Below are positions 1 through 64,000 of a stretch of DNA of 64,000 nt, piece after piece (position 1 is the first letter of the stretch; each line of letters opens with the position of its first letter). This DNA is from a virus: IMG/VR virus record IMGVR_UViG_3300043777_000102, positions 6,888 through 70,887 of that record. One strand, given 5' to 3'. The notes below the pieces were generated by a model, which ran no database searches, had not been told where the DNA came from, and was given only the letters and a program-made list of their open reading frames with translations. Both the position numbers and the translations under genes were made by a program.

Positions 1-67
1 GCTGGAGGCCAAGTTGGAGCGCATGGAGCGCCGGCAGGACACGCTGCGATCGTACGGCATGGCATAG
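1..67 (+). CDS. 3' end of an upstream CDS (partial)
   Basis: Open frame LEAKLERMERRQDTLRSYGMA ending TAG at 65-67, overlapping the next RBS (TAGGAG). Confidence 0.6.
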   Translation, partial: LEAKLERMERRQDTLRSYGMA

Positions 68-76
68 GAGAGCACA

Positions 77-418
77 GTGAGCGGCAGCGATTCCTGGGCA
101 CAGCTTTCGACGGCACAGCAGAACGAAATCCTCGCCTTCATGCCGATGTTCAGGTCGAACATCAGCGCATTGGCGATCTCGCTGCGGGTGCTGAACGAGT
201 ACATGAACCTATGGAACAACGGCGGCCTCTCGGCATTGGTCAGTGTCTTGGCGCCGTCGACGACGATCCCCGACACTACGGGATTGGCTGGAGCACAACC
301 TCTCCTAGCGTCGGATGTGACAGGCACCATGACCAGCGCGCAGGGCTTGCTCGCATCCTACTACGCCGCGGCGGATCTGGCGGAGTTCGTGAAGATCGCC
401 GGACCGCCGAACGTCTAG
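77..418 (+). CDS. Hypothetical virion-region protein
   Basis: GGAG RBS, GTG start, position in tail operon. Confidence 0.75.
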   Translation: MSGSDSWAQLSTAQQNEILAFMPMFRSNISALAISLRVLNEYMNLWNNGGLSALVSVLAPSTTIPDTTGLAGAQPLLASDVTGTMTSAQGLLASYYAAADLAEFVKIAGPPNV

Positions 419-421
419 CCA

Positions 422-1720
422 ATGGCCATCAACGCAACGGCTGTATGGCGGGTTCGGCCGAGTGGCTCCAACACAAACGGGGGTGGCTACGATGCCGGCA
501 TAGTTGGCGCCGGGACCGACTACTCGCAGCAGAACTCGGCACAGGCTAGTGGGACGCACGGGACTGCTACAGGCACCACGGCATTCAGCGATACTGTGGC
601 AGCGAACTTCACATCGGCGATGGTGGGGAACGCGCTCTATATAACTGGCACAGGATTGACAACTGGGTTTTACTTCTGCACCGCTTACAGCAGCGCCACC
701 GCCATTACTCTCGATCGTTCTCCCGGGACTGGCACGGTTGGGACTTGGCATCTTGGTGGCGGCTGGGCGGACTTCTGGACGAACACGACGAGCAGCGGTC
801 CGTTGGTGCCTGGAAACACTGTCTACATTCTCGGCAGCGGTGTGCCGAACCCATCATCCTATACCTATGATTATTCCCCATCGACCTACTTCACACCAGC
901 TTCCGGGTCGAGTACGACCGGCAGCATCACCTTCGCTGGCGATCCATCCACTCCGAACTACTCAACCGGCGGAATGCCTTGCATCAAGACGCAAGGGTTA
1001 CTATTCTTCAGCAACGCTTACATTATCATGCAGAGCCTATATTTTGTGTGCGCTGCGGCAAATTTTGGGTCTGATGGTATAGCCGGTGGCAATAGTGGTT
1101 CACTACAGGTAATAAAAAGCTGCGTTCTCGACCAGTTCGGATACGACGTTGCGCTTTCTGGGACAGGCTCCGGAGTTGCCGCACATATTTTTTCCTCTGA
1201 GGTATTCAGCTCCCAAGCCAAGGTATCGACGAACGCCAACTACGCTATCGGGTTGATCCAGGCCTATGGTTGTATCCTGCAAAATTGTAATATCCACGAT
1301 TGCATTGGCCCAGCGGTCACCATATCGAGAATGGCGAGTGTAACCGGAAATATCATCGCAAAGAATGGCGGGGTTGGGCTACTCATAAGCAATGGAGGGT
1401 CGAACTTTTTTCAGCATGTCAGCAACAACACGATCGACGCTAATGTTGGTAACGGGATAGAGTTCGACTCTCAACAGAGTCTGGCTGTAACAACCTGCAT
1501 TAACAACATCATCTCGGGACACGTAACGGCCTCGACCTATGGCCTGACGGTAGACTCTGGGACGGCTGCGGCGAACACCCTCGTGGCTCTGTTCTGCGAT
1601 TACAACACTTTCTACAACAACGCGACCAACTACAACGCCATTAGCGCAGGCCCGCACGACACGGCTCTCGGCACGACCCCTTACGTAGCCCAATCCACTG
1701 AAAACTACACGCTGGCATAG
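422..1720 (+). CDS. Right-handed parallel beta-helix protein (tailspike/depolymerase-like adsorption protein)
   Basis: Asn-ladder repeats (NCNIHDC, GNIIAKNGG, NNTIDANVGNG, NNIISG, YNTFYNN); S/T/G-rich N-terminus. Confidence 0.7.
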   Translation: MAINATAVWRVRPSGSNTNGGGYDAGIVGAGTDYSQQNSAQASGTHGTATGTTAFSDTVAANFTSAMVGNALYITGTGLTTGFYFCTAYSSATAITLDRSPGTGTVGTWHLGGGWADFWTNTTSSGPLVPGNTVYILGSGVPNPSSYTYDYSPSTYFTPASGSSTTGSITFAGDPSTPNYSTGGMPCIKTQGLLFFSNAYIIMQSLYFVCAAANFGSDGIAGGNSGSLQVIKSCVLDQFGYDVALSGTGSGVAAHIFSSEVFSSQAKVSTNANYAIGLIQAYGCILQNCNIHDCIGPAVTISRMASVTGNIIAKNGGVGLLISNGGSNFFQHVSNNTIDANVGNGIEFDSQQSLAVTTCINNIISGHVTASTYGLTVDSGTAAANTLVALFCDYNTFYNNATNYNAISAGPHDTALGTTPYVAQSTENYTLA

Positions 1721-2041
1721 ATGACCGTCCTCACACCCAGCAACGCCCTGCCGGGTGCACCGTTCCAGCAGCATCTCGCGAGCCAAACGACCACCGTTAC
1801 GTCCTACGTCTACCCCGGCGCGGTCCAGCCTCAATCCACATTGCCTGCGGTGCTGTCCTACACGAACGCGCTGCCGAATGCGCCCTTTCCACAGCACCTC
1901 GCCGGCCAGACCACGACCGTCCAGGCGTTCATTTTCCCTGGGGCGGTGCAGCCGAGCGCCGCTGGGGCTGCATTCACCTGGCTCGGCATGACGCCGCTGA
2001 GCGAGCCGATTCGCCTGAACCCGGAGATGGTGGGCTACTGA
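1721..2041 (+). CDS. Small virion protein with two NALP..PF.QHLA.QTTTV....PGAVQP repeats and a C-terminal PLSEP motif
   Basis: Internal duplication visible; in frame with the upstream gene across TAG-ATG. Confidence 0.7.
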   Translation: MTVLTPSNALPGAPFQQHLASQTTTVTSYVYPGAVQPQSTLPAVLSYTNALPNAPFPQHLAGQTTTVQAFIFPGAVQPSAAGAAFTWLGMTPLSEPIRLNPEMVGY

Positions 2042-2042
2042 G

Positions 2043-4913
2043 GTGGCCCGGACGCTTTACCAAATCCACGCTGAGCCGCAGCGCGCCTATAAGACGATCA
2101 CGTTCAATTCGTCGGGGCATTTCACGGTCCCGCAGGACTGGAACAACAACGACTTCACGATCGACGGGTGGGGGCCGGGTGGTAACTCGGCTGCTGGCAC
2201 CACGACGGGTGCCGGCGGCGCTGGCGGTTCTGGTGGGTGGTCGCGGCTCGACCCTCGGGTAACGCCGCACACCCTGATCCCGGGCACGACCTACCAGGTC
2301 GTCATCGGCGCGGCCGGGTCTGGCACCGCGACGTCGCTTGGTGCGCTGCTGGTTGCCAACGCGGGCGGCAACGCTTCGGGGATCACCGGCGGCACGGGCG
2401 CGACCGCGGGCACGGGGGACCAGACGCGGGCCGGCACGACGGGGGCGGCGGGTACCTCACTCCTCGTTGGTGGTGCCGGCGGCACAGGCGCCCCAGGGCC
2501 GCTCGGGTTGGGCGCGGCAGGAGGGGCCTCGGCAACCTCAAACACCGGTGGCAACGGCGGCGGCGGCGCGGACGGTGGTTCTGTTGGATCACAGTCGGCC
2601 ATCAACGTCGGGGGCAACGGGGGCAACAACGCATCGGGGGCCGGGAGCGGCGCTGGTGGGCCCAGCAACAACACCTCCGGGTCTCCCGGCACGCTCGGCG
2701 GCGGCGGTGGGGGCGCTGGCGCCGGGGGTGCTGGCGTCGGTGGCATCGGCAGCGCGGCAGCGTCGGGCGCCGGGTCGGGCGGCGGTGGTGGAGCGGACAG
2801 CGGATCGACCTCCAACCACGGTGGAGCGGCCGGCGGCTATGGCGCGTCTGGTGGCGCTGGCGGCGCGGGCACGACCTCGGGTGGCGCTGCCGGTGCGTCC
2901 GCCGCCGGCGGCATCATCATCACGTACCTGCCGACGACGAACCAAGAGTTCACCGTCGCGAGTTGGTCGCCGGTCCTCGACATCCCGCAGATGCAGCCGG
3001 TCGGCTTGCGGGCGTGGCTGCAAGAGTTCGGGACCGGCCAGCCTGTAATACCGCCGGCGTCGCTGCCGCGGCTTGGCTGGCGCGAGCCGCTGTCCGAGCC
3101 ACCGGTTCGGCCGTGGCTTCTGGCTGCCCAGCAGCAGGTGTGGGGCGGCCCGGTCGCGCCCGCAACAGTTGTCGTTACCGTCAACCTTGGTTGGTTTGAG
3201 CCGCTGTCTGAGCCGGTGCGGCTCCCTGCCGCGCTGCCCGCCAGCGAGCAGAGGGCCGATACCGAGCCTGTGCGGCCACCGCAGCCCCCCGTCCAGTTCT
3301 ACGAGCCGCTGTCGGAGCCCTACCCGGCGACGCGCGGGCTCCCAGCGACTGAGCAACAGGCATGGGCCGGGCCGATCGCTCCACCGCAGCCGCCGGCGCA
3401 GTTCTTCGAGGCGCTGAGCGAGCCTGTCCGTCAGCCGGTCGCGCTACCTGCCGATCAGCAGCAGTTCGCTGCGGCACCCGTCGCGCCGCCTGTCGCGCCT
3501 CTGTTCCCACATGAGCCGCTCAGTGAGCCGACGCCGCGGCCGTGGTTGCTGACCGCACAACAGCAGGCCTGGACAGGACCAATCGCTCCGGTCAGCGCCG
3601 CGGTCACGGTCAGCATTGGCTGGTACGGTCCGCTGTCCGAGCCGGTCCGGTTCGCCTCGTTCCTGACGGCCTGGCACGTCGCCGCGGCCGGCCCTGTGGC
3701 GCCCCCGCAGCCGCCCGCTCAGTTTTTTGAGCCACTATCGGAACCGCCCGGCAGACCGTGGCTCCCAGCGGCTCAGCAGATTGCCTGGACAGGACCGCAG
3801 ATCGCGCCGGCCGCGCCCGCACCGGCGATCAAATATGAACCGTTGTCCGAACCGCCCCTGCGGCCATGGCTGCTTCCGGCGCAGCAACAGGCGTGGACCG
3901 GCCCGGCGACTAAGCCGATCTACCCGGTCAAGCTCTACCCGCCGCTCAATGAGCCGCCGACACGACCCTGGCTGCCGGTCACTCAGCAGCGCGCCTACAC
4001 CGGGCCAGAACTGTCGCAACCGAACAAGGTGCCCCCGCTCGGCTGGTTGGTTGGTCTGAGCGAACCTGTCCGTCAGCCGCTTGGATTGCTCGCCTGCCAG
4101 CAGCTTGTGTGGGCCAGCGAGATCATCATCCCGCCGCCGCCGGAGCCAGTCACGCCGCCGACGCTCGGCTCTTGGCGCGGCCAAGTCGGGATCAACTGGC
4201 TCGGGATGGCGCTGGTGGGTGACGCGTACACCGGCGTGATGGGTCTGTCGGACTTCGGCTCATTCACCGAGTACGGCAACACCATGCGGTTGCTGGTGAC
4301 GAGCCCGCCGATCCACGAGGACCGCAGGCGCGTTTTCATCCGCCGGTTCGAGGTCGATGTGCAGAGCGGCGTCGGCACCGCAGCGGTCACGCAGTCGCGT
4401 GGTGGGCCCGGGCCAGTGTCGATCATGGTGTCATGGAGCGCGGTGCCGACGCCGCCGTCCCCGGTCACCGTTCTGTCCTACACGCTGCAATGGTCGCCAC
4501 ATGGGTTGAACCAGTGGCAGACGATCACCGGCCTCGGGCTGACCGCGACGATCAGCAACCTGACGTCAGGTGCGACCTACGACTTCCAGGTGGCGGCGCT
4601 CTACAGCAACGGCCAAGGGCCTTGGTCATCTATCGCCATTGGCGGCCCATGCCTCGGCGCGCCGGCGGGCACCTTCACGATCCCGGCGGCGACCAACCCC
4701 AACCTGATGCTGGACTGGTCCGGCAATGGCGGCATGACCTGGAGCGAACAGAACATCTGGCGGCAGATGGGCGCCGTCGGGCAGTACAAGCGCCGCCTGC
4801 GGTGGCTGAATCTCGGGCAGTCGCGGTCCTGGGTGCTGCGTTTGACCTGCACGGACCCGGTGCGCCGTGCGATCATCGGCACCTATCTCGACGTCGGCGT
4901 GGGAGGGATGTGA
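2043..4913 (+). CDS. Large tail appendage protein: Gly-rich domain, ~10 EPLSEP Pro-rich repeats, P22 gp10-like C-terminal module with inserted FN3 domain
   Basis: Gly-rich stretch; repeats; motifs FTEYGNTMRLLVTSPPI and NPNLMLDWSGNGGMTWS..MGAVGQYKRRLRWLNLG..TDPV; FN3 signature (SYTLQW..LTSGATYDFQVAA). Confidence 0.7.
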   Translation: MARTLYQIHAEPQRAYKTITFNSSGHFTVPQDWNNNDFTIDGWGPGGNSAAGTTTGAGGAGGSGGWSRLDPRVTPHTLIPGTTYQVVIGAAGSGTATSLGALLVANAGGNASGITGGTGATAGTGDQTRAGTTGAAGTSLLVGGAGGTGAPGPLGLGAAGGASATSNTGGNGGGGADGGSVGSQSAINVGGNGGNNASGAGSGAGGPSNNTSGSPGTLGGGGGGAGAGGAGVGGIGSAAASGAGSGGGGGADSGSTSNHGGAAGGYGASGGAGGAGTTSGGAAGASAAGGIIITYLPTTNQEFTVASWSPVLDIPQMQPVGLRAWLQEFGTGQPVIPPASLPRLGWREPLSEPPVRPWLLAAQQQVWGGPVAPATVVVTVNLGWFEPLSEPVRLPAALPASEQRADTEPVRPPQPPVQFYEPLSEPYPATRGLPATEQQAWAGPIAPPQPPAQFFEALSEPVRQPVALPADQQQFAAAPVAPPVAPLFPHEPLSEPTPRPWLLTAQQQAWTGPIAPVSAAVTVSIGWYGPLSEPVRFASFLTAWHVAAAGPVAPPQPPAQFFEPLSEPPGRPWLPAAQQIAWTGPQIAPAAPAPAIKYEPLSEPPLRPWLLPAQQQAWTGPATKPIYPVKLYPPLNEPPTRPWLPVTQQRAYTGPELSQPNKVPPLGWLVGLSEPVRQPLGLLACQQLVWASEIIIPPPPEPVTPPTLGSWRGQVGINWLGMALVGDAYTGVMGLSDFGSFTEYGNTMRLLVTSPPIHEDRRRVFIRRFEVDVQSGVGTAAVTQSRGGPGPVSIMVSWSAVPTPPSPVTVLSYTLQWSPHGLNQWQTITGLGLTATISNLTSGATYDFQVAALYSNGQGPWSSIAIGGPCLGAPAGTFTIPAATNPNLMLDWSGNGGMTWSEQNIWRQMGAVGQYKRRLRWLNLGQSRSWVLRLTCTDPVRRAIIGTYLDVGVGGM

Positions 4914-4916
4914 GCC

Positions 4917-6131
4917 GTGGGCGCGTTCAGTGGGCACCAATACTGGGGCATCACCACCACTGCGACCGGTGGGAACACGCCAGTTTCCATCGGGTCGGTT
5001 GCATTTCGCGTTACGTCGGGCGGCGCATCGCAGACTATGGGGCCGGCTGCATCCGCGGAGATATCAGGCTCCGACGGCATGGCGTATCAGGCCTTTGACG
5101 GCAGCTCGACGACCTGGTGGGTCACTAGTTCCGGGACGCAGTGGATCGGCTGGTATTTCGGCGCGCTGGGCGCGCAGGTCGTCTACGAGTTCGCGGTCAC
5201 GGTGCCGAGCACGGGATTTGCGTACGACTTCGGGCCGGGCACGTTCAACCTCGACTATTCGGATGACGGATCGAGCTGGACCACGGGCGCCTCGTTTAGC
5301 GGCATCACATGGTCATCCGGGCAGACGCAGACCTTCGCCACCGGCGCCGCGTCGGCGCACCTGTACTGGCGCATCAACACCAGCGCAACGCAGGAGGGTG
5401 TGGGGTCGGCCATCTACATCGCTAACATCGCGCTGCACGCCACGTCCGGAGGGGCGAACCTAGTTCAAGGGACGGCGACCGCCACCAGCGTCCTGACCAA
5501 TTCCAACACCGATTCCGCATCAAGCGCGGCGGAGTTCGCGCCGGTCGTGGGCTCGTGGCAGGCCAACACCGGTGTCTCGGCAGCGTCCTGGTATTACAAC
5601 TTCGGCGCCGGTCTGACGCCCAATATCGTCGAGGTCGCTATGACCGGCGCCGGAGGGGCAAACGCAAACGACTCGCAGAGCCCGACCGCATTTTCGGTGA
5701 TCTACTCCGACGACGGCGTGACCTGGTACACGGCCTATTCCTTTTCTGGCGTCACCTGGTCATCGAAGTATCAGGTCCGAGTATTCGACATTCCGCAGCC
5801 GCCGAACACACCCGTTGATCTGTCCGTCGGAAGCGCCACAAACGCAAGCCTGACGGCCTCATGGGTGGACGGCGGCGGGGGGACGACCGTTTCCTATACG
5901 CTGCAATACCGCGTGACCGGCACGGGGCCGTGGACGCAGATCACTGGAATTGTCGGGCTGAGCCAGTACGTCTTTCCGCTCCTGTCGGGGACCGAGTACG
6001 ACTTCCAGGTGCAAGCGGTGAACGCGGCGGGCAGCAGCGCCTTCACCGCGACGGTCAACGGCACTACGCTCGCCTTCACACCGGTCTACCCGACGAATCT
6101 CGCGACCGCCTGCGTGGTCCCCGTTGGCTGA
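4917..6131 (+). CDS. Tandem discoidin/galactose-binding-like domains plus C-terminal FN3 (putative carbohydrate-binding virion protein)
   Basis: Two copies of F...YSDDG..W....FSG.TWS; AFDG..TTWW motif; FN3 (SYTLQYR..LLSGTEYDFQVQAVN). Confidence 0.65.
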   Translation: MGAFSGHQYWGITTTATGGNTPVSIGSVAFRVTSGGASQTMGPAASAEISGSDGMAYQAFDGSSTTWWVTSSGTQWIGWYFGALGAQVVYEFAVTVPSTGFAYDFGPGTFNLDYSDDGSSWTTGASFSGITWSSGQTQTFATGAASAHLYWRINTSATQEGVGSAIYIANIALHATSGGANLVQGTATATSVLTNSNTDSASSAAEFAPVVGSWQANTGVSAASWYYNFGAGLTPNIVEVAMTGAGGANANDSQSPTAFSVIYSDDGVTWYTAYSFSGVTWSSKYQVRVFDIPQPPNTPVDLSVGSATNASLTASWVDGGGGTTVSYTLQYRVTGTGPWTQITGIVGLSQYVFPLLSGTEYDFQVQAVNAAGSSAFTATVNGTTLAFTPVYPTNLATACVVPVG

Positions 6132-7104
6132 TCTCGGTTACATCTCCTGGTTCGAGCCGCTCAGCCTGCCAGTGCGGCAGGTTCCGGGGCTCCCCGCGGT
6201 CGAGCAGCTTGCGTTTGCCCGCGGCTTCTACCCGCTGCCGGCGCCCTATTTGCCGTCGTGGTTCGAGGCGCTGTCCGAGCCGCGGCGCTACCCGCCGATC
6301 CTGATCCCGGGCCAGCAGCGCTTCGACTTCCGGCCGATCGCCGCGCCGCCGATCTCGGCGCCTGGAGTGCCCATCGACCTCTATGGGACGCCGGTCGCGA
6401 CCTCGATCAACGTGTTCTGGACGCCGGGCGGCGGGGACGCATGGACCAGCTTCACGCTGCAATGGCGGCTGCTCGGCGCGTCGTCATGGAACACCGTCAC
6501 CGGCATCCTGACGACGTCATACGTCATCACTGGGCTGACCGCGGATACCAGCTACCAGATCCAGGTCGAGGCGCTGAACACGGCTGGCGCCAGCGCGTTC
6601 GCCGGGCCGATCACGGTCACTACCCTGACGCCACCGTCGCCGGTCCAGGTGCCGACGCTTGGGGCCTGGCGCGGGGTCTGCGGAATCAACTGGCTGGGCT
6701 TCGCGCTGGTGGGAGACGGCTTCTCCAATGTGCTCGGCCGGTCCGACTTCGCCAACTTCACGGAGTACGGGAACACCATGCGGCTCCTGGTCACGTCGCC
6801 GCCGATCCAGGGCAACCGATACCGGATGTTCATCCGCAAATTCGAGGTAGAGGTCCAGGCCGGCGTGGGCGATACCGCGGCGCCGAACCCGCAGATGATG
6901 CTCGACTACTCGCGCGACGCCGGGGAGACCTTCGGGCCGCTGATCATCTGGCGGTCCATGGGCGTGACCGGCGACTACACAGCGCGGCTTCGGTGGCTGT
7001 CGCTCGGCTCGTCGCGCGAGTGGGTGCTTCGGCTGACATGCACCGATCCGGTCAGGCGCGCTATCATCGGGACGTATCTGGACGCCAAGGAGGGCACCGG
7101 CTGA
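6124..7104 (+). CDS. EPLSEP repeats + FN3 + second P22 gp10-like C-terminal module
   Basis: C-terminal ~150 aa paralogous to the end of 2043-4913; TTG start overlapping the upstream gene. Confidence 0.7.
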   Translation: MADLGYISWFEPLSLPVRQVPGLPAVEQLAFARGFYPLPAPYLPSWFEALSEPRRYPPILIPGQQRFDFRPIAAPPISAPGVPIDLYGTPVATSINVFWTPGGGDAWTSFTLQWRLLGASSWNTVTGILTTSYVITGLTADTSYQIQVEALNTAGASAFAGPITVTTLTPPSPVQVPTLGAWRGVCGINWLGFALVGDGFSNVLGRSDFANFTEYGNTMRLLVTSPPIQGNRYRMFIRKFEVEVQAGVGDTAAPNPQMMLDYSRDAGETFGPLIIWRSMGVTGDYTARLRWLSLGSSREWVLRLTCTDPVRRAIIGTYLDAKEGTG

Positions 7105-7286
7105 TGGGCACTGCAGCGGATCGAGATGCCGCCATTCGGCGCGCGCTCATGCGAGAGGCTCACCGAATGGTCTGGGAATGTCGTGGACGTGCCGCGAGAT
7201 GTCGCTTGGGGTACTGGGTTGCATTGGCCCGCTACGCCCTGGCGAGAATGGAGCGGGGCCTCTGGCGCACGCTGACGGGCTGCTGA
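7104..7286 (+). CDS. Small basic hypothetical protein
   Basis: TGATG coupling at both ends (MGTAADRDAAIRR...). Confidence 0.5.
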   Translation: MGTAADRDAAIRRALMREAHRMVWECRGRAARCRLGYWVALARYALARMERGLWRTLTGC

Positions 7287-7501
7287 TGTCCACCACGACC
7301 AGCACGCCGCAGACCCAGCCGCCGCAGGGCCAGCCAATCGCGGACACGACGACCGGCAACCCGACGATGCAGATGGTCCAGTGGATGCAGCGCATCCAGA
7401 ACCAAGTGAACTTCCTCACGGCGCAGAACACGTCGCTCCAGGCTGCGGTGACCGCGTTGCAGAGTCCCGCGGCCGGCAGCGTCACGACCGGGACCGGCTG
7501 A
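7286..7501 (+). CDS. Short coiled-coil virion protein, possible tail needle/plug (gp26 position)
   Basis: PIADTTTGNPT..MVQW then heptad coiled coil; follows the gp10-like gene. Confidence 0.55.
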   Translation: MSTTTSTPQTQPPQGQPIADTTTGNPTMQMVQWMQRIQNQVNFLTAQNTSLQAAVTALQSPAAGSVTTGTG

Positions 7502-7578
7502 CAGCGTTGGCGCGCGGCGCGATCCCGCGCTATCGTGCGTGAGAGGCCCAGCAGCGCCCACACCGCCGGAGCGCCGCG

Positions 7579-8166
7579 ATGGCTGCCTTGCCCCCCTGCC
7601 TGGTGATCGGGACGCCGCGTAGCCGCACGGCATGGCTGAGCGCCTTCCTGAGCACACCTGAGCGGCCTTTCGTCCATGAGCCGTCGGTGCACTGGAAGGG
7701 ACTGGGCGACCTGTACGGCTTCCTCGACGGCGCCGGGTGCGCCAGCGACTCGGGCCTGACCCTGTTCTGGAAAGAGGCTGTGGCGCACCGGCCCGACACG
7801 CGGCTGATCGTAGTGCGGCGCGACCCTGTCGCCGTGACGGCGAGCTTCCTGCGGATCGGCTTCCCGGCTCAGCAGAAGATGGACCTGTACCAAGGCGTCT
7901 ATCGCATCTGGCGCGAGGCCGTGGTCGCCTCAGCGCACCACTATGCGATGACCGTGCCGTTCAACAACATGCGGAGAGCGAGCATCTGCGGCGCGATCTA
8001 CCGGCAGGCGCACTGGACGAAGGCGCCGCGGGGCTACGTTGGTCCCTGGCTCGGGCAGAACATCCAAGCTGACATGGCGACGCAGTTGGCCGCGGCGGCT
8101 GCCAACGCGACCGGCTTCCCGGCGCTCCTGCAAGCCCGACTGCATCCCGTGATGGAGGCGGCCTGA
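7579..8166 (+). CDS. Sulfotransferase-like P-loop protein
   Basis: N-terminal LVIGTPRSRTAWLS..FVHEP and IVVRRDP..V.ASF, resembling PAPS-binding motifs. Confidence 0.6.
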   Translation: MAALPPCLVIGTPRSRTAWLSAFLSTPERPFVHEPSVHWKGLGDLYGFLDGAGCASDSGLTLFWKEAVAHRPDTRLIVVRRDPVAVTASFLRIGFPAQQKMDLYQGVYRIWREAVVASAHHYAMTVPFNNMRRASICGAIYRQAHWTKAPRGYVGPWLGQNIQADMATQLAAAAANATGFPALLQARLHPVMEAA

Positions 8167-8167
8167 C

Positions 8168-8941
8168 ATGCCCTGGATCGGTGGCGCGATCGCGGCTGGC
8201 GGGTCACTGCTCAGCGGCATCATGGGATCAAATGCGGCGAACAAGGCCGCACAGGAGGAGGTCGCCCAGCAGCAGCAGGCCCTCCAATTCCAGCAGAGCG
8301 TGTACGGCCAGACCGTCCAGAACCTCTCGCCCTACGTCGCCAGCGGCAACACGGCGCTGCAATCCGTCATGGGACTGCTCGGCCTCGGCGGCACCGGGCA
8401 GAACGCCAATGCAGCGACCGCATTCAAGGGCTTCACCGGCACGCCGTTCTACCAATTCCCGTTGCAGCAGGGGAACCTCGCGCTGAACCGGCAGCTCGCG
8501 TCGGCAGGCCTGACCGGCTCGGGTGCGGCGCTCAAGGACGCGACGGCGTACAACCAAGGCTACGCCAGCCAGGGCCTCGGGTCGTACCTGCAGCAGCTTC
8601 TTGGCCTGTCGAACCAGGGCGAGAACGCGGCGGCGCTGCAAGGAAGCCAGGGAAATGTGGCGAGCGGCACCCTGGCAAGCCTTCTGACAGGCATCGGCCA
8701 GTCGCAGGCGTCGGGGACCATGGGGTCGTTTAACGCCTTGAACCAAGGATTCCAGGGCGCCTCCGGATCGCTGCTCGGCAACAACAACGGCACGATTGGC
8801 GGCCCTAACAGCGCCATTGGCAGCCTTTTCAGTCAGATCGGTGGTCTGTTCTCGCCGCAGTCCGGGTCGGCCTACCAGATGCTGCCAGCCGCACAGAACC
8901 CAAGCTATGGGGGCGCCGCACCGGCGGGCGGTCTGACGTGA
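8168..8941 (+). CDS. DNA ejection/pilot protein (P22 gp7-like)
   Basis: Gly/Ala hydrophobic N-terminus, Q-rich coil, LSPYV..G..AL and TPFYQF..QQG motifs; synteny. Confidence 0.7.
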   Translation: MPWIGGAIAAGGSLLSGIMGSNAANKAAQEEVAQQQQALQFQQSVYGQTVQNLSPYVASGNTALQSVMGLLGLGGTGQNANAATAFKGFTGTPFYQFPLQQGNLALNRQLASAGLTGSGAALKDATAYNQGYASQGLGSYLQQLLGLSNQGENAAALQGSQGNVASGTLASLLTGIGQSQASGTMGSFNALNQGFQGASGSLLGNNNGTIGGPNSAIGSLFSQIGGLFSPQSGSAYQMLPAAQNPSYGGAAPAGGLT

Positions 8942-11238
8942 GCGGCTACACCGGCAACGCGACCCCGCTGGACGTTGGGACGACCTTCGGGCCGCTCGAC
9001 GCGCTGGCGAAGTGGGGGCAGGTCCAGCAGCAGGGCGCGCAGACGTCGCTGCTCGGGGAGCAAGCAACCGCCGCTCAGATCGCCAACCAGCGCAACCAGA
9101 TGCTGCTCGGATTGTTCGGTGGGGCGATCAACGGTGGGCAGCCAGGGATTCCGAATGGCGGCGGAAGCGCGCTACCAGGGGCGGCGTCGGGGGGCAGTGC
9201 TCTACCAGCAGGTCTTCCGCCGGGCATTCCTCCGCCGCAGCAGGTCAGCACGTCGGGCGCTATCGGGACATCCTTCGGTCCGCCAGTGACCCCGATGCAG
9301 TATGCGACCGCGGTCGCGGCAGCGATGAACGGCGGCGACTTCAATGGCTCGATCGCCAAGGCGATCACCGTCAACCACCAGATCATCGCCTCCACGCTCG
9401 CGCAGGCCGGGAACCCGAACGACCCTGACCCGGCCAAGGCCGCACAGGCACAGCAGGCGATCCGCGTTGCGGCGGCCGATCTCCAGAGACAAGGGCTGAT
9501 CGGTGACGCAGGCTACCAAGCCCTGAACCGCGACCCTGGCCACGCATTGCTGACGATCAAGGCGATGGGCGACCCGAACAACCAGATCAATATCGCTCTG
9601 GAGGAGGCCAAGGCCGGTCTCTCGCAGAACAACAGCGGGCAGTACGGGCCGAACGCTGGCGCCAATGCCGCGCAAGCCCAACTCGCCAGCAGCAAAGCTA
9701 TTGCCGGTCGCACGGGCGAGTCGGTCACGGTCAAGGTCCCGGGGCCCGGCAACACCATCGTCGAACAGCAGGCTCGGGTCATGCCAGACGGCTCGTACGT
9801 CGGCCTCAACGGCAAGCCGCTGGTCGGCGCGATCCCGGTCGCCGGGGCTTCCAGCGCAACTGCCGGACCGGCGGGCTCGTTCGACGCTCTGCCGCCAGCA
9901 CAGCAGGCTATGGTCAAGCAGGTCGCCGCGGCGCATGGCGAGGACCCGAACGTGGTCGCGGCGCAGTGGAAGTTGGAGGACGCGACGCGGTTGAACCCGA
10001 CGGTCGGCGATGGTGGAAAGAGCTTTGGCCCGCTTCAGATGCAGCAGGGCGCGCTGGACGACTACAACAAGGCGCACGGAACGAACCTCACCCTGGACGA
10101 CCTTCAGGCATCGCCGCGCCTCGGCCTGGACGTCGGCACGGATTACCGCGTCTCCCAGGCCAAGGCATTCGGCAACAATCCGGTGCTCGGCGCGATGGCT
10201 CACAACTGGGGGCCGCAGAAGGTTGTCGACTGGCGCGCGGCTGGCTCGGACCCGAACGCCGTCCCGCCGGCCGTGCAACGGTATGTCACGGCGATGTATG
10301 GCCCGAACGCGATGGGCATGGCGCAGGCGCCGCCCCCCGCCGGAGGCACGCAAGCGGCTGCTGCGGCCACCCCCGCTCCGGCGGCGCCGGCGACGACCGG
10401 TATCGGCACCAGCGCTCCGCAGTTCACGCCCCAGCAGCAGGTCGCGGTCGACCAGGACAAGGCCCTGCTGGCGCACGATGCTCCGCTGGTGGCCGACGCG
10501 CAGACCGCGGCCATGAAGGCCCAGGGATCGGCTGCCGTGGTGTTGGACCTGCGCCAGCGTGCGGCGTCAGATCCAGCAGCATTCGGAAGCGCCGGCGACT
10601 GGCGCACCTCGATCGGCAACACCCTGGCGACCTTCGGCCCTCAGTGGGCGCAGGACTTCGCCAAGTGGTCCACGGACAACAAGATCGACCCCTCGACTAC
10701 CGCGGGGCGCCAGGCGATGGGCAAGGAGTTTTTCAGCCTGGTGACCAATGCTGAGCAGCAGCTTGGCGGCCGGCCGGGGGCGATGCTGACACAGTACTTC
10801 TCCAAGGCGATGCCGAACATCAACATGCAGGGCGACGCCGTGAAGGAGATGCTGAATTTCGTCCTGGTCGGCAACCAGATGGCCCGCGACTACGGCCAGG
10901 GCGCGGCGGCGCACTTCAACGCCGCGAGCGCAGCTTTCCCGGCGCAGGATCCGCTGACAGATCGGTACAAGCCGCTGACCCAGTACGATGAGCAATGGAC
11001 GGCGCCGGGCTCGGTCAGTTCGCCAAACGTCTACGAGGGGGCTTCGAACATCCTGAACGGCCGGCCGTACGACATCTGGTCCAAGGGCCTGACGCGCGCG
11101 CAGGCCGCCGACCAGCAGGCCGAGGCGCTGCGGATCGCGCTGCGGGCTGACCCATCGTTCAAGCTCGGCGCAGGCCAGTTGCCAGCCCGAGCGCCGGCGC
11201 CGATCGCGCCGCCGATGCAGCAGGCGGCCGGTCCCTGA
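8938..11238 (+). CDS. DNA ejection protein (gp20 position) with lytic transglycosylase-like domain
   Basis: WKLED..GDGGKSFGPLQM..MAHNWGP..YV lysozyme-like motifs; synteny. Confidence 0.65.
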   Translation: MSGYTGNATPLDVGTTFGPLDALAKWGQVQQQGAQTSLLGEQATAAQIANQRNQMLLGLFGGAINGGQPGIPNGGGSALPGAASGGSALPAGLPPGIPPPQQVSTSGAIGTSFGPPVTPMQYATAVAAAMNGGDFNGSIAKAITVNHQIIASTLAQAGNPNDPDPAKAAQAQQAIRVAAADLQRQGLIGDAGYQALNRDPGHALLTIKAMGDPNNQINIALEEAKAGLSQNNSGQYGPNAGANAAQAQLASSKAIAGRTGESVTVKVPGPGNTIVEQQARVMPDGSYVGLNGKPLVGAIPVAGASSATAGPAGSFDALPPAQQAMVKQVAAAHGEDPNVVAAQWKLEDATRLNPTVGDGGKSFGPLQMQQGALDDYNKAHGTNLTLDDLQASPRLGLDVGTDYRVSQAKAFGNNPVLGAMAHNWGPQKVVDWRAAGSDPNAVPPAVQRYVTAMYGPNAMGMAQAPPPAGGTQAAAAATPAPAAPATTGIGTSAPQFTPQQQVAVDQDKALLAHDAPLVADAQTAAMKAQGSAAVVLDLRQRAASDPAAFGSAGDWRTSIGNTLATFGPQWAQDFAKWSTDNKIDPSTTAGRQAMGKEFFSLVTNAEQQLGGRPGAMLTQYFSKAMPNINMQGDAVKEMLNFVLVGNQMARDYGQGAAAHFNAASAAFPAQDPLTDRYKPLTQYDEQWTAPGSVSSPNVYEGASNILNGRPYDIWSKGLTRAQAADQQAEALRIALRADPSFKLGAGQLPARAPAPIAPPMQQAAGP

Positions 11239-13790
11239 TGCCGCCGCTGGATGATCTCGCCACCGCCGCCGGGCTGACGGCAAACCCCGATGGAACGTGG
11301 AGTCTGCCCGCGACAGGGCCAACAGCCAATGCTCCGGCACCCGCGGCCGCCGGTGTTCCGATCCCGCCTCTGGCACCCGGCGTCACCGAACTACCGACGG
11401 TCCACGTCCATGCGAAGGCGCCCGCACCGACCGGCGCGCCCGTCGTCTCTGCGGGCGCCACACCGACCTCCGGACCACCCGACCTCGCCACCGCTGCTGG
11501 CCTGGTCGAACTGCCTGATGGGACATGGGGGCTGCCGGGAACCGCTGCGCAGGCGCCGGCTGCCACGCCAGCCGCTGTCACAAAGCCGCTTCCGGGACCG
11601 ACGCCAGAAGCCGCAGAGATGCAGCAGCAGCCGTGGTTCCAGGACATGTACAACAACGTCAAGCAGGGGGCGAACACGGCAGGGCTTGAGGAGGAGATGC
11701 TGCACGGCTCATCCCTCGGCCTAAGCGATCTGCTGGTGCCTGTGGTGCCGGCAGCGATCCACGCGCTGACGACCGGAATGCCGTTCTCGCAGGCTTACGA
11801 TCTGGCGCAGCAGACCATGCAGGCGCCACGCAAGGAGTTCGAAGCTGAGCATCCGGATGCCTCGATGGTCACCTCGATGGCGTCTGGCATCCCCGCGACG
11901 AAAGTGCTGGCGCCGCTGTTCGCGGGTGCCCAGGCGGGTGCGCCGGCGCTCCAGCGTATCCTGATGGGGATGAAGAACCTTGCACTCGGCGGCGCGGCGG
12001 GGGGGGCCAGTAGCTACCTGATGACCGACGGGACGCAGCAGCAGAAGCTCGAGGCCGCGAAAGAGGGCGCTGAGCTCGGCGGGGGACTGACCGGGGCAGC
12101 ACAGGTGCTCGGCCCGACCGCGAGCGCCGTGGGCCGCTACGTCAGTTCCGCGCTGCGGCCGAACGCCAACGTGGACGCGATGGCGGGGAACGTGCTGCTC
12201 CAGCGCGCCGGCGGCACGGCGCCGACCATGGAAGCTCCGGCGATTCCCGGGATGCCTCTCGGCATCGGGGGGGCATTCAATAATCCCGGCTTCGCAGCCA
12301 TGGAACGCGAGACGAACCAGGTCGAACCGATCGGCGCGAACCAGATCAGGGCCGCACAGAACCAGGCGGTGGTCGAGCATGCCACGACACCGCAGGCTGG
12401 CGGCGTCCAACTGGCGACCCGCATGGAGCCGGGCGAGGCTTCAACGAACGTCGTCACCGGCATGCAGAAGGCGAACGAGGTCCTGCGCGCCGAGGAGCGC
12501 CGACGGTGGAATGTCGATCCCCTCGCGCAGATGAAGCCCGACCTCCAAGCGGTGAAGGACCGAGTCGCCAAGGCGCTCGGGCGCCTTCCGCTCCGGGTGC
12601 AGCGCGCAATCGAGAATAACGCCGACCTGAAGGGCACGCTGGGCGACCTGCAGGGCATGGCCGATGGGGCAACACTGGCAGACGTCAACGACATCCGCAG
12701 CGACCTTCTGACGGTTGCGCGCACGCTGCCGCGCACCGAAGGATTGGCCCGCCGCGCGGCGAACATCGCGGCGAAAGAGGTGCTCGACGCGCTTGAGGAC
12801 AACCCCGAGATGAAGGCCGACCCGCGCGCGTGGGCGGCATACAAGGCCGCGCGCGGTTACAGCGCCCGTATGTGGGACGTCATGGGGCACGACGAGTTCC
12901 AGTCGATGCTTAGGACCAACCGCTTCGGCAATCAGGCCGGCGACGCCGGGACGCTGGCGGCGCAGCTGTTCAACCTGAGCGCAGGGACGGAGGTGACGCC
13001 GGGCGGTATCGCTGGCATCGGCAGGATGCTCGACCAGGTGCAGCGACAGTGGACTGCGTTGCGTGCGGCCGGCGTCGGCGCGGGGTTGGACCCAGTCACA
13101 GCGACTGCGGCGCGTGAGGAGCTGACCAACGGGGCGCGCGACTTCATCATCAACAAGATGCTCGACGCGGCCCTGTCGAACACCAGAGACACGACCGGCG
13201 CGCAGAACACCCTCATGGCGCGGCTGTCCGACTGGATCGACACGAACAAAGGCTGGGTCAGTCGAAGCCGGCTGTTCGACCAGAACCAACTCGACCTGCT
13301 GGACAACATCCGACGCGCCGCGATCCAGGCCGCGCGCACCGAGGATCTGAAGGGCGGTCCCGGGAGTCCGACCTTCGCGCTCCTGAAAGGCGACCGCTTT
13401 GTCGATGCCTTCCTCGGCCCGTTCCTCGGGCGCGCGATTACGACCGTCGGCGGCATCGGGCTCGGCGCCGCGCTCACGGCAGCGTTCGGTGAGGCTGGCA
13501 TCGGCGGCATGATCGGCGCGGAACTCGTCGGCGCCGGCGTCGGTGGGGCGGCCGGACATACCGGCCAGACGATCCTTCAGCGGCTCTATGCGCAGCCTCG
13601 TGAGGCGATCCTTGCCCGGTTGCAGGAAGCGACGCGCGATCCGCAGATCGCCCACGACCTGATGATGGCGGCCACCGCAGCCAATGCTAAGCGGATGTCG
13701 CCGGCCACCATCCAGCTGCTAAGGTCGGCATTGGCGATTGAGCCGCCCGCTCAGGTGATGTCGCGCTTCGGCCCTGGCTCACAGCAGTAG
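11238..13790 (+). CDS. Large DNA ejection protein (gp16 position)
   Basis: 850 aa Ala/Gly-rich helical protein, third of the ejection trio; TGATG coupling; duplicated N-terminal LATAAGL..DGTW.LP. Confidence 0.65.
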   Translation: MPPLDDLATAAGLTANPDGTWSLPATGPTANAPAPAAAGVPIPPLAPGVTELPTVHVHAKAPAPTGAPVVSAGATPTSGPPDLATAAGLVELPDGTWGLPGTAAQAPAATPAAVTKPLPGPTPEAAEMQQQPWFQDMYNNVKQGANTAGLEEEMLHGSSLGLSDLLVPVVPAAIHALTTGMPFSQAYDLAQQTMQAPRKEFEAEHPDASMVTSMASGIPATKVLAPLFAGAQAGAPALQRILMGMKNLALGGAAGGASSYLMTDGTQQQKLEAAKEGAELGGGLTGAAQVLGPTASAVGRYVSSALRPNANVDAMAGNVLLQRAGGTAPTMEAPAIPGMPLGIGGAFNNPGFAAMERETNQVEPIGANQIRAAQNQAVVEHATTPQAGGVQLATRMEPGEASTNVVTGMQKANEVLRAEERRRWNVDPLAQMKPDLQAVKDRVAKALGRLPLRVQRAIENNADLKGTLGDLQGMADGATLADVNDIRSDLLTVARTLPRTEGLARRAANIAAKEVLDALEDNPEMKADPRAWAAYKAARGYSARMWDVMGHDEFQSMLRTNRFGNQAGDAGTLAAQLFNLSAGTEVTPGGIAGIGRMLDQVQRQWTALRAAGVGAGLDPVTATAAREELTNGARDFIINKMLDAALSNTRDTTGAQNTLMARLSDWIDTNKGWVSRSRLFDQNQLDLLDNIRRAAIQAARTEDLKGGPGSPTFALLKGDRFVDAFLGPFLGRAITTVGGIGLGAALTAAFGEAGIGGMIGAELVGAGVGGAAGHTGQTILQRLYAQPREAILARLQEATRDPQIAHDLMMAATAANAKRMSPATIQLLRSALAIEPPAQVMSRFGPGSQQ

Positions 13791-13856
13791 GACCGTCGAA
13801 CAGCGCGATACCGCTGCACAGCGCCGACAGCGCGACCCAGACGAACGCCGGATAAA

Positions 13857-14120
13857 TCAGGATCGCGAGCATTTTTCTTTTCCCTTTGCCGCTTCCTCTC
13901 TCAGTCTCAGTACACCGGCCGCCAGGTCGCGTCGCAACCTCTCTATCAACCTGACGCCAGGGAATATGGTGCCGGTGAGAATTGGCTGGATCTGCTCGCG
14001 GGGTACCGGGGTATTGGTCGTGGCGATCCGGAGCGACCAATCATCGCCGTAGAGACGCCGCACCAAATAGAAAAAGGCGTTGCGCCGCTGAAATGGCGTC
14101 ATGTCCCTGGTTGGCTGCAT
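13857..14120 (-). CDS. Small HTH-like protein, paralog of the N-terminal half of 44045-44506
   Basis: Shared RR.AF.YL..RL.GD.W...QIQ..L.G motif. Confidence 0.7.
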   Translation of the reverse strand: MQPTRDMTPFQRRNAFFYLVRRLYGDDWSLRIATTNTPVPREQIQPILTGTIFPGVRLIERLRRDLAAGVLRLREEAAKGKEKCSRS

Positions 14121-14437
14121 CAGTCGGCTCGCGACTGAACATAGTCCGCAAGAGCTGCTGCCTCATTCTCACGGGCGCCGCTGGTCAACAGCGCGGACCG
14201 CACAGCGCGCCCGAGGAACTTGATGAACACCTCGTCGCTGGTGATCGCGCTGAAAAGCTCCGAAGCGTCGCGGGACGTCAGGCCCGCAATGACGGTGCCA
14301 TCCTCCATCTGGCGGTCCACCTGGAGAAGGCTGCCGCCGTTCCACCCCCGGCGCCGGAAAGACCAGCGGGCCAGCTCCCCCCGCAATGCCTTCTCGATCG
14401 GACTGGATGGAATGGCGTCTCGTGCGGTCGTGTCCAT
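14120..14437 (-). CDS. Hypothetical protein
   Basis: GGAGG RBS; coupled to the downstream gene. Confidence 0.6.
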   Translation of the reverse strand: MDTTARDAIPSSPIEKALRGELARWSFRRRGWNGGSLLQVDRQMEDGTVIAGLTSRDASELFSAITSDEVFIKFLGRAVRSALLTSGARENEAAALADYVQSRAD

Positions 14438-14473
14438 GCTGTGGACCTCCGGGGTTCGGCCGGCGCGAGCTTC

Positions 14474-14502
14474 TTGACACCCGCGCCGGCCTGCTGGATT
14501 GT
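14474..14502 (+). promoter_or_regulatory. Sigma70-type promoter
   Basis: TTGACA-17 nt-GATTGT. Confidence 0.55.
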
Positions 14503-14508
14503 CCGCTC

Positions 14509-15050
14509 ACCGGATCCGTTGGCACGGATGTCGGTCAGGATTGAAGCCCTCACCGGCGTTCAACCCACGGCGGACCGTGATCAAAAATCGCACGGCGACC
14601 GTCAGGGTTCAACCCTTCCCGGCATCAAATCCTCGACCGGCCTCGCTTTCGGCGTTCGGTGCGGCGTCTGCAACGGGGAAACGATGTCCCGGTCGCCGCG
14701 AGCAACCGCGCAGGAGAGGCTCAGGAAAGCGCGGACGGCCAGACTGCCCGGCAACGGGTGGCACCAGGGTCGCCTGGGAGTCGGACGCACTGGCTATCAG
14801 GCTGCCCTCGGTCGCCATGCCCGGGCATCACGCCAGCCGACGCAAGCGGGGTGTCTACGTCGCGGCGGCGCGTCCGCTTCGGCCGCCAATATGGGGCGCG
14901 GCTCACTCAGGAAGCCACCCTTGGCAATGGTCGGCCCGGATTGGCGCAAGCCGTCCGAAGTGCTGACTATTGCCAAGTCCAAAACGCTCTCTCCTCGGAA
15001 GCCCTGAAGGTAAGAAGGGAAGGAAGATCAGATGATCGAGCCTTCAGTAC
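14509..15050 (+). ncRNA. Candidate large structured ncRNA (boundaries approximate)
   Basis: No convincing ORF; G-U-containing stems (14530-14542/14628-14641; 14920-14935/14962-14977) and GCAA tetraloops. Confidence 0.5.
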
Positions 15051-15338
15051 TGGTACTCGCGCGAGGGTAGCGCGTTCACGCCGTCGTGCTATCTTTGTCT
15101 TGGCCCAGCAGGCCATCGCAGTGGAGTTCCACCGATGCGCAAGCCCAGGGTCGAGACCGTGGCGATGCCGAAGGTTCCCGTCTCGCCGGCGGTAACGCGG
15201 GTCCGGGCGCAGTTCGGGCAGCCTGGCCTGTTCGCGCACCACCCGCCGAGTCCCACCGCCGTCGGCGCGCGCGAGGAGAAGCCCCGGCATCGGCTGGCGT
15301 CGGCTGCGGGCGCTCGCTCGCCGATGGGAGTCTGAGCG

Positions 15339-16244
15339 ATGGCCGGCTCAATTCTCTACCTGCCGATCACTTTCTGGCCGGATGCCAACGGCGTGCCGAT
15401 GGCCGGCGCGCAGCTTCTGTTCTTCCAAAGCGGCACGTCGACGCCCGCGCTCGTCTACAGCGACATCAACCTGACGGTCAGCCTCGGAAGCACCGTCACA
15501 GCGAACGCTGGCGGCTGGTGGCCCGAGATATTCCTGAGCCCGAGCTTCGGTTACCGGGTGCAAGTCTGGACGGCAGCGACCGTCGACAACCCGACCGGCA
15601 GCGAGGTCTGGTCCGCCGATAACGTCGGTCCCGGCGCGTCCGGCGCGCTCAGCAACACCGCCGGCATCATCGGCGAGGTGCGGGACTTCGCTGGGCTGGT
15701 CAGCGCGATCCCGTCCGGCTGGTATGTCTGCGCAGGTCAAGCGGTCAGCCGCGCCACTTATGCGGCGTTATTTTCGGTGCTTGGCACGGCCTGGGGTGCC
15801 GGTGACGGCTCTACCACCTTCAACCTCCCTGACCTCCGTAGCCGCGTGACGGCCGGCCTGGACAACATGGGGGGCTCGGCGGCCGGCCGGATCACATCAG
15901 GGGTGGCCGGCATTCAGGGGACCACGCTCGGGGCGGTCGGCGGCAACCAAGCCACGCAGGCGCACAACCACGCCCTGACCGATCCCGGGCATGTCCATGT
16001 CGTTTCCGATCCCACCCACACCCACCTGATCGCGGGCGAGCTCGTCGGCACCGGCTCGGACTCGGCGGGCCTGACCAACTGGACCGGCGGGAATGCGCCC
16101 AACGTGGTGAGCGGTCCGGCGTCGACCGGCATCACCGTGCAGTCGGCAGTGACCGGGATCACCGTGGCGAGCTATGGGGCCGGGAATAGCCAAAACTGCC
16201 AACCAACCGCGATGGTCAACAAGATTTTGTACGCCGGCGTGTGA
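15339..16244 (+). CDS. Tail fibre/spike with head-binding-like N-terminus and tail collar domain
   Basis: DANGVPMAGAQL.F...GTSTP..VYSD; tail collar IGEVRDFAG..PSGW..C.GQAVSRATYAALF..LGT.WG.GDGSTTFNLPDLR. Confidence 0.85.
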   Translation: MAGSILYLPITFWPDANGVPMAGAQLLFFQSGTSTPALVYSDINLTVSLGSTVTANAGGWWPEIFLSPSFGYRVQVWTAATVDNPTGSEVWSADNVGPGASGALSNTAGIIGEVRDFAGLVSAIPSGWYVCAGQAVSRATYAALFSVLGTAWGAGDGSTTFNLPDLRSRVTAGLDNMGGSAAGRITSGVAGIQGTTLGAVGGNQATQAHNHALTDPGHVHVVSDPTHTHLIAGELVGTGSDSAGLTNWTGGNAPNVVSGPASTGITVQSAVTGITVASYGAGNSQNCQPTAMVNKILYAGV

Positions 16245-16250
16245 ACCGCC

Positions 16251-16682
16251 ATGAGCCTCACTATCACCCTGGACGGGATCGTGCCGATGAGCGACGGAAA
16301 CCCCTATCTGCGTTACGGCCGTCGCGCGGGCGACCTCACTCCCGAGCAGAAGGCCAAGCTGCCGTACCCGAAGTCGTGCAAGGACTGCCTGAACGCGCCG
16401 CCGCGGACGCGGGTGTACGCCAGCGTGACGGCAAAGCTCGGTCTCGTAGTCGGCGCCCTGACGCTCGCTGGCGCGGTGTCCACGGCGGTCTATGCTGGTC
16501 TGCACGGCGCGTTTCAGGCCGGCGACTATTATCGGACGCAGGCCCAGGTCGCTGACGAGGTGAAGCAGATCGCCCAGACCGTCCGCGGGCACGACGAGGC
16601 GATCCGGCGCATCGAGATGAACGTCCAACGGCTGACAGACGCGATCCTGCCGGCGCACTATGATGGAAAGCCCAGCAAGTAG
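16251..16682 (+). CDS. Membrane protein with C-terminal coiled coil
   Basis: One hydrophobic segment plus coiled coil. Confidence 0.6.
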   Translation: MSLTITLDGIVPMSDGNPYLRYGRRAGDLTPEQKAKLPYPKSCKDCLNAPPRTRVYASVTAKLGLVVGALTLAGAVSTAVYAGLHGAFQAGDYYRTQAQVADEVKQIAQTVRGHDEAIRRIEMNVQRLTDAILPAHYDGKPSK

Positions 16683-16707
16683 CCTTGGTCGGCTCGGGTG
16701 ACGTGGC

Positions 16708-17031
16708 GTGGGCAAGCGCCGCGAGCAACGACTCCGCGATCAGCTCGAACGGGAGCGTTGGAGGGGACACTACCGCGAGCACGCGCTGCTGGCGAGCACG
16801 CTCGAGGCGACGCGAGCCGAGATGGAGCGTAGGCTGGACGAGATGAACATGCTCCGACGGCAGATCGAGCTTGAGCGTGGGGACTATCTGCCGCGGCAGG
16901 AATACGCTGCCGCCCATGGCACGCTGATCCAAGGGCTCCAGCGCGTCCAGCAAACCGTGTGGATGGGCCTCGGGGGCGTCATGGCCGTGGTGACGCTGGT
17001 GGGCATCTTGGTCAGCGTTTGGAGGCACTGA
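16708..17031 (+). CDS. Coiled-coil protein with C-terminal TM helix (lysis-region type)
   Basis: VWMGLGGVMAVVTLVGILVSVW transmembrane segment. Confidence 0.65.
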   Translation: MGKRREQRLRDQLERERWRGHYREHALLASTLEATRAEMERRLDEMNMLRRQIELERGDYLPRQEYAAAHGTLIQGLQRVQQTVWMGLGGVMAVVTLVGILVSVWRH

Positions 17032-17302
17032 GGTGGGTGACTGGCTCCGCACGCGCTACCGACCACGCGCCCGGAAGCTGATCGCGCCGTTTGTGCTCGC
17101 GGTGGCGATGATCGCGCTCGCGGTGGCCGTAGGCCGATGCTCTACCTCCTGACCTGCACCAACGCCGCTGGCGACGACAAGTGGCACATGACGGTATTCA
17201 CCGAGCAGGACCGCGACCGCGTGGCGCAGACCTGGCGCGACCAGGGGCGCCACGACATCCGGGTGAACGGCGAACCCTGGCGACCGAACGGTGCGTAGTT
17301 TC

Positions 17303-17327
17303 CGAACCTTCCCGCCTCTCAGGCGTT
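17303..17327 (+). promoter_or_regulatory. EcfG (sigmaT, general stress) type promoter
   Basis: CGAAC-N16-CGTT versus consensus GGAAC-N16/17-CGTT. Confidence 0.5.
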
Positions 17328-17359
17328 GTGAGAGGGTAGGCTACCCAAAGGAGGGCGCC

Positions 17360-17425
17360 ATGTACTACGGTTCGGGCCTCGGCCTGATCCTGCTGATCGT
17401 CATCCTGATCCTGATACTGCGATAG
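17360..17425 (+). CDS. 21-aa hydrophobic peptide (DUF3309-like)
   Basis: AAGGAGG RBS; MYYGSGLGLILLIVILILILR. Confidence 0.65.
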   Translation: MYYGSGLGLILLIVILILILR

Positions 17426-17434
17426 GAGGCGGCT

Positions 17435-17692
17435 TTGTGCTTCTCCCTTCAATGGCTGGAAGCGTTCTTGGTCTGGTTGATTGTGATCTGCGCTGTAGTC
17501 GCGCTGCTGCGGCTGCTGATCGGTTTCGTCATTCCGAAACTCGGCCTCGGCGGCGAGGTGGTGGGCTTTGTCGTGAAGGCGATCACCATCGTCATCTGGG
17601 CGGTCGTCTGCATCGGCCTGGTGTACTTTGTTTTCAGCCTCGTGATGTGCCTGGGGCCGTCGATGCCGCACATGCTGCCGGGCCGCCCCTAA
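17435..17692 (+). CDS. Two-TM small membrane protein
   Basis: AGGAGG RBS; two hydrophobic helices. Confidence 0.7.
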   Translation: MCFSLQWLEAFLVWLIVICAVVALLRLLIGFVIPKLGLGGEVVGFVVKAITIVIWAVVCIGLVYFVFSLVMCLGPSMPHMLPGRP

Positions 17693-17703
17693 CGCGCATC
17701 CAA

Positions 17704-17719
17704 TTAATGCGAATTTAAC
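17704..17719 (+). promoter_or_regulatory. CtrA binding box
   Basis: TTAA-TGCGAAT-TTAAC is an exact TTAA-N7-TTAAC match, intergenic in a GC-rich genome. Confidence 0.65.
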
Positions 17720-17764
17720 GCTTTATTTCGTTGCGTGCTGATCGCGGGGCTGTGATTATCCACG

Positions 17765-17869
17765 CGCCGGTCGAGGACTGGCCCCGTTGGGAGATGCGAG
17801 ACCCGATGGCGACGTGCTGACTCCCTCCCAGACTGGCCCCGTCAGCGATGGCGGGGCGTCTTTCTGTTT
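17765..17869 (+). ncRNA. Candidate sRNA with anti-SD motif
   Basis: Promoter TTGCGT-17-GATTAT (17731-17759); CTCCCTCCC at 17821-17829; terminator follows. Confidence 0.5.
17836..17869 (+). terminator. Rho-independent terminator
   Basis: GCCCCGTCA-GCGA-TGGCGGGGC followed by GTCTTTCTGTTT. Confidence 0.65.
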
Positions 17870-17874
17870 GCGGA

Positions 17875-18070
17875 GGGGTGGCCGGTCCTCTCACCGGCCA
17901 ATCTGGACTGAGCCCAGACCGTCACGCCTGAAAGCTGGTGGCGTTCCCAGGCCATCTACCGCGCGATGGCGCGCCTACTAGGGGATCAACGCCTCGGGGC
18001 CGCACCACTGTTTCCTGGCAACCCTTCGACTCCCCCCGTTCGCTTGGGATCGGCAGCCTCCCGCTAAGGT
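17875..18070 (-). ncRNA. Candidate multi-hairpin ncRNA
   Basis: Minus-strand TTGACA-17-CATCGT promoter (18077-18105); hairpins TGGCCGGT/ACCGGCCA, TCTGG/CCAGA, GCCATC/GATGGC. Confidence 0.45.
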
Positions 18071-18124
18071 CCGCGCACGATGCACACTTGCGCCAGGTGT
18101 GTCAATATGACATACGATAGCCCC

Positions 18125-18358
18125 ATGCCCGTGACCGACACCAAACGCCTGACCCTGCGATTTACGCCCGACATGGTGCGGATGGCTGACGGGCTGGTCG
18201 GGCGGAACGGGCGCAGGACGCGGCAGTCCGTGATCTCGGCGGCGGTGTGGATCGGGTTGCGGGAGATGCTGGCGGACCAGCCCACGGCCGGGGTTTCCGA
18301 GCGCGTGCATCGCGTCCCGGTCGAGCCTCGTTCCAACCTCAAACGTAAGGCGCCATGA
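18125..18358 (+). CDS. Ribbon-helix-helix (Arc/CopG-like) DNA-binding protein
   Basis: KRLTLRFTPDMVRMAD..RTRQSVISAAV..GL pattern; palindrome TGTCA-ATA-TGACA upstream. Confidence 0.6.
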   Translation: MPVTDTKRLTLRFTPDMVRMADGLVGRNGRRTRQSVISAAVWIGLREMLADQPTAGVSERVHRVPVEPRSNLKRKAP

Positions 18359-18741
18359 TGTCAGCCACAACCATCGCCCCAGCGCCGACGCCGGCCGCGC
18401 AGACGGCGCAGACCAACGCGGCAATCAGCGCGGCGGAAACCGGCGCTGCGTTGCTGAACAATCTCCAGACGGCGGACCCGGCGCTGTATCAGCAATTGGT
18501 CGGCAGCTTTTCCACCTACGGCAAGTCGGCAGCCGCGCCGCTGGTAGGCTCACTGCTGGGCTTGCTGGTGGCGCACTACGGGCTTGCGGCCATCGTGACG
18601 CCGGACACGCTGAACCTGCTGACGGATGCGCTGGTGGCGCTGGGGACAGGTGCTGGGGCGTTGGTCATGCACTGGATCGGAAAGCGCCCCGGCAACAAGC
18701 TGGCTGGGGCAGTGCCGGGTGCGAAGGTGGGGACGCCGTGA
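18355..18741 (+). CDS. Holin-like membrane protein
   Basis: Two hydrophobic segments, basic C-terminus. Confidence 0.5.
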   Translation: MMSATTIAPAPTPAAQTAQTNAAISAAETGAALLNNLQTADPALYQQLVGSFSTYGKSAAAPLVGSLLGLLVAHYGLAAIVTPDTLNLLTDALVALGTGAGALVMHWIGKRPGNKLAGAVPGAKVGTP

Positions 18742-18959
18742 GCGAGGCGAGGACCGTGCGGGTGCGGATCGCGGTGGCTGTGACACCAGACGGCGCGTGG
18801 TCCGCATTCGGCTATTCGGGCTACGACGAGAAAGGCGTGAAGGAAAGCGTCTTCATCGATGATCTGCCCGAAGGCGAACAATTCCACTGGATAGAGGCCG
18901 ACGTGCCGATCCCCGTAGCAACAACGATCCCCGGCGCGGTTGTGCCGGTGGAGACATAG
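18738..18959 (+). CDS. Hypothetical protein
   Basis: GTGA overlap, acidic 73 aa. Confidence 0.6.
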   Translation: MSEARTVRVRIAVAVTPDGAWSAFGYSGYDEKGVKESVFIDDLPEGEQFHWIEADVPIPVATTIPGAVVPVET

Positions 18960-18968
18960 GAGCCCCAC

Positions 18969-19325
18969 ATGACCTCTCTCCCCCGCCGCCGCGCGCTGCT
19001 GGCCCTGCTCGGCACCACCGCACTCATCGTCGCAGCCTGCTCGTCCACGCAGTCGCCAAGCACGGCGATCGCGGCCTCTGAGGTGGCGCTGACCGCCGCC
19101 GACCAGTTGGCGATCCAGTACGTCACGCTGCCCCTGTGCGGCCCCACGGCGCCAAAGCTGTGCTCGTCGGCCAGTATCAGCGCGCAGATCAAGACCCAGG
19201 CCCAGAACGCCTACAATGCGATCCAGGCGGCCAAGGCGAACCCCACGTCAGCAGCGGCAGCGGCGGCAGCAGCGGCGGTGTCCGAATTGCAGGCGCTCGT
19301 GCCGCCCGCGACAACCACGAACTGA
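18969..19325 (+). CDS. Lipoprotein (possible spanin-type lysis component)
   Basis: Signal peptide with lipobox VAAC; AGGAG RBS. Confidence 0.7.
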   Translation: MTSLPRRRALLALLGTTALIVAACSSTQSPSTAIAASEVALTAADQLAIQYVTLPLCGPTAPKLCSSASISAQIKTQAQNAYNAIQAAKANPTSAAAAAAAAAVSELQALVPPATTTN

Positions 19326-19337
19326 GGAACTGCACCC

Positions 19338-19535
19338 ATGCTCACGCTCGTCCCCGTTCTTTTGGAACTGCTCCAGGCCGGCATTACGGTTGTCCCGGAG
19401 ATCATCACTGCGGCACAGACGGAGGTGTCACTGTTCAATTCCGGCACGGCGCCCACTGCGGCCCAGCAAGCCACCATCGACGCCGCGCTTGCCACCGCCA
19501 ACTCCGCGCTCCAGGCCGCTCAGCCGGCTCCGTGA
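19338..19535 (+). CDS. Small amphipathic protein paired with the lipoprotein
   Basis: GAGGA RBS; hydrophobic N-terminus. Confidence 0.65.
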   Translation: MLTLVPVLLELLQAGITVVPEIITAAQTEVSLFNSGTAPTAAQQATIDAALATANSALQAAQPAP

Positions 19536-19897
19536 CCCCTGCGGCCGACGTTCGGGCCTCCGTGATCGACCCCCGCCACGACGCGATGAGGAAGGCGCTT
19601 GCTCAATGCACCTTCGTGCCCGGCTCGGCGCACAAGCGATTCGCACGCGATCTGCCACACGCCAAGGAACTGACCGAGGCGCAGGTTCGTCACCTGATCC
19701 GGCTGTGCTGGCGGTATCGTCGGCAGATGCCGGCTGACCTGGTGCCGAGCAAGGATGCCGTCCTAGAGTTGGATGCTGATTGGAACCTGCGAGTAGAGGC
19801 CGCCGCTGCGGAGAAGACTGCTGCGAAGCGGACGGCGCGGGCGATCAGGAAGCGTGGGCCGGTGCCTGTGGCGCCGCAGCTTCCTGGGCTGCTCTGA
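19532..19897 (+). CDS. Hypothetical protein
   Basis: GTGA coupling; FVPGSAHKRF..CWRYRRQM. Confidence 0.6.
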   Translation: MTPAADVRASVIDPRHDAMRKALAQCTFVPGSAHKRFARDLPHAKELTEAQVRHLIRLCWRYRRQMPADLVPSKDAVLELDADWNLRVEAAAAEKTAAKRTARAIRKRGPVPVAPQLPGLL

Positions 19898-19930
19898 CCC
19901 TTCCGGCCTGCGTGGCGCCGGGATAGGCGG

Positions 19931-20215
19931 CTATTCTCCGTCCTGATACACAGTCCAGATCGCTGGGTCGCCCACACCCTCGTTGATCCCGAGCAGCCAC
20001 GCCTCGCTGTATCTGCGCAGAATGGCGAGCGTCCGCTCGACCGACAACTTACACGCCTTCGCCACATCGCCAAGCGTTGCGGCTTGATCCCAAGGGCGCC
20101 CGGCATTCACCCCGATGGTGATCAGCCGGCGCATTTGCGTCACCATGCGCCGCGCCTCGATGACGTCTGGGTCGGTGACTAGCTGGCCGAAACGGCCTCG
20201 GTAGGTTCGGGTCAA
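19931..20215 (-). CDS. Small HTH-like hypothetical protein
   Basis: TLGDVAKACKLSVERTLAIL helix-turn-helix pattern. Confidence 0.5.
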   Translation of the reverse strand: MTRTYRGRFGQLVTDPDVIEARRMVTQMRRLITIGVNAGRPWDQAATLGDVAKACKLSVERTLAILRRYSEAWLLGINEGVGDPAIWTVYQDGE

Positions 20216-20448
20216 TGTCCTCTCCCGTCCGCCCCCGCCGGCAGCACCACACTACCCCCGCAATCCGACACCCGCACCGACCAACCCCGCATCGCTGCAT
20301 CGTGGCTGTTGTGGTAGGCCGTAGCACGCAGGATGTCCTGCCGCTGCACAGCGCACGCCGCGTGCTCTACAGGCTCGGTGAACGGCGGGAGGGCGCCGTG
20401 GAGGGTTACGACGATGACGGTGAGGGTTACGAGGTCAGGCATCGGCAT
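20212..20448 (-). CDS. Hypothetical protein with hydrophobic N-terminus
   Basis: GGAG RBS; in early operon. Confidence 0.5.
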   Translation of the reverse strand: MPMPDLVTLTVIVVTLHGALPPFTEPVEHAACAVQRQDILRATAYHNSHDAAMRGWSVRVSDCGGSVVLPAGADGRGH

Positions 20449-20671
20449 ATCTCCGGGCGCAGGCTTCAATGATCTCGCCCATCTCGGTGTTGTCGCCATA
20501 GTCGCAGTCACCGCACGCGCTGCATTCGTAAACTGGCACCGAACAGCCGCCGCCATCGCAGCCACAATTCCGACCGCCTATGTGGACCCAGACATGGCCG
20601 AGCACCATGCACGGATGTGCGCCGCCTGCCAGGACGGAAGCCTCGGCAATCAGCCTTCTAAGGGTGTCCAT
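20435..20671 (-). CDS. Cys-rich zinc-binding protein
   Basis: NCGC..CSVPVYECSACGDCDYG. Confidence 0.65.
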   Translation of the reverse strand: MDTLRRLIAEASVLAGGAHPCMVLGHVWVHIGGRNCGCDGGGCSVPVYECSACGDCDYGDNTEMGEIIEACARRYADA

Positions 20672-20964
20672 TACCCCTCCCTCACCCGCGCCACGAACGC
20701 CGCTGCGTCGGCCAACCCCGCGTTCAGGTGCTCAATGTCGCAGTTGCCCTCTAGCAGACCCGGCGATTCACCCGCGACCGCGGCGAGAAAATCGTTGGCG
20801 CAATTCGTCAGCCGCTCGATCAGATCCAGCGCGTCCGGGAGCGGAGAGGCTGAGAGCATGTCTGCGGCAACCCGTCGCGCATCCGAGTTCCCGTCGCTGC
20901 ACACACTTTCGATGGAGCGCGCCACCTTCTCCACCACCTCCGGCGACCAGGTGCGGTCAGCCAC
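20671..20964 (-). CDS. Hypothetical early protein
   Basis: GTG start with GGAGG; C-terminus similar to 21105-21446. Confidence 0.55.
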   Translation of the reverse strand: MADRTWSPEVVEKVARSIESVCSDGNSDARRVAADMLSASPLPDALDLIERLTNCANDFLAAVAGESPGLLEGNCDIEHLNAGLADAAAFVARVREG

Positions 20965-21112
20965 AGTCGCCTCCCCGCTCATACCCGGCAGCATACGCCT
21001 CGATCTGCTCCAACAGATCCCAGCAGCCCTCTGGGTCATTCGCGGCACACCATGCGTCGAAGCGGGCATAGACCCAGGCCATGAGGGAGACGTTCGTCAG
21101 GGCGTCAGGCAT
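20957..21112 (-). CDS. 51-aa hypothetical protein
   Basis: AAGGAG RBS, overlaps both neighbours (MPDALTNVSLMAWVY...). Confidence 0.5.
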   Translation of the reverse strand: MPDALTNVSLMAWVYARFDAWCAANDPEGCWDLLEQIEAYAAGYERGGDCG

Positions 21113-21446
21113 CGGCGATCTCCTTCCGGACACGCCCCACGAACGCCGCTGCGTCGGCCTTCAGATCGTCCAGCCCAGCGACGTATGAGAAACCGTGCTT
21201 GCGCTGTAACTCCAAGCGCGTGATCCGCTCGATCAGTTCGACGGCAGCGAGGAGTGCCATGCCGCGCTTCTGCGCCTCGTCATTCAGGGCCTCGGCTGCC
21301 TGGATGTGAGCAGCGTCAGCACGGATGTAGAGTGCGCCGCGATGCCTCACGCTCTCGGCCACGCGATCCAGTGGCCACCATACAGCGGATAGCCTGCCAT
21401 CCCCATGCTGCCGGTCTATCCAGACGCGCTCAGGTTCGTCAGCCAT
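21105..21446 (-). CDS. Hypothetical early protein (YIRAD motif)
   Basis: PERVWI..YIRAD shared with 21439-21678. Confidence 0.6.
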   Translation of the reverse strand: MADEPERVWIDRQHGDGRLSAVWWPLDRVAESVRHRGALYIRADAAHIQAAEALNDEAQKRGMALLAAVELIERITRLELQRKHGFSYVAGLDDLKADAAAFVGRVRKEIADA

Positions 21447-21678
21447 GCAAATGTTCCCCCGCGTCTTCCCGCCACTCCGCATCACCGTCCAACGCCCGCT
21501 GCAGCAGCGTCCTCAAGCGGGTGATCTCGGCGGTGGCATCGGTCTGGACAATCATCGCGTTGGCGCTGGCGATGTCAGCGCGGATGTATTCGTTGTCAGA
21601 ATCGCCAAAGCGCGTCTCACCAACCGCCCACCGGGTGCCGATGCGTTGGATGAACATTCGGATTGGTGCATCAGGCAT
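21439..21678 (-). CDS. Hypothetical early protein (YIRAD motif)
   Basis: PIRMFI..YIRAD. Confidence 0.6.
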   Translation of the reverse strand: MPDAPIRMFIQRIGTRWAVGETRFGDSDNEYIRADIASANAMIVQTDATAEITRLRTLLQRALDGDAEWREDAGEHLHG

Positions 21679-22038
21679 CTACGTCGCCTGCCTTGGCGCG
21701 GGCGGTAGTGTGCGAAAGTGTGTCGGCGCCGGCCAATCTTGTCCATCAATGGACCAGCACCACGCGCCAGTGGCGTTTTCGCCAGCGTTCTTGTCGAAAT
21801 ATCCTTCGCCTATGACGCGCTGTGTTTCGTTCCACACCATCATGATGATGCACTTGTCGTCTGCGGTATCGGCCATCGCGATAGGCGTCCATGCCGCTAT
21901 GTCGGCCTCGTCCAACATGCGCCGGACCAGCGCCCTCTCCCGTTGCGACCAGCCGGTGGTGTCTGCACTAATCCGCCGCCACCCTTCCAAACCGTGGGCG
22001 ACACGGCACGCCGCCTCTACCTGTGCGTCACTGGCCAT
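21679..22038 (-). CDS. DUF551-like phage protein
   Basis: WTPI..A..PTHFRTLPPAP pattern. Confidence 0.55.
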   Translation of the reverse strand: MASDAQVEAACRVAHGLEGWRRISADTTGWSQRERALVRRMLDEADIAAWTPIAMADTADDKCIIMMVWNETQRVIGEGYFDKNAGENATGAWCWSIDGQDWPAPTHFRTLPPAPRQAT

Positions 22039-22309
22039 CGCCGGCTCCTGCGTCATCCATCACCGCCCGAATCGTGTCGCATAGAAGATCGCGGACCTCA
22101 GTCCTCCGATCCTCAGAGAAGAACGCCCGCGCGGTCTGCGCAGCCTCGATCACCGATCCGAAGACCGTGGCTGCGACCGAGTGGCCCCCTCGCGCCCGTG
22201 TGTTGAAAAACGCGTGCGCTGCGGCCTGCTCAATTGCATTCTGCCGCTGCCATGCGTCCTCGCTGGCCGGGATGGCGCAGGCAAGGTCGACGTTATTCGT
22301 GGGGGTCAT
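22028..22309 (-). CDS. Hypothetical protein
   Basis: Overlapping starts/stops in the operon. Confidence 0.5.
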   Translation of the reverse strand: MTPTNNVDLACAIPASEDAWQRQNAIEQAAAHAFFNTRARGGHSVAATVFGSVIEAAQTARAFFSEDRRTEVRDLLCDTIRAVMDDAGAGDGQ

Positions 22310-22754
22310 CGGCGTGGCCTGCTGGTGGGTGGGCGGCGCGGGCGCGGAGAATCGCCGCCACAAGCGCGAGTACGGGGCTGTTGGCTCGGCCCTCAATCGG
22401 GGCGCCGTCTTTGATCGCGACCAATGCGCTGCCCGTGCTGGCGACGGACCAGAAGTCATCCGGCTTGAGCAGAGTCAGCGCGGCATCAATACTCCACACC
22501 CAGTTCGGCACGCCGCGTTGCCATTCTTGCGTTCCTGGCCGACACCACCATTCCTGGCGCCATTGCTCTGTCGACTGCTTCCAGCCCAGCGCGCGAGCAA
22601 TGTCGTGCGAGAGTTCAATGGTTGGTTCGGTTGCCTGCTCAATCTTGTCCGCGAGCGCGAGGGGCGTCATGGCGCGGTGCTGTAAGGCGCGTCGCTGCGT
22701 CTCTAGTCTAGCATTCGCCGCAGCGGCGAGGGCTTCTGCCAACTCGGGGCTCAT
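22293..22754 (-). CDS. Phage ABA-sandwich-like protein
   Basis: VPNWVWSIDAALTL..SPVLALVAAILRA pattern. Confidence 0.55.
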   Translation of the reverse strand: MSPELAEALAAAANARLETQRRALQHRAMTPLALADKIEQATEPTIELSHDIARALGWKQSTEQWRQEWWCRPGTQEWQRGVPNWVWSIDAALTLLKPDDFWSVASTGSALVAIKDGAPIEGRANSPVLALVAAILRARAAHPPAGHADDPHE

Positions 22755-23461
22755 TCCTCGGCGTCCTTCCCGGCTGCCGGGATGCGCGACAGGAACGATT
22801 CGAGCAGCGCCCTGCGTTCTGGGATGATGAAGAACTTGAGCCGATGCTCGATGTCACCGCGCACTGCCTTCAGTTCCTCCGCAGACACGTCCCCCAGCGC
22901 GGGCGGCGGCGATGCGGGGAGGGGTAGCGCTCGGATTAATTCGGCACAATCGGACGCTTCATTTGCCATGTGAGCCCACATGAGGTTGGGTTTTGCTTCT
23001 GGTGGTTCCGGCGACGTTTCGATCTTCAGTTCCCATTTGGACGCCTCTACTTCGCACACCTTCGCCGCCGCTTCCCTCATCGCCTCCGCGCCAGACGGGG
23101 CGGTGGCGCGTAGAGCGGCAAGTTTTTCGCGGAGGTCGGTCAAAATCTCCTGCGCCATCGCCCGGCCCTCACGTCCGCACTGTTCAAGGTAGGCACGGTC
23201 GCGTGATCTGGGCCTCTCGATTGTCTCCGACCTCGGCTCAAGCAGTTGCCTGCCGAAATCATCGACAGTCTTGCGCAGCGCCACGGCATCAGCCATCGCC
23301 CGGCGCTTCTCGTCCAGGAGATTCGCGATGGTCTGGTCGCGCTCCTCGATCGCAGCGATGGCATCCCGCAGCAAAGAACTGTGCACCAACATAGGCCCCA
23401 TTTCCTCGCGCGGGTCACAGAGTTCCCGTAGCCGGTCCAGGATGTCGCGTTGGTCCGTCAT
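22751..23461 (-). CDS. Coiled-coil early protein
   Basis: DILDRLRE..EAMREAAAKVCE..AELIRALP. Confidence 0.65.
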   Translation of the reverse strand: MTDQRDILDRLRELCDPREEMGPMLVHSSLLRDAIAAIEERDQTIANLLDEKRRAMADAVALRKTVDDFGRQLLEPRSETIERPRSRDRAYLEQCGREGRAMAQEILTDLREKLAALRATAPSGAEAMREAAAKVCEVEASKWELKIETSPEPPEAKPNLMWAHMANEASDCAELIRALPLPASPPPALGDVSAEELKAVRGDIEHRLKFFIIPERRALLESFLSRIPAAGKDAEE

Positions 23462-25416
23462 GCCGCGTCCATGATCGCCTTGGCCTGCACCCGAAAGTGC
23501 GTCGCCAGGCGCCCTTTGTCTTCACGTTCAAGCCGATCAAGTAACAACGTCTGAGGTGTCGAGCCAAAGTACCGCCGCATGTCGTGCTTGTTGGAGAGGG
23601 TCCGCATCTCGGACAGTCGCGCCTCGACATGGCCGACGTCCTTGGCCCAGGCTGGAGGCCAGTCCGAAGCGCCGTCGGCTGTGAGGGCAGCGTGGACGGC
23701 AGGCTCGTCCGTTGCCGTCTGAGGTTCTGGCACCCCAAGCGGCGCGATGCACTCCGGCACCGCAACACCCAACTCCTGGCAGTGCTTCACGATCCGACTG
23801 CGCACCGCGAGCTGCTGCGGCTGCCCGGCGCGCATCAGCGTCGGCATCTGCGCGGCGAGCCAGCCGTCAACGGTCTGCTCCGACTGCCTCGCCAGCGTTT
23901 CGTAGAACTGGTCTGCGCCGGCGAGGTAGGTCTTCCAGTCGGGCTTGCCGCGCGCCTCGGGCAGCGCGATGGCGCCGTAGTGGAAGTCCTCACCGTGCGC
24001 GACCTGGTCGCCCTCGGCCTCTTGCTCCTGGGCGCCGAGGCTTTCCAGCATCGGCCCAACGGTCGGATGGGAGCGCAGCGGGGTAATGACGTCCAGATTG
24101 CTGTCCCAAATCGCGTCACGGTCCGAGGGATCGGGCGCCTCGGTGAACAGCTTGTGAAAGGCGCCGGCCCAAGCCAACTCGTCGGTGAACGGCCCGGCCA
24201 CGATCTCGCCGGTCTCGTCCGAGAGGTAGCCCTCAAATGCGGGCGCCGCTGGCGCGTGATGCTGCGTGGCAGGCTGGTCGGCCTTGGACGCTGTCTGGGC
24301 AGGGCGCGAGGGAGGAGCCGCTGTACGGCCTTCCTGCTCGTCTCCTGGCGGTGGCACCTCGTCGTCGCGGGGGTCGTGGTCCTCGGCCGGCGGCGGTGCG
24401 GGCTGACGCTTGGCCGGCGGCTTGGCCTGGCGCGGCTCAGCGGTGGTGGTCGCAACTTGCGAGCGCGGTGTCTGCGCTGGCTTCTCGGGTTCGATCGGTC
24501 CCTCCGGGTCGTGGTCGCCAGCGTCGGTGACCTCCCACGTCCCCTCCATGACGTTGTCCATCTCCGTCACCTTGGAGAAATCGACGTGGCCGCGATCGCC
24601 CTCCTCGTCCAGCGCCATCGCCGTCGCCATCTCGATCGACTTCGGCAGCCATTTCTGGCCGGCGCGGAGTGCCGTCTTTCGCCACATGGGCACCGGGTCC
24701 TTGATCCACGGCGCCTCGCTGTAGCGCGGGTCGCGCATCGGATCCTTACCCTCCTTCTTCGCGTCATCGTACGCATACATGGCCGAGCGGTAGCCCTGCG
24801 ATCGGCCGCGGATCGTCAGCACGTCGGCCGCCGTCATCACCTCGAAGCTCTCCCCGCCGCCCGTCATCCGCGCGTACATGTAGGCGAACTCGGGCTGCGT
24901 GCCCTCGGGGTGCGCCTCGCGGCCTGGTTTGTGGCGCAGGTGGCGGTCGGTCCCGTATTCGTAGGAGAACTGATCGCCTGGCCACACGACGTCGCAGTGC
25001 ACATCAGAAACCTTCCCGGACCGGCTGATCAGCTCCAGGTAGCCCGGGTAACCGATGATCAGGTTCACGTCCGTGCGCTGGGTCTCGCGCTTCCTGGTCG
25101 TCGGGTTCCATTTCTTCACGTCGAACGGGATCAGGAAAGCGTGCTGGAGCGGCGTGTTGGGCTCCAGGCCGAGCGCGGCAAGCGTGATGTAGGCGCCGAG
25201 CATCGAGAGCGGCGCGACCTGCATCAGCTTCGGCGTCTTCTGCACTGCGGTGACGAACGTCCGCAGCATGCGCTCGGCCCGCATGTGCTTGGGGACAGCC
25301 TGCTCGATACGCTTTTTGAACTCGGCGTTGTCGAACAATTCTTGTAGGGACTTGACCTTGCCGAGCGGCACAAACTGCTGGATGCGCGGCGCGGCGACGG
25401 CTTTGGTCTCGCTCAT
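23458..25416 (-). CDS. recT: RecT-family single-strand annealing recombinase with long C-terminal extension
   Basis: SMLGAYITLAALGLEPNTPLQHAFLIPF..LIIGYPGYLELISRSG..PW..D...MWRKTALR...KWLPKSIE. Confidence 0.9.
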   Translation of the reverse strand: MSETKAVAAPRIQQFVPLGKVKSLQELFDNAEFKKRIEQAVPKHMRAERMLRTFVTAVQKTPKLMQVAPLSMLGAYITLAALGLEPNTPLQHAFLIPFDVKKWNPTTRKRETQRTDVNLIIGYPGYLELISRSGKVSDVHCDVVWPGDQFSYEYGTDRHLRHKPGREAHPEGTQPEFAYMYARMTGGGESFEVMTAADVLTIRGRSQGYRSAMYAYDDAKKEGKDPMRDPRYSEAPWIKDPVPMWRKTALRAGQKWLPKSIEMATAMALDEEGDRGHVDFSKVTEMDNVMEGTWEVTDAGDHDPEGPIEPEKPAQTPRSQVATTTAEPRQAKPPAKRQPAPPPAEDHDPRDDEVPPPGDEQEGRTAAPPSRPAQTASKADQPATQHHAPAAPAFEGYLSDETGEIVAGPFTDELAWAGAFHKLFTEAPDPSDRDAIWDSNLDVITPLRSHPTVGPMLESLGAQEQEAEGDQVAHGEDFHYGAIALPEARGKPDWKTYLAGADQFYETLARQSEQTVDGWLAAQMPTLMRAGQPQQLAVRSRIVKHCQELGVAVPECIAPLGVPEPQTATDEPAVHAALTADGASDWPPAWAKDVGHVEARLSEMRTLSNKHDMRRYFGSTPQTLLLDRLEREDKGRLATHFRVQAKAIMDAA

Positions 25417-26036
25417 TCGGCTTGGTCCTTGAAGGTGGGCGCCGGCAGGCCCTGCAAATGGTAGTAGAGCCGCACGGTGGCGCGGACGTCGTGCAGCGCG
25501 TTGTGGGCGCCCTCCAGCTTCTCGCCGAGCAGGCACTCGACTGCCTCGGCCAGCTTCGGGGTTTTGAAGGTCTTGCGGCCAGCCGCCATCATCGCATCGG
25601 TCGGCGGCAGTTTGCAGAGCGGCGTGGCCGCACGCATGACGCAGAAGGTTTTGAACTGCGCGCCCCACAGGTCGATCTGGTCCTTGGCCATGCCGGCGCG
25701 GACCATCGCGATGCGGAGGATGCGGCGGTCGAAATCGAAGTCGAACGCACTCAGCATGTCGGCTTCCTGGGCCATCCTGATGAACCGCTCGACAACCTCG
25801 GCGTTCGGGATGCCCTCGGCGAGCGCGCGCTCGGTCGAAATGCCGTGGAGCGCCGCAAGCTCGGCGGGAATCGCCCAGCCATCGGGCTTCACGATCACGT
25901 CGCAGGCGTCCATCTCGGTGCCGTCTTCCATGAGGTAGGCGGCGAGCTGCACGAGATGCGGCTGGTCGGGGTGTTCGGACGGTTCTTTGAACAGTGGCAA
26001 ACCCGTTGTCTCCGTATCGAAACAGAGCAGCCTCAT
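25413..26036 (-). CDS. DnaQ-like (DEDDh) 3'-5' exonuclease
   Basis: FDTETTGLP, FDFD, AHNALHDV motifs. Confidence 0.9.
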   Translation of the reverse strand: MRLLCFDTETTGLPLFKEPSEHPDQPHLVQLAAYLMEDGTEMDACDVIVKPDGWAIPAELAALHGISTERALAEGIPNAEVVERFIRMAQEADMLSAFDFDFDRRILRIAMVRAGMAKDQIDLWGAQFKTFCVMRAATPLCKLPPTDAMMAAGRKTFKTPKLAEAVECLLGEKLEGAHNALHDVRATVRLYYHLQGLPAPTFKDQAE

Positions 26037-26197
26037 GTCGGCTCCTCCTCAGATTGCCGCACGATCACCCAGCCGCGCTTGTGGAGCGCCTCCAGGAACA
26101 CGACGGGGTTGAATGTCATCCGCATAGGCCTGGCCTCGGTCGCGGCGGCGTCCACGTCATGCAGCAGCTTGAAGGCGGCGAGGGAGTCGGGGGTCAT
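26033..26197 (-). CDS. Small hypothetical protein
   Basis: ATGA coupling on both sides. Confidence 0.5.
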   Translation of the reverse strand: MTPDSLAAFKLLHDVDAAATEARPMRMTFNPVVFLEALHKRGWVIVRQSEEEPT

Positions 26198-26946
26198 AGA
26201 GGCATCTCCAGTTGTGCAGATAGTCGGGCGCGGCGGGCGGCGAGGCGAGCCTCCGTCAGCCTGGCTAATGCTGCGCGCCCCTCTGGTGTGGCGGCGCGTG
26301 CGCGTAGTGCGGCGGCTACGGCAGCGACGTGTGCCGGGCTTTTCGGCTTGCCGCGCTGTAGGGCGCTCAGCCGCGCCCGAAGCTCTGGAGATGCACGCCA
26401 ACCTTTCCGAGTGGCCTGCATCTTGGCGATGGCCTCCGGCGTGCGACATTCTGGCATGCCGCGTTGGCGATGCTTCTCGCGAGCAGCCTCAGAGCAAGGG
26501 CGACCTTTCCCCTTTCGGTTGGCACTCATGAGGGCAAGCGTTTCCGGACTAAACTTGCGCCCCTTCAGGGCTTCACTGATCTTCCGATTGCGTTCGGGTG
26601 TCATCGACGCACGCAAATTCGCCTTTGCTTGCTCGGAGAGCTGGACGCCGGCCGACGATTCGCCGCCGCTGGTGAGATTGTATCCGCTCGGCGCGAGAGT
26701 GCCGTGCAGCACGATCAGTTCGCGCTCACGATGCAGCGCAAGGGCCAACTCGTCGATCGTCTCCAAGATCTGAACGTCAAACGTCTCCGCGCCATACTTC
26801 CGGATAGCGCGGTGCAGCGTGTGGCCAGGGCGGTTTCTTGCCATCTTCTTATGTTGCGTCCATCTGGCCGCAGCAGTCAGCTTCGTGATGCCCACGTAGG
26901 CCCGACCGGTCGCGCGATTAACGATTTTGTATAGGGTGAAAGGCAT
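26194..26946 (-). CDS. GIY-YIG homing endonuclease with NUMOD3-like repeats
   Basis: TLYKIVN..AYVGIT..RW..H; GYNLTSGGE; repeated SPET..MS/ISEALKG. Confidence 0.85.
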   Translation of the reverse strand: MPFTLYKIVNRATGRAYVGITKLTAAARWTQHKKMARNRPGHTLHRAIRKYGAETFDVQILETIDELALALHRERELIVLHGTLAPSGYNLTSGGESSAGVQLSEQAKANLRASMTPERNRKISEALKGRKFSPETLALMSANRKGKGRPCSEAAREKHRQRGMPECRTPEAIAKMQATRKGWRASPELRARLSALQRGKPKSPAHVAAVAAALRARAATPEGRAALARLTEARLAARRARLSAQLEMPL

Positions 26947-26947
26947 G

Positions 26948-27280
26948 TCAGGAACGTGGCCAGCAGGCCGGCTCGCAGACGACAGCAATCCCGTACACCC
27001 GGTGGTCGGTCAGCTCGGACAGCGGCGTGCCGGTGCGGCGGTGCAGGCTCTCGCGGAGGATGGCGGTCGCCGGTCGGTTCTCGTCGCCCAGGACGCCGTT
27101 GGTCAGCAGGTCGACCTCGACCCCATCATGCTGCCAGACCGGCAGGCGCACCACGCGGGAGGCGCGCATCAGGACCCGCGCGACGTCACGGATGCTGTCG
27201 GCCGTCGGCGGGTCGGGCAGTTCGATGCCGCAGCGCATGCTCGCGCCGGCGGGGAACAGGCAGGTGAAGTGGACCTTCAT
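26948..27280 (-). CDS. Hypothetical protein
   Basis: Coupled ORF; ENRPATAI..VYGIAVV. Confidence 0.6.
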   Translation of the reverse strand: MKVHFTCLFPAGASMRCGIELPDPPTADSIRDVARVLMRASRVVRLPVWQHDGVEVDLLTNGVLGDENRPATAILRESLHRRTGTPLSELTDHRVYGIAVVCEPACWPRS

Positions 27281-27552
27281 GGCAGCAGACCCCCTGCGTC
27301 GAGTTTCAGCGCCTTGGCGAAGTCAGCTAGCTGGTGGATCAGCAGCTTCTGGCGCCCGGCCTCGATGTTCGCAACCGACGCGCGGGACAGGTGCACGGCC
27401 TTGGCGAGCTCCAGTTGTGTCAGCAACAACTCAAGGCGACGCTCGGCAAGCGTCGCTCCGAGCCGCCGGTAATATGCGCGCTGTCGCAGCGGCCAGGAGG
27501 GCGCAATGGCCTTCTTCCGGCGCCGGCGCGTGATAATGATGACGCGGCGCAT
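27277..27552 (-). CDS. XRE-family HTH regulator
   Basis: LTQLELAKAVHLSRASVANIEAGRQ. Confidence 0.85.
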   Translation of the reverse strand: MRRVIIITRRRRKKAIAPSWPLRQRAYYRRLGATLAERRLELLLTQLELAKAVHLSRASVANIEAGRQKLLIHQLADFAKALKLDAGGLLP

Positions 27553-28400
27553 CACGTCACCTTGCGGTCTTCTTGGATCGCGAGTCCCGGGCAGCTTCGC
27601 AGCTTCTCCGACCGGATCGCGTAGCCGATGCGCGTAGTGTTGAACTGCACGAAATCGAGCGGCGCTTTGCCGGCCGCGATGGCCTTGACCAGCGTCAGGA
27701 GATCGCTCGCCTCGACGTCCAACTTCCACCGCGTCGTCAGGGACGCGACGCCACCGAGCGGCGAGTAAACACGCGACAGTTCGGCAGCCGGGGCGTGTGC
27801 GGCGTCGGCGGCGTCCTGGGCGGCGTTGCCAAGGCGCGCGGCGCTCTCCAGCGCATCGGCGTCGTCGTGCTGGATCGCCTGGGCAGCGGCGGCAGCGGCC
27901 TTGTCAGCCAGCGCCTTCGCCCCGGCCTGGGCGACTGCGCGGCGCATGGCCTCGACCTTCTCGGCGTATGCGGTGCGCCGGCGGTTAATGACCGGCAGCG
28001 CGGCTTCCAGCTTGGCGGCCAGGGCCTTGAAGAAGCCGTCCACGGCACGCTGGGCGACCAGCACGGGCGCCTTCTCAATGGCGTGGTGCGTCCCGATCAG
28101 CTTGATGTGGTCTTTGATCTTGTTGGCCAGATCCGTCGCCCGGCCCTGCACGTCGTCGTCCAGGATGACGGGAAAGCCCTTGTCGAACCGGCCAAACGAC
28201 TCCAGCAGCTCCTTCTCGCGCTCGCGCAGGATGGCGCAGTTGTGCTCCAGCCAGTCGGTCCACCCAGCCGCGTCCAGCGTCAGGGACGCGGCCGGCGGCC
28301 GGTTGTCGCCCATCGGCGGGGGCTCAGCCTCAACCACAGGCGCGACATACGGATCGCTGCCACCGCGGCGACGGGCGCGGGATGCTCCTGAGAGGGCCAT
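27552..28400 (-). CDS. Conserved phage coiled-coil protein
   Basis: MGDNRPP motif, EKAPVL..QRAVDGFF, C-terminal PGLAIQED. Confidence 0.7.
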   Translation of the reverse strand: MALSGASRARRRGGSDPYVAPVVEAEPPPMGDNRPPAASLTLDAAGWTDWLEHNCAILREREKELLESFGRFDKGFPVILDDDVQGRATDLANKIKDHIKLIGTHHAIEKAPVLVAQRAVDGFFKALAAKLEAALPVINRRRTAYAEKVEAMRRAVAQAGAKALADKAAAAAAQAIQHDDADALESAARLGNAAQDAADAAHAPAAELSRVYSPLGGVASLTTRWKLDVEASDLLTLVKAIAAGKAPLDFVQFNTTRIGYAIRSEKLRSCPGLAIQEDRKVT

Positions 28401-28651
28401 CAGAGCGGCTCGTCGTCGGCCGGGACCGCGGCGGGACGCTGCGAACGAATCTCCTTCTGGCGCGCTTCCTCCAAGAAGCGGTCGATCTCCCAGCACACGT
28501 CGGGCGCCATCCCTTCGCCGCCCGGACGCCCGAGCAGCGCAGCGTGGAAGGCCTCCACCACGAAGGCCTGCGCCTGCAGGACGTGGTTCGCCTGCCTGAC
28601 GCGGCGCAGCTCGTCGGCTGCCTGACGCATCAGACGCTCGTGCTCCTTCAT
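28400..28651 (-). CDS. Hypothetical protein
   Basis: GAGGAG RBS; TGATG coupling. Confidence 0.6.
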   Translation of the reverse strand: MKEHERLMRQAADELRRVRQANHVLQAQAFVVEAFHAALLGRPGGEGMAPDVCWEIDRFLEEARQKEIRSQRPAAVPADDEPL

Positions 28652-28653
28652 GG

Positions 28654-29019
28654 TCAGAACTCCTCGACAGGTTGAAGCCGTAGGTCGACGGGCTGCATCG
28701 GGTTTGCGGCGGGGTGGCGCGGCCGGTGCAGCTTCGCGTAGTCGCGCAGGGCGTTCAGGTAGTCGTACTCGGACTGGCTGATCGGCTCGCCGTACAGGTG
28801 GACGCGCTGCGCCAGGTTCGTATCGGGCAGGTCGCGAAACTCCTCCAGCGTCCAGAAGCCGAGCGCTGGCGAGCCGTCCACCGTCGCGGTCCAGACATCG
28901 TGCAGCATGTCCAGCTTGGCCGGGACCTTCCACGCACGCGGGGCAAGTCTGACCTTGTAGAAGCCGGCGACAGGCTCCGATACGACTCGCGGTTTGGTCC
29001 AGTCCCTTGTGTCAGCCAT
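28654..29019 (-). CDS. Hypothetical phage protein, first gene of the leftward operon
   Basis: PVAGFYKVRL..PI..SEYDYL..HPAANP..PVDL. Confidence 0.7.
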   Translation of the reverse strand: MADTRDWTKPRVVSEPVAGFYKVRLAPRAWKVPAKLDMLHDVWTATVDGSPALGFWTLEEFRDLPDTNLAQRVHLYGEPISQSEYDYLNALRDYAKLHRPRHPAANPMQPVDLRLQPVEEF

Positions 29020-29116
29020 GTAACCCCCGATCGCGGCTATGGAAGGCACGACGCCTCTTTGCAGTCAAGGCGAAAATACGCTTGCGTTAATAAATTTTCC
29101 TGCGTAGCGTGACCGG
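29020..29116. promoter_or_regulatory. Divergent early control region
   Basis: AT-rich intergenic segment between leftward and rightward operons. Confidence 0.55.
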
Positions 29117-29485
29117 ATGGATAGCACATTGCGCTACTACCCTGGCAGCCGGCTCCTGGATTTCGGTGACCGGTCCGCCCTCCTGACCGCCGCCGAGAGT
29201 GCGCTTTTCCTCGCGGCGGCGACTGCTGGCAAGCACGGGATCACATGGGAGGCGCTTGCCGAGCGCGTGCGGCGTCCGTCGGCTGGCGCGTCGGCCACCT
29301 ACCGGAATCACATGCGACAGGTGCTCCATAACCTCCGCGCGACGCTGCGCGATGCCGGTATTCCGATCGCGATCGATGTGGTGACCGGGATGGGCGTCGT
29401 CTGCCGCAGTGACATCGAGATCGTTTCTCAACTCCAGCAGGAGCCTACCAATGGCCAGGAAGCCGAAGGACGAGTCAGTGAGTAA
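29117..29485 (+). CDS. Stand-alone OmpR/PhoB-type winged-helix protein (CtrA-DBD-like, no receiver domain)
   Basis: LT..E..LF..ITWEALAERV..RQVLHNLRATL..IDVVTGMG matches the OmpR effector-domain pattern. Confidence 0.55.
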   Translation: MDSTLRYYPGSRLLDFGDRSALLTAAESALFLAAATAGKHGITWEALAERVRRPSAGASATYRNHMRQVLHNLRATLRDAGIPIAIDVVTGMGVVCRSDIEIVSQLQQEPTNGQEAEGRVSE

Positions 29486-30074
29486 CGTGGACCCCGACCT
29501 GATGGTCGAAGCGCTCGGCTGGTACGCCGAGAAGCGCGGCGACATAGCCAGCATCCAGCAGGAGATCGCGACCGGGCTAGGGCGGTACGAGAAGCAGGGG
29601 ATCGACAAGAAGGCGCTGAAGCTGGCCTACAGCCTCCAGTCGTCCGATCTGACGCCCGAGGAGATCGCGGCGCAGCGTCGGCGCGAGCACGAATACCTGA
29701 CCTGGGCCGGGATCATCACGGTCGAGGCAGACGGTCAGACGTCGATCATCACCGGTTTGGAGCCGAAGAAGCCGAGCGCCAAGGCGGCGAAGAAGCTGGC
29801 GGACGGCAAGGTGCAATCCGACGGCTACAACACGGCTCGCGCTGGAGGCACCTTGGACGACAACCCGCACCAAGCCGGGACCGAGGACTATGCGCTGTGG
29901 GCCGAGGCGTTCACCCAGTCGCGCCATGACGTGCAGGAGGAGGAGGCCAAGGCAGCGCTGCCGCCTGCCAAGCGCGGTCGGAAGGCGTCACCGGCCGCCG
30001 CCGCCGTTGAAGCGTTGCAGGCCCAGGCCGAGCGGTTGGGCGGCGACATGCCGGCCACAGTCGAAACGCCGTGA
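29451..30074 (+). CDS. GapR-like (DUF2312-like) nucleoid protein with RMF-like C-terminal motif
   Basis: GIDKKALK...L..D...EYL..AG; GYNTARAG....NPH..GT..Y..W. Confidence 0.5.
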   Translation: MARKPKDESVSNVDPDLMVEALGWYAEKRGDIASIQQEIATGLGRYEKQGIDKKALKLAYSLQSSDLTPEEIAAQRRREHEYLTWAGIITVEADGQTSIITGLEPKKPSAKAAKKLADGKVQSDGYNTARAGGTLDDNPHQAGTEDYALWAEAFTQSRHDVQEEEAKAALPPAKRGRKASPAAAAVEALQAQAERLGGDMPATVETP

Positions 30075-30613
30075 TCGTCCTGGCCGTTGACCCCGGTCAG
30101 TCCGGCGCGCTCGCATGGGTGCACAGCAGCGGCGCGCTGATCGCGGTCGCGGACATGCCGGTGGTCGAGGTGCGCGGCAAAAACCGAGTGTCGGCTACGG
30201 GATTGGCTGCCCTGATGCGCCGCCGTGACGTGTCCATGGTTGCGATTGAGCAGGTTATCGCGATGCCGCGAGTGCGAGCCAATGGCAACGCGATCAAGAT
30301 GGGCGCGGCTTCGACTTTGTACTTCGGGTACGGAGCAGGTCTGATCGAGGGCGTTGCGACTGGATTGGACCTACCGGTGCGCGTCTTGCATCCCAGCACA
30401 TGGAAATCGCGCGGCGGGATCCCGGCTGACAAGGGTGCCGCCCGGCAGATGGCGCAACGTCTCTGGCCGGCGAGCGCCGCCATGTTCAACCGCGTGAAGG
30501 ACCACGGTCGTGCTGATGCCGCGTTGCTCGCTCGATTTGTCGCAGTCGGAGATGCGCTTGGCGGTCCGCATCTCGCCATTGACGTCCGCAGCGCCGAGCA
30601 ACAGGCTGGCTGA
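30071..30613 (+). CDS. RuvC-like Holliday junction resolvase
   Basis: VLAVDPG..GALA, VAIEQV, P.TWK, DHGRADAALLA. Confidence 0.85.
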   Translation: MIVLAVDPGQSGALAWVHSSGALIAVADMPVVEVRGKNRVSATGLAALMRRRDVSMVAIEQVIAMPRVRANGNAIKMGAASTLYFGYGAGLIEGVATGLDLPVRVLHPSTWKSRGGIPADKGAARQMAQRLWPASAAMFNRVKDHGRADAALLARFVAVGDALGGPHLAIDVRSAEQQAG

Positions 30614-30632
30614 CAACTGATCGGGGGACGAA

Positions 30633-31208
30633 ATGCCAATCGGAGTCTACGACCGGACGACGTACAATCGCAGGCCGCTCGACACTGATTGGCCCAGCGA
30701 TCGGATCATCCGGTTGCGTGCGCTTTGGGACGAGGGCCTCTCCACCGCCGAGATCGGCCGGCGCCTGGGCGTCAGCAAGAACTCGGTGGTCTCGAAATCT
30801 CACCGGCTCGGCCTGCCAGGCCGTCCGTCGCCGATCCGTCGGCGCGAGGAAGGTGCTCCTGCGCCGCCGCGCCGCGCCGTTGCCAAGGTGCAGGGCCCAA
30901 CCCTCCCGCCGATGTCGGCCCCTGCGCCGATCGTCCTCCGCGATCCGCTGCCGGTCCTGCGCACCGAGCTGCCAAGGCCAAAGCCCGTTGCCGCGCTGTT
31001 CGGCCGCGTGACCGAGTGCTGCTTTCCAGAAGGCGAACCGGGGACTCGGGGCTTCCACTACTGCGACGCGCCAACGGTGCCGGGCGGCAGCTATTGCGAG
31101 GCTCATGCGAAGCGCTGCTACGTCGAGCAGCATCGGCCCGACCCGAACGCCCCCGTCCCGCACGAGACCCCGAGTCGCTTCAGCTTCGCGCGCCACGGCG
31201 ACGAGTGA
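30633..31208 (+). CDS. gcrA: GcrA cell-cycle regulator homolog
   Basis: W..DRI..LRALWDEGLSTAEIGRRLGVSKNSVVSKSHRLGL; C-terminal CCFP.GEP...FHYC....GSYCEAH. Confidence 0.92.
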   Translation: MPIGVYDRTTYNRRPLDTDWPSDRIIRLRALWDEGLSTAEIGRRLGVSKNSVVSKSHRLGLPGRPSPIRRREEGAPAPPRRAVAKVQGPTLPPMSAPAPIVLRDPLPVLRTELPRPKPVAALFGRVTECCFPEGEPGTRGFHYCDAPTVPGGSYCEAHAKRCYVEQHRPDPNAPVPHETPSRFSFARHGDE

Positions 31209-32698
31209 TGCCACCTGACGGTTTCGGGCTGCTGGGCGTGTCGCTGCGCCAACCGCCCTCCAATTTGCTCGCTGAGCAGAGCCTGTTGGGCACACTCCTG
31301 GCCTCGAACCGCACGCTGGACAAGGTGCTCGACCTGCTGGAGCCGGAGAGCTTCAGCGATGTCGTGAACGGTCGCCTGTACGAGATCATCCGCGACCGCG
31401 TGACGACCGGGCTGCTGGCCGACGCGGTGACGCTGCGGTCGGTGCTGGACGGCGCTGGCATACTCGATGAGGTCGGCGGGACGTCCTACCTGGCGCAGCT
31501 CCTGTCGGCCATGGTCGCACCGCTGATGGCCTCGGACTACGCCCTGACAATCCGGGACGCTTGGCTCCGGCGGCAACTGATCGAGATCGGGCGCGAGATC
31601 ACCGAGCTCGCCTTCGGTGCGGACCCATCGCAGGACGCCGCCGCGCAGATCGGCGCCGCCGAGAGAGCCCTTGCGGAACTCGGCACCGGCGGCCGCAAGG
31701 GTGCGACCCTGTCCTCACTCGGCGCCGCAGTGCACGCCACTCTGGCGCGGGCTAGGGCAGCCGCTGCGGTCGGTCAGTCGCCGGCGCTGATGACGGGCCT
31801 CGCCGCGGTGGATCAGGCCCTGGGCGGTCTCTGGCCGGGTGAGATGACGATCCTGGCGGGCATTCCGGGTTCCGGAAAATCCGCACTTGCCATGGGTATC
31901 GGCACCTCGATCGCCCAATCCGGTAAACCAGTCCTGTTCCTGAGCCGCGAGATGTCGGCCGAGCAGCTCGCCGCCCGCATCGCCGGTCAGCGCGCCGGGA
32001 TCAGCGCGCGGTCGGTCATGCGCGGCGATTTCGACATGCTTGCCGCGGATCGCCTGGTGCTGGCCGAGAAGGAGATGCACGACTGGCCGCTCGACATTTA
32101 CGACTGCCGGCGCACGCCGCTGCGGGTGCTCGGCGCCAAGACGCGGATGCTGCTGCAACGCAAGCCGGCGGCGCTCGTGATCCTGGATCACCTGCTGGTG
32201 GCCAACCCCGAGGAACAGCAGGACAAGCGCCGGTCGGCCGGCCATGACGCCAGCAGCGTGTCGGCCGCAGCGTATGCACAGAGGGAGATCGCCGGAGATT
32301 TCGGGATCCCGTTTCTGGTGCTGACCCAGATGTCCCGCCCGCCGTCGGACAATCGGGCGCGCCGCCCCACCATGCAGTCGCTCAAGTACGGGGGCGAGGA
32401 AGCGGCCGACTCGGTGGTGTTCGTCCACCGGCCGATTATGTTCATGGACCACGACTCGCCGCCGCGGGGGAAGCGCGCGAGCGAAGCGGACTGGGCTGTC
32501 GAGCGCGCTGAGCACTACGCCAAGCTGGACGCCGCGCGAGAGGTGGCCGAGCTGATCGTCGCCAAGAACCGCATGGACGAGGGGGCCACGGTGGTGAAGA
32601 TGCGTTACGTCGGTGCTCTGACGCAGTTTCAGGAGTGGTCGGACGACGCGCCGCCGGCGCCTTCCGTGCCGCCTGGTGAACTGTGGAGCGGCGAATGA
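31208..32698 (+). CDS. dnaB: Replicative DNA helicase
   Basis: PP.NL.AEQSLLG N-domain; Walker A GIPGSGKS; SREM; ILDHL; LTQMSR; EEAAD; IVAKNR. Confidence 0.93.
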   Translation: MPPDGFGLLGVSLRQPPSNLLAEQSLLGTLLASNRTLDKVLDLLEPESFSDVVNGRLYEIIRDRVTTGLLADAVTLRSVLDGAGILDEVGGTSYLAQLLSAMVAPLMASDYALTIRDAWLRRQLIEIGREITELAFGADPSQDAAAQIGAAERALAELGTGGRKGATLSSLGAAVHATLARARAAAAVGQSPALMTGLAAVDQALGGLWPGEMTILAGIPGSGKSALAMGIGTSIAQSGKPVLFLSREMSAEQLAARIAGQRAGISARSVMRGDFDMLAADRLVLAEKEMHDWPLDIYDCRRTPLRVLGAKTRMLLQRKPAALVILDHLLVANPEEQQDKRRSAGHDASSVSAAAYAQREIAGDFGIPFLVLTQMSRPPSDNRARRPTMQSLKYGGEEAADSVVFVHRPIMFMDHDSPPRGKRASEADWAVERAEHYAKLDAAREVAELIVAKNRMDEGATVVKMRYVGALTQFQEWSDDAPPAPSVPPGELWSGE

Positions 32699-32952
32699 AG
32701 GTCAGAACCTGGGGCAACCCCTGCCACGATTGCGGCTCGCGCCAGGGCGAAACGCCGTTCCCCCGCGGTCGGCGCCGACGTGGGGAGCCGAGATTGTGCG
32801 TGGATTGCATCGCTGAGCGTGCCCGCGTGGCGCTGCGTGACGCACTCCCAGGCTCTGTCTACCAGACCCGCGCAAGCTACCGGGCGGCGCTGCGGTATCG
32901 CCAGAAACAGCCCCAAGCCGATCTCGTGGACTTGGTGACGCGCTGCCCCTAA
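32695..32952 (+). CDS. Small zinc-finger protein
   Basis: CHDC..CVDC; ATGA coupling. Confidence 0.55.
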   Translation: MKVRTWGNPCHDCGSRQGETPFPRGRRRRGEPRLCVDCIAERARVALRDALPGSVYQTRASYRAALRYRQKQPQADLVDLVTRCP

Positions 32953-33087
32953 AATGCAGAACGCCAGCCGTGGGGGCTGGCGCTGCGTTTGGATGGGCCG
33001 TGCAAGGGCCGAACCCGGAGAAGCCTTGATGGAGCTTCCCCGATTTAAGCGGCACGGCGTCATCCGTCAAGCAACGGAGACGTGACA

Positions 33088-34197
33088 ATGACTGACCGGC
33101 TCTCTTTTCTCGACAAAACCAAGGCGTTCCATCGCTCGATGCCGCGGTCCTGGCCACCGCTGACCAAGCACATCGCGACCGTGCTGTTCACGTACGCGGG
33201 GTCTGAAGACGGCAGCGGCATCACCTGTTCGGTCGCCACAATCGCCGATCAGGCGGGCGAGCCGGAGCGGAATGTGCAGCGAACGCAGGAGTTCATGCGC
33301 ATTGGCGGCTTCCTTACCGACGAGGGCTTCTACGAACCGCGCAAAGGCGTGCGCATTCCCGCGCGTCGACTCGTGCTGGAGGCAATCCAGGCTGCTCGGG
33401 ATATTGAGCAGGGAGGGGTGCCAACCCTGGCACCCGGTGCCAACCCTGGCACCGGGAGGGGTGACAGTGGTGGCACCCCAGGGGGTGCCACTGGTGGCAC
33501 CCAAACCGAGAGAGAAGATAACCGAGAGATCAGACAACCAAGTACAGCTATTGGTCACTGCTCAGGATCGAAGGCTTTGAAGGGCAGTCAACTGACCGGA
33601 GAGTTCGATGCAACCTTCTGGCCGCTCTACCCCCGAAAGGTCGCCAAGCCGAAGGCGCTCAAAGCGTACGTCCGCGCGCGGCGCGGCGGGGCGACGGTCG
33701 AGATGATCATGGCGGCACTCGGCGCTTATGTCTTCAGTCCCGACCCCACCTATCGGCCACACCCCGCGACCTGGCTCAATGACGCCCACTGGCAGGACGA
33801 GCCGGACGCCGCCGGTCCGATGGCTGACGGTCGCGCGCTGGCCGCCGATAACGACTACGGGACGACCGCGTGGGCTGCGACGGTCCCAGACGCCAAGCCG
33901 GACCTGAAGGATGGACAGCTTTGCTTGGGGGGCATCACCGGCCGCGGGTACTATCTGGCCGGCTTCGCTGCCGATCTGTGCGAGGCCGCGAACATGGACC
34001 CCACCCGAGTCGCCGGCGGCCTGGCCATCGTCGCGGAGTGGCTGCGAGCGTACAAGGACCCGAACTGGATTGAGGCCGTGATCAAGCGCACACGGAAGCC
34101 AGCCGGAGGGGTTCACTCGCTGGAGTACTTCCGCCAACCGGTCGCCGACGCTGGGGCGAAGCTGGAAGCGGATCGGCAGGACCAATTTGCACTCTGA
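33088..34197 (+). CDS. Phage replication initiator protein
   Basis: N-terminal HTH (SVATIADQAG); FWPLYPRKVAK..A.KAY and HPATWLN..W.DE motifs; internal iterons. Confidence 0.8.
   Translation: MTDRLSFLDKTKAFHRSMPRSWPPLTKHIATVLFTYAGSEDGSGITCSVATIADQAGEPERNVQRTQEFMRIGGFLTDEGFYEPRKGVRIPARRLVLEAIQAARDIEQGGVPTLAPGANPGTGRGDSGGTPGGATGGTQTEREDNREIRQPSTAIGHCSGSKALKGSQLTGEFDATFWPLYPRKVAKPKALKAYVRARRGGATVEMIMAALGAYVFSPDPTYRPHPATWLNDAHWQDEPDAAGPMADGRALAADNDYGTTAWAATVPDAKPDLKDGQLCLGGITGRGYYLAGFAADLCEAANMDPTRVAGGLAIVAEWLRAYKDPNWIEAVIKRTRKPAGGVHSLEYFRQPVADAGAKLEADRQDQFAL
33417..33501. repeat. Four 18-bp palindromic iterons (probable replication origin)
   Basis: GGTGCCA-N4-TGGCACC at 33417, 33436, 33460 (GGTGACA variant) and 33484. 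Confidence 0.75.
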
Positions 34198-34208
34198 AAG
34201 GACCGACG

Positions 34209-34913
34209 ATGTTGGAAGGCAAGCTACTGGACGCGGACGAACGCAAGCGGCTGGAGGACGCTGTGAGGCGTACCGGCTGGTCGTGGGTGACGTTCGGGGA
34301 GAGGTTCGACCTGACGATCAGCCAGGCGCTGGCCGTGCGCAAGGGCAAGCGACAATGGCCGATGCGGCTGACGGAGTATGTCGAGGCGGTCGCGGACGCA
34401 GTCGAGTCGGTGCCGGTGCCGGCGCCGCAGGGTCAGGAGGAGATTGCGGTGGGTGTAACGCCGAGGGTGATCGTCGACACGCTGGGCGAGCCGATTGGAG
34501 GGCCATACGTTCCGATCACCCAGGGCTATTCGCCGCCGGGTGGTTACGTGGCAACAGGCGAGAATGCCAAGCGCCTGTTGGGGGAGATGGATCGGTCCGA
34601 CCCGACGCGGCTTCTATCGGTCGCCGACGTCGCCGGCGCGCTGGCCGACATCTTCATGTCAGCCGATGCCAGGGGAGGCGAGGCCGTTCAGGCGGCGGTG
34701 GACGCGGCGGTGGAGCGGCTGGGGATAGAGCCGGAGGTGGTGGAGGCGATACGGGAGCGGCAGCAGGCTGCGGTGGACGCGGCTGAGACGGAGGCAATGC
34801 TGGCGGATCAGGGGGCGGATCCGGCTCCGGGCTATCGGTCGCCGCCGCAGTCTCGGCAGCCAGGCGCTCTGACAGGAGTCTCGCCTTTTCCTCACGACGG
34901 GCCTTCCGGGTAG
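34209..34913 (+). CDS. Hypothetical protein with HTH-like N-terminus
   Basis: AAGGA RBS; GWSWVTFGERFDLTISQALAVRKG. Confidence 0.65.
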   Translation: MLEGKLLDADERKRLEDAVRRTGWSWVTFGERFDLTISQALAVRKGKRQWPMRLTEYVEAVADAVESVPVPAPQGQEEIAVGVTPRVIVDTLGEPIGGPYVPITQGYSPPGGYVATGENAKRLLGEMDRSDPTRLLSVADVAGALADIFMSADARGGEAVQAAVDAAVERLGIEPEVVEAIRERQQAAVDAAETEAMLADQGADPAPGYRSPPQSRQPGALTGVSPFPHDGPSG

Positions 34914-35238
34914 CCTCGATCACGAACTTCGGCGGTCGCCATGCCTCGGGGTCGTAGTAGCCGGTCAGCTCGTCCATCAGCTCCGGGTGGCGCTCGAACA
35001 GCCACAGGACGCGCAGCAGCCACGACTGAGGCTCAGTCTGGCGCTTTCCCATGCCGAACCAGCGGTAGACGGTATCGGCGTCCAGCCCCAGCAGCTTGGA
35101 TAGGCGAAAGGGCGTGACGGCTAGGCGTTCGATCGCAGCTTTCGCGCGCTCTGACCGGGGTGTGACCAGCGGATCGCGCCATCGCCTGCGGCCGCGGGCG
35201 GGCTCGGGGAATACCGATCGCTTCGGCTTGCGGGCCAT
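34654..35238 (-). CDS. HTH-like protein with Pro-rich tail
   Basis: TPFRLSKLLGLDADTVYRW; tail overlaps 34209-34913 convergently. Confidence 0.55.
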   Translation of the reverse strand: MARKPKRSVFPEPARGRRRWRDPLVTPRSERAKAAIERLAVTPFRLSKLLGLDADTVYRWFGMGKRQTEPQSWLLRVLWLFERHPELMDELTGYYDPEAWRPPKFVIEATRKARREEKARLLSERLAAETAAATDSPEPDPPPDPPALPPSQPRPPQPAAAPVSPPPPPALSPAAPPPRPPPPERPRLPWHRLT

Positions 35239-35525
35239 CAGTGAGCGGGGCCGGTTTTTTCTATCGGTCGCTTCCAGCGTCGAACCATGGCCAGAATCTC
35301 CCGACACCTCTCCAAGTCGGCGCGCTCCTCTGGGCCAAGGGCAGACAGTTCAGCCGCGCTCGCAGGTTGCCAGCCGTGCGCATGCATGACGCTGAACGCA
35401 CCGCAGTTGACGCACAGGGACCAATCGCCCGGCTCAGGGACGCGCCCGCCGCCGTCGAATGAGCTGTCCGTGTCCAGCAGATGGCCGCAGGCGTCGCACA
35501 GGCGTGGTGGGGAGGGGATGGTCAT
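35238..35525 (-). CDS. Zinc-ribbon protein
   Basis: CDACG..PEPGDWSLCVNCG. Confidence 0.65.
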   Translation of the reverse strand: MTIPSPPRLCDACGHLLDTDSSFDGGGRVPEPGDWSLCVNCGAFSVMHAHGWQPASAAELSALGPEERADLERCREILAMVRRWKRPIEKTGPAH

Positions 35526-35684
35526 GGCTCGGGGCCCGTCCAGGCCAGCAGCAGCACGAAAGCCGGCCAGGCGCCCAGCGTGGCGGCGCCCAGGGCCAGC
35601 AGAATGACGGTCATCCGGTATCATGTAGCAAAGACCACTGCGTGGTGCGGTAGTTTCCGCCCCCTCAGTGCCATATTCAGTGTC

Positions 35685-36128
35685 ATGGCACAATCAATAA
35701 TCATGGGCGCATTGGTAGAACGGGCCTCAGAGATACGCGGACACATCGCGGTACTTGAGGGCCAGATCGCCAAGCACCGCGCGGACTTGGCGCACGTCGA
35801 AGCGACTGCGCGAATGTTCGATCCTTCCTACGATGGCAAGCGCGTCCGACCGAAACGGCCGGCGCCTCCACGCTCGACGTACTTTGCGATGGGCGAAATC
35901 AGCGAGCGGTGCCGCAACGCGCTCCGCGAGGCGACAGTGCCGATCTCGGCTGACGACGTTGCGGTGCAGGCCATGCGGGACAAGGGGCTGGACCTGGCCG
36001 ACCGCAAAATCCGGTCGGACATGATCGCCCGGCTGATCTGGGCGCTCCACCGGCTGGCGAAGGCTGGGCAAGCTGAGCGGATCGGGCATGGGCTGGGGGC
36101 GCGGTGGACGCTGGCTGGCCCGCCCTGA
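35685..36128 (+). CDS. Passenger: coiled-coil/wHTH-like hypothetical protein
   Basis: LVERASEIRG.I..LAHVEAT..MFDP..F..GEIS pattern. Confidence 0.7.
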   Translation: MAQSIIMGALVERASEIRGHIAVLEGQIAKHRADLAHVEATARMFDPSYDGKRVRPKRPAPPRSTYFAMGEISERCRNALREATVPISADDVAVQAMRDKGLDLADRKIRSDMIARLIWALHRLAKAGQAERIGHGLGARWTLAGPP

Positions 36129-36304
36129 CGGAATCGATTGACGCGCTACGCTAAGTGCTTGATATTGGCTGAATAGCAAAAGGCCACGGTTGCCACCGTG
36201 GCCCTTGCTGCCCGCGCAACCGTGGAGCGTCGCGGGCCATTCAGTACCGAACAGCGGTATGGTACGGGCCGCGTGCGGAATGGTCAAGACGGCTCCAGAG
36301 CTGA

Positions 36305-36667
36305 ATGGAGTCCGTCATGGACGAGTCCGAGTTCCCCTTCCGAGGCGTTAGCAATGCCGTCTATACCTACCGGCAAACCGATCTCAAAGGGGTGGGAACG
36401 ATCCCTCGCGGGCCGGGATGTTTTCTTTTTACCAGCGGGACCGGCCCGCATATAGCGGTCATCTATGCGGGGAGGAGTCAGAGTATCGCTAACCTTCTCG
36501 CGTCTACGGATGCTTGGCGGATCGCTCGCACCGAGTACGGGGCAGACACCCTTTGGACTCATCTGGTGTCGGACCCAGAGGAGCGTCAGCGGGAGCAAAA
36601 GGACGTCGTGGAGCGGGAACATCCTCCGATGAACGCTGTTTATAAGGGGGACGAAGAGGGGGAATGA
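36305..36667 (+). CDS. Passenger: degenerate GIY-YIG-like small protein
   Basis: PGCFLF..VIYAGRSQS..EQKDVV...HPPMN. Confidence 0.5.
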   Translation: MESVMDESEFPFRGVSNAVYTYRQTDLKGVGTIPRGPGCFLFTSGTGPHIAVIYAGRSQSIANLLASTDAWRIARTEYGADTLWTHLVSDPEERQREQKDVVEREHPPMNAVYKGDEEGE

Positions 36668-36899
36668 AACCGTCCCGCACCAAGCCTTGGTGGTAGAGGA
36701 TGATTCGGTCGGTAATCAGCCCGTTGATCTGCTTGTTGACCAATCCGACGAGCCACCAACGGAGTCGGACTCCCCACGGACCATCAGACATACTCGCGCG
36801 CGTCCTTGTGCCATGCTACCTACGTTGCACGGCCGGGCGCGGTCGGACTATGTGGGGACGGAAGCGGGGTGGCAGCCCCGCCCGTCGCTCTCTTCCCTC

Positions 36900-37301
36900 C
36901 TAATAGCTTGAGCAGGAAACCATGTTGCCCATCGGCATGCAGGTGGTCGTACGCGTCTGTGGCACATACGGGGCGGGCGTCATCGCTCGCAGAGTAGCGT
37001 TCGAGTTGTCCTGTTGCATTTGTTGCTGTGCCCGCCAATTAGCCTGCCATTGGGCAGAGGCGGCCGTGGAGTTGGCATCTTGCTCGGCGCGTAGCCGCAA
37101 CATGCAATCCGTGTAGCCCGGCGTGCCAAGACCGGCGCCGTAGCTGTCACAGGTGGCTCGCATCTGTTCTACCTGCTGTTGCTGCGCCCTCTGTCGCTGC
37201 TCGGCCATCGCCGCACAACCGGAGAGGGCGAGCAACGTCCCGATGGCCGCAAGTGATGCGGTTCGGCAACGGCCGGCGGATACTGGTCTTCCTTCGTTCA
37301 T
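36900..37301 (-). CDS. Passenger: lipoprotein
   Basis: Lipobox LSGC; C..YG...GT..Y..C; coupled to the transposase stop. Confidence 0.7.
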   Translation of the reverse strand: MNEGRPVSAGRCRTASLAAIGTLLALSGCAAMAEQRQRAQQQQVEQMRATCDSYGAGLGTPGYTDCMLRLRAEQDANSTAASAQWQANWRAQQQMQQDNSNATLRAMTPAPYVPQTRTTTCMPMGNMVSCSSY

Positions 37302-38275
37302 CGCGCCCGCTGCCAATAGCCGCACCAATCCACCGAAGGACGCGAGGCCATCGCCAGCGCCATGATGTTCTGGACTTGCCGGCCGTTATCCACGCGCCGG
37401 TGATCTTCGCGCCATGCTGACTCCTGGGCATATCGGATCAGGTACGGCCCGGCGATATGATGATGGTGGCCCAGCTCGGCCCGGCGTAGGCGGCTGAAAA
37501 ATTCCTCGGCACCGTTCGTGTACACGCCATTGAGGCTGTACGCTTCTTGGTGGTCGATCCGCTGCATGGCGAAGCGTGTCTGTAGGTCATTCCAGCCGGC
37601 GGCTTCATCGGCCACGATCTCGGTCCCCTTGGCGACGCGATTGGTGATGAAGCCCAGCGCCGCGGACTCGGACTTGAACACGGCTGGCAGCGTCCGGCCT
37701 TCGCGCTCGCGGATCACCACCACGACTTGCCGCTTGCCGTTCTGGTTCTTCGTCAGCCGGCGATCCCGTCGGTTCTCCCGCAGATTGGACGGCTTCACGT
37801 ACCCGCCAAAATATCCGCCGTCGATTTCTGCCGTACGTCCGATCCCGCCGACCATCTGGCCTTTCATCTCCGACGCCATCGCCTCGCGGAGTTTATGGGC
37901 GAGCACAAAGGCGGTTTTGTATTGTACACCGAGATCGCGGGAGAGTGCCAGTGCCGCTTTGCCCTTCACTTCGTTGCAAAAGATGGCGATGGCCGCGAGA
38001 TAGCTCCGAAGCGGCAGCTTGTGCCAGGCGAACAGCGTCCCAGTCGTGATGCTGAAATCCTTGCCGCACTCTTTGCATCGCCAGCGCGGGCCACGACCGG
38101 GCTTGCGGCAGTCGTAGACGGACTCGCATCCACAATGGGCGCAAACGGCCCGGCCTTCGGTTGCCTGCCAGCGGATGCCCATGAAAGCCGTCTCGGCTTC
38201 CTGATCCGTCATGCGGAAGACCGTGCTCAGAGAGAGCGTGCGGGCCTTCGCCGATAACAGAAAATGTTGCGCCAT
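37298..38275 (-). CDS. IS1595-family transposase
   Basis: Zn ribbon CAHC..CKEC..FSITTGT; EIDGGYFGG; ADE; H..AYS...YTN.AEEFFSRLRR. Confidence 0.95.
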   Translation of the reverse strand: MAQHFLLSAKARTLSLSTVFRMTDQEAETAFMGIRWQATEGRAVCAHCGCESVYDCRKPGRGPRWRCKECGKDFSITTGTLFAWHKLPLRSYLAAIAIFCNEVKGKAALALSRDLGVQYKTAFVLAHKLREAMASEMKGQMVGGIGRTAEIDGGYFGGYVKPSNLRENRRDRRLTKNQNGKRQVVVVIREREGRTLPAVFKSESAALGFITNRVAKGTEIVADEAAGWNDLQTRFAMQRIDHQEAYSLNGVYTNGAEEFFSRLRRAELGHHHHIAGPYLIRYAQESAWREDHRRVDNGRQVQNIMALAMASRPSVDWCGYWQRAR

Positions 38276-38297
38276 TTGTCATATCCAACGGTTCGCC

Positions 38298-38371
38298 GTC
38301 GTTTATGACAACAGGCATGCTTGATGTCAACGGAAATTCGTCGTATATGACGGTTCATCGTCGATTTTGAC
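38298..38371. promoter_or_regulatory. Three palindromic operator-like boxes GTCG-N4-TGAC between transposase and DUF6471-like gene
   Basis: 38298-38309, 38340-38351, 38360-38371. Confidence 0.55.
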
Positions 38372-38381
38372 GGAGACCGAT

Positions 38382-38621
38382 ATGGGGCTGACGGACCGTG
38401 AAAAGGAATGGGCCAGCAAGGCGAGCCGGTTCATCAAGGCCGAGACCAAGCGGGCCGGTATCGGCTATCGCGAGCTTGCCGAGCGGTTGAACGCGCATGG
38501 CCTGCAAGAAACTGAGGACTCAATCGCGTCCAAGCTGGCGCGCGGGACCTTCTCGGTGACGTTCTTCCTGGCGTGCTTGGCGGTACTGGGACTCGATCAG
38601 GCGCGGCTGCTTGATCTCTGA
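38382..38621 (+). CDS. DUF6471-like HTH protein
   Basis: KAETKRAGIGYRELAERL..G..ET..SIASKLARGTFS..FFL. Confidence 0.8.
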   Translation: MGLTDREKEWASKASRFIKAETKRAGIGYRELAERLNAHGLQETEDSIASKLARGTFSVTFFLACLAVLGLDQARLLDL

Positions 38622-39619
38622 TGGGGCGCTGCGTACTCGCCGCTGCGGCTTCCTTGGCCATAGTCACGTATCAGGCTGCCGGTAATGAACCAGGGCGCGA
38701 AGCCTGCTGCTACGATGGCGGGAGTGACCAGAAGCAAAAGCAGTCCGCGCCGACGATGTCCCTTCCGATCCCGCAATTCCCAGCCCTTCTCGCTCAGGAA
38801 ATAGGCACTGAAAACGGTGAGGGCCAGCCAGGGATAGGATGCGATGTAGAGGAAAAGAAGCCAGTCGGGTGGATAGGCTGGCGAGCGTGGTGGTTCAAAC
38901 TGGCCGACGACCCTACCGCGGGAGTGACTGCGGCGCTCGTACTGTTGACTGCCATTTACGTGGTGATTATCGGCAAGCAGACCGGCGCGATAAAAACCTC
39001 GGCCGATGCTGCCAAAACCGCCGCTGAAACGGCCGTCAAGCAATTCGACGTGGGGCACCGCCCATGGATACCTCCCGACGTTCAGATAGACGGGGAGATA
39101 ATTGCCAAGCTCGATGGGATGCGGGTGCCCTTGAAAATTGTCGTTCGAAACACCGGAAGCTCCCCTGCGTTCAACGTTACTGCGGAATGTGAACTTTCGC
39201 TCGATTGTCTGGAGGCGGACACTTGTGCCCAGCGGCAAGCGGTCTTCGCCGATGGGCTGCTGGCCAAAATCCAATGGAGGAAGGATCGCGGAGTAAGGGG
39301 TGTAACGCTGTTCCCCAACGAGCAGGTCGAAATAGGTGAGATCCTGACCGCCTCGGAAGACGCTGTACGGGCCGCGATGGAGGCGGATCCTGCGAACCCT
39401 TTTGTGATCCCCGTCGTCTACGGAGCAATAGCGTACGAGTCGATCGCGGGAGGCAGCTACGAGACCGGCTTCGTGCTTCCGATCACTCAAAAAAGCCCCC
39501 AATTCCGCGCCGGGCAGGTGCCGGGAGCGATCTTCGGGGTATTGCCCGGGACAGAGAATATTCCCCCTTTGTCCTTGGCCCTCGTGAAGCACCCAGGGGC
39601 CAGCGGAAGAACAACCTAA
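38621..39619 (+). CDS. Passenger: membrane-anchored hypothetical protein
   Basis: TM helix then SADAAK..RPWI..V.N.G.SPA pattern; start uncertain. Confidence 0.6.
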   Translation: MGRCVLAAAASLAIVTYQAAGNEPGREACCYDGGSDQKQKQSAPTMSLPIPQFPALLAQEIGTENGEGQPGIGCDVEEKKPVGWIGWRAWWFKLADDPTAGVTAALVLLTAIYVVIIGKQTGAIKTSADAAKTAAETAVKQFDVGHRPWIPPDVQIDGEIIAKLDGMRVPLKIVVRNTGSSPAFNVTAECELSLDCLEADTCAQRQAVFADGLLAKIQWRKDRGVRGVTLFPNEQVEIGEILTASEDAVRAAMEADPANPFVIPVVYGAIAYESIAGGSYETGFVLPITQKSPQFRAGQVPGAIFGVLPGTENIPPLSLALVKHPGASGRTT

Positions 39620-40020
39620 AATGAGCCAGACAGCGGCTAGTGCCGCACGCCCACGCACAACGCGGCCCCTACGTCAAACTATGAGGGGAAAATGGGAAGC
39701 CGCAGCGCATGGCGCCGCTGGTCTTTGCTACACAACACCGCTCACTCGCGCTACGCTCGCCACATGGCCGCGCGTCACGCTCCAATCGCATCGGCAGCAA
39801 TGGCTGCCCTCTCGTACCGTCACTCATATGCTGATGTCCCTGGTCCATGGTTCGGCCCGTTCCCCCGAGCCGTCTCAACGCACGCCAAGCCAACACAATA
39901 CATACCGCACCGTGCGGGATATGTCCAGCGCAATCGAGCGTCCGCCAGAAGATATATTCCCAGGGGATGCGCTCAAGCGCCCAAAGCCCGATGGTCCAGC
40001 CCACCAGACAGGACAGCCGC

Positions 40021-40593
40021 ATGCGTCAGCTTACGCCCAAACAAGTCATGTTCGTACGTGAGTACAAACGGAACGGCGGCAACGCCACAGCAGCTCACCG
40101 GCTTGCTTACCCAAACAATCTGACCGACCGACAACGTGCGTCAGCCGCATCCATGCTCAAGAAGGTCGCGCAGGTGGCGCGGGCGCTCTCCGAGGTCGAC
40201 GGCGCGGCGCAAGTTGTCGTTCGTGAGACCGCCGACAGGTATGCGGTCAGCCAGCAGGCGTTGGCCTCGATGCTCATCAGGCTGGCCGCATACGACATCA
40301 ACGACATCTGCATGCTGGAGACCGAGACTGGCGAGGACGGCAAGCCGGCGCAGGTGCTGCGCGTCAAAGACTTCAGCAAGATGGATCCGTCAGCTCGGTA
40401 CGCCATCACAGAGGTTGGCTATGACGCCAAGGGGCGGGTCACGGTGAAGATGGCGGACAAGCGCCAGGCTGCGGTCAATCTGGCCCAGCTGATGGGCCTG
40501 ATCACGGACCGCGGCGCGTCGGCCGTCGACCCTGTCACCGGCAAGCCAGTGGATCGTTTCCAGCCGGTCGTGCTGCAGATCGTGAGGAAGTGA
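40021..40593 (+). CDS. terS: Terminase small subunit
   Basis: LTPKQ.MFVREY...GNATAA.R.AY; VKMADK..A..L. Confidence 0.85.
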   Translation: MRQLTPKQVMFVREYKRNGGNATAAHRLAYPNNLTDRQRASAASMLKKVAQVARALSEVDGAAQVVVRETADRYAVSQQALASMLIRLAAYDINDICMLETETGEDGKPAQVLRVKDFSKMDPSARYAITEVGYDAKGRVTVKMADKRQAAVNLAQLMGLITDRGASAVDPVTGKPVDRFQPVVLQIVRK

Positions 40594-41118
40594 GACCGCG
40601 TTAGAGGTTGCGCGTCGGATTGTGCAGTTGGTGATGGTTCATGCGTCGCGGTGCCGCAGTATCTACATTATGGAAAGGGGATAACTCGACAATCCTCAAT
40701 GACATCAATGGTCATGCTCGTTAGTGACGTGCCATCGGTCCATTCTGGCGTGCATCGGCAACCGGTGCGTGCGTCGACCGTTAGCACCAGCCGGGCAGGT
40801 GCGAGCCCGCGCACGCTGTCCAGGCCGCGCGACCGCGGCAGGCCACCCGGCCCCCAAGGACGTTCGAACTGCGCCATGGCCTGGGTCCCCCCATCCTCGC
40901 TGTGCTGAACCCCCTGGCGGTTCTCGTATCAGACCGCGTCCGGAATTTTCTGAAAATCGCGCTGGTGGGACGAACATCCCCCCGGGTTGCGTGTGAGGAT
41001 CGCGTCTGGAATAATTTTGGGAATAATTTTCGGCAGTTTCGGGCGTTTGGAATTTCGCTGTGTGAAACGCGAATGGGGCTTGGTTGGGAAATCGTCGTTC
41101 TCACGAATATGTGATAAT

Positions 41119-41307
41119 TCACGTGATTTGAGGCTTGATGCCTCTCCTGCGGGCGAGCCTTGCTGCGAGATGGAGTGGATCGTCGTCGAGGCCCTCGGTC
41201 TCGGCTTTCAGGAGCAGGCGGGTTGCCTGCCGTCTGAGGCGGATGGATTTGCGCTCCTGGGGGGTGAGAGGGGGCTGACTGGTTTTCGGTCTGCGGCGCT
41301 TCGCCAT
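41119..41307 (-). CDS. Small basic protein
   Basis: 62-aa Arg/Lys-rich ORF. Confidence 0.4.
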   Translation of the reverse strand: MAKRRRPKTSQPPLTPQERKSIRLRRQATRLLLKAETEGLDDDPLHLAARLARRRGIKPQIT

Positions 41308-41508
41308 TGCCTGCGTTCCGGCCGTTCGGACGCACCCACCCCCTTACCCCCTCCCGTGCGCGGTCGGAACGAACCGCGTTTGGGCGCCTCGGGGCTGGTT
41401 ACCCGGGCGGGTGCTGCTTGGTGGTTCGTCGCGCGCCTGAGCACCAGGCGGCCTTTCCCCCGAGGGGATCGCGGCTCGGTTTGGGGCCGAGCCGACGCGA
41501 CGTGGGCG

Positions 41509-41796
41509 TCAGAACGGCGGGTCGTAATTTGGCGAGGAGCGGTCTTGGAGGTCGTTGATGCAGGAGGGGCAGTAGATGAAGCCGTGCATGCGCGGGCGGC
41601 GGCCGCATTGGTAGCAAAGGGTGGGAGCTGGATTTGCGGCGAGAGATGCGAGCGCTGCGGCTCGGGCCTCGGGATCGTCGGCGAGGGAGCGGCATGGGCC
41701 GGCTGCGCCTTCGACGCGATCCTTGGCGCGGAGCTTGGAGAGTTTTCTCGCGATGCGCCGGTGGTGCATGCCGGCTGAGCCAGTGTTCCGATACAT
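41509..41796 (-). CDS. Zinc-finger protein
   Basis: CYQC..YCPSC; ends DPPF. Confidence 0.55.
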   Translation of the reverse strand: MYRNTGSAGMHHRRIARKLSKLRAKDRVEGAAGPCRSLADDPEARAAALASLAANPAPTLCYQCGRRPRMHGFIYCPSCINDLQDRSSPNYDPPF

Positions 41797-41799
41797 GGG

Positions 41800-41985
41800 T
41801 TAGGCCCTGAGCCCCTCGACGCGATCGACGGTGATCCAGTGAGGCCTGCCGGCGATACTGATTTTCAGCAGCTCGCCGTCCTGACGTGTGGCCTCGACGT
41901 GGAACTCGATCAGCACCTTCGCCCCCGGCTGGATGGGGGGGTAGTAGGCGACGGTTGGTGGGGCGGCGTCAAGACGGTTGCTCAC
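41800..41985 (-). CDS. Small hypothetical protein
   Basis: GTGA coupling. Confidence 0.5.
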   Translation of the reverse strand: MSNRLDAAPPTVAYYPPIQPGAKVLIEFHVEATRQDGELLKISIAGRPHWITVDRVEGLRA

Positions 41986-42164
41986 GGGTGGCGCTCCGGC
42001 ATCCGGCTGCGGACCAAGCAGCCAAGGGCGGCGGTCACCGCGGCAAATGTCGTCATTGCCACCGTGTAGGCCGGCGCCGGGCCGAATATGACCGAGAACC
42101 AAGCTCCGATGGCTACGCCGGTCATTGAGCCGGCGAGCCAATCACACCAGCGCTGCGGGATCAT
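41982..42164 (-). CDS. Small membrane protein
   Basis: Two hydrophobic segments; ATGA coupling. Confidence 0.55.
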   Translation of the reverse strand: MIPQRWCDWLAGSMTGVAIGAWFSVIFGPAPAYTVAMTTFAAVTAALGCLVRSRMPERHP

Positions 42165-42547
42165 GTCGGCACCCTGCGTCGGAACCAGACTCGATTCGAG
42201 TCAGTGACCGCGAAAGGCTCACCGCCGTCGCCGACCACTTCCCAGCCGCTTGTGGCCATGCGGCAGCTTCCCGTCTCCCACCGCTCGGGCTTCGGCGCCT
42301 GGTCAGCCTCGAATGCTCTGACGTATGCGCTGTTCTCCCGGGCGATCTCTGCCCGCAGCCGCTCGATCTCGGCCACGGCGTCGCGGAGCAACTGAAGCCG
42401 GACGATCGCGTTCCCGCGCGAGGCGAGGTCCGGATTCTCGATGATGTTCTTCAACCGCCCCAGCACGTCGTCTGGCGCGGTCGGGTTGAGCGCGGAGTCT
42501 TGGCACCGGCTGCTGATGCCGTTCGGGGGATGGTGAAGTTCGGTCAT
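42161..42547 (-). CDS. Hypothetical protein
   Basis: DVLGRL..DAVAEIERLRAE coiled coil; AAGGAG RBS. Confidence 0.6.
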   Translation of the reverse strand: MTELHHPPNGISSRCQDSALNPTAPDDVLGRLKNIIENPDLASRGNAIVRLQLLRDAVAEIERLRAEIARENSAYVRAFEADQAPKPERWETGSCRMATSGWEVVGDGGEPFAVTDSNRVWFRRRVPT

Positions 42548-42715
42548 TCGGCAAGCTCCTTCATGTTCGGGCTTGCCTCGGCCGGTGCGGCACCATATCG
42601 GGAGGTGCCATTTGGCTGATGCGTGCCCAGGATCCGTGTCAGTCGCCCGCGGGGCTGCGAACCCCGTTGGCCATCCGAAAATAGCCGCAAGCCCGTCCCT
42701 AGCGCAAGCCGGGTG

Positions 42716-43053
42716 GCGGGCTTCGCGTTTCTGGGGTTATACTGCGACACCCCAGCGAGGGCTGCGGGTTACGAGCACTAGGAGCAGCACCGTGTACCTC
42801 AAGATTATGGATGCGAACTCCGCATCTGATGCCGAGTCGCGAAAAACCTATCTCATGTTGGCCGATGTGATATCGGTCAAATTCTCTCGCGCTTTGGGCG
42901 CAGGCCCCGCGCCGGAGATGGAGACCGTGGCATTCGTCCGGCTTAAATCCGGGGAACTGCAAACGCACCATGTCCCGGGTGATGCGTATCTCATGAATGA
43001 TGACGGGAAGACGATTTCATCCGTAGCATGAGCGGGCTTCGCGTTTCTGGGGT
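42716..43053 (+). repeat. 22-bp direct repeats GCGGGCTTCGCGTTTCTGGGGT flanking a single ORF
   Basis: Copies at 42716-42737 and 43032-43053, each adjacent to a -10-like hexamer (TATACT, TAGATT). Confidence 0.8.
42792..43031 (+). CDS. Moron-like hypothetical protein
   Basis: AGGAG RBS; lower GC; AYLMNDDGKTI C-terminal motif. Confidence 0.7.
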   Translation: MYLKIMDANSASDAESRKTYLMLADVISVKFSRALGAGPAPEMETVAFVRLKSGELQTHHVPGDAYLMNDDGKTISSVA

Positions 43054-43141
43054 AGATTGCGGGAGCTGCGGCGCGGTCGGCAACACAGGAGCCAGGGCAC
43101 TTTCCCGGGCGGTGGCCAGCACGAGGCGTCGCAGCGCGTGG

Positions 43142-43218
43142 TGTGGGGTGGAGCAGTCCGGTAGCTCGTCAGGCTCATAACCTGGAGGTCAGGGGTTCGA
43201 ATCCCCTCCCCGCTACCA
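43142..43218 (+). tRNA. tRNA-fMet (CAT), initiator type, CCA encoded
   Basis: Cloverleaf; 1:72 mismatch; A11-U24; AGG/CCU anticodon-stem pairs; TTCGAAT T-loop. Confidence 0.93.
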
Positions 43219-43264
43219 CCTTCTGTCGAAAATGCTTGAATCGCAGCGCTGAGCCGTCCATATC

Positions 43265-43440
43265 GCGGCTGTCCCTGCGGCTTTTCGTCCCCCGATCAGC
43301 CGCGCACAGGTCCAGATCGCGCCGCCCGGTCCGAAAGATCGCTGGCGGCGCGGTCACGTACGGTCCACGGTGCGGGCGAGACGTTTCCTCCCACTTCCAA
43401 ACTTTCCCGGCCGTCCCATGCCAGAGGCGGCCGTTTTTCT
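43265..43440 (+). ncRNA. Candidate sRNA with anti-SD segment and terminator
   Basis: Long stem 43315-43355 with GAAA loop; TTTCCTCCCACTTCC; CGGCCGTC/GGCGGCCG + TTTTT. Confidence 0.45.
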
Positions 43441-43500
43441 TGCATCGGCGTGGCAATCGGGGTGAATGTGGCGTTCATTGCCACCTCGGGGGACGCCAGC

Positions 43501-43665
43501 ATGCGCAACACCGACCCGCTTCGAAACGCCTATCCGGGCGACTTCTTCCATGTGAAGCCGCGGAAGGACTCGGCGGCGACGGTGATCGCGGTCTGCGCTT
43601 TGGTGGTCTGCCTGGTGCTGACCGCGCTGTTCGCCTCGGCGCTTTTTGGGTGGCCGATCGGATGA
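43501..43665 (+). CDS. Small membrane protein
   Basis: Single TM helix; ATGA coupling. Confidence 0.55.
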   Translation: MRNTDPLRNAYPGDFFHVKPRKDSAATVIAVCALVVCLVLTALFASALFGWPIG

Positions 43666-44048
43666 ACGGCTCCGAGATCAAGGGCCTGAAACTGGCGATC
43701 CCGAAAAAGCGGCGCGAGGAGCGGTGCGACACCTGCTATTGGGTCCACCATGACGCGATGCGCGGGCTCGCCTGCCATGGTGCACCACCGACGGCCCACG
43801 TCCTGCAGGAGCAGGAGACGCCGCCGGTGATGAACCCACTCCGGCCCGGCGAAGTCATCCCCGGTCGGATGCGGTTGCGGCCGATCACGGTCTGGCCGCC
43901 GGTGGCCCCGGACGACTTCTGCCGCCATTGGGACCTCCGCGCCGGGCCGGCAGTATCCGCGATACCCCGACTCGGGGAGCCGGACCTGGAGCCCGGGGCG
44001 CCGCTCGACGAGACCGTGATCGAGCATCCGGTGACGAATGCGCCATGA
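43662..44048 (+). CDS. Cys-rich phage protein
   Basis: CDTC..CHGAPP..WPPV..DDFCRHW. Confidence 0.7.
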   Translation: MNGSEIKGLKLAIPKKRREERCDTCYWVHHDAMRGLACHGAPPTAHVLQEQETPPVMNPLRPGEVIPGRMRLRPITVWPPVAPDDFCRHWDLRAGPAVSAIPRLGEPDLEPGAPLDETVIEHPVTNAP

Positions 44049-44506
44049 AGGATCCGTCCGAGATGGAGCCGTGGGCGCGTCGCCTCGCGTTCCGGTATCT
44101 GGCGGTCCGACTCTTCGGCGACGAGTGGGCGGACAAGATGGCGCGATCGTCGGTGCACGTCGGGCCAGTCCAGATTCAGCAGTTTCTCGACGGCGGCGAC
44201 GTGTCATGTCGGACCATACGAAAGCTGATGGACGCCATGGGGCGCGCAATCCATGAACTTCGCACGCCTCCGGGAGCGCCAGATAGTGATGCGATATCGC
44301 TCGACCGGCCCCAGGTCCCGAGAATCCCGCGCGACGCCGTCAACTGGAACGCGATTCGCGGCCGCGTCTGGCGGTCGGGTGACATGCGCTGGCGCACCCT
44401 CGACATCCGGCGGGACAGCGTCCTGTATGGTTTCGTCGAATACGGGCCGGAGAAGCCAGACGGCATACGGCCGGTTCTTCGGTATCACGGTGATTGGCGC
44501 TTCTGA
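44045..44506 (+). CDS. Two-domain fusion of modules that also occur free in this genome
   Basis: N-half similar to 13857-14120, C-half similar to 45103-45324. Confidence 0.75.
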   Translation: MKDPSEMEPWARRLAFRYLAVRLFGDEWADKMARSSVHVGPVQIQQFLDGGDVSCRTIRKLMDAMGRAIHELRTPPGAPDSDAISLDRPQVPRIPRDAVNWNAIRGRVWRSGDMRWRTLDIRRDSVLYGFVEYGPEKPDGIRPVLRYHGDWRF

Positions 44507-44535
44507 TGGGGGTTGACGGGGTCGCCCTAAGCTCA

Positions 44536-44901
44536 ATGAGTCATTCTCGCGGCAGGAAGCGTACGCCGCGGGACATCTCGGTTGCTTCGGTCGAGACAAT
44601 CGAGCTTGAGCGAGACGACGAAACTGGCGCCCTTCGCATGATTGTCGGGCCCGAGCTTCTTTCCGCAGATGCTGTCACTCGTGGTTGGGGAAGAGTCGAG
44701 GTGATCGTCGAATGCAGGACCGCCACCGGGACAGCGCCAGGCCGGTTGGCCTGCGACATTCACCCCGACGGCAGTTCGATCTATGTGATGTCCCCGGATG
44801 GCGCCAACTCCCTGATTTTGCGGCTCTCGACGGCCAAAGCGCTACTCGATCTGCTACCGAAGGCGATCATCATGGCAGAGGTTGTTGGCCGTGGCGGTTG
44901 A
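44536..44901 (+). CDS. Hypothetical protein
   Basis: Co-oriented ORF in operon. Confidence 0.5.
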   Translation: MSHSRGRKRTPRDISVASVETIELERDDETGALRMIVGPELLSADAVTRGWGRVEVIVECRTATGTAPGRLACDIHPDGSSIYVMSPDGANSLILRLSTAKALLDLLPKAIIMAEVVGRGG

Positions 44902-45103
44902 CGTCACGAACCACTCGGTCCTGGTGATCGCCCGCGGCCAATCGCGTGAGGTGGTCGGCCGGCCCGGGCACATGACGCTGGAGGCGGCCGTGCAGGTCGC
45001 GGCGTCGGCTGGCGGCAAGCTGGTCGCCCTCCGGCTCAACCGCGGGCTGTCCAAGGACGGCGGCGTGCGACTTATATCTGTGCAGCAGGGGAGCGGGCGC
45101 TGA
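44891..45103 (+). CDS. Hypothetical protein
   Basis: GAGG RBS; TGATG coupling. Confidence 0.5.
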   Translation: MAVDVTNHSVLVIARGQSREVVGRPGHMTLEAAVQVAASAGGKLVALRLNRGLSKDGGVRLISVQQGSGR

Positions 45104-45324
45104 TGGCCACTGAGCAGCTTGTCCTGCCTCAAGTGCCTCCGATCCCCGCCGATGCGGTAAACTGGCGCGACATTCGCAGCCACGTTTGGGAATCGGGCAA
45201 CATGCGGTGGCGCACCGCGAACGGCAGCCGCGACAGCACGCTCCACGTCTTTATAGAGTATGGAGCCAAGGAGTCGGGCCGAGCGCCGACCCAGCTCCGG
45301 CGGTACAGCGACGGGAGGTTCTGA
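45103..45324 (+). CDS. Small protein, paralog of the C-half of 44045-44506
   Basis: PQVP.IP.DAVNW..IR..VW.SG.MRWRT....RDS.L..F.EYG. Confidence 0.75.
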
Positions 45325-45515
45325 TGCCGCTGGCGAAGGGCTCATCGGACGCCGTCCGCAGCGAAAATATCGGGGAAATGGTCCACGCAGGACACCCGGT
45401 GGCGCAAGCCGTCGCGGCGGCATATAACCAGCAGCGAGAGGCGCAGCACGCTCACCACGACCCTGGGCAGAAGGAAGCACATCATGGCCGAGTCGAGCGC
45501 ACACGCGCCGGGTAA
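45324..45515 (+). CDS. Small conserved phage protein
   Basis: [30 protein letters not shown]. Confidence 0.65.
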
Positions 45516-45858
45516 CCTGATCAACTCGGACGACAGCGGTGGTATCCGCCAGCGCGCCCGCATGGGCGAGGGCAAAGGGCCGGTTGGGGCATCGAACTTC
45601 GGCGTCGGGCCGCTGCCAGGCCATGCCGTGGCGCACAATCACGGGGACCACATGCCGCACGACGGCGTGCATCTCGGCGACCATGAGCGCGCCGGTCCAC
45701 CAGCGTTGCACATGGGCGACGGGAACATGCACGCCACGGCGCACAGCCACCACGGGCCGCATCACCACAACCACGACCATCACCATCTGCTCGACCATGA
45801 CGAGGCCCGGCCGCATCACGTCGACGGCCACAAGGGCCACAAGGCGAAGAAGCGCTGA
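45484..45858 (+). CDS. Histidine-rich protein
   Basis: [15 protein letters not shown] tract, basic tail; AAGGA RBS. Confidence 0.65.
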
Positions 45859-45924
45859 GTTTCCATTTCCGATTATTGGCAGGTTTTGGCCTGAAAACGG
45901 CCTGAAATCAGTCCAGGAGCGAAC

Positions 45925-46167
45925 ATGAGCGGTTCAAGCACGCAGGACGGCGGTCCCGACGTCGGCGAAGCTGTCGGGTCGGCGCTTGGAGGCGGCCAGT
46001 TCGCCTACACGCCCCCCTCGCAGCCGAATGCGTACGGCCCGACCCTCCCTCCCGTCGACGCCGAACAGCGCGCGGCCACTGCCGATCCCTCGGGAACCGC
46101 AGCCAGACAGCGTGCATGGCGCAAGGAGAGCTACGAGTTCGACAAGTCGAAACCTTCCCGGCCATAG
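45925..46167 (+). CDS. Hypothetical protein
   Basis: AGGAG RBS. Confidence 0.6.
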   Translation: MSGSSTQDGGPDVGEAVGSALGGGQFAYTPPSQPNAYGPTLPPVDAEQRAATADPSGTAARQRAWRKESYEFDKSKPSRP

Positions 46168-46175
46168 GAGCGGGC

Positions 46176-46661
46176 ATGAGCGACACCGACCAGATCGCCG
46201 CCGTTCCTGGCGACACTGAGACACACCCTGAGAGCGCGGCTACTACGGCCGGGGCCGCTCTGGATGCCAGCGATGGGTCCGGAGCGGCTGCCTCTGGGGA
46301 TGAGCCGACCGACCGCGAAGCCGCCGTGCAGCGACTCGGGGTCGCGACCGACGCCGCGCTGAGCGAGATGGGATATGAGCGCGACGCGCCAGCGCCCGCG
46401 CCGATTTCCCCGATCGTCCCGCCGCCCCCGACTCTCGGCGTCCTGATTCACGACATGGGCGACGGCAATGCCGGCATCCACGCGATCGAGCCCGACGGCA
46501 CCGAGCACGCGATCTCGATGCCGATGGCGCACGGCGCGCTGATCGCCTTCATGGACATGATCCGCGGCCGGCTGCCCGAGCTCGGCAACCGGGCGACGGC
46601 CTACACGGTCAAGAAGCCGGGTGAGGACGAGGAGCCGGCCGAACCACCGGTCGCGGCGTGA
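46176..46661 (+). CDS. Acidic hypothetical protein
   Basis: AGGAG RBS. Confidence 0.65.
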   Translation: MSDTDQIAAVPGDTETHPESAATTAGAALDASDGSGAAASGDEPTDREAAVQRLGVATDAALSEMGYERDAPAPAPISPIVPPPPTLGVLIHDMGDGNAGIHAIEPDGTEHAISMPMAHGALIAFMDMIRGRLPELGNRATAYTVKKPGEDEEPAEPPVAA

Positions 46662-46831
46662 TGGCCGATCCAGCCGATTTCGCGCACACGCCGCCCGACC
46701 AGGCGACTGCGCACATACCGACGCTGAAGCCGATGGAAGACCCGCGGGTGGAAAGCGATGAGCCGCTGAAGTTCCCGGACCGGATCAGGAGCCAGGGATC
46801 AAGCAATTCTCGCCGATGGTATGGCGGATGA
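46661..46831 (+). CDS. 56-aa hypothetical protein
   Basis: TGATG coupling. Confidence 0.45.
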   Translation: MADPADFAHTPPDQATAHIPTLKPMEDPRVESDEPLKFPDRIRSQGSSNSRRWYGG

Positions 46832-46940
46832 TCGACGGAACCGACTTGCCCTACACCCCATCGAACCAACCGGCAGCCCCCGTCTGATGGCCGTCATCAC
46901 CACCGGCAATGAGCCGAAGGGACTCAGCGGAGGCACCAGG

Positions 46941-47192
46941 ATGGCGAAGACCACGTTCACCCCGAGCGGCGGCGTCAAGGCATCCAGCCGGAAGGCGTCC
47001 GAGAAGCGCGGCCACACGATGAAGGGCGGCGGCTTCCCGATCGAGGACACTGCCGATCTGGCGCGCGCCAAACGTGACATCGGCCGGGCGAAGAACCCGG
47101 CCGCAGCCCGGGCCTGGGTGAATAAGCGGGCTCATCAGCTCGGCGCAGCACCGGTCGGCGCCCACGCGCACCACCCGCCGGCGCGCCGCTGA
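46941..47192 (+). CDS. Small basic phage protein (DUF6582-like)
   Basis: GGAGG RBS; FPIED..DL..A....GRAKNP...RA..LG. Confidence 0.65.
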   Translation: MAKTTFTPSGGVKASSRKASEKRGHTMKGGGFPIEDTADLARAKRDIGRAKNPAAARAWVNKRAHQLGAAPVGAHAHHPPARR

Positions 47193-47209
47193 CCCAGCCG
47201 GCCTGACGC

Positions 47210-48700
47210 ATGCCCCTGGTCTACTCCTGCGAGGGCATGCCCACGATCCAGCGGTTCTTCGAATCGGATGCCTACATCCGCGGCCTCATGGGACCGTACG
47301 GGAGCGGGAAAAGCTCGGCTTGTGTGATGGAGGTCGCCCAGCGCGGCATCCGACAGGCTCCGGGACCTGACGGGGTGCGCCGGTCGCGCTTCGCGGTCAT
47401 CCGTAACACGATCAAGCAGCTTGAGGACACGACCGAAAAAACTTTCCTGCAATGGTTCCCGCCGATCCAGTTCGGCGATTGGACCCCAAGCAAGCACAAC
47501 TACAGAATCCGGGCTCTCCGCGGCGAAGGGGACGACCGAGGGGCGGAAATCGAGGTGATGTTCCGCGCCTTGGACCGCCCGGATCAGAAGGGCGACCTGC
47601 TCTCGATGGAGCTGACTGGCGCTTGGATCAATGAGGGCCGTGAGATCGACTGGGAAATTTTCGAGGCCGTGACTGGCCGCACCGGCCGGTATCCGCCGAA
47701 GGGCATCGGGCCCGGGGCGACTTGGTTCGGCCTATTCAGCGACACGAACCCGCCCGACACGGATTCAGATTGGTACCGGTTTTTCGAGGAGGAGGACCAC
47801 TCCGAGAAGGTGGCCGAACTCGCCAAAGTCGTGCCGGGCATGACTGTCGACAGCTTCCGGCAAATCTTCAAACAGCCCAGCGGACGATCGGCACGCGCGG
47901 AAAATCTCAACCACTTGGTCGACGGCTATTATCAGCGCGAGGCCATCGGCAAGAGCGACGAGTGGGTCAAGATCTTCGTCGACGGCCAGTACGGCTTCAC
48001 GGTCGAAGGGCGCCCGGTCTGGCCTGGTTACAGCGATGCGCTTCACTGCCCCGCGGAAAAACGGCTCTGGCCGCGCCCGATCGAGGGTCTGCCAATTCAG
48101 CGGGGCTGGGATTTCGGGGGCACTCCGGCCTGTGCCTTCAGCCAGATCACTCCCCGCGGGCAGTGGATCATCTTCGACGAGATGACGTCGACGCGGTCCG
48201 ATGCCGACGAGTTTTCCGATCATGTGCTGGACCACTGCGCGCGTGAGTATCCGCAATTCGAGTTCGAGGACGTGGGCGACCCCGCTGGTAACTCGCGGTC
48301 GGATGCCGACTCGAAGACCTGCTTCATGATTCTCCGTGGCAAGCACATCCTGATCGAGCCGGGTATCCAGACCCTGGCCATCCGGCTTGCCAGCGTGGCG
48401 AAGCCGCTCCGCACCCTAGTCGACGGCGGCTTCCCGCAGTTTGTCCTTCATCCCCGCTGTAAGGACCTGCGCCGCGGCATGATGGGGGGCTACCATTTTC
48501 GTCGGATGAAGATCAGCGGTGAGCGCTACGCTGAGACCCCAGAAAAGAATAAATTCTCCCATATTTGCGATGCGCTGGGGTATACTGGCACGCGCCTGTT
48601 CGGCGTCGCGCTGCGATCACCCCCGGATAATGGCCAATCTTCTCGCCAATATGGCGACCGACTGGACGACCGCAGCAGATCGGGTGTCACGGGATATTAG
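47210..48700 (+). CDS. terL: Terminase large subunit
   Basis: Walker A GPYGSGKS; Walker B GAWINE; DTNPP; nuclease GWDFG, GDPAG, SHICDALGY. Confidence 0.95.
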   Translation: MPLVYSCEGMPTIQRFFESDAYIRGLMGPYGSGKSSACVMEVAQRGIRQAPGPDGVRRSRFAVIRNTIKQLEDTTEKTFLQWFPPIQFGDWTPSKHNYRIRALRGEGDDRGAEIEVMFRALDRPDQKGDLLSMELTGAWINEGREIDWEIFEAVTGRTGRYPPKGIGPGATWFGLFSDTNPPDTDSDWYRFFEEEDHSEKVAELAKVVPGMTVDSFRQIFKQPSGRSARAENLNHLVDGYYQREAIGKSDEWVKIFVDGQYGFTVEGRPVWPGYSDALHCPAEKRLWPRPIEGLPIQRGWDFGGTPACAFSQITPRGQWIIFDEMTSTRSDADEFSDHVLDHCAREYPQFEFEDVGDPAGNSRSDADSKTCFMILRGKHILIEPGIQTLAIRLASVAKPLRTLVDGGFPQFVLHPRCKDLRRGMMGGYHFRRMKISGERYAETPEKNKFSHICDALGYTGTRLFGVALRSPPDNGQSSRQYGDRLDDRSRSGVTGY

Positions 48701-49247
48701 TCCTATTTCCCGGATGCCAGAACTCGCCGTGAATGCGACGTGCTGCTGCGCAGTAGGCTTCGTGAGCCTCAATCTCGGTCTCGAACCGGCCGAGGTAGAG
48801 CTGCTTGCCGTTCTCGCCGATGAATGACATGAACTGGCCGCGATGCCGATAGGCCCCTTTGAGGGCGCTGGGATATTTCCGATCAGCGTGGCCGAGCATG
48901 TTCCGTGTGTTTTCGGCCTTCGATGCACCGCGAAGGTTCGTGAGGACATTGTTGTCGGTCACGTGATCCCAGTGATCGACGGTTGGCGGGTCCTCACCGG
49001 TCTCCATTCGCCAGATCAGGCGGTGCACCGGCCAGTGCTGCATGTCGAGGTTAGCCCGTAGGTGGCCCGATTTTCCTGCTCGGCTATCGCACACGTCGCC
49101 CGCAAACCGGGTGTTGTATGATTTCCATGCCGCATCGGACGCGAAGTGGTGCCGCGGCCGCCAGCGGCGCTTCAAGATGCCGGTTTCGGGATTGTATTCG
49201 AAGCACTCGCATAGATAGGCCTGGGGCGGTAGGGTGCGGGACGTCAT
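48687..49247 (-). CDS. HNH homing endonuclease with AP2-like domain
   Basis: YNPETG; VHRLIW..VDHWD....NN..TNLR..EN..N; YLGRF.T..EAH.AY. Confidence 0.9.
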   Translation of the reverse strand: MTSRTLPPQAYLCECFEYNPETGILKRRWRPRHHFASDAAWKSYNTRFAGDVCDSRAGKSGHLRANLDMQHWPVHRLIWRMETGEDPPTVDHWDHVTDNNVLTNLRGASKAENTRNMLGHADRKYPSALKGAYRHRGQFMSFIGENGKQLYLGRFETEIEAHEAYCAAARRIHGEFWHPGNRTNIP

Positions 49248-49339
49248 GTATTCCTCCGACAAGGGATCATGGCCAGGGTGCCGCGGCGGTGACACGCCGC
49301 GGTGTCCCGATCCTACCACAATCGGCCGGGGCGCCAAGC

Positions 49340-49759
49340 ATGGGCCTATCGCAGACTCGTCTGAATAATTCGTTCCGAGGCGCTCCGCTTCGCCTGGCGA
49401 CGCGCGAGGAGGAGATGTCGGCCTACGATTCGCTGCCGCGCGACCTGCGCCGGGCGCTGGACGAGAACGCAACCAACCTCTCGGCGGTCAACTGCGTCGT
49501 GCAGGCCTGGAAGCTGCTGGACATGGGCGCATCGCCGGCCCGTGCCGCTGCCGCAGTCGCCAACAAGATCAGGCAGATCGAGCCGAACGAGATCGCCATT
49601 TTCGGCGGAGAATATAAGTCAAAATATAACTCCGTTTTGGGCCATATCGCCGCCCGCGCGACCGTGATGCGCTATGGACCCGACGGCCCGAGCCGGCATC
49701 CTCCGCGGCGCGCCCCCCAGATCAGGGGCATGCGGCTGGACGTGCAGGTGGCAGCGTGA
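49340..49759 (+). CDS. Hypothetical protein (DUF6525-like)
   Basis: MSAYDSLPRDLRRAL motif. Confidence 0.6.
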   Translation: MGLSQTRLNNSFRGAPLRLATREEEMSAYDSLPRDLRRALDENATNLSAVNCVVQAWKLLDMGASPARAAAAVANKIRQIEPNEIAIFGGEYKSKYNSVLGHIAARATVMRYGPDGPSRHPPRRAPQIRGMRLDVQVAA

Positions 49760-50040
49760 GCAGGGTCGGCGGCCGCACACGCGCAGAGTGGACAGCCTAC
49801 TATCAGGGTCAGCTCGATGCTACGGAGCGCATACGCCGGCTGAATGCCGAAGCTTCGCAGGAATGCGCGAGTTGGCGCGCGACTTGGCGCGAGACTTGGT
49901 TGCCAAGGGAACGCGCCCGCATCTTTGCCTCCGGTCGGGCGGCGCGCGAGGAGGTTGAGGACAATATCGTCACCGTGGCTGAAATCGAAGCGCTTGGCTG
50001 GCGTCAGGACGTACATTGCAGATGGTGGCAAGCGCCATGA
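49756..50040 (+). CDS. Hypothetical protein
   Basis: GTGA coupling; VT..EI.ALGW motif shared with the next gene. Confidence 0.6.
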   Translation: MSRVGGRTRAEWTAYYQGQLDATERIRRLNAEASQECASWRATWRETWLPRERARIFASGRAAREEVEDNIVTVAEIEALGWRQDVHCRWWQAP

Positions 50041-50246
50041 GCGCCACGCTCACCGGGCCGAAGCCGCCGCTGCCCAGCCCGAAAAGAAAGCGCCCTGTCG
50101 CAGATGAACGGGCCGAGCACGACCGCATTTTGGCCTCTGGGCATGCGACGGATGAGGAAATAGCCGAGGGAAAAGTGACCATCAAGGAGATCGGGGCACT
50201 CGGGTGGGCGCCAGACCCAGTGCGCCGGATATGGTTCGGCCTATGA
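50037..50246 (+). CDS. Hypothetical protein; N-terminus duplicates the portal start
   Basis: MSATLTGPKPPLP vs portal MSATLAAPTPPLP. Confidence 0.6.
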   Translation: MSATLTGPKPPLPSPKRKRPVADERAEHDRILASGHATDEEIAEGKVTIKEIGALGWAPDPVRRIWFGL

Positions 50247-52480
50247 GCGCCACACTCGCGGCCCCGACACCGCCCCTTCCCGGTTTGCCGCCGAGCCTGC
50301 TGCCCAAGGGCAACGGCGCCGCGCCGCCCGAGACCGCCGAGGACACCGAAGCGGCCTCCGAGTCGCAAAAACCGCCCGAATCCGAGCACGCGGCGCTGCT
50401 GCGGCGCTGGGCGCGGATGGTCAACATCGCTGACGAGTTTTTCCACCGGGAAGGCGACACAAACGCCGAGCTCGACAAGCTCCAGATGCGTGTCAGCCGC
50501 GAGTACGACGTCGACAAGCAAAGCTGCGCCGACTACCTCGAAAAATACCAAAAATGGCTCGATTTCGCCATGCAGATCACGAAGGAGAAGACCTATCCGT
50601 GGCCGCGGGCGAGCAACGTCATCTATCCGCTGCTGAGTTCGGCCGCCATCCAGTTCGCCGCGCGCGCCTACCCGTCGATCATCCGCGACAAGGACGTGGT
50701 GAAGGGCCAGATCGTCGGAGACGACAAGGGCACACCGACCCCCGACCCGGCCACCGGCGGCCAGTTGCAGATCAATGGCCAGCCGCAGTGGGTCTCGCCG
50801 CCCGGGGCAAAGAAGATCAAGGCCGATCTCGTCGGTCGCCACATGAGCTGGCAGCTTCTGACCGAGCAGGAGGAGTGGGAGCCGCAGACCGATCGCATGT
50901 TGATCGTGCTGCCGATCGTCGGGACCATGTTCCGGAAGTCGTTTTTCGACCCCAATCTGCGCCAGAACGTCTCGGAGACCGTCGACGCGACCCGGCTGTG
51001 CGTGAATTACCACGCGCGGAGCTTCGAGACCGCGCCGCGCAAGACCGAGATCTTCGAACTCTACCCCTGGCAGATCGAGGAGCGGATCCGGTCCGGAATC
51101 TATCTGGACCGCGACTACGGGGCCGATACCGATGAGCGCTCGGCCGAGGATGAGGACAGCCCGGTCACCTTCCTCGAGCAGCACCGCCGCTATGACCTGG
51201 ATGACGACGGCTACGCCGAGCCGGTGATCGTCACCATCGCCCGCGACTCGGGAAAATTGGCCCGAATCCGCGCCGGCTGGGAGATGAGCGGCGTTGAGTG
51301 GACGCGCGACGACCGAATCCGCCGGATCGAACCGGTCGATTACTACACCAAATTCGGCTTCATCCCGTCGCCGGCGTCATGCGTCTACGACATCGGCTTC
51401 GGCCATTTGCTGTTCCCGATCAACGAGGCGATCAACACGTCGCTCAACCAGATGTTCGATGCCGGGCACCTGCAGAATGTGGGCGGCGGCTTCATCGGCT
51501 CGGGGCTGTCCATCAACACCGGCGCGGTCCGTTTCCAGGTCGGCGAGTACAAGCCGGTCAACACCATGGGCGGCAACATCCGCGACCAGGTGTTCACCCT
51601 GCCGTTCCCCGGGCCCAGCCAGGTGCTGTTCGCCCTGGTGCAGTTCCTGGTCGAAGCCGGCAAAGAGATCGCCGCGGTCAAGGATGTCATGGTCGGCGAC
51701 ATGCCAGGGGACAACACCTCGGGCATCACCACGCTGGCCGTGATCGAGCAGGGGCTGAAGGTCTACTCGGCCATCCACAAGCGGATCCTGCGGTCGCTGG
51801 GGTACGAGTTCCGCAAGCTGTTCCGGTTGAATCGGCTCTATCTGCCGCTCGAGGGCGGCTGGATGGACGGCGACGAGTGGAAGTCGATCACCCGGGACGA
51901 CTATGCAAAATCGGCAGGGGTCGCCCCGGTCAGCGACCCGCAGATGGTCACCGACATGCAGCGCCTCGGCCGGGCGCAGTTCCTGATGCAGTTCAAGGAC
52001 GACCCGCTGTTTGACGGCCGTAAGATCAGGATGGCCATCCTCGATGCCGCGCTGATCCCCGACGCCGAGGGCTTCCTTGCCCAGCAGCCGCCGCAGGACC
52101 CGAAAGTCGCCTTGAAGGGCCGCGAACTCGACATCCGCGAAGCGCACGAGCACGCCGAGGCATTCCTGCGGAAGCGCCACGACAGCGTGACCATGATCAA
52201 GGACATCGCCCAGGCCGAGCTATACCTTGCCCAAGCCCGCGCGCTGGATAATGATGCACAGCTTAAATGGGTCGAGCAGCACCTCGAAAGGCTCAAACTT
52301 GAGTACGACGCAGCCGCAGCCAGCAGCGCAGGCAGTGACACCGGAGAGGGCGGTTCCCCCGCTCCTGGTGGAGCTCAGCCCCCAGCAATTCCAGGCATGG
52401 CGCCACCACCCGGTAACCCGGCTGCTCTTGCAGGACTATCTGCCAGCATGGCGGGCAGCCCGGGGCAAGGAACTGCTTAA
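50243..52480 (+). CDS. Portal protein
   Basis: KTYPWPRASNV.YPLL..AAIQF.ARAY; DLDDDGYAEP; position after terL. Confidence 0.9.
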   Translation: MSATLAAPTPPLPGLPPSLLPKGNGAAPPETAEDTEAASESQKPPESEHAALLRRWARMVNIADEFFHREGDTNAELDKLQMRVSREYDVDKQSCADYLEKYQKWLDFAMQITKEKTYPWPRASNVIYPLLSSAAIQFAARAYPSIIRDKDVVKGQIVGDDKGTPTPDPATGGQLQINGQPQWVSPPGAKKIKADLVGRHMSWQLLTEQEEWEPQTDRMLIVLPIVGTMFRKSFFDPNLRQNVSETVDATRLCVNYHARSFETAPRKTEIFELYPWQIEERIRSGIYLDRDYGADTDERSAEDEDSPVTFLEQHRRYDLDDDGYAEPVIVTIARDSGKLARIRAGWEMSGVEWTRDDRIRRIEPVDYYTKFGFIPSPASCVYDIGFGHLLFPINEAINTSLNQMFDAGHLQNVGGGFIGSGLSINTGAVRFQVGEYKPVNTMGGNIRDQVFTLPFPGPSQVLFALVQFLVEAGKEIAAVKDVMVGDMPGDNTSGITTLAVIEQGLKVYSAIHKRILRSLGYEFRKLFRLNRLYLPLEGGWMDGDEWKSITRDDYAKSAGVAPVSDPQMVTDMQRLGRAQFLMQFKDDPLFDGRKIRMAILDAALIPDAEGFLAQQPPQDPKVALKGRELDIREAHEHAEAFLRKRHDSVTMIKDIAQAELYLAQARALDNDAQLKWVEQHLERLKLEYDAAAASSAGSDTGEGGSPAPGGAQPPAIPGMAPPPGNPAALAGLSASMAGSPGQGTA

Positions 52481-52691
52481 TTGCATCCTCGGCGGCAGCG
52501 CTGACGTTCCTACGCAGCAGCGCGTGCGCGGCGAAATCCTGATGGCGATGGGGATCGAGGACATTTCGCTGGAGACGCTGCGGCACTTCTGGGATGTGCC
52601 GCGTGACGGGACGCCGGCCTCAGCGCGCGACTATATCAACGCCGGGCCTTGGAACGACGACCGGCCGCGACCGCCGGTGGGCGGCTACTGA
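52335..52691 (+). CDS. Small head-assembly-region protein overlapping the portal 3' end
   Basis: FQAWRHHPVT motif; coupled to the next gene; start uncertain. Confidence 0.6.
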   Translation: MTPERAVPPLLVELSPQQFQAWRHHPVTRLLLQDYLPAWRAARGKELLNCILGGSADVPTQQRVRGEILMAMGIEDISLETLRHFWDVPRDGTPASARDYINAGPWNDDRPRPPVGGY

Positions 52692-52912
52692 TGACCCTCG
52701 TGGAAGCCCGCACCGTCCAACTCGGCATGGCGATCACGGTCGAGGATGAGACGTTCGCCAAAATGGCGGAGGCCGTGCAGCATCGGTTCGGATGCACGCC
52801 GTCCGCTGCTCGGGGCGCAGTGCAGGACGTGCTGGACTGGATCGGGGTCGAGCCAGAGTCCGGGCGCCCTGACGACGCCGGTCCGCGACCATCCCAGGAG
52901 GGCCGGGCATGA
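52691..52912 (+). CDS. Hypothetical protein
   Basis: TGATG coupling. Confidence 0.55.
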   Translation: MTLVEARTVQLGMAITVEDETFAKMAEAVQHRFGCTPSAARGAVQDVLDWIGVEPESGRPDDAGPRPSQEGRA

Positions 52913-53142
52913 TGGGCGATTGCACGACGGCGCGAGGCGGATGGGAGGCGCCAGCAGGCAATAAGCCGACCGGGCGCGAAAACACCGTGCAGTTCTCCTG
53001 CGGCGAATGCGGCCACAAAGAGCCTGAGCAGCCGTGGCCGCTGGATCGTGCATCGGTCGCTATGCGCGAGTGCTCTGCCTGCGGCGCGCACCGGATGAAA
53101 TTTGTCGCCTGGGAAGCTGGCGCCGAGAAAGAACCGCCATGA
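52909..53142 (+). CDS. Zinc-ribbon protein
   Basis: CGEC..CSACG. Confidence 0.55.
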   Translation: MMGDCTTARGGWEAPAGNKPTGRENTVQFSCGECGHKEPEQPWPLDRASVAMRECSACGAHRMKFVAWEAGAEKEPP

Positions 53143-53579
53143 CCCTCGAAGAAGCCGTCGCCGCCTTCGAATCGCAGATGACCGTGCATGAGGCGGTCGG
53201 CTACCCGGTGAACGACCACGGCGCTAGGGACATGAGCCGGGCGCCGACGGGTGAGCGGTACATCACCTTCGGTTGCATCGGCAGGAAGCCAGAGGGCGAG
53301 CGGATCGAGGCCTGGTTCTCGAAGGAGGATGCGGCGGTCGCCTTCTGGCTCGATTACATCCAAGGCTACGCGGCGAACTGCGGCAAACAGCTCTACTGGC
53401 GCGAGCGCCCCGAGATCGTGACCGGGACCTTCGTGGCCGTGAATCAGGCCGAGGCGATGCAGGACCAGCGGCTACGGGACAGCCTCTCGGTGGAGCTTCA
53501 CACCGTCTGGTGCCGCCTGCTGGTGTCGGCCAAGGGACCGGACGGGAAGATCATCGACGTGATCGAGGACCAGGGCTGA
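53139..53579 (+). CDS. Hypothetical protein
   Basis: ATGA coupling; LYWRERPEI. Confidence 0.65.
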   Translation: MTLEEAVAAFESQMTVHEAVGYPVNDHGARDMSRAPTGERYITFGCIGRKPEGERIEAWFSKEDAAVAFWLDYIQGYAANCGKQLYWRERPEIVTGTFVAVNQAEAMQDQRLRDSLSVELHTVWCRLLVSAKGPDGKIIDVIEDQG

Positions 53580-54043
53580 TGCAGGAGCGCTTTCTCACCA
53601 CCGACCGCGGTACGTTCAAGCTCGCGGAATACGACGGCCGCAACCGCGCCGGCCTCAAGCCCCTCTGCGACAACGTGCTGGTGCTGATCGACGCGATCGC
53701 TGGGGAAATCCCCGTCGCTGGCACCGAGGTCAAGCTGCACATGACCGATCAGGCCCAGGAAACCGGCACGCTCGGCTCGACCACCGGCGTCATCATCGCC
53801 GTCGGGCCGCAGGCGTTCGCCTACGACATGGACCGGCTGGTGAAGTGGGAAGGCGAGCGGCCCAAGCCGGGCGATCGCATCTGGTTCCAGCGCTACGCCG
53901 GCCAGGAGCACACCGGGCTCGACGGCAAGCTGTACCGGATCATGCAGGACCGCACGATCGCTGGCATGGAAGACAAAGAGGCGATGGCACTCATCGCGGC
54001 CGAGGGGGAGGCCGACCAGGTGGTGCGACGGGCGAGGGCTTAA
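53579..54043 (+). CDS. groES: Co-chaperonin GroES (Cpn10) family protein
   Basis: LKPLCDNVLV; GVIIAVGP; KPGDRI.F.RYAG...DGKLYRIM.D..I. Confidence 0.85.
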   Translation: MQERFLTTDRGTFKLAEYDGRNRAGLKPLCDNVLVLIDAIAGEIPVAGTEVKLHMTDQAQETGTLGSTTGVIIAVGPQAFAYDMDRLVKWEGERPKPGDRIWFQRYAGQEHTGLDGKLYRIMQDRTIAGMEDKEAMALIAAEGEADQVVRRARA

Positions 54044-54046
54044 CGA

Positions 54047-55039
54047 GTGTCCGAGACGCAGCAATCCGGTGCCAATGGCGCCGCGCCTCACGCCGCAATC
54101 GAAGGTCTGACCGCAGAGGAGGTTGAGGCTTCTGCGCGCGCGCTCGGGTGGAAGCCCCAGGCCGAGTTCCGCGGGCCGCCCGACAAGTGGCGCCCAGCCG
54201 ACCAGTTCATGGCATCGGCGGCCAACCCGGCGATCCTGGCCAACAATTTCCGCGTGCTCAGCGATCGCTACCGGACGCTGGAAAGCACGCATCGCACCAC
54301 GACGCAGCAGCTCACGCAGAAGCTTGATGAGGCCGTGAGCATGGTCGGAACGCTGACGGAGCGGACACGCACCTCTGAGGAACGCGCCTACGCCCGCGCG
54401 CGCAAGGAACTACTGGCCGAGCGCGACAAGGCGATCACCGAGGGCGACGCGCCGCGCGTGCGCGAACTCGACACCGAGGTGCAGGAGCTCGACGCCGGGA
54501 AGCCGCCGCCGAAGCCGACCGCGACGACCGCGACGACCACGACGACTGCCGCGCCCGCGCAGCCGACCACGCAGCAACTCGACCCCGAGATCGCCGCTTG
54601 GTCCACCCGGAATCCGTGGTTCTTCAGTGATCCCGATTTGGCCGCGGCCGCGAACGGTGTCAGTTCGGCGCTCCGGGCGAACCCGGCGACGGCCAGCCTC
54701 TCGGTCGCCGACCATCTCGTGCAGGTCGAGAACACGATCAAGCGGACCTTCCCGGACAAGTTCGCCGCCCCGAAATCGGCGGCGCGCGCAGTTGCCGCCG
54801 GTGATGAGGACGACGACGCCGAGCCGCCAGCGGTCGAGACCCCGAACAGTGGGGGCGCTGGTCGGCCGCAGGGCCAGCGCAACCGCCGCGACTTCGCCAG
54901 CATGCCGCGCGAGTCGAAGCAGCAGTTCGCCCGGTACAAGGAGATGATCGGCCGCAAGGTCGAGGAAGGCGGCAGGGTTAAGCCTTTGACAGAAGCCGAA
55001 TGGGCAGCCAACTATTGGTCACAGTTCGAGGACGCCTGA
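54047..55039 (+). CDS. Capsid scaffolding protein
   Basis: ARALGWKP..EF; coiled coil; W..RNPWF; position upstream of capsid. Confidence 0.75.
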   Translation: MSETQQSGANGAAPHAAIEGLTAEEVEASARALGWKPQAEFRGPPDKWRPADQFMASAANPAILANNFRVLSDRYRTLESTHRTTTQQLTQKLDEAVSMVGTLTERTRTSEERAYARARKELLAERDKAITEGDAPRVRELDTEVQELDAGKPPPKPTATTATTTTTAAPAQPTTQQLDPEIAAWSTRNPWFFSDPDLAAAANGVSSALRANPATASLSVADHLVQVENTIKRTFPDKFAAPKSAARAVAAGDEDDDAEPPAVETPNSGGAGRPQGQRNRRDFASMPRESKQQFARYKEMIGRKVEEGGRVKPLTEAEWAANYWSQFEDA

Positions 55040-55040
55040 G

Positions 55041-55658
55041 ATGTCGATCCGTGACGCACTGAGCCAGGAAGGCGCCGACCAGCAGCGCGCCGCGCAGGCC
55101 GCGGCCGCCGGCATCTCGCTGACCGGTCTCAGCAACAAGCACCGCGAGCGGACCGCCGACGAACCGATCTTCGGTGAGCGGGTCGACCCCGCAGCGATCC
55201 GCGGCATGGAACCAGGCACCGAAGTGCCCCCCGGCCTCGCCAAACCGCAGCTTCGCCAGGCCATGACAGCCCGCGAGCGCGTCCCGTTCGGCAACGCGCA
55301 CCAGCGGCTCTACTGGGCGCCACGCCCTGGCTTCCGGCGCTACTGGTTCAACGACACGGCGGGGCGAATCGGCCTGGCCAAGCGTGCCGGGTACGAGCAT
55401 GTCGTCGACCCCGACACCGGATCGGCGGCCTGCCGCATCGTCGGAACCGACCGCGGCGGCCGCGACATGAAGGGCTACTTGATGGAAATCCCCATCGAGT
55501 GGTATTGGCAGGATATGCAGGTCGCTCAGGACCAGCGGGACCACGATCTGAACCAGATCAAATCTGGTCAGTATGGCCCCGGGGCAGACGACCACCGCTA
55601 TGCTGGTAGCTCCAAGGGGGGCATCAGCATCAAGTTCGGGACCGGCCGCTCAGCATAG
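55041..55658 (+). CDS. Conserved head-region protein
   Basis: PGFRRYWFND..GRI..A..AGYE.V..YLMEIP.EWY. Confidence 0.75.
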   Translation: MSIRDALSQEGADQQRAAQAAAAGISLTGLSNKHRERTADEPIFGERVDPAAIRGMEPGTEVPPGLAKPQLRQAMTARERVPFGNAHQRLYWAPRPGFRRYWFNDTAGRIGLAKRAGYEHVVDPDTGSAACRIVGTDRGGRDMKGYLMEIPIEWYWQDMQVAQDQRDHDLNQIKSGQYGPGADDHRYAGSSKGGISIKFGTGRSA

Positions 55659-55788
55659 CGTCCCTCCCCAGACCGCCGGGCGCCCCAGCACGCCAGCGCC
55701 GGCGAGGTCCAGCAGACCAAATCACAGCCTGAACTGCCGAGCCCATCCGGGCCGGCTTCTGTGACCCACATGCTGGGGGTGCGCCGCG

Positions 55789-56403
55789 ATGGCCAACACG
55801 AATGCACCGTTCGGGATCCGCCCGTATGCGTACCGCAGCGGAGCCCCCTACAATGGCGCGGTCCGCACCTATTACGTCCCCGTCGGCAACGCCACCGCCC
55901 TCTATTTCGGTGACCCGGTTGTCCTCATCACCAACAGCGGTGACGGCAACGGCGTCCAGACCGTGGAGATCGCCACGGCCGGCAGCACCTCGGGCACCTC
56001 CCTGACGTACGCCATCCTCGGCAGTTTCCAGGGCATCTCGAACAATGCCGGGACGACGACCATCCCGGTGCTGCAGAGCGCCACGCCATACCTGCCGGCC
56101 AGCACCGCGGCCTACATCTACGTGGCCGACGATCCGACCCTGCTCTACATCGGCCAGGAAGACTCAGTCGGTGGCGCGCTCGCCTCGGGGGCCGCCGGCC
56201 GCAACGTCTCGCTCGTCGCCGGCGCCGGTTCGACCGTCACCAGTCAGTCCGGCTGGCAGCTGCAGTCGAGCTCGTTGAACACGACTGCCCTCCAGTTCCG
56301 GCTAATCCAGCTGCTCCAGGAGAGCGACAACGCGCAGGGCACGAACGCGCGCTGGCTCGGCTTCATCAACAACCACCCGTGGACCCAGACCACCGGCATC
56401 TGA
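55789..56403 (+). CDS. Capsid decoration/minor capsid protein
   Basis: MANTNAPFG.RP; LYFGDPV; V.DDP; directly upstream of MCP. Confidence 0.7.
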   Translation: MANTNAPFGIRPYAYRSGAPYNGAVRTYYVPVGNATALYFGDPVVLITNSGDGNGVQTVEIATAGSTSGTSLTYAILGSFQGISNNAGTTTIPVLQSATPYLPASTAAYIYVADDPTLLYIGQEDSVGGALASGAAGRNVSLVAGAGSTVTSQSGWQLQSSSLNTTALQFRLIQLLQESDNAQGTNARWLGFINNHPWTQTTGI

Positions 56404-56430
56404 TCCGGCTATCGCGAAGGAGATCAAGCT

Positions 56431-57339
56431 ATGGCCGTCATCACTACCGGCACGCATCCAAAGGCACTCTGGCCGGGGATCAAAGCGTGGTTTGGGCGCA
56501 GCTACGACGAGCACATGCCCGAGTATCCCGACCTGTTTGAGATGGACACTTCGGACAAGGCGTACGAGGAGGAAGTCGAGATCACCGGCTTCGGCCTGGC
56601 GCCGGTCAAGCCGCAGGGCGCCCAGATCTTCTACGACATCGAGGTCCAGGGTCCGGTCAGCCGCTTCACCCACGTCGCCTACGCCCTCGGTTACATCGTC
56701 ACTTTCGAGGAACTTCGCGACGATCTGTACGAAGTCGTCTCCAAGCGCCGCGCGCAGCAGCTCGCCTTCAGCATGCGCCAGACCAAGGAGAACATCCTCG
56801 CCTCGACCTACAACAACGGCTTCTCCGGCTCATACACCGGCGCCGACGGCGTCAGCCTGTTCTCGACTGCACACCCCACCCTCTCGGGCAACCAGTCGAA
56901 CCTGCTGACCACCGCAGCCGACCTCTCCGAAGCCTCGGTCGAAGACCTCTGCATCCAGATCATGCAGACCACCAACAACCGCGGCCTGAAAATCTCCGCC
57001 CTGCCGCAAAGTCTCCACCTCCCGACCCAGCTCTGGTTCGAGGGAAACCGCATCCTCCACTCAATCCTCCAGTCCGACACCGCCAACAACAACATCAACG
57101 TCCTGCGAGCCACCGGAGCCTTCCCCAAGGGCATCAAGGTGAACCACTACTTCACCTCGGCAACGGCTTGGTTTATCAGAACCAATATCCCTCGCGCAAT
57201 CCAATACTTCGAGCGCGACAAGCTAAGCTTTGATCAAGATAATGACTTCGATTCTAAGAACAGCAAGGCTGCGTGTTACGAGCGATACTCAGCCTTCTGG
57301 GCCGACTGGCGCGGAGCTTTTGCCACGCCGGGCGTCTGA
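56431..57339 (+). CDS. Major capsid protein
   Basis: 302 aa; ALWPG; SDKAYEE; YALG..VT.E...DDLY; DGVSLFSTAHP; ERYS..W.DWRG; AAGGAG RBS. Confidence 0.9.
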   Translation: MAVITTGTHPKALWPGIKAWFGRSYDEHMPEYPDLFEMDTSDKAYEEEVEITGFGLAPVKPQGAQIFYDIEVQGPVSRFTHVAYALGYIVTFEELRDDLYEVVSKRRAQQLAFSMRQTKENILASTYNNGFSGSYTGADGVSLFSTAHPTLSGNQSNLLTTAADLSEASVEDLCIQIMQTTNNRGLKISALPQSLHLPTQLWFEGNRILHSILQSDTANNNINVLRATGAFPKGIKVNHYFTSATAWFIRTNIPRAIQYFERDKLSFDQDNDFDSKNSKAACYERYSAFWADWRGAFATPGV

Positions 57340-57368
57340 CCTTCCAAATACTTCGGCTTTACTCGCGA

Positions 57369-57411
57369 AGGGCGCTTGCAATTTAACAGTTGCGGCGCCC
57401 TCTCCGTTTGT
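57369..57411 (+). terminator. Hairpin after the capsid gene (possible terminator or stabiliser)
   Basis: AGGGCGC..GCGCCCT stem followed by a pyrimidine-rich tract. Confidence 0.4.
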
Positions 57412-57450
57412 GCAATATTCCCATCGTCCCCAGCAGAGGATGAACGGACG

Positions 57451-58317
57451 ATGTGCTCAAACTGTGAAAACCCTTCGGTCTTGGCTCGTGGCCTATGCGC
57501 GGGCTGCTATCACATTCAGCGCCGAACTGGCTCCCTCCAACGCACCAATATCCGCCGGACCGGCTCTTGTTCCGAGCTGGGATGCGGCAAAGCCATATTT
57601 GCTCGGGGTTTTTGCCAGAAGCACTACGATGCCAACCAGCACCCGCTGAAAACCCCATGGACGCTCCTTCGGTCGCGGTGGCCTGGCGAGTTTCCCGCGT
57701 CGTGGGATCGATTCGAGGCGTTTCTGGCCGATGTTGGTGATCGGCCTACGGCGAAGCACCAACTCAGACGCATCGATTCTTCAAAGCCTTACTCGGCGGC
57801 GAACGTGCAATGGCTGGAACCGATCGGCGTCGGGCGCGATTCGATGTCGCCTGAGTCGCGGGCAGCCTACGAGCGCGCATGGCGATTCAAGCGTCGGTAC
57901 GGCATCACGATCGAAGATTACGACCGGATGCTCGCCGAGCAGGACGGCAAATGCGCCCTTTGCCACCAGCCGCCGGCACGGATCTTCCGGAAGACGGGAA
58001 AGGTGCAGGACCTCGCCGTTGACCACGATCACGCTACCGGCGACGTGCGTGCACTGCTCTGCACCGACTGCAACACGATGCTCGGTCTCGCGGAGGATTC
58101 GCCAGACCGCCTCCGCGCCGCTGCGGCCTACCTGGAGCGCCACACCAAGTCGTCCGACGGCGTCGCTCTGACCTCGATGGCGCACCCGATCGGCCCTGGT
58201 GTCGGCCGCGGCCACCGGATCAAGCCATCGTCGCTGGTGACCGAAACGGTGATGGTGGACACCGAGACCGGCAAGATGCGCCTGGTCTGCGATCCGATCC
58301 AACCGCAAGTTGCTTGA
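57451..58317 (+). CDS. Endonuclease VII-family (HNH) homing-type endonuclease
   Basis: ARGLC..CY Zn fingers; YGIT.EDY..ML..Q.G.CA.C; LAVDHDH.TG.VR.LLC..CN..LG. Confidence 0.9.
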   Translation: MCSNCENPSVLARGLCAGCYHIQRRTGSLQRTNIRRTGSCSELGCGKAIFARGFCQKHYDANQHPLKTPWTLLRSRWPGEFPASWDRFEAFLADVGDRPTAKHQLRRIDSSKPYSAANVQWLEPIGVGRDSMSPESRAAYERAWRFKRRYGITIEDYDRMLAEQDGKCALCHQPPARIFRKTGKVQDLAVDHDHATGDVRALLCTDCNTMLGLAEDSPDRLRAAAAYLERHTKSSDGVALTSMAHPIGPGVGRGHRIKPSSLVTETVMVDTETGKMRLVCDPIQPQVA

Positions 58318-58320
58318 TCG

Positions 58321-58470
58321 GTGTCCAATTTTCTGCGCACCATCGCGAATTGGCTTCTCGCGCTGTCAATTCCCGACCCTGACCTTCAGTGCGAGGCCGT
58401 TGCCTGGGCGGCTCTGTTCCTGGGCGCCTCCGACTGGCTGGCAGCACTCAACCAATGGAGACAAACATGA
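58321..58470 (+). CDS. 49-aa hydrophobic peptide coupled to the pilin gene
   Basis: GTG..TGA; stop overlaps the pilin ATG (ATGA). Confidence 0.4.
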   Translation: MSNFLRTIANWLLALSIPDPDLQCEAVAWAALFLGASDWLAALNQWRQT

Positions 58471-58649
58471 TCCGACTGTTCAAAGACCGCCGCGGCGTTT
58501 CGTCCCTCGAGTACGCCGTGCTCGCCGTGTGTGTCGTTGGCGTCGTGGCTGCGGCCGTGACGCTGGTGCTCGGGCCGGCGATCACCGGCGCGTTCAATGA
58601 CGTGGCGAGCTCGATCAGCGCCGCGATGACGACTGCCAAGGGCACCTGA
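58467..58649 (+). CDS. flp: Flp/Fap (Tad type IV) pilin
   Basis: FKDRRG/VSSLEY cleavage and Flp motif, hydrophobic helix, G..I...F..V...I; GGAG RBS; 60 aa. Confidence 0.85.
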   Translation: MIRLFKDRRGVSSLEYAVLAVCVVGVVAAAVTLVLGPAITGAFNDVASSISAAMTTAKGT

Positions 58650-58765
58650 CGCCCGCCAGGGTTGCGTTCCCGCTGTAATTCCCGCACAAAAACGCTACCG
58701 CACGCGCCGCGTGTGAGGCCCTGCGCGTTGGTGTTGGGGCAACCCCAGGTTTGGGAGACCGGCTG

Positions 58766-58885
58766 ATGGCCGAGCGATCGAAGGCGAAAGAGCGCAAGGA
58801 AGACAAGAAGGAAGACCGCAAGAAGGCGGCCAAACGCCGGATGAAGAAGAAGGACGAGAAGAAAGAGGAACACAAGCGGCGCTGA
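58766..58885 (+). CDS. 39-aa Lys/Glu/Arg-rich peptide
   Basis: GGAG RBS; MAERSKAKERKEDKKEDRKK... Confidence 0.55.
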   Translation: MAERSKAKERKEDKKEDRKKAAKRRMKKKDEKKEEHKRR

Positions 58886-58944
58886 TTTCTGCGGCGGGGT
58901 GCTGTAAGGTGCCCCGCTGACCTTCCCCAGCAGCGGAGGATGAC

Positions 58945-59550
58945 ATGGCTGACAACCGAGACGACGAGGGCTTCGGCACTACCGCTCGGGGCGACGGCGC
59001 TCAGCATCGCCGCGACGCGCTACCCTATCTCGGCGCCGCCGCGATCGGTGGTAATCCGGCGGATTGCCTTGGGCAGCCGCCCCGGCCCTCACCGCTTCAA
59101 TCCCAGATCCCCTTCAAGGCACCGGCGGTTGATCAGAATGAGATCGCGCGTGATCTGATGCGGCGCACCCAGGCTGCCGTGCTGCGGATCACCGGCATCC
59201 CGGCCACCTATCTCAGCCAGGACGCTCTGATCGCTGAACTCCAAGCTGCCAATGCACGCCTCCGCACCGAGGTCGAGGCGCTCCGGGTCGAGCGGGACGA
59301 GGCGCGAAGCCGCCTGGTGTCGGCCGCCGAGACGATCCGAAAGCTCGCCACCGGTGAACCTGCCATGTGGTCGGACGGCAAGAAGGTGGAGGTGCGCGGC
59401 GTGTATCCGCCGATCCGAGCGGACCGGGATGAGGCTTGGCATGACGCACGGATGACCGGCACTGGCTGGCTCCGGGTGACGCAACCTGAGCCCGAGGCGC
59501 CGTCCACCGCCGCCCACTCCAAGCCCTTCCCAGCGAAGGCCATGCGATGA
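58945..59550 (+). CDS. Coiled-coil hypothetical protein
   Basis: GGAGG RBS. Confidence 0.6.
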   Translation: MADNRDDEGFGTTARGDGAQHRRDALPYLGAAAIGGNPADCLGQPPRPSPLQSQIPFKAPAVDQNEIARDLMRRTQAAVLRITGIPATYLSQDALIAELQAANARLRTEVEALRVERDEARSRLVSAAETIRKLATGEPAMWSDGKKVEVRGVYPPIRADRDEAWHDARMTGTGWLRVTQPEPEAPSTAAHSKPFPAKAMR

Positions 59551-59828
59551 GCGCTGAGCCAGATGCCGAGTACGGCACGCCGCAGGAATGCATGGATGAG
59601 CAATGGCTCGACCTGCCGGCGACGTACGTCGATTGCTGGCAGGGCGGTCTGCTGAATGAGGGATCCATTCTGCGGCTGACCTTCGGGCACGGCGATCCGA
59701 AGGGGTACGCGACCTTCACGCAGGCGCTTGCCATGCCGGCCGGCATGGCGCGGCAAATGGTCCGCCGGCTTGTCAAGGCGCTGGAGATGGATCAGCACGA
59801 CCTGTTCGGACCTGAGAGACCCAAATGA
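59547..59828 (+). CDS. Hypothetical protein
   Basis: ATGA coupling; PATYVD..LRLTFG. Confidence 0.6.
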   Translation: MSAEPDAEYGTPQECMDEQWLDLPATYVDCWQGGLLNEGSILRLTFGHGDPKGYATFTQALAMPAGMARQMVRRLVKALEMDQHDLFGPERPK

Positions 59829-60271
59829 GCGACACGTTCCTATCCTTCTACGTGGTCCGCCTGCACCTGAAGGTGGGCGGCTACCTCGACTTCCGGTTTG
59901 ACGACCTTGGACACGCCACCGAGGCTTTGAAGGGCGTCCTGGCCGGCAAGAAGTCTGGCAAGCCGATGCGGGTGTATGACGGCGCTGGCACCGAGACGCA
60001 TTTCGACGACGCGGATGTGCAGGGCATCGGCCCGGTGACGCTGCTGGACATCCCGGCGTCGGCCGCCGCGGCCACTCGGTCCATCGCGATCGCCGGCCTG
60101 GCAGAGCGAATCGAGAACGAGCGGTTGGCGCGACTCGGGATTGTGTTGCTGCCTCCCGAGCAGCAGGCCCCGCGCGCGCCGGCGAACGGCACCGGCGGCG
60201 GTCCTGGCATCCCGGCCCCTGGCAGCTTCCTGCCGGCGTCGCCTGGCGGTCAGCCGCCTTTTGCTGGGTAG
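59825..60271 (+). CDS. Hypothetical protein
   Basis: ATGA coupling. Confidence 0.65.
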   Translation: MSDTFLSFYVVRLHLKVGGYLDFRFDDLGHATEALKGVLAGKKSGKPMRVYDGAGTETHFDDADVQGIGPVTLLDIPASAAAATRSIAIAGLAERIENERLARLGIVLLPPEQQAPRAPANGTGGGPGIPAPGSFLPASPGGQPPFAG

Positions 60272-60274
60272 GCT

Positions 60275-60844
60275 GTGTCCGACCGGCTTGCCAAGGCCGA
60301 TTGGACAGTGCGCGTCGTCGACATCGGCGTGGCCCGACGGCTCGTGGAGCGGGAGCACTATGCGCGCGGCGCTCCGAACACAGCGACGTTCCTTCATGGC
60401 CTGTTCCGTGCCGCCGCCTTCTGGGATGAGGAATGCGTCGGCGTCGCATGGTGGATACCGCCGACGCGGAGTGCGGCCGAGGCCACCTTTCCCGCGAACT
60501 GGCTTGGCGTACTTAGCCTGTCGCGGCTCGCGATCACGCCCGACGCCCCGCGGAACGCCGCCAGCTTCCTGATTTCGCGATCGCGACGGCTGATCGACCG
60601 CATGCGGTGGCCGTGCCTCGTGACCTACGCCGACGAAATGCAAGGCCACACCGGGGCGATCTACCGGGCTGACAACTGGACCTATCTGGGCCGGACAAAG
60701 CCCGAAGCAGCCTTCGCGGTGCGGGGCCGGCTCACGGCTCGGAAAGCGGGCGGTCACACGCGGACGCGGACCGAAATGGCGCAGCTCGGCGCCGAGTCGC
60801 TCGGCAGCTTTGCGAAGCACAAGTTCGTTCACATCGCCGCCTGA
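60275..60844 (+). CDS. Mom-like (GNAT-fold) DNA adenine modification enzyme
   Basis: EREHY; CVGVA; LSRLAI....PRNAASFLISRS; LVTYAD..QGHTGAIYRADNWTYLG. Confidence 0.8.
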   Translation: MSDRLAKADWTVRVVDIGVARRLVEREHYARGAPNTATFLHGLFRAAAFWDEECVGVAWWIPPTRSAAEATFPANWLGVLSLSRLAITPDAPRNAASFLISRSRRLIDRMRWPCLVTYADEMQGHTGAIYRADNWTYLGRTKPEAAFAVRGRLTARKAGGHTRTRTEMAQLGAESLGSFAKHKFVHIAA

Positions 60845-60854
60845 CGCTCGGCGG

Positions 60855-60883
60855 TTGCGCCCCGCGCGCCGCCCGCATATTCT
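60855..60883 (+). promoter_or_regulatory. Sigma70-type promoter
   Basis: TTGCGC-17 nt-TATTCT. Confidence 0.5.
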
Positions 60884-60934
60884 CCCGCCCGAGCGCGCCA
60901 GCAGTCGCGGCTTCCACCAGCGATGGAGCCCCGC

Positions 60935-61864
60935 ATGGCCGCCGGTCAAGTCATCTATTCGCCCGGTCACATCATCCTGCCGGTCGGGCCGCCTGGTTCC
61001 GGTGCACCGCTTCCCGACGCCGCGCCGAGCATCCGGCACATGGGCATTGCCGTGCAGGACCCGCGGGTGCCGTACACTCCGGGCGCTCAGACCGGCAACG
61101 TGGCATTGATCGGGCACTACTTGGGCGGCATGGGGCGGTCCGGAGGCGAAGCGCCGAGCACCATCAGCACGTCCAACATCGCCGCGAACCAGCACACGGT
61201 CACTTTGACGCCGCTGAACCTGGTCACCACGTCGGGTTCCGGCATCACTGTCACGAGTACGCCATTCCTCTGCTTCGGCAGCAACAACACCATTCCTACC
61301 GGCACGCTGGTCATCGACGGGCTGCCGACCTACGGCAAGCTCGGCAGCGGCTTCATCACCGGCATCTACGACCCGGCGGCGTGCATCGGACGCGCGGTGT
61401 CGGTGACGGCGGCGGCCGGCGCGACGGCGACGACCATGCTGATCAAGGGCGCGGACATCTACGGCTACCCCATGTCGCAGCTTGTGACGATCTCGGCTGG
61501 CTCGACGGTGAACACGCTCAAGACGTTCAAGTTCATCTACTCGGTCACCCCGACGGGCACGGACAGTTCGCACAATTACAGCATCGGAACCGCCGACATC
61601 TTCGGCTTCCCGGTGATCTGCAACCACTTCTCGGACTGCTTGATCTACTGGAGCAATCTGCTTCAGGTGTTCTCCACCTATACCGTACCGGATGCGACCA
61701 CGCCGGCGACCACGGCGACCGGCGATGTGCGTGGCACCTGGACGAACGGCGGCTCGGCATCGAACGGCACGATCCGGCTGGACATGCTGCAGATGTTCAC
61801 GCTGGGGATGTTCACCAATGCGGCCGGCCCGGCAGTCGGAATTTACGGGGTAGCGCAGGTATAG
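60935..61864 (+). CDS. Putative virion structural protein
   Basis: S/T/G-rich beta protein; G.DIYG.PM; TATTGDVRGT. Confidence 0.7.
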   Translation: MAAGQVIYSPGHIILPVGPPGSGAPLPDAAPSIRHMGIAVQDPRVPYTPGAQTGNVALIGHYLGGMGRSGGEAPSTISTSNIAANQHTVTLTPLNLVTTSGSGITVTSTPFLCFGSNNTIPTGTLVIDGLPTYGKLGSGFITGIYDPAACIGRAVSVTAAAGATATTMLIKGADIYGYPMSQLVTISAGSTVNTLKTFKFIYSVTPTGTDSSHNYSIGTADIFGFPVICNHFSDCLIYWSNLLQVFSTYTVPDATTPATTATGDVRGTWTNGGSASNGTIRLDMLQMFTLGMFTNAAGPAVGIYGVAQV

Positions 61865-61903
61865 CGTCCGCCTTCACCTTCACCCGAGAGAGGATGACCA
61901 TCC

Positions 61904-62545
61904 ATGGCCCAAACCCAAGGCGTCGTCATCGCCCCCGGTTCGGTGGTGTCGCAGCAGCAGGCCGGCCAGAACCCGGTTGAGTCGCAGGGCGGCTACGGCG
62001 AGCAGATCGTCTCTGAGCTCCACGGCAAGTGGTACACGGCGACGCGCGGTGGCCTCGTGTTCACTGCCGCGGCGACCGCTGCGATCACGCTGCCGATCAC
62101 CAGCGCGGCCCTGGTCAGCAAGTTCTGCCTGATCAACCCACTCGGCTCGGGGAAGGTCATGGAGCTGATCGACGCGGATTTCGCCTCCGTGAGCGCGACC
62201 GAGGTGGTGAATGCCATCCAGCTCGTCTACCAGACGACGCCGGGCGGCGTGACCGGCCTGGCCTCGACCACGGCCGGCACCATCCTGAGCAGCATGCTGG
62301 GCAGCTCGGCACCCGCCTCAACCTCGGTGGCCACGTACTATGTCGCCGCGACCCACACTGGCACGCCGGTCGTCTACGGCAGCCTGTGGGACGTGAGTGC
62401 GACCGCCGCGGGCATTTCGAGCACCCACTATGAGTTCGACGGCAAGATCCTGGTCTACCCGGGCTGCATCATCGACCTGGCGACGAGCACTGCGGGGCTG
62501 ACGAACTGGGTCGGGCAGCTCCGCTGGGCCGAGTTCGCGCCGTAA
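61904..62545 (+). CDS. Putative virion structural protein
   Basis: VSELHGKWY; L.NP.GSGK; T/A-rich. Confidence 0.7.
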   Translation: MAQTQGVVIAPGSVVSQQQAGQNPVESQGGYGEQIVSELHGKWYTATRGGLVFTAAATAAITLPITSAALVSKFCLINPLGSGKVMELIDADFASVSATEVVNAIQLVYQTTPGGVTGLASTTAGTILSSMLGSSAPASTSVATYYVAATHTGTPVVYGSLWDVSATAAGISSTHYEFDGKILVYPGCIIDLATSTAGLTNWVGQLRWAEFAP

Positions 62546-62558
62546 ACGGAGCCGGCCG

Positions 62559-62996
62559 ATGAGTGACGTCGTCAACTACCAGATTCTGGAGCAGGGTCCG
62601 CGCAACGCGATCGTGCAGCTGACGGACGTGTCGGATGGGACCGGGTTGGCCAACTACGTCTTCGTCGACGGCACGAGCGCCGGGCCGTTCGGGGTCAGGG
62701 TGCAGGGCCAGACCTTCTATCCCGGCATCCACCTGAAGCTGGTCGAGATCAAATGGCAGTGCCAGGGGATGGGCTTCGTCCTGTATTGGGGGGCGAACGC
62801 GAACGTGCCCTTCTTCACTGGAACCGGCTTCGGCCATCAGGATTTCCGCAAGTCGGGCGGCATCTACTACCCGCAGCCGAACCCGACCGGCTCGACCGGG
62901 CAGGTGCTTCTGACGACCACGGACACTGACCCCGCGCAGGCGGTGCCAACGTTCAGTGTGTGGGCCCGATTCGTTAAGGGCGTGCCGCAGGGGTGA
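62559..62996 (+). CDS. Putative virion structural protein
   Basis: QILEQGPRNA.V.LT..SDGTG; DF...GGI; TGQVLLTT. Confidence 0.7.
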   Translation: MSDVVNYQILEQGPRNAIVQLTDVSDGTGLANYVFVDGTSAGPFGVRVQGQTFYPGIHLKLVEIKWQCQGMGFVLYWGANANVPFFTGTGFGHQDFRKSGGIYYPQPNPTGSTGQVLLTTTDTDPAQAVPTFSVWARFVKGVPQG

Positions 62997-63651
62997 CCGC
63001 GCCGGGGCGGCCGCGATAGCGGCCCTTGCGGGTCGGCTTCGACAAAGCATCCTCGGCCGTCCAGCCCATTTGGTTCAGACGCGATTTCAGTGTGTTGGGA
63101 TTGATGCCCACCTCCCTCGCCCAAGCTGGACCGATCAGTTCCTTGCCGCGGAAGCCGATGCGGTGATTGTTTCGCTTGTTCGCGCCCTGTTCGTATGGCG
63201 ATTCCCACCGGCAGTTTGAGGGACTATAGGGACCGTCGTTGTCGATCCGACCCAGCGAGTGTTGCGGCGAAGGCTTGGGCCCCATGTCCCTCAGGAAGGC
63301 CTCAAAGCTCGCCCACGTCGGGTCACAGGTGATGCCCCGGCCGCCATAAAGCGCCCAGTCGTTCCTGTTTGAGCAAATGCAGCGCGACCGCATATTCCCC
63401 CACGCGACGTGCTCTGCGGTGCCCACGAGGCCGTGTGTCGTGTGCGCCGCGCGCAGCTTCGCGCTCATCGCACATTGGCAGGTCGGGCGCCGTCGCTCGC
63501 GGAGGGAGTGGTCCTTGATCGACACGATGGCCGAGCAGACGCACAGGCAGCGCCACTTCGGCACGAGCACGCTGTCAGTGTCACGCTCAATCGTCGTCAG
63601 CGATCCGAACGTGACGCCGGGTACAATTTCGGGCAATTTACGTTTAGCCAT
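62974..63651 (-). CDS. HNH-type homing endonuclease
   Basis: FG.LT..WRC.C.C; W..MRSRC..YGGRGI.....W..FE.FL.DMG.KP...SL.RIDNDG.Y.P.NCRW....Q..N. Confidence 0.9.
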   Translation of the reverse strand: MAKRKLPEIVPGVTFGSLTTIERDTDSVLVPKWRCLCVCSAIVSIKDHSLRERRRPTCQCAMSAKLRAAHTTHGLVGTAEHVAWGNMRSRCICSNRNDWALYGGRGITCDPTWASFEAFLRDMGPKPSPQHSLGRIDNDGPYSPSNCRWESPYEQGANKRNNHRIGFRGKELIGPAWAREVGINPNTLKSRLNQMGWTAEDALSKPTRKGRYRGRPGAVTPAARP

Positions 63652-63743
63652 CGGGCCGCCTCACCGGTTCGTGGACAGGATCGCGTCGGCCTGCCAGGGT
63701 CGGCGCGGTCCGATCCTACAACAACCTGTGGAGCGACTCCAGC

Positions 63744-64000
63744 ATGAGCGACGCCCCCCGCAAAAATGAAGCGTTTTGGTCTTGGTTCGACGCGGAAGCG
63801 CGCCCGCGGCTCGGAGTGCGTGCCCCGACTTTCAGCCGCGCCTTCGAGTACTTGGACACCTTGGACGGTCCAGTGACTATCCTTGAAACCGGTTGCATCC
63901 GGAACCCCGGCAACTGGGAGGGCGACGGGCAGAGCACGGTGCTGTGGGATCGGTATGTGCACGAGCGCGCAAACGGATGGTTCGTCTCGGTGGATTTCGA
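63744..64000 (+). CDS. Class I SAM-dependent methyltransferase (5' part, truncated by window)
   Basis: TILETGCIR..GDGQST..SVD motif-I-like. Confidence 0.7.
   Translation, partial: MSDAPRKNEAFWSWFDAEARPRLGVRAPTFSRAFEYLDTLDGPVTILETGCIRNPGNWEGDGQSTVLWDRYVHERANGWFVSVDF

What the first reader, a model, noticed from the sequence alone, without database searches (positions are those of the whole stretch)
14474..15060. ~500-nt highly structured ncRNA candidate with its own promoter inside the virion gene region
Seen: TTGACA-17-GATTGT promoter and no credible ORF. A 16-bp stem 14920-14935/14962-14977 has two G-U pairs and encloses GGC-GCAA-GCC. Also a long-range stem 14530-14542/14628-14641, TGCCCG-GCAA-CGGGTG at 14745-14760, AGGAGAG (14712) complementary to CTCTCCT (~14990), and GTTCAACCC twice, partly complementary to GGATTGAAGCCC (alternative pairings). 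G-U pairs favour the + strand. Established: phages encode large structured RNAs (GOLLD, ROOL) and C4-type antisense RNAs. Inference: an unclassified large phage RNA or antisense switch; a single-strand DNA priming signal is an alternative.
Basis: partly seen in the sequence, partly recalled or inferred. Interest (0 to 1): 0.7.

Follow-up and report, generated by a model that had tools for sequence, protein, structure and literature searches.

The report
Portable structured RNA cassette in soil phage
A non-coding stretch just upstream of a soil phage's tail-fibre genes holds a roughly 300-base RNA fold that is preserved by matching base changes in a second phage, where it sits in a different part of the genome, so it is probably a new, movable RNA gene of unknown function.

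Summary

A 299-nt core (14698-14996, + strand) is 80% identical to L018:8593-8891. L018 is a related viral contig in which the element lies in the replication module, not the tail module.

- **Structure:** over 91 predicted pairs, 182 of 182 cells pair. Ten pairs changed on both sides and 7 on one side.
- **Controls:** consensus folding z is -6.3 to -6.9, against -0.9 to +2.3 for 20 control tests on coding alignments of the same two phages.
- **Strand:** 28 G-U cells favour the + strand.
- **Not coding:** six 1-nt indels and no codon periodicity.
- **Conserved flanks:** a TTGACA-N17/18-GATTNT promoter-like site lies 170-195 nt upstream in both phages. A 16-nt polypurine tract lies 15-16 nt downstream in both.
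- **Dispensable:** a near-identical relative (L006) keeps both flanks but carries unrelated sequence in place of the cassette.

There is no Rfam match, only two full members could be retrieved, and no RNA data exist. Function is unknown. I favour a stand-alone accessory RNA. A cis-acting leader and an RNA-primed origin remain open.

The parts
14474..14502 (+). Promoter-like site TTGACA-17-GATTGT
   Evidence: The motif TTGACA-N17/18-GATTNT occurs once in the 64-kb window (2 of 100 shuffles had a match). It occurs once in L018, at 8393-8422 (0 of 200 shuffles). In both it is on the same strand, 195 and 170 nt upstream of the conserved core. L006 has TTGACG-16-TATCCT at the equivalent left edge. 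The tool's strict scan does not call the window site.
14503..14697 (+). Variable 5' domain. It holds the long-range stem near 14530-14542/14628-14641, the box AGGATTGAAGCCCTC and two copies of GTTCAACCC.
   Evidence: Fold z is -2.62. Similarity to L018:8423-8592 is weak, with alignment z 2.6 against 300 shuffles. The shared boxes AGGATT..AG.CCTC and GTTCAA.CCC were seen by eye. Conservation of structure is not shown.
14698..14996 (+). Conserved structured core: 14 helices, 91 predicted pairs
   Evidence: The core is 79.9% identical to L018:8596-8884 over 293 nt (E 3e-62). In the RNAalifold consensus, 182 of 182 cells pair, with 10 pairs changed on both sides and 7 on one side. Column-shuffle z is -6.25, and 1 of 200 shuffles reached 10 compensatory pairs. 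One search gives z -6.93, against -0.88 to +2.31 in 20 coding-region controls.
14744..14761 (+).
   Evidence: Seven pairs, of which one changes C-G to G-U on both sides in L018.
14920..14977 (+).
   Evidence: I2. One search counts 22 pairs, 3 changed on both sides and 1 going from G-U to G-C. The stem also forms in L018's own MFE fold.
15005..15047 (+). 3' hairpin CUGAAGG...CCUUCAG carrying a 16-nt polypurine tract (15012-15027)
   Evidence: The tract ties for the longest purine or pyrimidine run in the window. L018 has a 16-nt tract at 8908-8923, the longest in that locus. The tracts start 15 and 16 nt after the core. The tail alignment scores z 2.98. The hairpin appears.
14454..15048 (.). 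Block replaced by unrelated sequence in the close relative L006
   Evidence: The flanks are 96.5% identical (11966-14453) and 83.7% identical (15076-16682). The middle aligns at random level, scoring -36 against shuffles of -49 +/- 10.6, or 57% identity with 99 gaps. Similarity resumes near 15049.
14120..14437 (-). Flanking 105-aa gene, divergent from the cassette, with SD GGAGG; no known family
   Evidence: Identity to L006 by codon position is .943/.962/.868. No Pfam, PHROG, PADLOC or Atlas hit.
15135..16244 (+). Downstream 66-aa ORF (15135-15335) and tail-collar fibre gene (15339-16244)
   Evidence: The fibre gene hits PF07484 at E 2.5e-21. The 66-aa ORF is under purifying selection, with identity .985/.985/.806 by codon position.

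Best explanation
Window 14474-15047 is a self-contained, horizontally portable cassette for a non-coding RNA of about 0.54 kb, read from the + strand.

Its parts, in order:
- a sigma-70-type promoter with a perfect -35 and a weak -10;
- a fast-evolving 5' domain of about 195 nt;
- a 299-nt core that folds into a multi-branched structure of about 14 helices, including two hairpins capped by GCAA;
- a short 3' hairpin carrying a polypurine tract.

Shown: the core is conserved, it is not coding, and its pairings are kept through compensatory changes on the + strand. The unit sits in unrelated genomic contexts in two phages. It is absent from a near-identical relative.

Inferred: the promoter is active, and the functional product is the RNA itself. 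I take it to be an accessory, moron-like stand-alone RNA that acts in trans during infection, for example as a scaffold or decoy for a host or phage factor, rather than a regulator tied to one gene.
For: **Non-coding.**
- Codon-position GC is flat.
- Eight ORFs gave no Pfam or PHROG hit.
- The core alignment has six 1-nt indels, and mismatches by position mod 3 are 23/23/15.
- The best amino-acid identity in any frame pair is 42 of 99, despite 80% nucleotide identity.

**Conserved structure.**
- 91 pairs, with 182 of 182 cells paired; 10 pairs changed on both sides and 7 on one side. Slid controls give 0-1.
- All 27 mismatches that fall in paired columns keep the pair.
- Consensus energy is -123.95 against -87.6 +/- 5.8 for column shuffles. 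One of 200 shuffles reached 10 compensatory pairs.
- In 10 coding alignments of the same two phages, tested on both strands, z ran from -0.88 to +2.31. The core gave -6.93.
- Paired columns are 85% identical. Third codon positions between the two phages are 66-76% identical.

**Strand.**
- 28 of the 182 cells are G-U (counted).
- Consensus energy is -124 on the + strand and -99 on the - strand.

**Own promoter.** The same rare motif lies 170-195 nt upstream in both phages.

**Portability.**
- The unit is in the tail module here and in the replication module in L018. There it lies between a C-5 methylase plus a small ORF on one side and a 201-aa ORF on the other.
- There is one copy per record.
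- No flanking gene is shared.

**Dispensable.** In L006 the cassette is swapped for unrelated sequence between conserved flanks.
Against: - Only two full-length sequences exist. The structure was derived from the same two sequences that were used to count covariation.
- L018's own fold z is only -2.32, with 6 of 200 shuffles as good.
- The -10 hexamer is poor, and the tool's scan calls no promoter.
- No intrinsic terminator follows the core in either phage. In both contexts a co-oriented gene starts 66-139 nt downstream, which fits a leader as well as a stand-alone RNA.
- There is no expression evidence of any kind.
- Nothing indicates a target or partner, so trans action is inference only.
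Confidence: 0.45

Rival explanations
1. The element is a cis-acting leader. The promoter drives the downstream operon (66-aa ORF plus tail fibre here; the 201-aa ORF in L018). The structured RNA is a long 5' UTR that controls or protects that transcript, for example by processive antitermination, mRNA stabilisation or ligand sensing. The polypurine/CCUUC hairpin would serve as the expression platform.
For: - The element is co-oriented with a + strand gene and lies 66-139 nt upstream of it in 2 of 2 contexts.
- No terminator-like site lies between the core and that gene.
- L006 keeps a promoter-like site at the same left edge, followed by a different leader of about 600 nt. This suggests the slot is the fibre operon's leader.
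- The SD-like purine tract is partly sequestered in a hairpin.
Against: - The downstream genes are unrelated in the two phages.
- L006 keeps the fibre operon without this RNA.
- About 85 nt upstream of the 66-aa ORF are conserved with L006 and may hold that operon's own signals.
- A 14-helix core is large for a leader.
- No Rfam riboswitch or leader family is hit.
Confidence: 0.3
2. The element works at the DNA or replication level. It would be an RNA-primed (R-loop) origin, in which a promoter-driven structured pre-primer ends in a polypurine tract that stays hybridised and primes DNA synthesis. A single-strand DNA priming signal is a variant of the same idea. From recall, this works like ColE1 RNA II or the T4 origins, one of which lies in a tail-fibre gene.
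For: - Promoter, structured transcript of about 0.5 kb and a conserved 16-nt polypurine tract occur together in a locally low-GC stretch (50% GC over 14990-15049, against 66% overall).
- There is a single copy per genome.
- In L018 the unit sits in the replication module, after DnaB and directly before an ORF with a weak DnaT-domain hit (E 0.004, below the Pfam cut-off).
- No terminator follows.
Against: - In the window the unit lies among tail genes.
- L006 has unrelated sequence there, with no polypurine run of 12 nt or more.
- There are no iterons or other origin-type repeats.
- The cumulative GC skew turns near 24 kb and 54 kb, not at 15 kb.
- The many G-U pairs are weak as G-T pairs in DNA.
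- The DnaT hit is below threshold.
Confidence: 0.1
3. The element has no function of its own. It would be a leftover of recent horizontal transfer or a decayed gene, whose GC-rich sequence folds well by chance.
For: - Only two members exist, and a close relative lacks it.
- GC-rich DNA folds strongly.
- The unrelated block in L006 also gives z -2.8 and -4.3.
Against: - At 20% divergence, none of the 27 substitutions in paired columns breaks a pair.
- Shuffle and coding-region controls do not reproduce this result.
- The core is more conserved than third codon positions.
- No protein similarity is seen in any frame.
Confidence: 0.1
4. The element holds a small protein-coding gene with atypical composition.
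For: Long open frames exist on the + strand: 188, 155 and 178 aa. This is usual at 66% GC.
Against: - No GC3 signal.
- Six 1-nt indels between the two copies and no codon periodicity.
- Zero hits in Pfam, PHROGs and PADLOC.
- The 12-aa mini-ORF at 15033 has no start codon in L018.
Confidence: 0.03

Closest known systems
GOLLD and ROOL, large orphan structured RNAs of phages and prophages (family names recalled; cryo-EM preprint 10.1101/2024.12.08.627333 seen only as a search listing and abstract start)
   Same: Phage-borne, several hundred nucleotides long, multi-helix, with no associated protein gene and unknown function. They appear to be accessory rather than core genes.
   Different: Rfam 15 gives no match, even at E up to 10. 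The conserved core is about 300 nt, which is smaller (recalled sizes: about 580 nt for ROOL and 800 nt for GOLLD). It is not next to a tRNA gene; the only tRNA in the window is at 43142. Only two members are known.
ColE1 RNA II pre-primer and phage T4 R-loop origins (recalled knowledge)
   Same: A promoter-driven structured transcript of about 0.5 kb without a terminator. The purine-rich 3' segment could stay hybridised to DNA. One copy per replicon.
   Different: There is no sequence or Rfam relation. No antisense partner was identified. Origin activity is untested, and the element lies in the tail module here.
Candidate structured RNAs of viruses and phages (Fremin, Bhatt and Kyrpides 2023, PMC10690425; abstract and section 2.1 read)
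   Same: A conserved intergenic element in IMG/VR contigs, supported by covariation.
   Different: Their csRNAs are 29-151 nt long and had to match at least 3 regions of IMG/VR 3.0 (section 2.1). This core is 299 nt with 2 retrievable members, so it would not have passed those filters. Their supplementary lists could not be seen.
P1/P7 C4-type antisense immunity RNA
   Same: A small phage regulatory RNA locus that differs between otherwise similar phages.
   Different: No Rfam hit. The element is far larger. No complementary target was found: the complement of the conserved single-stranded 3' segment has no second exact site in the window, only one 1-mismatch match, which is within chance expectation.

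Membership tests
Any described RNA family (Rfam 15, 4227 models) | Covariance-model score at or above the family's gathering threshold | tested here: not met
   Over the whole window, only a tRNA passes. In E-value mode, 14300-15300 gives 4 hits, all with E 0.37 or worse and far below gathering. L018:8380-8960 gives 5 hits, all with E 0.36 or worse.
Structured non-coding RNA (generic) | Secondary structure kept across homologs through compensatory changes, beyond what controls give | tested here: met
   Ten compensatory pairs against 4.05 +/- 1.8 in shuffles (1 of 200 reached 10). Consensus z is -6.3 to -6.9, against -0.9 to +2.3 in 20 coding controls. The test rests on only 2 sequences.
Structured non-coding RNA (generic) | Absence of coding signal | tested here: met
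Independent RNA gene | Own promoter | tested here: inconclusive
   The same rare promoter-like motif lies upstream of both copies. Its -10 is weak, and the strict scan does not call it. Activity is untested.
Independent RNA gene | Defined 3' end (terminator or processing site) | tested here: not met
   No intrinsic-terminator-like site follows the core in the window or in L018. Processing sites cannot be tested here.
Independent RNA gene | Detectable transcript | not testable with these tools
   No RNA run is listed as a holder.
Gene-specific cis-regulatory leader (riboswitch or attenuator type) | Constant association with one downstream gene family | tested here: not met
   The downstream genes are a 66-aa ORF plus fibre here and an unrelated 201-aa ORF in L018.
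DGR template repeat | A near-identical copy (variable repeat) in a target gene | tested here: not met
   The gap has no second match in the window longer than 34 nt; every secondary match has E 0.45 or higher, which is chance level.
R-loop / RNA-primed origin | Promoter plus a downstream segment able to form a persistent RNA-DNA hybrid | tested here: inconclusive
   A promoter-like site and a conserved 16-nt polypurine tract in a locally low-GC stretch are present. Hybrid formation and origin activity cannot be tested here.
tRNA / tmRNA | ARAGORN call | tested here: not met
   The only call is tRNA-Met at 43142-43218.

The most novel reading that the evidence does not exclude
The cassette is a mobile, host-machinery-driven replication origin: a promoter, a structured pre-primer RNA and a polypurine primer tract. 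On this reading it can be moved between phage modules, sitting in the tail module in one phage and the replication module in another, and can be exchanged for a non-homologous equivalent in a near-identical relative. It would work like ColE1 RNA II but would belong to a new RNA family. Equally unexcluded is the reading that the 14-helix core is a new class of large catalytic or scaffold RNA.
Probability: 0.1. Interest if true: 0.8.

Novelty: new variant of a known kind. Interest (0 to 1): 0.58.

Why it matters
Large bacterial and phage RNAs with complex folds are few, and several have proved to be ribozymes or unusual RNA assemblies. Here is a candidate new family with a clear unit structure: promoter, variable 5' domain, 299-nt core and polypurine tail.

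Three features make it directly testable. It is portable between genome modules. There is a natural 'allele' that lacks it. It is small enough to clone for transcription mapping, structure probing and deletion.

The result also shows that the long 'empty' gap before the tail-fibre operon in this phage lineage is an exchangeable slot. Two near-identical phages carry unrelated, promoter-headed, non-coding inserts of about 600 nt there.

Tried and rejected
**Expression.** No RNA holder is listed. Laying 4 soil DNA runs gave only short contig pieces.
- A 168-nt contig in X3 spans 15013-15180 with 5 differences.
- X4 and X2 pieces cover 14444-14547 and 14783-14904 at about 88-90% identity.
- Their sequences cannot be retrieved, so they were not used for covariation.

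**Homolog hunting.**
- GenBank phages by blastn: no match.
- Neighbour-protein scans of viral contigs with the 105-aa and 850-aa proteins: none.
- Fibre relatives L002-L005 and L007-L013 do not hold the element.
The model R1 found nothing at E below 0.1 in the 79 of those loci that were searched. L018 was among the 119.
- Two motif scans of genome contigs: 0 hits, then 21 hits that do not extend beyond the motif.
- blastn of the core in 401 and 301 genomes of two proteobacterial orders and in 5 other genomes: nothing beyond one 23-nt chance hit.

**Coding.** Pfam, PHROGs and PADLOC on gap ORFs gave 0 hits. tblastx against the L006 and L002 gaps gave only chance-level hits.

**Other readings tested.**
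- DGR or other repeat: none.
- Pseudoknots of 5 bp or more between unpaired conserved columns: none.
- A closing helix AGGAGAG/CTCTCCT: not kept in L018.
- The 12-aa mini-ORF at 15033: not kept in L018.
- A link to the divergent 105-aa and 87-aa genes: neither is found in the L018 or L002 records. L018's record is only 37% complete.
- Atlas search for the 105-aa protein: no usable hit.
- Neutral drift as the cause of the L006 difference: rejected, because the immediately flanking genes are 81-87% identical at third codon positions.

**Unavailable.** The supplementary lists of PMC10690425 could not be seen, so I cannot say whether a sub-motif of this element appears there.

Full report
**Context.** The window is bases 6888-70887 of a 70,887-bp IMG/VR virus record rated 100% complete, with about 66% GC. 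It encodes a large terminase (47210), portal (50204), major head protein (56431), a RecT-like protein, an exonuclease and a DnaB-type helicase, so it is a tailed dsDNA phage. The nearest isolated phages share 40% or less terminase identity and infect Proteobacteria.

The finding lies among tail genes. On its left are + strand structural genes up to 13790, with fn3 and tail-fibre-like hits. Two small - strand genes of no known family follow (13857-14120 and 14120-14437). On its right are a 66-aa ORF (15135-15335) and a tail-collar fibre gene (15339-16244; PF07484, E 2.5e-21).

**Observation.**
- The 697-nt gap 14438-15134 has flat codon-position GC, whereas flanking genes reach 0.8-0.9 at one position.
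- No ORF in the gap has coding-like GC3, and 8 ORFs gave 0 Pfam and 0 PHROG hits.
- Folding is better than chance and asymmetric between strands. For 14474-15060, z is -3.07 on + and -1.77 on -.
- The strongest 200-nt window, 14900-15099, gives -4.43 on + and -0.38 on -.
- Rfam finds nothing here, either at gathering thresholds or in E-value mode.
- The tool's strict sigma-70 scan calls no promoter, because GATTGT matches only 3 of 6 positions.

**A close relative lacks the sequence.** Metagenome contig L006 is 96.5% identical to the window over 11966-14453 and 83.7% identical over 15076-16682. The roughly 600 nt in between are unrelated. The global alignment scores -36, against -49 +/- 10.6 for shuffles, and identity is 57% with 99 gaps.

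This is replacement, not drift. The genes that touch the gap are 87% (105-aa gene) and 81% (66-aa ORF) identical at third codon positions, and both show the pattern of purifying selection. Similarity ends just after the ribosome-binding site of the 105-aa gene and resumes near 15049. L006's own block is also non-coding. It begins with a promoter-like TTGACG-16-TATCCT.

**A homolog in another context.** A 20-mer from the gap found one viral contig, L018 (24,281 bp). L018 is syntenic with the window's replication module (27209-35615). It nevertheless carries, at 8596-8884, a 293-nt stretch that is 79.9% identical to window 14701-14989 (E 3e-62).

In L018 the stretch lies in an intergenic gap. 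Upstream are a C-5 cytosine methylase and a small Cys-rich ORF. Downstream is a 201-aa ORF. The window has no copy at the corresponding place (32843-33928) or anywhere else, and each record holds one copy. No flanking gene is shared.

**The core is not coding.** The alignment has six 1-nt indels. Mismatches show no codon periodicity (23/23/15). No pair of frames gives more than 42 of 99 identical residues.

**Its structure is conserved.** RNAalifold predicts 91 pairs in 14 helices.
- All 182 cells form standard pairs. Ten pairs changed on both sides and 7 on one side.
- All 27 substitutions that fall in paired columns keep the pair.
- Sliding the partners by 1-3 columns gives 0-1 compensatory pairs.

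Because the structure was derived from these same two sequences, I added two controls.
- Shuffling alignment columns within conservation classes gives a consensus energy of -87.6 +/- 5.8, against -123.95 observed (z -6.25). One of 200 shuffles reached 10 compensatory pairs.
- The same test on 10 coding alignments between the same two phages, on both strands, gives z from -0.88 to +2.31 and compensatory counts near their nulls. The core gives -6.93 on + and -2.43 on -.

Twenty-eight of the 182 cells are G-U (counted), which fits the + strand only. Paired columns are 85% identical and unpaired columns 70%. Third codon positions between the two phages are 66-76% identical.

These are the 16-bp stem with its GCAA-capped extension, and the TGCCCG-GCAA-CGGGTG hairpin. 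The AGGAGAG/CTCTCCT pairing is not kept in L018.

**Unit structure.** Outside the core the two copies are only weakly alike: the 5' 170-195 nt score z 2.6 and the 3' tail scores z 3.0. Two landmarks are shared.
- A TTGACA-N17/18-GATTNT site occurs once in the 64-kb window and once in the 11.9-kb L018 locus (2 of 100 and 0 of 200 shuffles). In both it lies on the strand of the core, 195 and 170 nt upstream. A looser version of the motif is also unique in the window, so it is not a general promoter of this phage.
- A 16-nt uninterrupted polypurine tract starts 15 nt (window) and 16 nt (L018) after the core. It ties for the longest such run in the window and is the longest in L018. In both it is followed by CCUUC, which can pair back onto it.

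The stretch from the promoter to the end of this hairpin (14474-15047) matches the block that L006 has exchanged. Neither copy is followed by an intrinsic-terminator-like site.

**Interpretation.** The evidence supports a functional, strand-specific nucleic-acid structure that travels as a unit with a promoter-like site. I am about 80% confident that the core is a real conserved structured element. What it does is not shown.

I favour a stand-alone accessory RNA (0.45). The unit has no constant gene partner, it moves between modules, a near-identical phage does without it, and its core is large and multi-branched.

A cis-acting leader is a serious rival (0.3). Both copies sit just upstream of co-oriented genes with no terminator between, and L006 keeps a promoter-headed leader of similar length at the same slot.

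An RNA-primed origin or ssDNA signal (0.1) would explain three things: the combination of promoter, structured transcript and polypurine tract; the single copy per genome; and the location of the L018 copy beside replication genes. It fits poorly with the tail location here and with the L006 swap.

Chance or decay (0.1) and a coding gene (0.03) are disfavoured by the controls.

**Limits.**
- There are two full sequences only.
- Short contigs in three other soil runs show that relatives at about 88-97% identity exist, but they cannot be retrieved.
- There are no RNA data.
- The large survey of candidate structured RNAs in IMG/VR 3.0 reports elements of 29-151 nt that needed at least 3 matches (PMC10690425, section 2.1). 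This element would not have qualified. The survey's supplements could not be checked.

Noticed in passing
window 15135-15335: The 66-aa low-complexity ORF upstream of the fibre gene is real coding sequence. Its identity to L006 by codon position is .985/.985/.806. It is in the same frame as the fibre gene, separated only by TGA and one codon. No family was found for it.
   Followed up: partly
L006:2489-3135: The block that replaces the cassette in the close relative is also non-coding. It starts with TTGACG-16-TATCCT and folds better than shuffles on both strands, with z -2.84 and -4.27. It may be a second, unrelated RNA occupying the same slot.
   Followed up: partly
L002:3054-3991: A more distant relative, whose fibre protein is 57% identical, also has a gap of about 940 nt with flat codon-position GC upstream of its fibre gene. 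The gap holds a 64-nt direct repeat (3394-3457 and 3594-3657; 84% identical). It has no R1 or Rfam hit.
   Followed up: partly
window 14458-14467 / 14482-14491: A perfect 10-bp inverted repeat, GGCCGGCGCG/CGCGCCGGCC, brackets the -35 hexamer of the promoter-like site (I7). It could be an operator or part of the divergent 105-aa gene's control region.
   Followed up: no
window 13857-14437 versus L006: The two small - strand genes differ in how far they have diverged from L006. The 87-aa gene is 99.2% identical, with no third-position change, and the 66-nt spacer before it is 100% identical. The adjacent 105-aa gene is 92.5% identical. This suggests a further recombination joint near 14120.
   Followed up: no
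L018:7458-8195 and 8957-9562: The genes flanking the L018 copy are a C-5 cytosine DNA methylase (PF00145, E 4.7e-6) and a 201-aa ORF. The N-terminus of that ORF gives a sub-threshold DnaT DNA-binding-domain hit (E 0.004). Its C-terminal 112 residues match window 33847-34188 at 70% identity.
   Followed up: partly
window 43142-43218: The phage carries a tRNA-Met (CAT) gene.
   Followed up: no
window 15033-15071: A 12-codon mini-ORF follows the polypurine, SD-like tract at a spacing of 5 nt. L018 has no start codon at that place, so it is probably not translated.
   Followed up: yes

Follow-up and report, generated by a model that had tools for sequence, protein, structure and literature searches.

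Why would a phage carry the gene for a pilin? The question is raised by a short open reading frame, hereafter flp, in the structural region of a soil phage, IMG/VR record IMGVR_UViG_3300043777_000102. The record has 70,887 bases, is rated 100% complete by CheckV, and is classed as linear; we analyzed its bases 6888 to 70887, a stretch of 64,000 nucleotides that we call the window and whose numbering is used below unless a search of the whole record is stated. The carrier of flp is a virus, as terminase, portal, capsid, and tail genes occur together in this one record. Comparison of about 100 ORFs with Pfam and PHROGs identified the small and large terminase subunits, the portal, the capsid protein, a tail set made up of tail-collar, fn3, and beta-helix proteins with F5/8-type-C domains, and a DNA-ejection protein. 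The same comparison found RecT, DnaB, exonucleases, a resolvase, a Mom-like protein, an IS1595-family transposase, and two HNH endonucleases besides an endonuclease VII. The three homing-endonuclease-type genes (HNH, endonuclease VII, and HNH, in this order) are spread over the packaging and structural region. Among the remaining contents, the Mom-like DNA-modification gene lies in the late region (60275–60844, + strand; Pfam Mom, E 9.9e-26), two methyltransferase-like genes belong to the initial 6.9 kb of the record (L002), the portal and capsid genes flank a gene (53273–54043, + strand) whose 256-aa product ends in a GroES/Cpn10-like domain, and the phage carries a tRNA-Met gene (43142–43218, + strand). 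Neither tyrosine integrases nor serine recombinases gave a match at E ≤ 1 anywhere in the 70,887 bases of the record, and no repressor was recognized among the approximately 100 ORFs with Pfam and PHROGs. The phage, which shows no integrase, appears to be non-temperate. The beta-helix, fn3, and F5/8-type-C domains of its tail suggest a sugar receptor, and the phage itself may not use pili. A megablast search with positions 54000–62600 returned no match among the GenBank phages.

The product of flp reads MIRLFKDRRG/VSSLEYAVLAVCVVGVVAAAVTLVLGPAITGAFNDVASSISAAMTTAKGT, with the onset MIRLFKDRRG/VSSLEYAVLAV, where the slash marks the predicted cut after Gly10 (58494–58496) at the end of a leader formed by codons 1–10 (58467–58496). 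Together with Glu15 and Tyr16 (58509–58514), this glycine makes up an intact processing motif, G/xxxxEY; a Gly at the end of the leader followed by xxxxEY is the motif that defines Flp prepilins. We read the start as 58467 because of the position of the GGAG, although this start is not proven, and on the same grounds we set aside two alternatives, at 58455 (the public gene call, P0001) and at a GTG at 58389. In a related contig (L087), an AAGGAG occupies the position that matches the GGAG of the window. A 141-aa antisense ORF at 58448–58873 was also rejected, as it is the shadow frame of flp and of a lysine-rich ORF further downstream, and the family match is on the + strand. The initial annotation, which was made from the letters alone, had proposed a 60-aa ORF with a ribosome-binding site, and the reading given here agrees with it. 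It had also placed this ORF just downstream of the capsid gene, which has to be corrected: flp is situated about 1.1 kb behind the capsid gene and the 313-aa endonuclease gene intervenes (Table 1). The 49-codon ORF that precedes flp begins 3 bases past the endonuclease stop (58315–58317), and the start of flp overlaps the stop of the 49-codon ORF as ATGA. Because of this short gap and this overlap, the three ORFs form a chain that could be open to coupled translation. Their GC3 values are 0.72 for the endonuclease gene, 0.66 for the 49-codon ORF, and 0.85 for flp. With respect to transcription signals, terminator-like sites of the kind listed behind flp were found twice, against 2.9 expected in shuffled sequence.

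Table 1. Features of the window that are discussed in the text.
Feature	Position	Strand	Remarks
Small transmembrane ORFs, four, after the tail-fibre gene	16251-17689	+	candidate lysis/spanin region
Lipobox protein ORF	18969-19322	+	candidate lysis/spanin region
IS1595-family transposase gene	37298-38275	-	inside the phage genome
Homing-endonuclease-type gene, HNH	48690-49472	-	packaging/structural region
Major capsid protein gene	56431-57339	+	Pfam Phage_capsid_4, E 6.4e-6; PHROG major head protein, E 1.4e-10
Weak sigma-70-like promoter match, GCGACA-17-GATAAT	57215-57243	+	9 of 12 matches; ahead of the endonuclease gene; consensus match only
Variable island (endonuclease, small ORF, flp)	57340-58692	+	edges from L005 and from contigs of runs X2 and X3
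Endonuclease VII / HNH-type homing endonuclease gene, 313 aa	57376-58317	+	Pfam Endonuclease_7, E 5.2e-24; PHROG endonuclease VII, E 9.8e-36
49-codon ORF	58321-58470	+	GTG 58321, TGA 58468-58470; gene status uncertain
GGAG ribosome-binding site	58457-58460	+	6 bases before the flp ATG; read from sequence
flp, 60-aa Flp/Fap-family prepilin	58467-58649	+	ATG 58467, TGA 58647-58649
G+C-rich hairpin followed by a T-rich run, terminator-like	58708-58727	+	just inside the conserved right flank; consensus match only
Homing-endonuclease-type gene, HNH	62974-63651	-	packaging/structural region

The assignment of the product to the Flp/Fap family can be supported from several sides. The Pfam profile Flp_Fap (PF04964) matched residues 5–49 over profile positions 2–45 of 46, so that the HMM search proposed in the initial annotation gave a near full-length match at E 7.4e-6, but with a score of 26.1 bits, which is below the curated gathering score of 32.2. 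A score under the threshold is, as far as these sequences tell, typical of this Flp subgroup. The closest comparison is a Tad locus from an Acetobacteraceae MAG (L003; the only genome-contig relative, 1 of 150 pattern matches), in which two flp genes are followed by Peptidase_A24, CpaB-like, and secretin-like genes. The Flp of this locus that is 55–57% identical to the phage Flp had no Pfam match at E ≤ 0.01, and the neighboring Flp scored 32.7 bits. Since a true Flp inside a Tad locus also misses the cut-off, we consider the low score of the phage protein normal. A phmmer search with the phage Flp retrieved 34 proteins at E ≤ 1e-3 from 1.84 billion representatives. When the window Flp was aligned with 26 relatives, G10, E15, and Y16 were invariant, and 26 of these 27 sequences matched Flp_Fap at E ≤ 0.01. 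The profile built from the 27 sequences matched two Tad pilins of solved structure, 8u2b and 8u1k (Caulobacter PilA), with E 3e-8, from mature residue 2 onward. The single sequence found no Tad pilin when run with phmmer against the PDB, where only non-significant hemoglobin rows were returned; Foldseek gave no match in the PDB to the one-helix model, and PHROGs and NCBIfam gave no family for either Flp or the 49-codon ORF. AlphaFold predicted one long helix (residues 13–59, mean pLDDT 87), and a single transmembrane segment spans residues 9–44, so the protein is modeled as all-helical, without a globular head. Its precursor length of 60 aa falls within the range of Flp/Fap proteins (approximately 50–90 aa), and the mature part would have 50 aa. 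The prepilin site FKDRRG/VSSLEY and the hydrophobic helix described initially are thus borne out by the invariant residues and the transmembrane segment.

Not only does the product look like a prepilin, but its gene also stands alone. Peptidase_A24 (PF01478), T2SSE (PF00437), TadE (PF07811), and Secretin (PF00263) gave no matches each at E ≤ 1 in the whole record, in agreement with the earlier statement that no other tad genes are present, and the peptidase, ATPase, secretin, and pseudopilin genes that mark a Tad locus are not found near the phage flp. Because the phage encodes no Tad genes, its Flp would depend on the machinery of the host, as had been supposed from the start. Taken together, we hold it to be almost certain that flp is a real, phage-borne orphan prepilin gene of the Flp type (type IVc, Tad).

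The 49-codon ORF in front of flp is a less clear case. It had been described as a hydrophobic ORF coupled to the pilin gene; the ATGA overlap is there, but the product is not clearly hydrophobic, having no Kyte-Doolittle segment of at least 1.6 and no transmembrane segment. A homologue search for a separately called counterpart gave no candidate, and a predicted complex of the 49-aa product with Flp scored 0.01, in a run made without controls. More can be learned from the relatives of the cassette. By a word-index search and a cluster look-up, we obtained ten distinct proteins at 72–100% identity on some 15 contigs, all of them metagenomic, and all ten Flp variants, including the more distant P0004 (on a contig of 62.9 kb) and P0005, keep DRRG/VSSLEYAVLAV. 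One of these contigs (L087, 12.8 kb) contains both the 49-codon ORF and flp, followed by the same downstream genes as in the window; its mature pilin is identical in protein sequence, whereas substitutions and a 10-base indel set the leaders apart. In this contig, the 49-codon ORF is fused in frame to Flp in a protein of 112 aa (L087/P0040), in which the internal AAGGAG-ATG is retained. A second in-frame fusion (P0003, 98 aa) joins an N-terminal extension of about 50 aa to Flp; this extension and the 49-aa ORF agree in 51% of positions over 35 aa, and the pilin part is 92% identical. A tolerance of such fusions would be expected if the part that precedes Gly10 is cut off, and the drifting leader, the tolerated fusions, and the frozen mature part fit an N-terminus that is removed. 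From the motif kept in ten variants and the conserved mature part next to a drifting leader, we infer that flp is maintained by selection. Immediately to the right of the island lies a 44-aa lysine/glutamate-rich ORF (58751–58885, + strand), which is conserved in L087 and in the nearest relative of the window (L005, see below); a contig from an RNA library (X19, 58713–58879) covers it.

Is this cassette a one-off capture, or do other phages carry genes of this kind? The initial annotation had asked for a count of flp genes in phage databases, and the outcome differed between collections. In IMG/VR, Flp genes occur on at least 22 contigs besides this one, and none of the 21 that were checked has Tad genes nearby, while a tblastn search of 50,697 GenBank phage records with the window Flp (E ≤ 10) and the Flp of another IMG/VR contig, L124 (E ≤ 1e-3), found none; the latter is a weak negative, considering that the queries are short and rich in alanine and valine and that the low-complexity filter was on. 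Scanning IMG/VR with the pattern AIEY[GA]LIA gave at least 120 matching stretches, of which 80 loci were fetched, and 19 of these 80 had an Flp HMM match. For 18 Flp loci (L148 was left out because it is on the same contig as L084), we took up to eight neighboring ORFs of at least 110 aa per locus, and there were no Tad genes among the resulting 104 ORFs. In 10 of the 18 loci, genes for terminase, portal, integrase, DNA polymerase, or primase are no more than 4 kb away; IMG/VR holds predicted prophages, and some of these loci may be calls at the host edge. A scan with a single protein gave 37 pattern matches in IMG/VR, none of which was confirmed, and a profile-guided scan added three more Flp contigs of 45–54 kb with Pfam scores of 56–61 bits. 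In these three contigs (L084, L085, and L086) the Flp genes are located amid primase, helicase, DNA polymerase, and thymidylate synthase genes. Their mature Flps (L084:5989-6150, L085:5989-6141, and L086:5947-6135) are near-identical (..AVTAIEYALIAALIAVVII..) despite G+C contents of 0.46, 0.55, and 0.64, and they have Ala at position −1 and not the usual Gly. Such Flps could be slowly cleaved or uncleavable prepilins, acting as decoys of the peptidase. Four contigs (L111, L124, L130, and L180) share one Flp family (MKKL.SK..RDESGATAIEYGLIAAL.SV..), whose gene begins some 4 kb into each locus; three of these genes (in L111, L124, and L180) adjoin terminase genes, the classic moron position, and there are no Tad genes within 4 kb. 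Unrelated phages, by the look of these loci, took up Flp genes independently. Given the at least 22 further contigs and the absence of neighboring Tad genes in all 21 that were checked, the recurrence suggests a general phenomenon and not a single capture.

To see how flp came to its place in the window phage, the relatives of its capsid region are informative. Of 600 pattern-matching IMG/VR stretches, 594 encode capsid relatives, and the best 80 of these 594 matches were examined. The closest relative among them (L005) matches the window at 94.6% nucleotide identity across the capsid gene as far as 57340, and the match resumes at 58693 with 97.7% identity; the 1.9 kb between these two points carry different genes. 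They are a different endonuclease-VII gene, a radical-SAM-like gene of 283 aa, and a zinc-ribbon ORF of 88 aa. Within L005:6414-7447, the radical-SAM-like gene (a weak Pfam match, 23.8 bits) and the Cys-rich zinc-ribbon ORF stand where the window has the small ORF and flp. A 10.6-kb contig from a soil run (X2) joins 57155 to 58693 through 2079 other letters, and in a contig from an independent soil run (X3) the match begins at 58693, the same right edge. None of the contigs of X2, X3, X4 (DNA), and X19 (RNA library) lies over flp, which bears on neither its expression nor its absence. With the Flp HMM, flp was absent from all 80 of the best capsid-related loci (there was one marginal hit, E 0.033), 69 of which continue for 1.4 kb or more beyond the capsid gene, and an endonuclease-VII-like gene follows the capsid gene in 14 of the 80. 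Since relatives fill the island between 57340 and 58692 with other genes, Flp is evidently the cargo of a swap-prone slot and travels with the homing endonuclease. Likewise, as the gene is missing from the nearest relative and from the 80 best loci, it is dispensable.

Cargo of this kind could be a neutral passenger: host DNA containing flp would have been picked up along with the homing endonuclease and be of no use to the phage. The swap-prone island, in which L005 holds other cargo (the radical-SAM-like and zinc-ribbon genes), is what one would expect in that case, as are an endonuclease that is itself sporadic among the best relatives and an flp that the 80 best capsid-related loci lack. 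The condition of the gene speaks against it, however. The reading frame of flp is uninterrupted and preceded by a ribosome site, its GC3 is 0.85, the leader has drifted but the mature part has not, the processing motif is kept throughout the ten variants in spite of identities that go down to 72%, and Flp genes have been acquired independently by unrelated phages. We consider it improbable that flp is a mere passenger.

Selection could also have retained the gene for a purpose that has nothing to do with pili. The product might be a membrane protein such as a member of a holin/antiholin pair or a membrane-level block of injection, whose likeness to Flp would reflect ancestry only. It is indeed a small bitopic protein whose one transmembrane helix is strong, its gene is accompanied by another small ORF, and no endolysin was recognized anywhere in the record (Pfam and PHROGs, approximately 100 ORFs), so that the lysis genes are incompletely mapped. 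Nevertheless, the four small transmembrane ORFs behind the tail-fibre gene and the lipobox protein ORF (Table 1) are a better lysis candidate, and probably the likelier lysis/spanin region of the phage. The neighbors of flp are an endonuclease gene and the lysine-rich ORF, which do not make a holin/lysis cassette, and the nearest relative does without flp, whose dispensability in relatives is a further point against such a function. Moreover, the peptidase motif and E5/Y6 of the mature protein are strictly kept, and a holin would need none of them. All this makes a function outside the pilus very unlikely, and we return to Flp as a pilin.

A pilin without its own assembly genes raises the matter of the host. 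The IS1595-family element inside the phage genome matches 109 of the 401 sampled Acetobacteraceae genomes; at E ≤ 1e-50 it matches 65 of these 401 (counted from the table), versus 2 of 401 genomes sampled class-wide, both at 68% identity. The closest copies, two in a single Acetobacteraceae genome (G759), have 86 and 84% nucleotide identity, and this element is in itself a useful host marker. The window Flp matches 57 of the 401 Acetobacteraceae genomes at E ≤ 1e-5, the best at 57% identity and the following ones at 50–51%. Class-wide, the same threshold gave 10 of 401 genomes (our own count, which includes G001 itself and the unpublished G241), and the best identity apart from G001 was 41%. 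In G759, flp, Peptidase_A24, and T2SSE ATPase genes lie together on one contig. As both the insertion sequence and the Flp similarity favor the family and G759 has Tad genes, the host is likely a member of the Acetobacteraceae with Tad pili, and an Acetobacteraceae-like host is the best explanation for the origin of the phage Flp. Tad pili serve in adhesion and surface sensing, and they are phage receptors in many bacteria, as in the case of the Caulobacter phages.

In such a host, the 60-aa product would enter the inner membrane and the prepilin peptidase of the host (CpaA/TadV) would cut it after Gly10. The 50-aa helical mature pilin would then join the host Tad assembly machine, where it would replace, dilute, or jam the host pilin, to which it is at most 57% identical, and the pilus shaft would be altered or the dynamics of the pilus stopped. 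The 49-codon ORF would be made with Flp, either by coupling or fused to it as a long leader, and its product may be a cytoplasmic helper or a mere leader sequence. We give an even chance to this mechanism as a whole, that is, cleavage by the host, entry into the host Tad pilus, and alteration or jamming. The initial annotation had proposed that Flp is incorporated into host pili or poisons them, with superinfection exclusion, receptor switching, or altered surface-sensing signalling as the outcome; P-FimU (see below) lends such effects plausibility, though they are conjectural. The most likely pay-off of the mechanism would be to close the infected cell to phages that depend on pili, be they competitors or progeny of the phage itself. 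This exclusion of other phages is less certain still, because the gene lies in the late region, is tied to a homing endonuclease, and is dispensable in relatives, and because the phage shows no integrase. Exclusion genes are usually early or prophage-expressed; the site among late and structural genes, the chain with the endonuclease, and the missing integrase therefore put both the timing and the benefit of exclusion in doubt.

The pilin could, on the other hand, simply work. As a functional major pilin, it would raise or change host adhesion and the formation of microcolonies, and flp would be a conversion factor that keeps infected cells near new hosts and not an anti-phage device. The protein shows no sign of a defect: G-1, E5, Y6, the hydrophobic helix, and a mature part of normal length are all in place. 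Annotation surveys also fit a role of this sort, since the relevant entries list Flp homologues of Vibrio harveyi prophages as adhesion factors (PMC12482185) and a "Flp family type IVb pilin" as cargo in Sinorhizobium (PMC12429752). Long-term conversion is nevertheless unlikely here, as neither an integrase nor a repressor was found, and we regard a conversion factor as unlikely overall. A more far-reaching version of our preferred reading, interference with the host Tad pilus, would be that orphan Flp pilins are a widespread and unstudied phage cargo that hijacks host Tad pili in virulent and temperate phages alike. In the window phage, the cargo would be a two-part unit: a peptide of about 49 aa, separate or in the form of a long cleavable leader, would target the peptidase or the Tad motor from within the cytoplasm, while the pilin would enter the filament, and the unit would move between phages with the homing endonuclease. 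We put this forward tentatively, as a possibility more doubtful than probable.

How does the phage Flp compare with systems already described? It resembles the chromosomal Tad pilins (Caulobacter PilA, 8u1k; 8u2b; the Acetobacteraceae locus L003) in its size, its G/xxxxEY motif, and its single long helix, the nearest being the Flp inside the L003 Tad locus (identity as given above). Unlike them, it has no adjacent cpaA/tadV or other Tad gene, it is situated behind a homing endonuclease, and it has a coupled or fused upstream ORF. In the portions of the literature on Flp pilins and phages that were available to us, there are two mentions, both at the level of annotation. The first concerns Flp homologues in the Vibrio harveyi prophages phi345 and phiGANI1709, which were assigned by BLAST to VFDB (PMC12482185), and the second an entry in the COG cargo table of phiLM21-like prophages of Sinorhizobium meliloti (PMC12429752). 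These Flps are phage cargo too, but as far as those entries go they belong to temperate phages and come with no mechanism, whereas the window phage appears non-temperate and its island and relatives have been mapped.

Other phage proteins are directed at type IV pili. According to the passages concerned, Aqs1 and Tip act on PilB and Zip acts on PilZ (PMC13060843; 10.1101/2024.03.05.583538). The presumed goal is the same, pili that are unusable for other phages, but these inhibitors are non-pilin binders of an ATPase or a chaperone, whereas Flp is itself a pilin. The best analogy for the putative function of Flp is pilin replacement by a prophage FimU. The main text of that study describes how P-FimU, encoded by F10-like phages of Pseudomonas aeruginosa, becomes part of type IVa pili and thereby keeps out phages that bind the tip, and it reports PilA-like proteins in Xylella prophages and in virulent phages, one group of which is truncated to the N-terminal 60 residues (Sztanko et al., 2026, Cell Rep, PMC12952977); neither "Flp" nor "Tad" occurs in this main text. 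In the work available to us, the type IVa pilus is also the only one for which phage-made pilins have been shown to enter host pili (PMC12952977). If the same were true of phage Flps, competition among phages would extend to the class of pili that is smallest and most widespread, and a 60-aa protein would be a simple tool to alter Tad pili. As described there, P-FimU and the PilA-like proteins are, like the window Flp, phage copies of a host pilus subunit that come without the assembly machine. P-FimU is a minor tip pilin and, with PilA, of type IVa, whereas the window Flp, known here from its sequence, is a major pilin of type IVc (Tad/Flp); presence in the pilus and the blocking of phages have been shown for P-FimU and are attributed to Flp by analogy. 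P-FimU is prophage-expressed, whereas neither integrase nor repressor was found in the window phage, and its flp has more in common with the PilA-like genes that the same report describes in virulent phages. Phage-encoded pilin replacement as such is known, and its extension to the Tad/Flp class of pili, to which the analogy points, is the new part.
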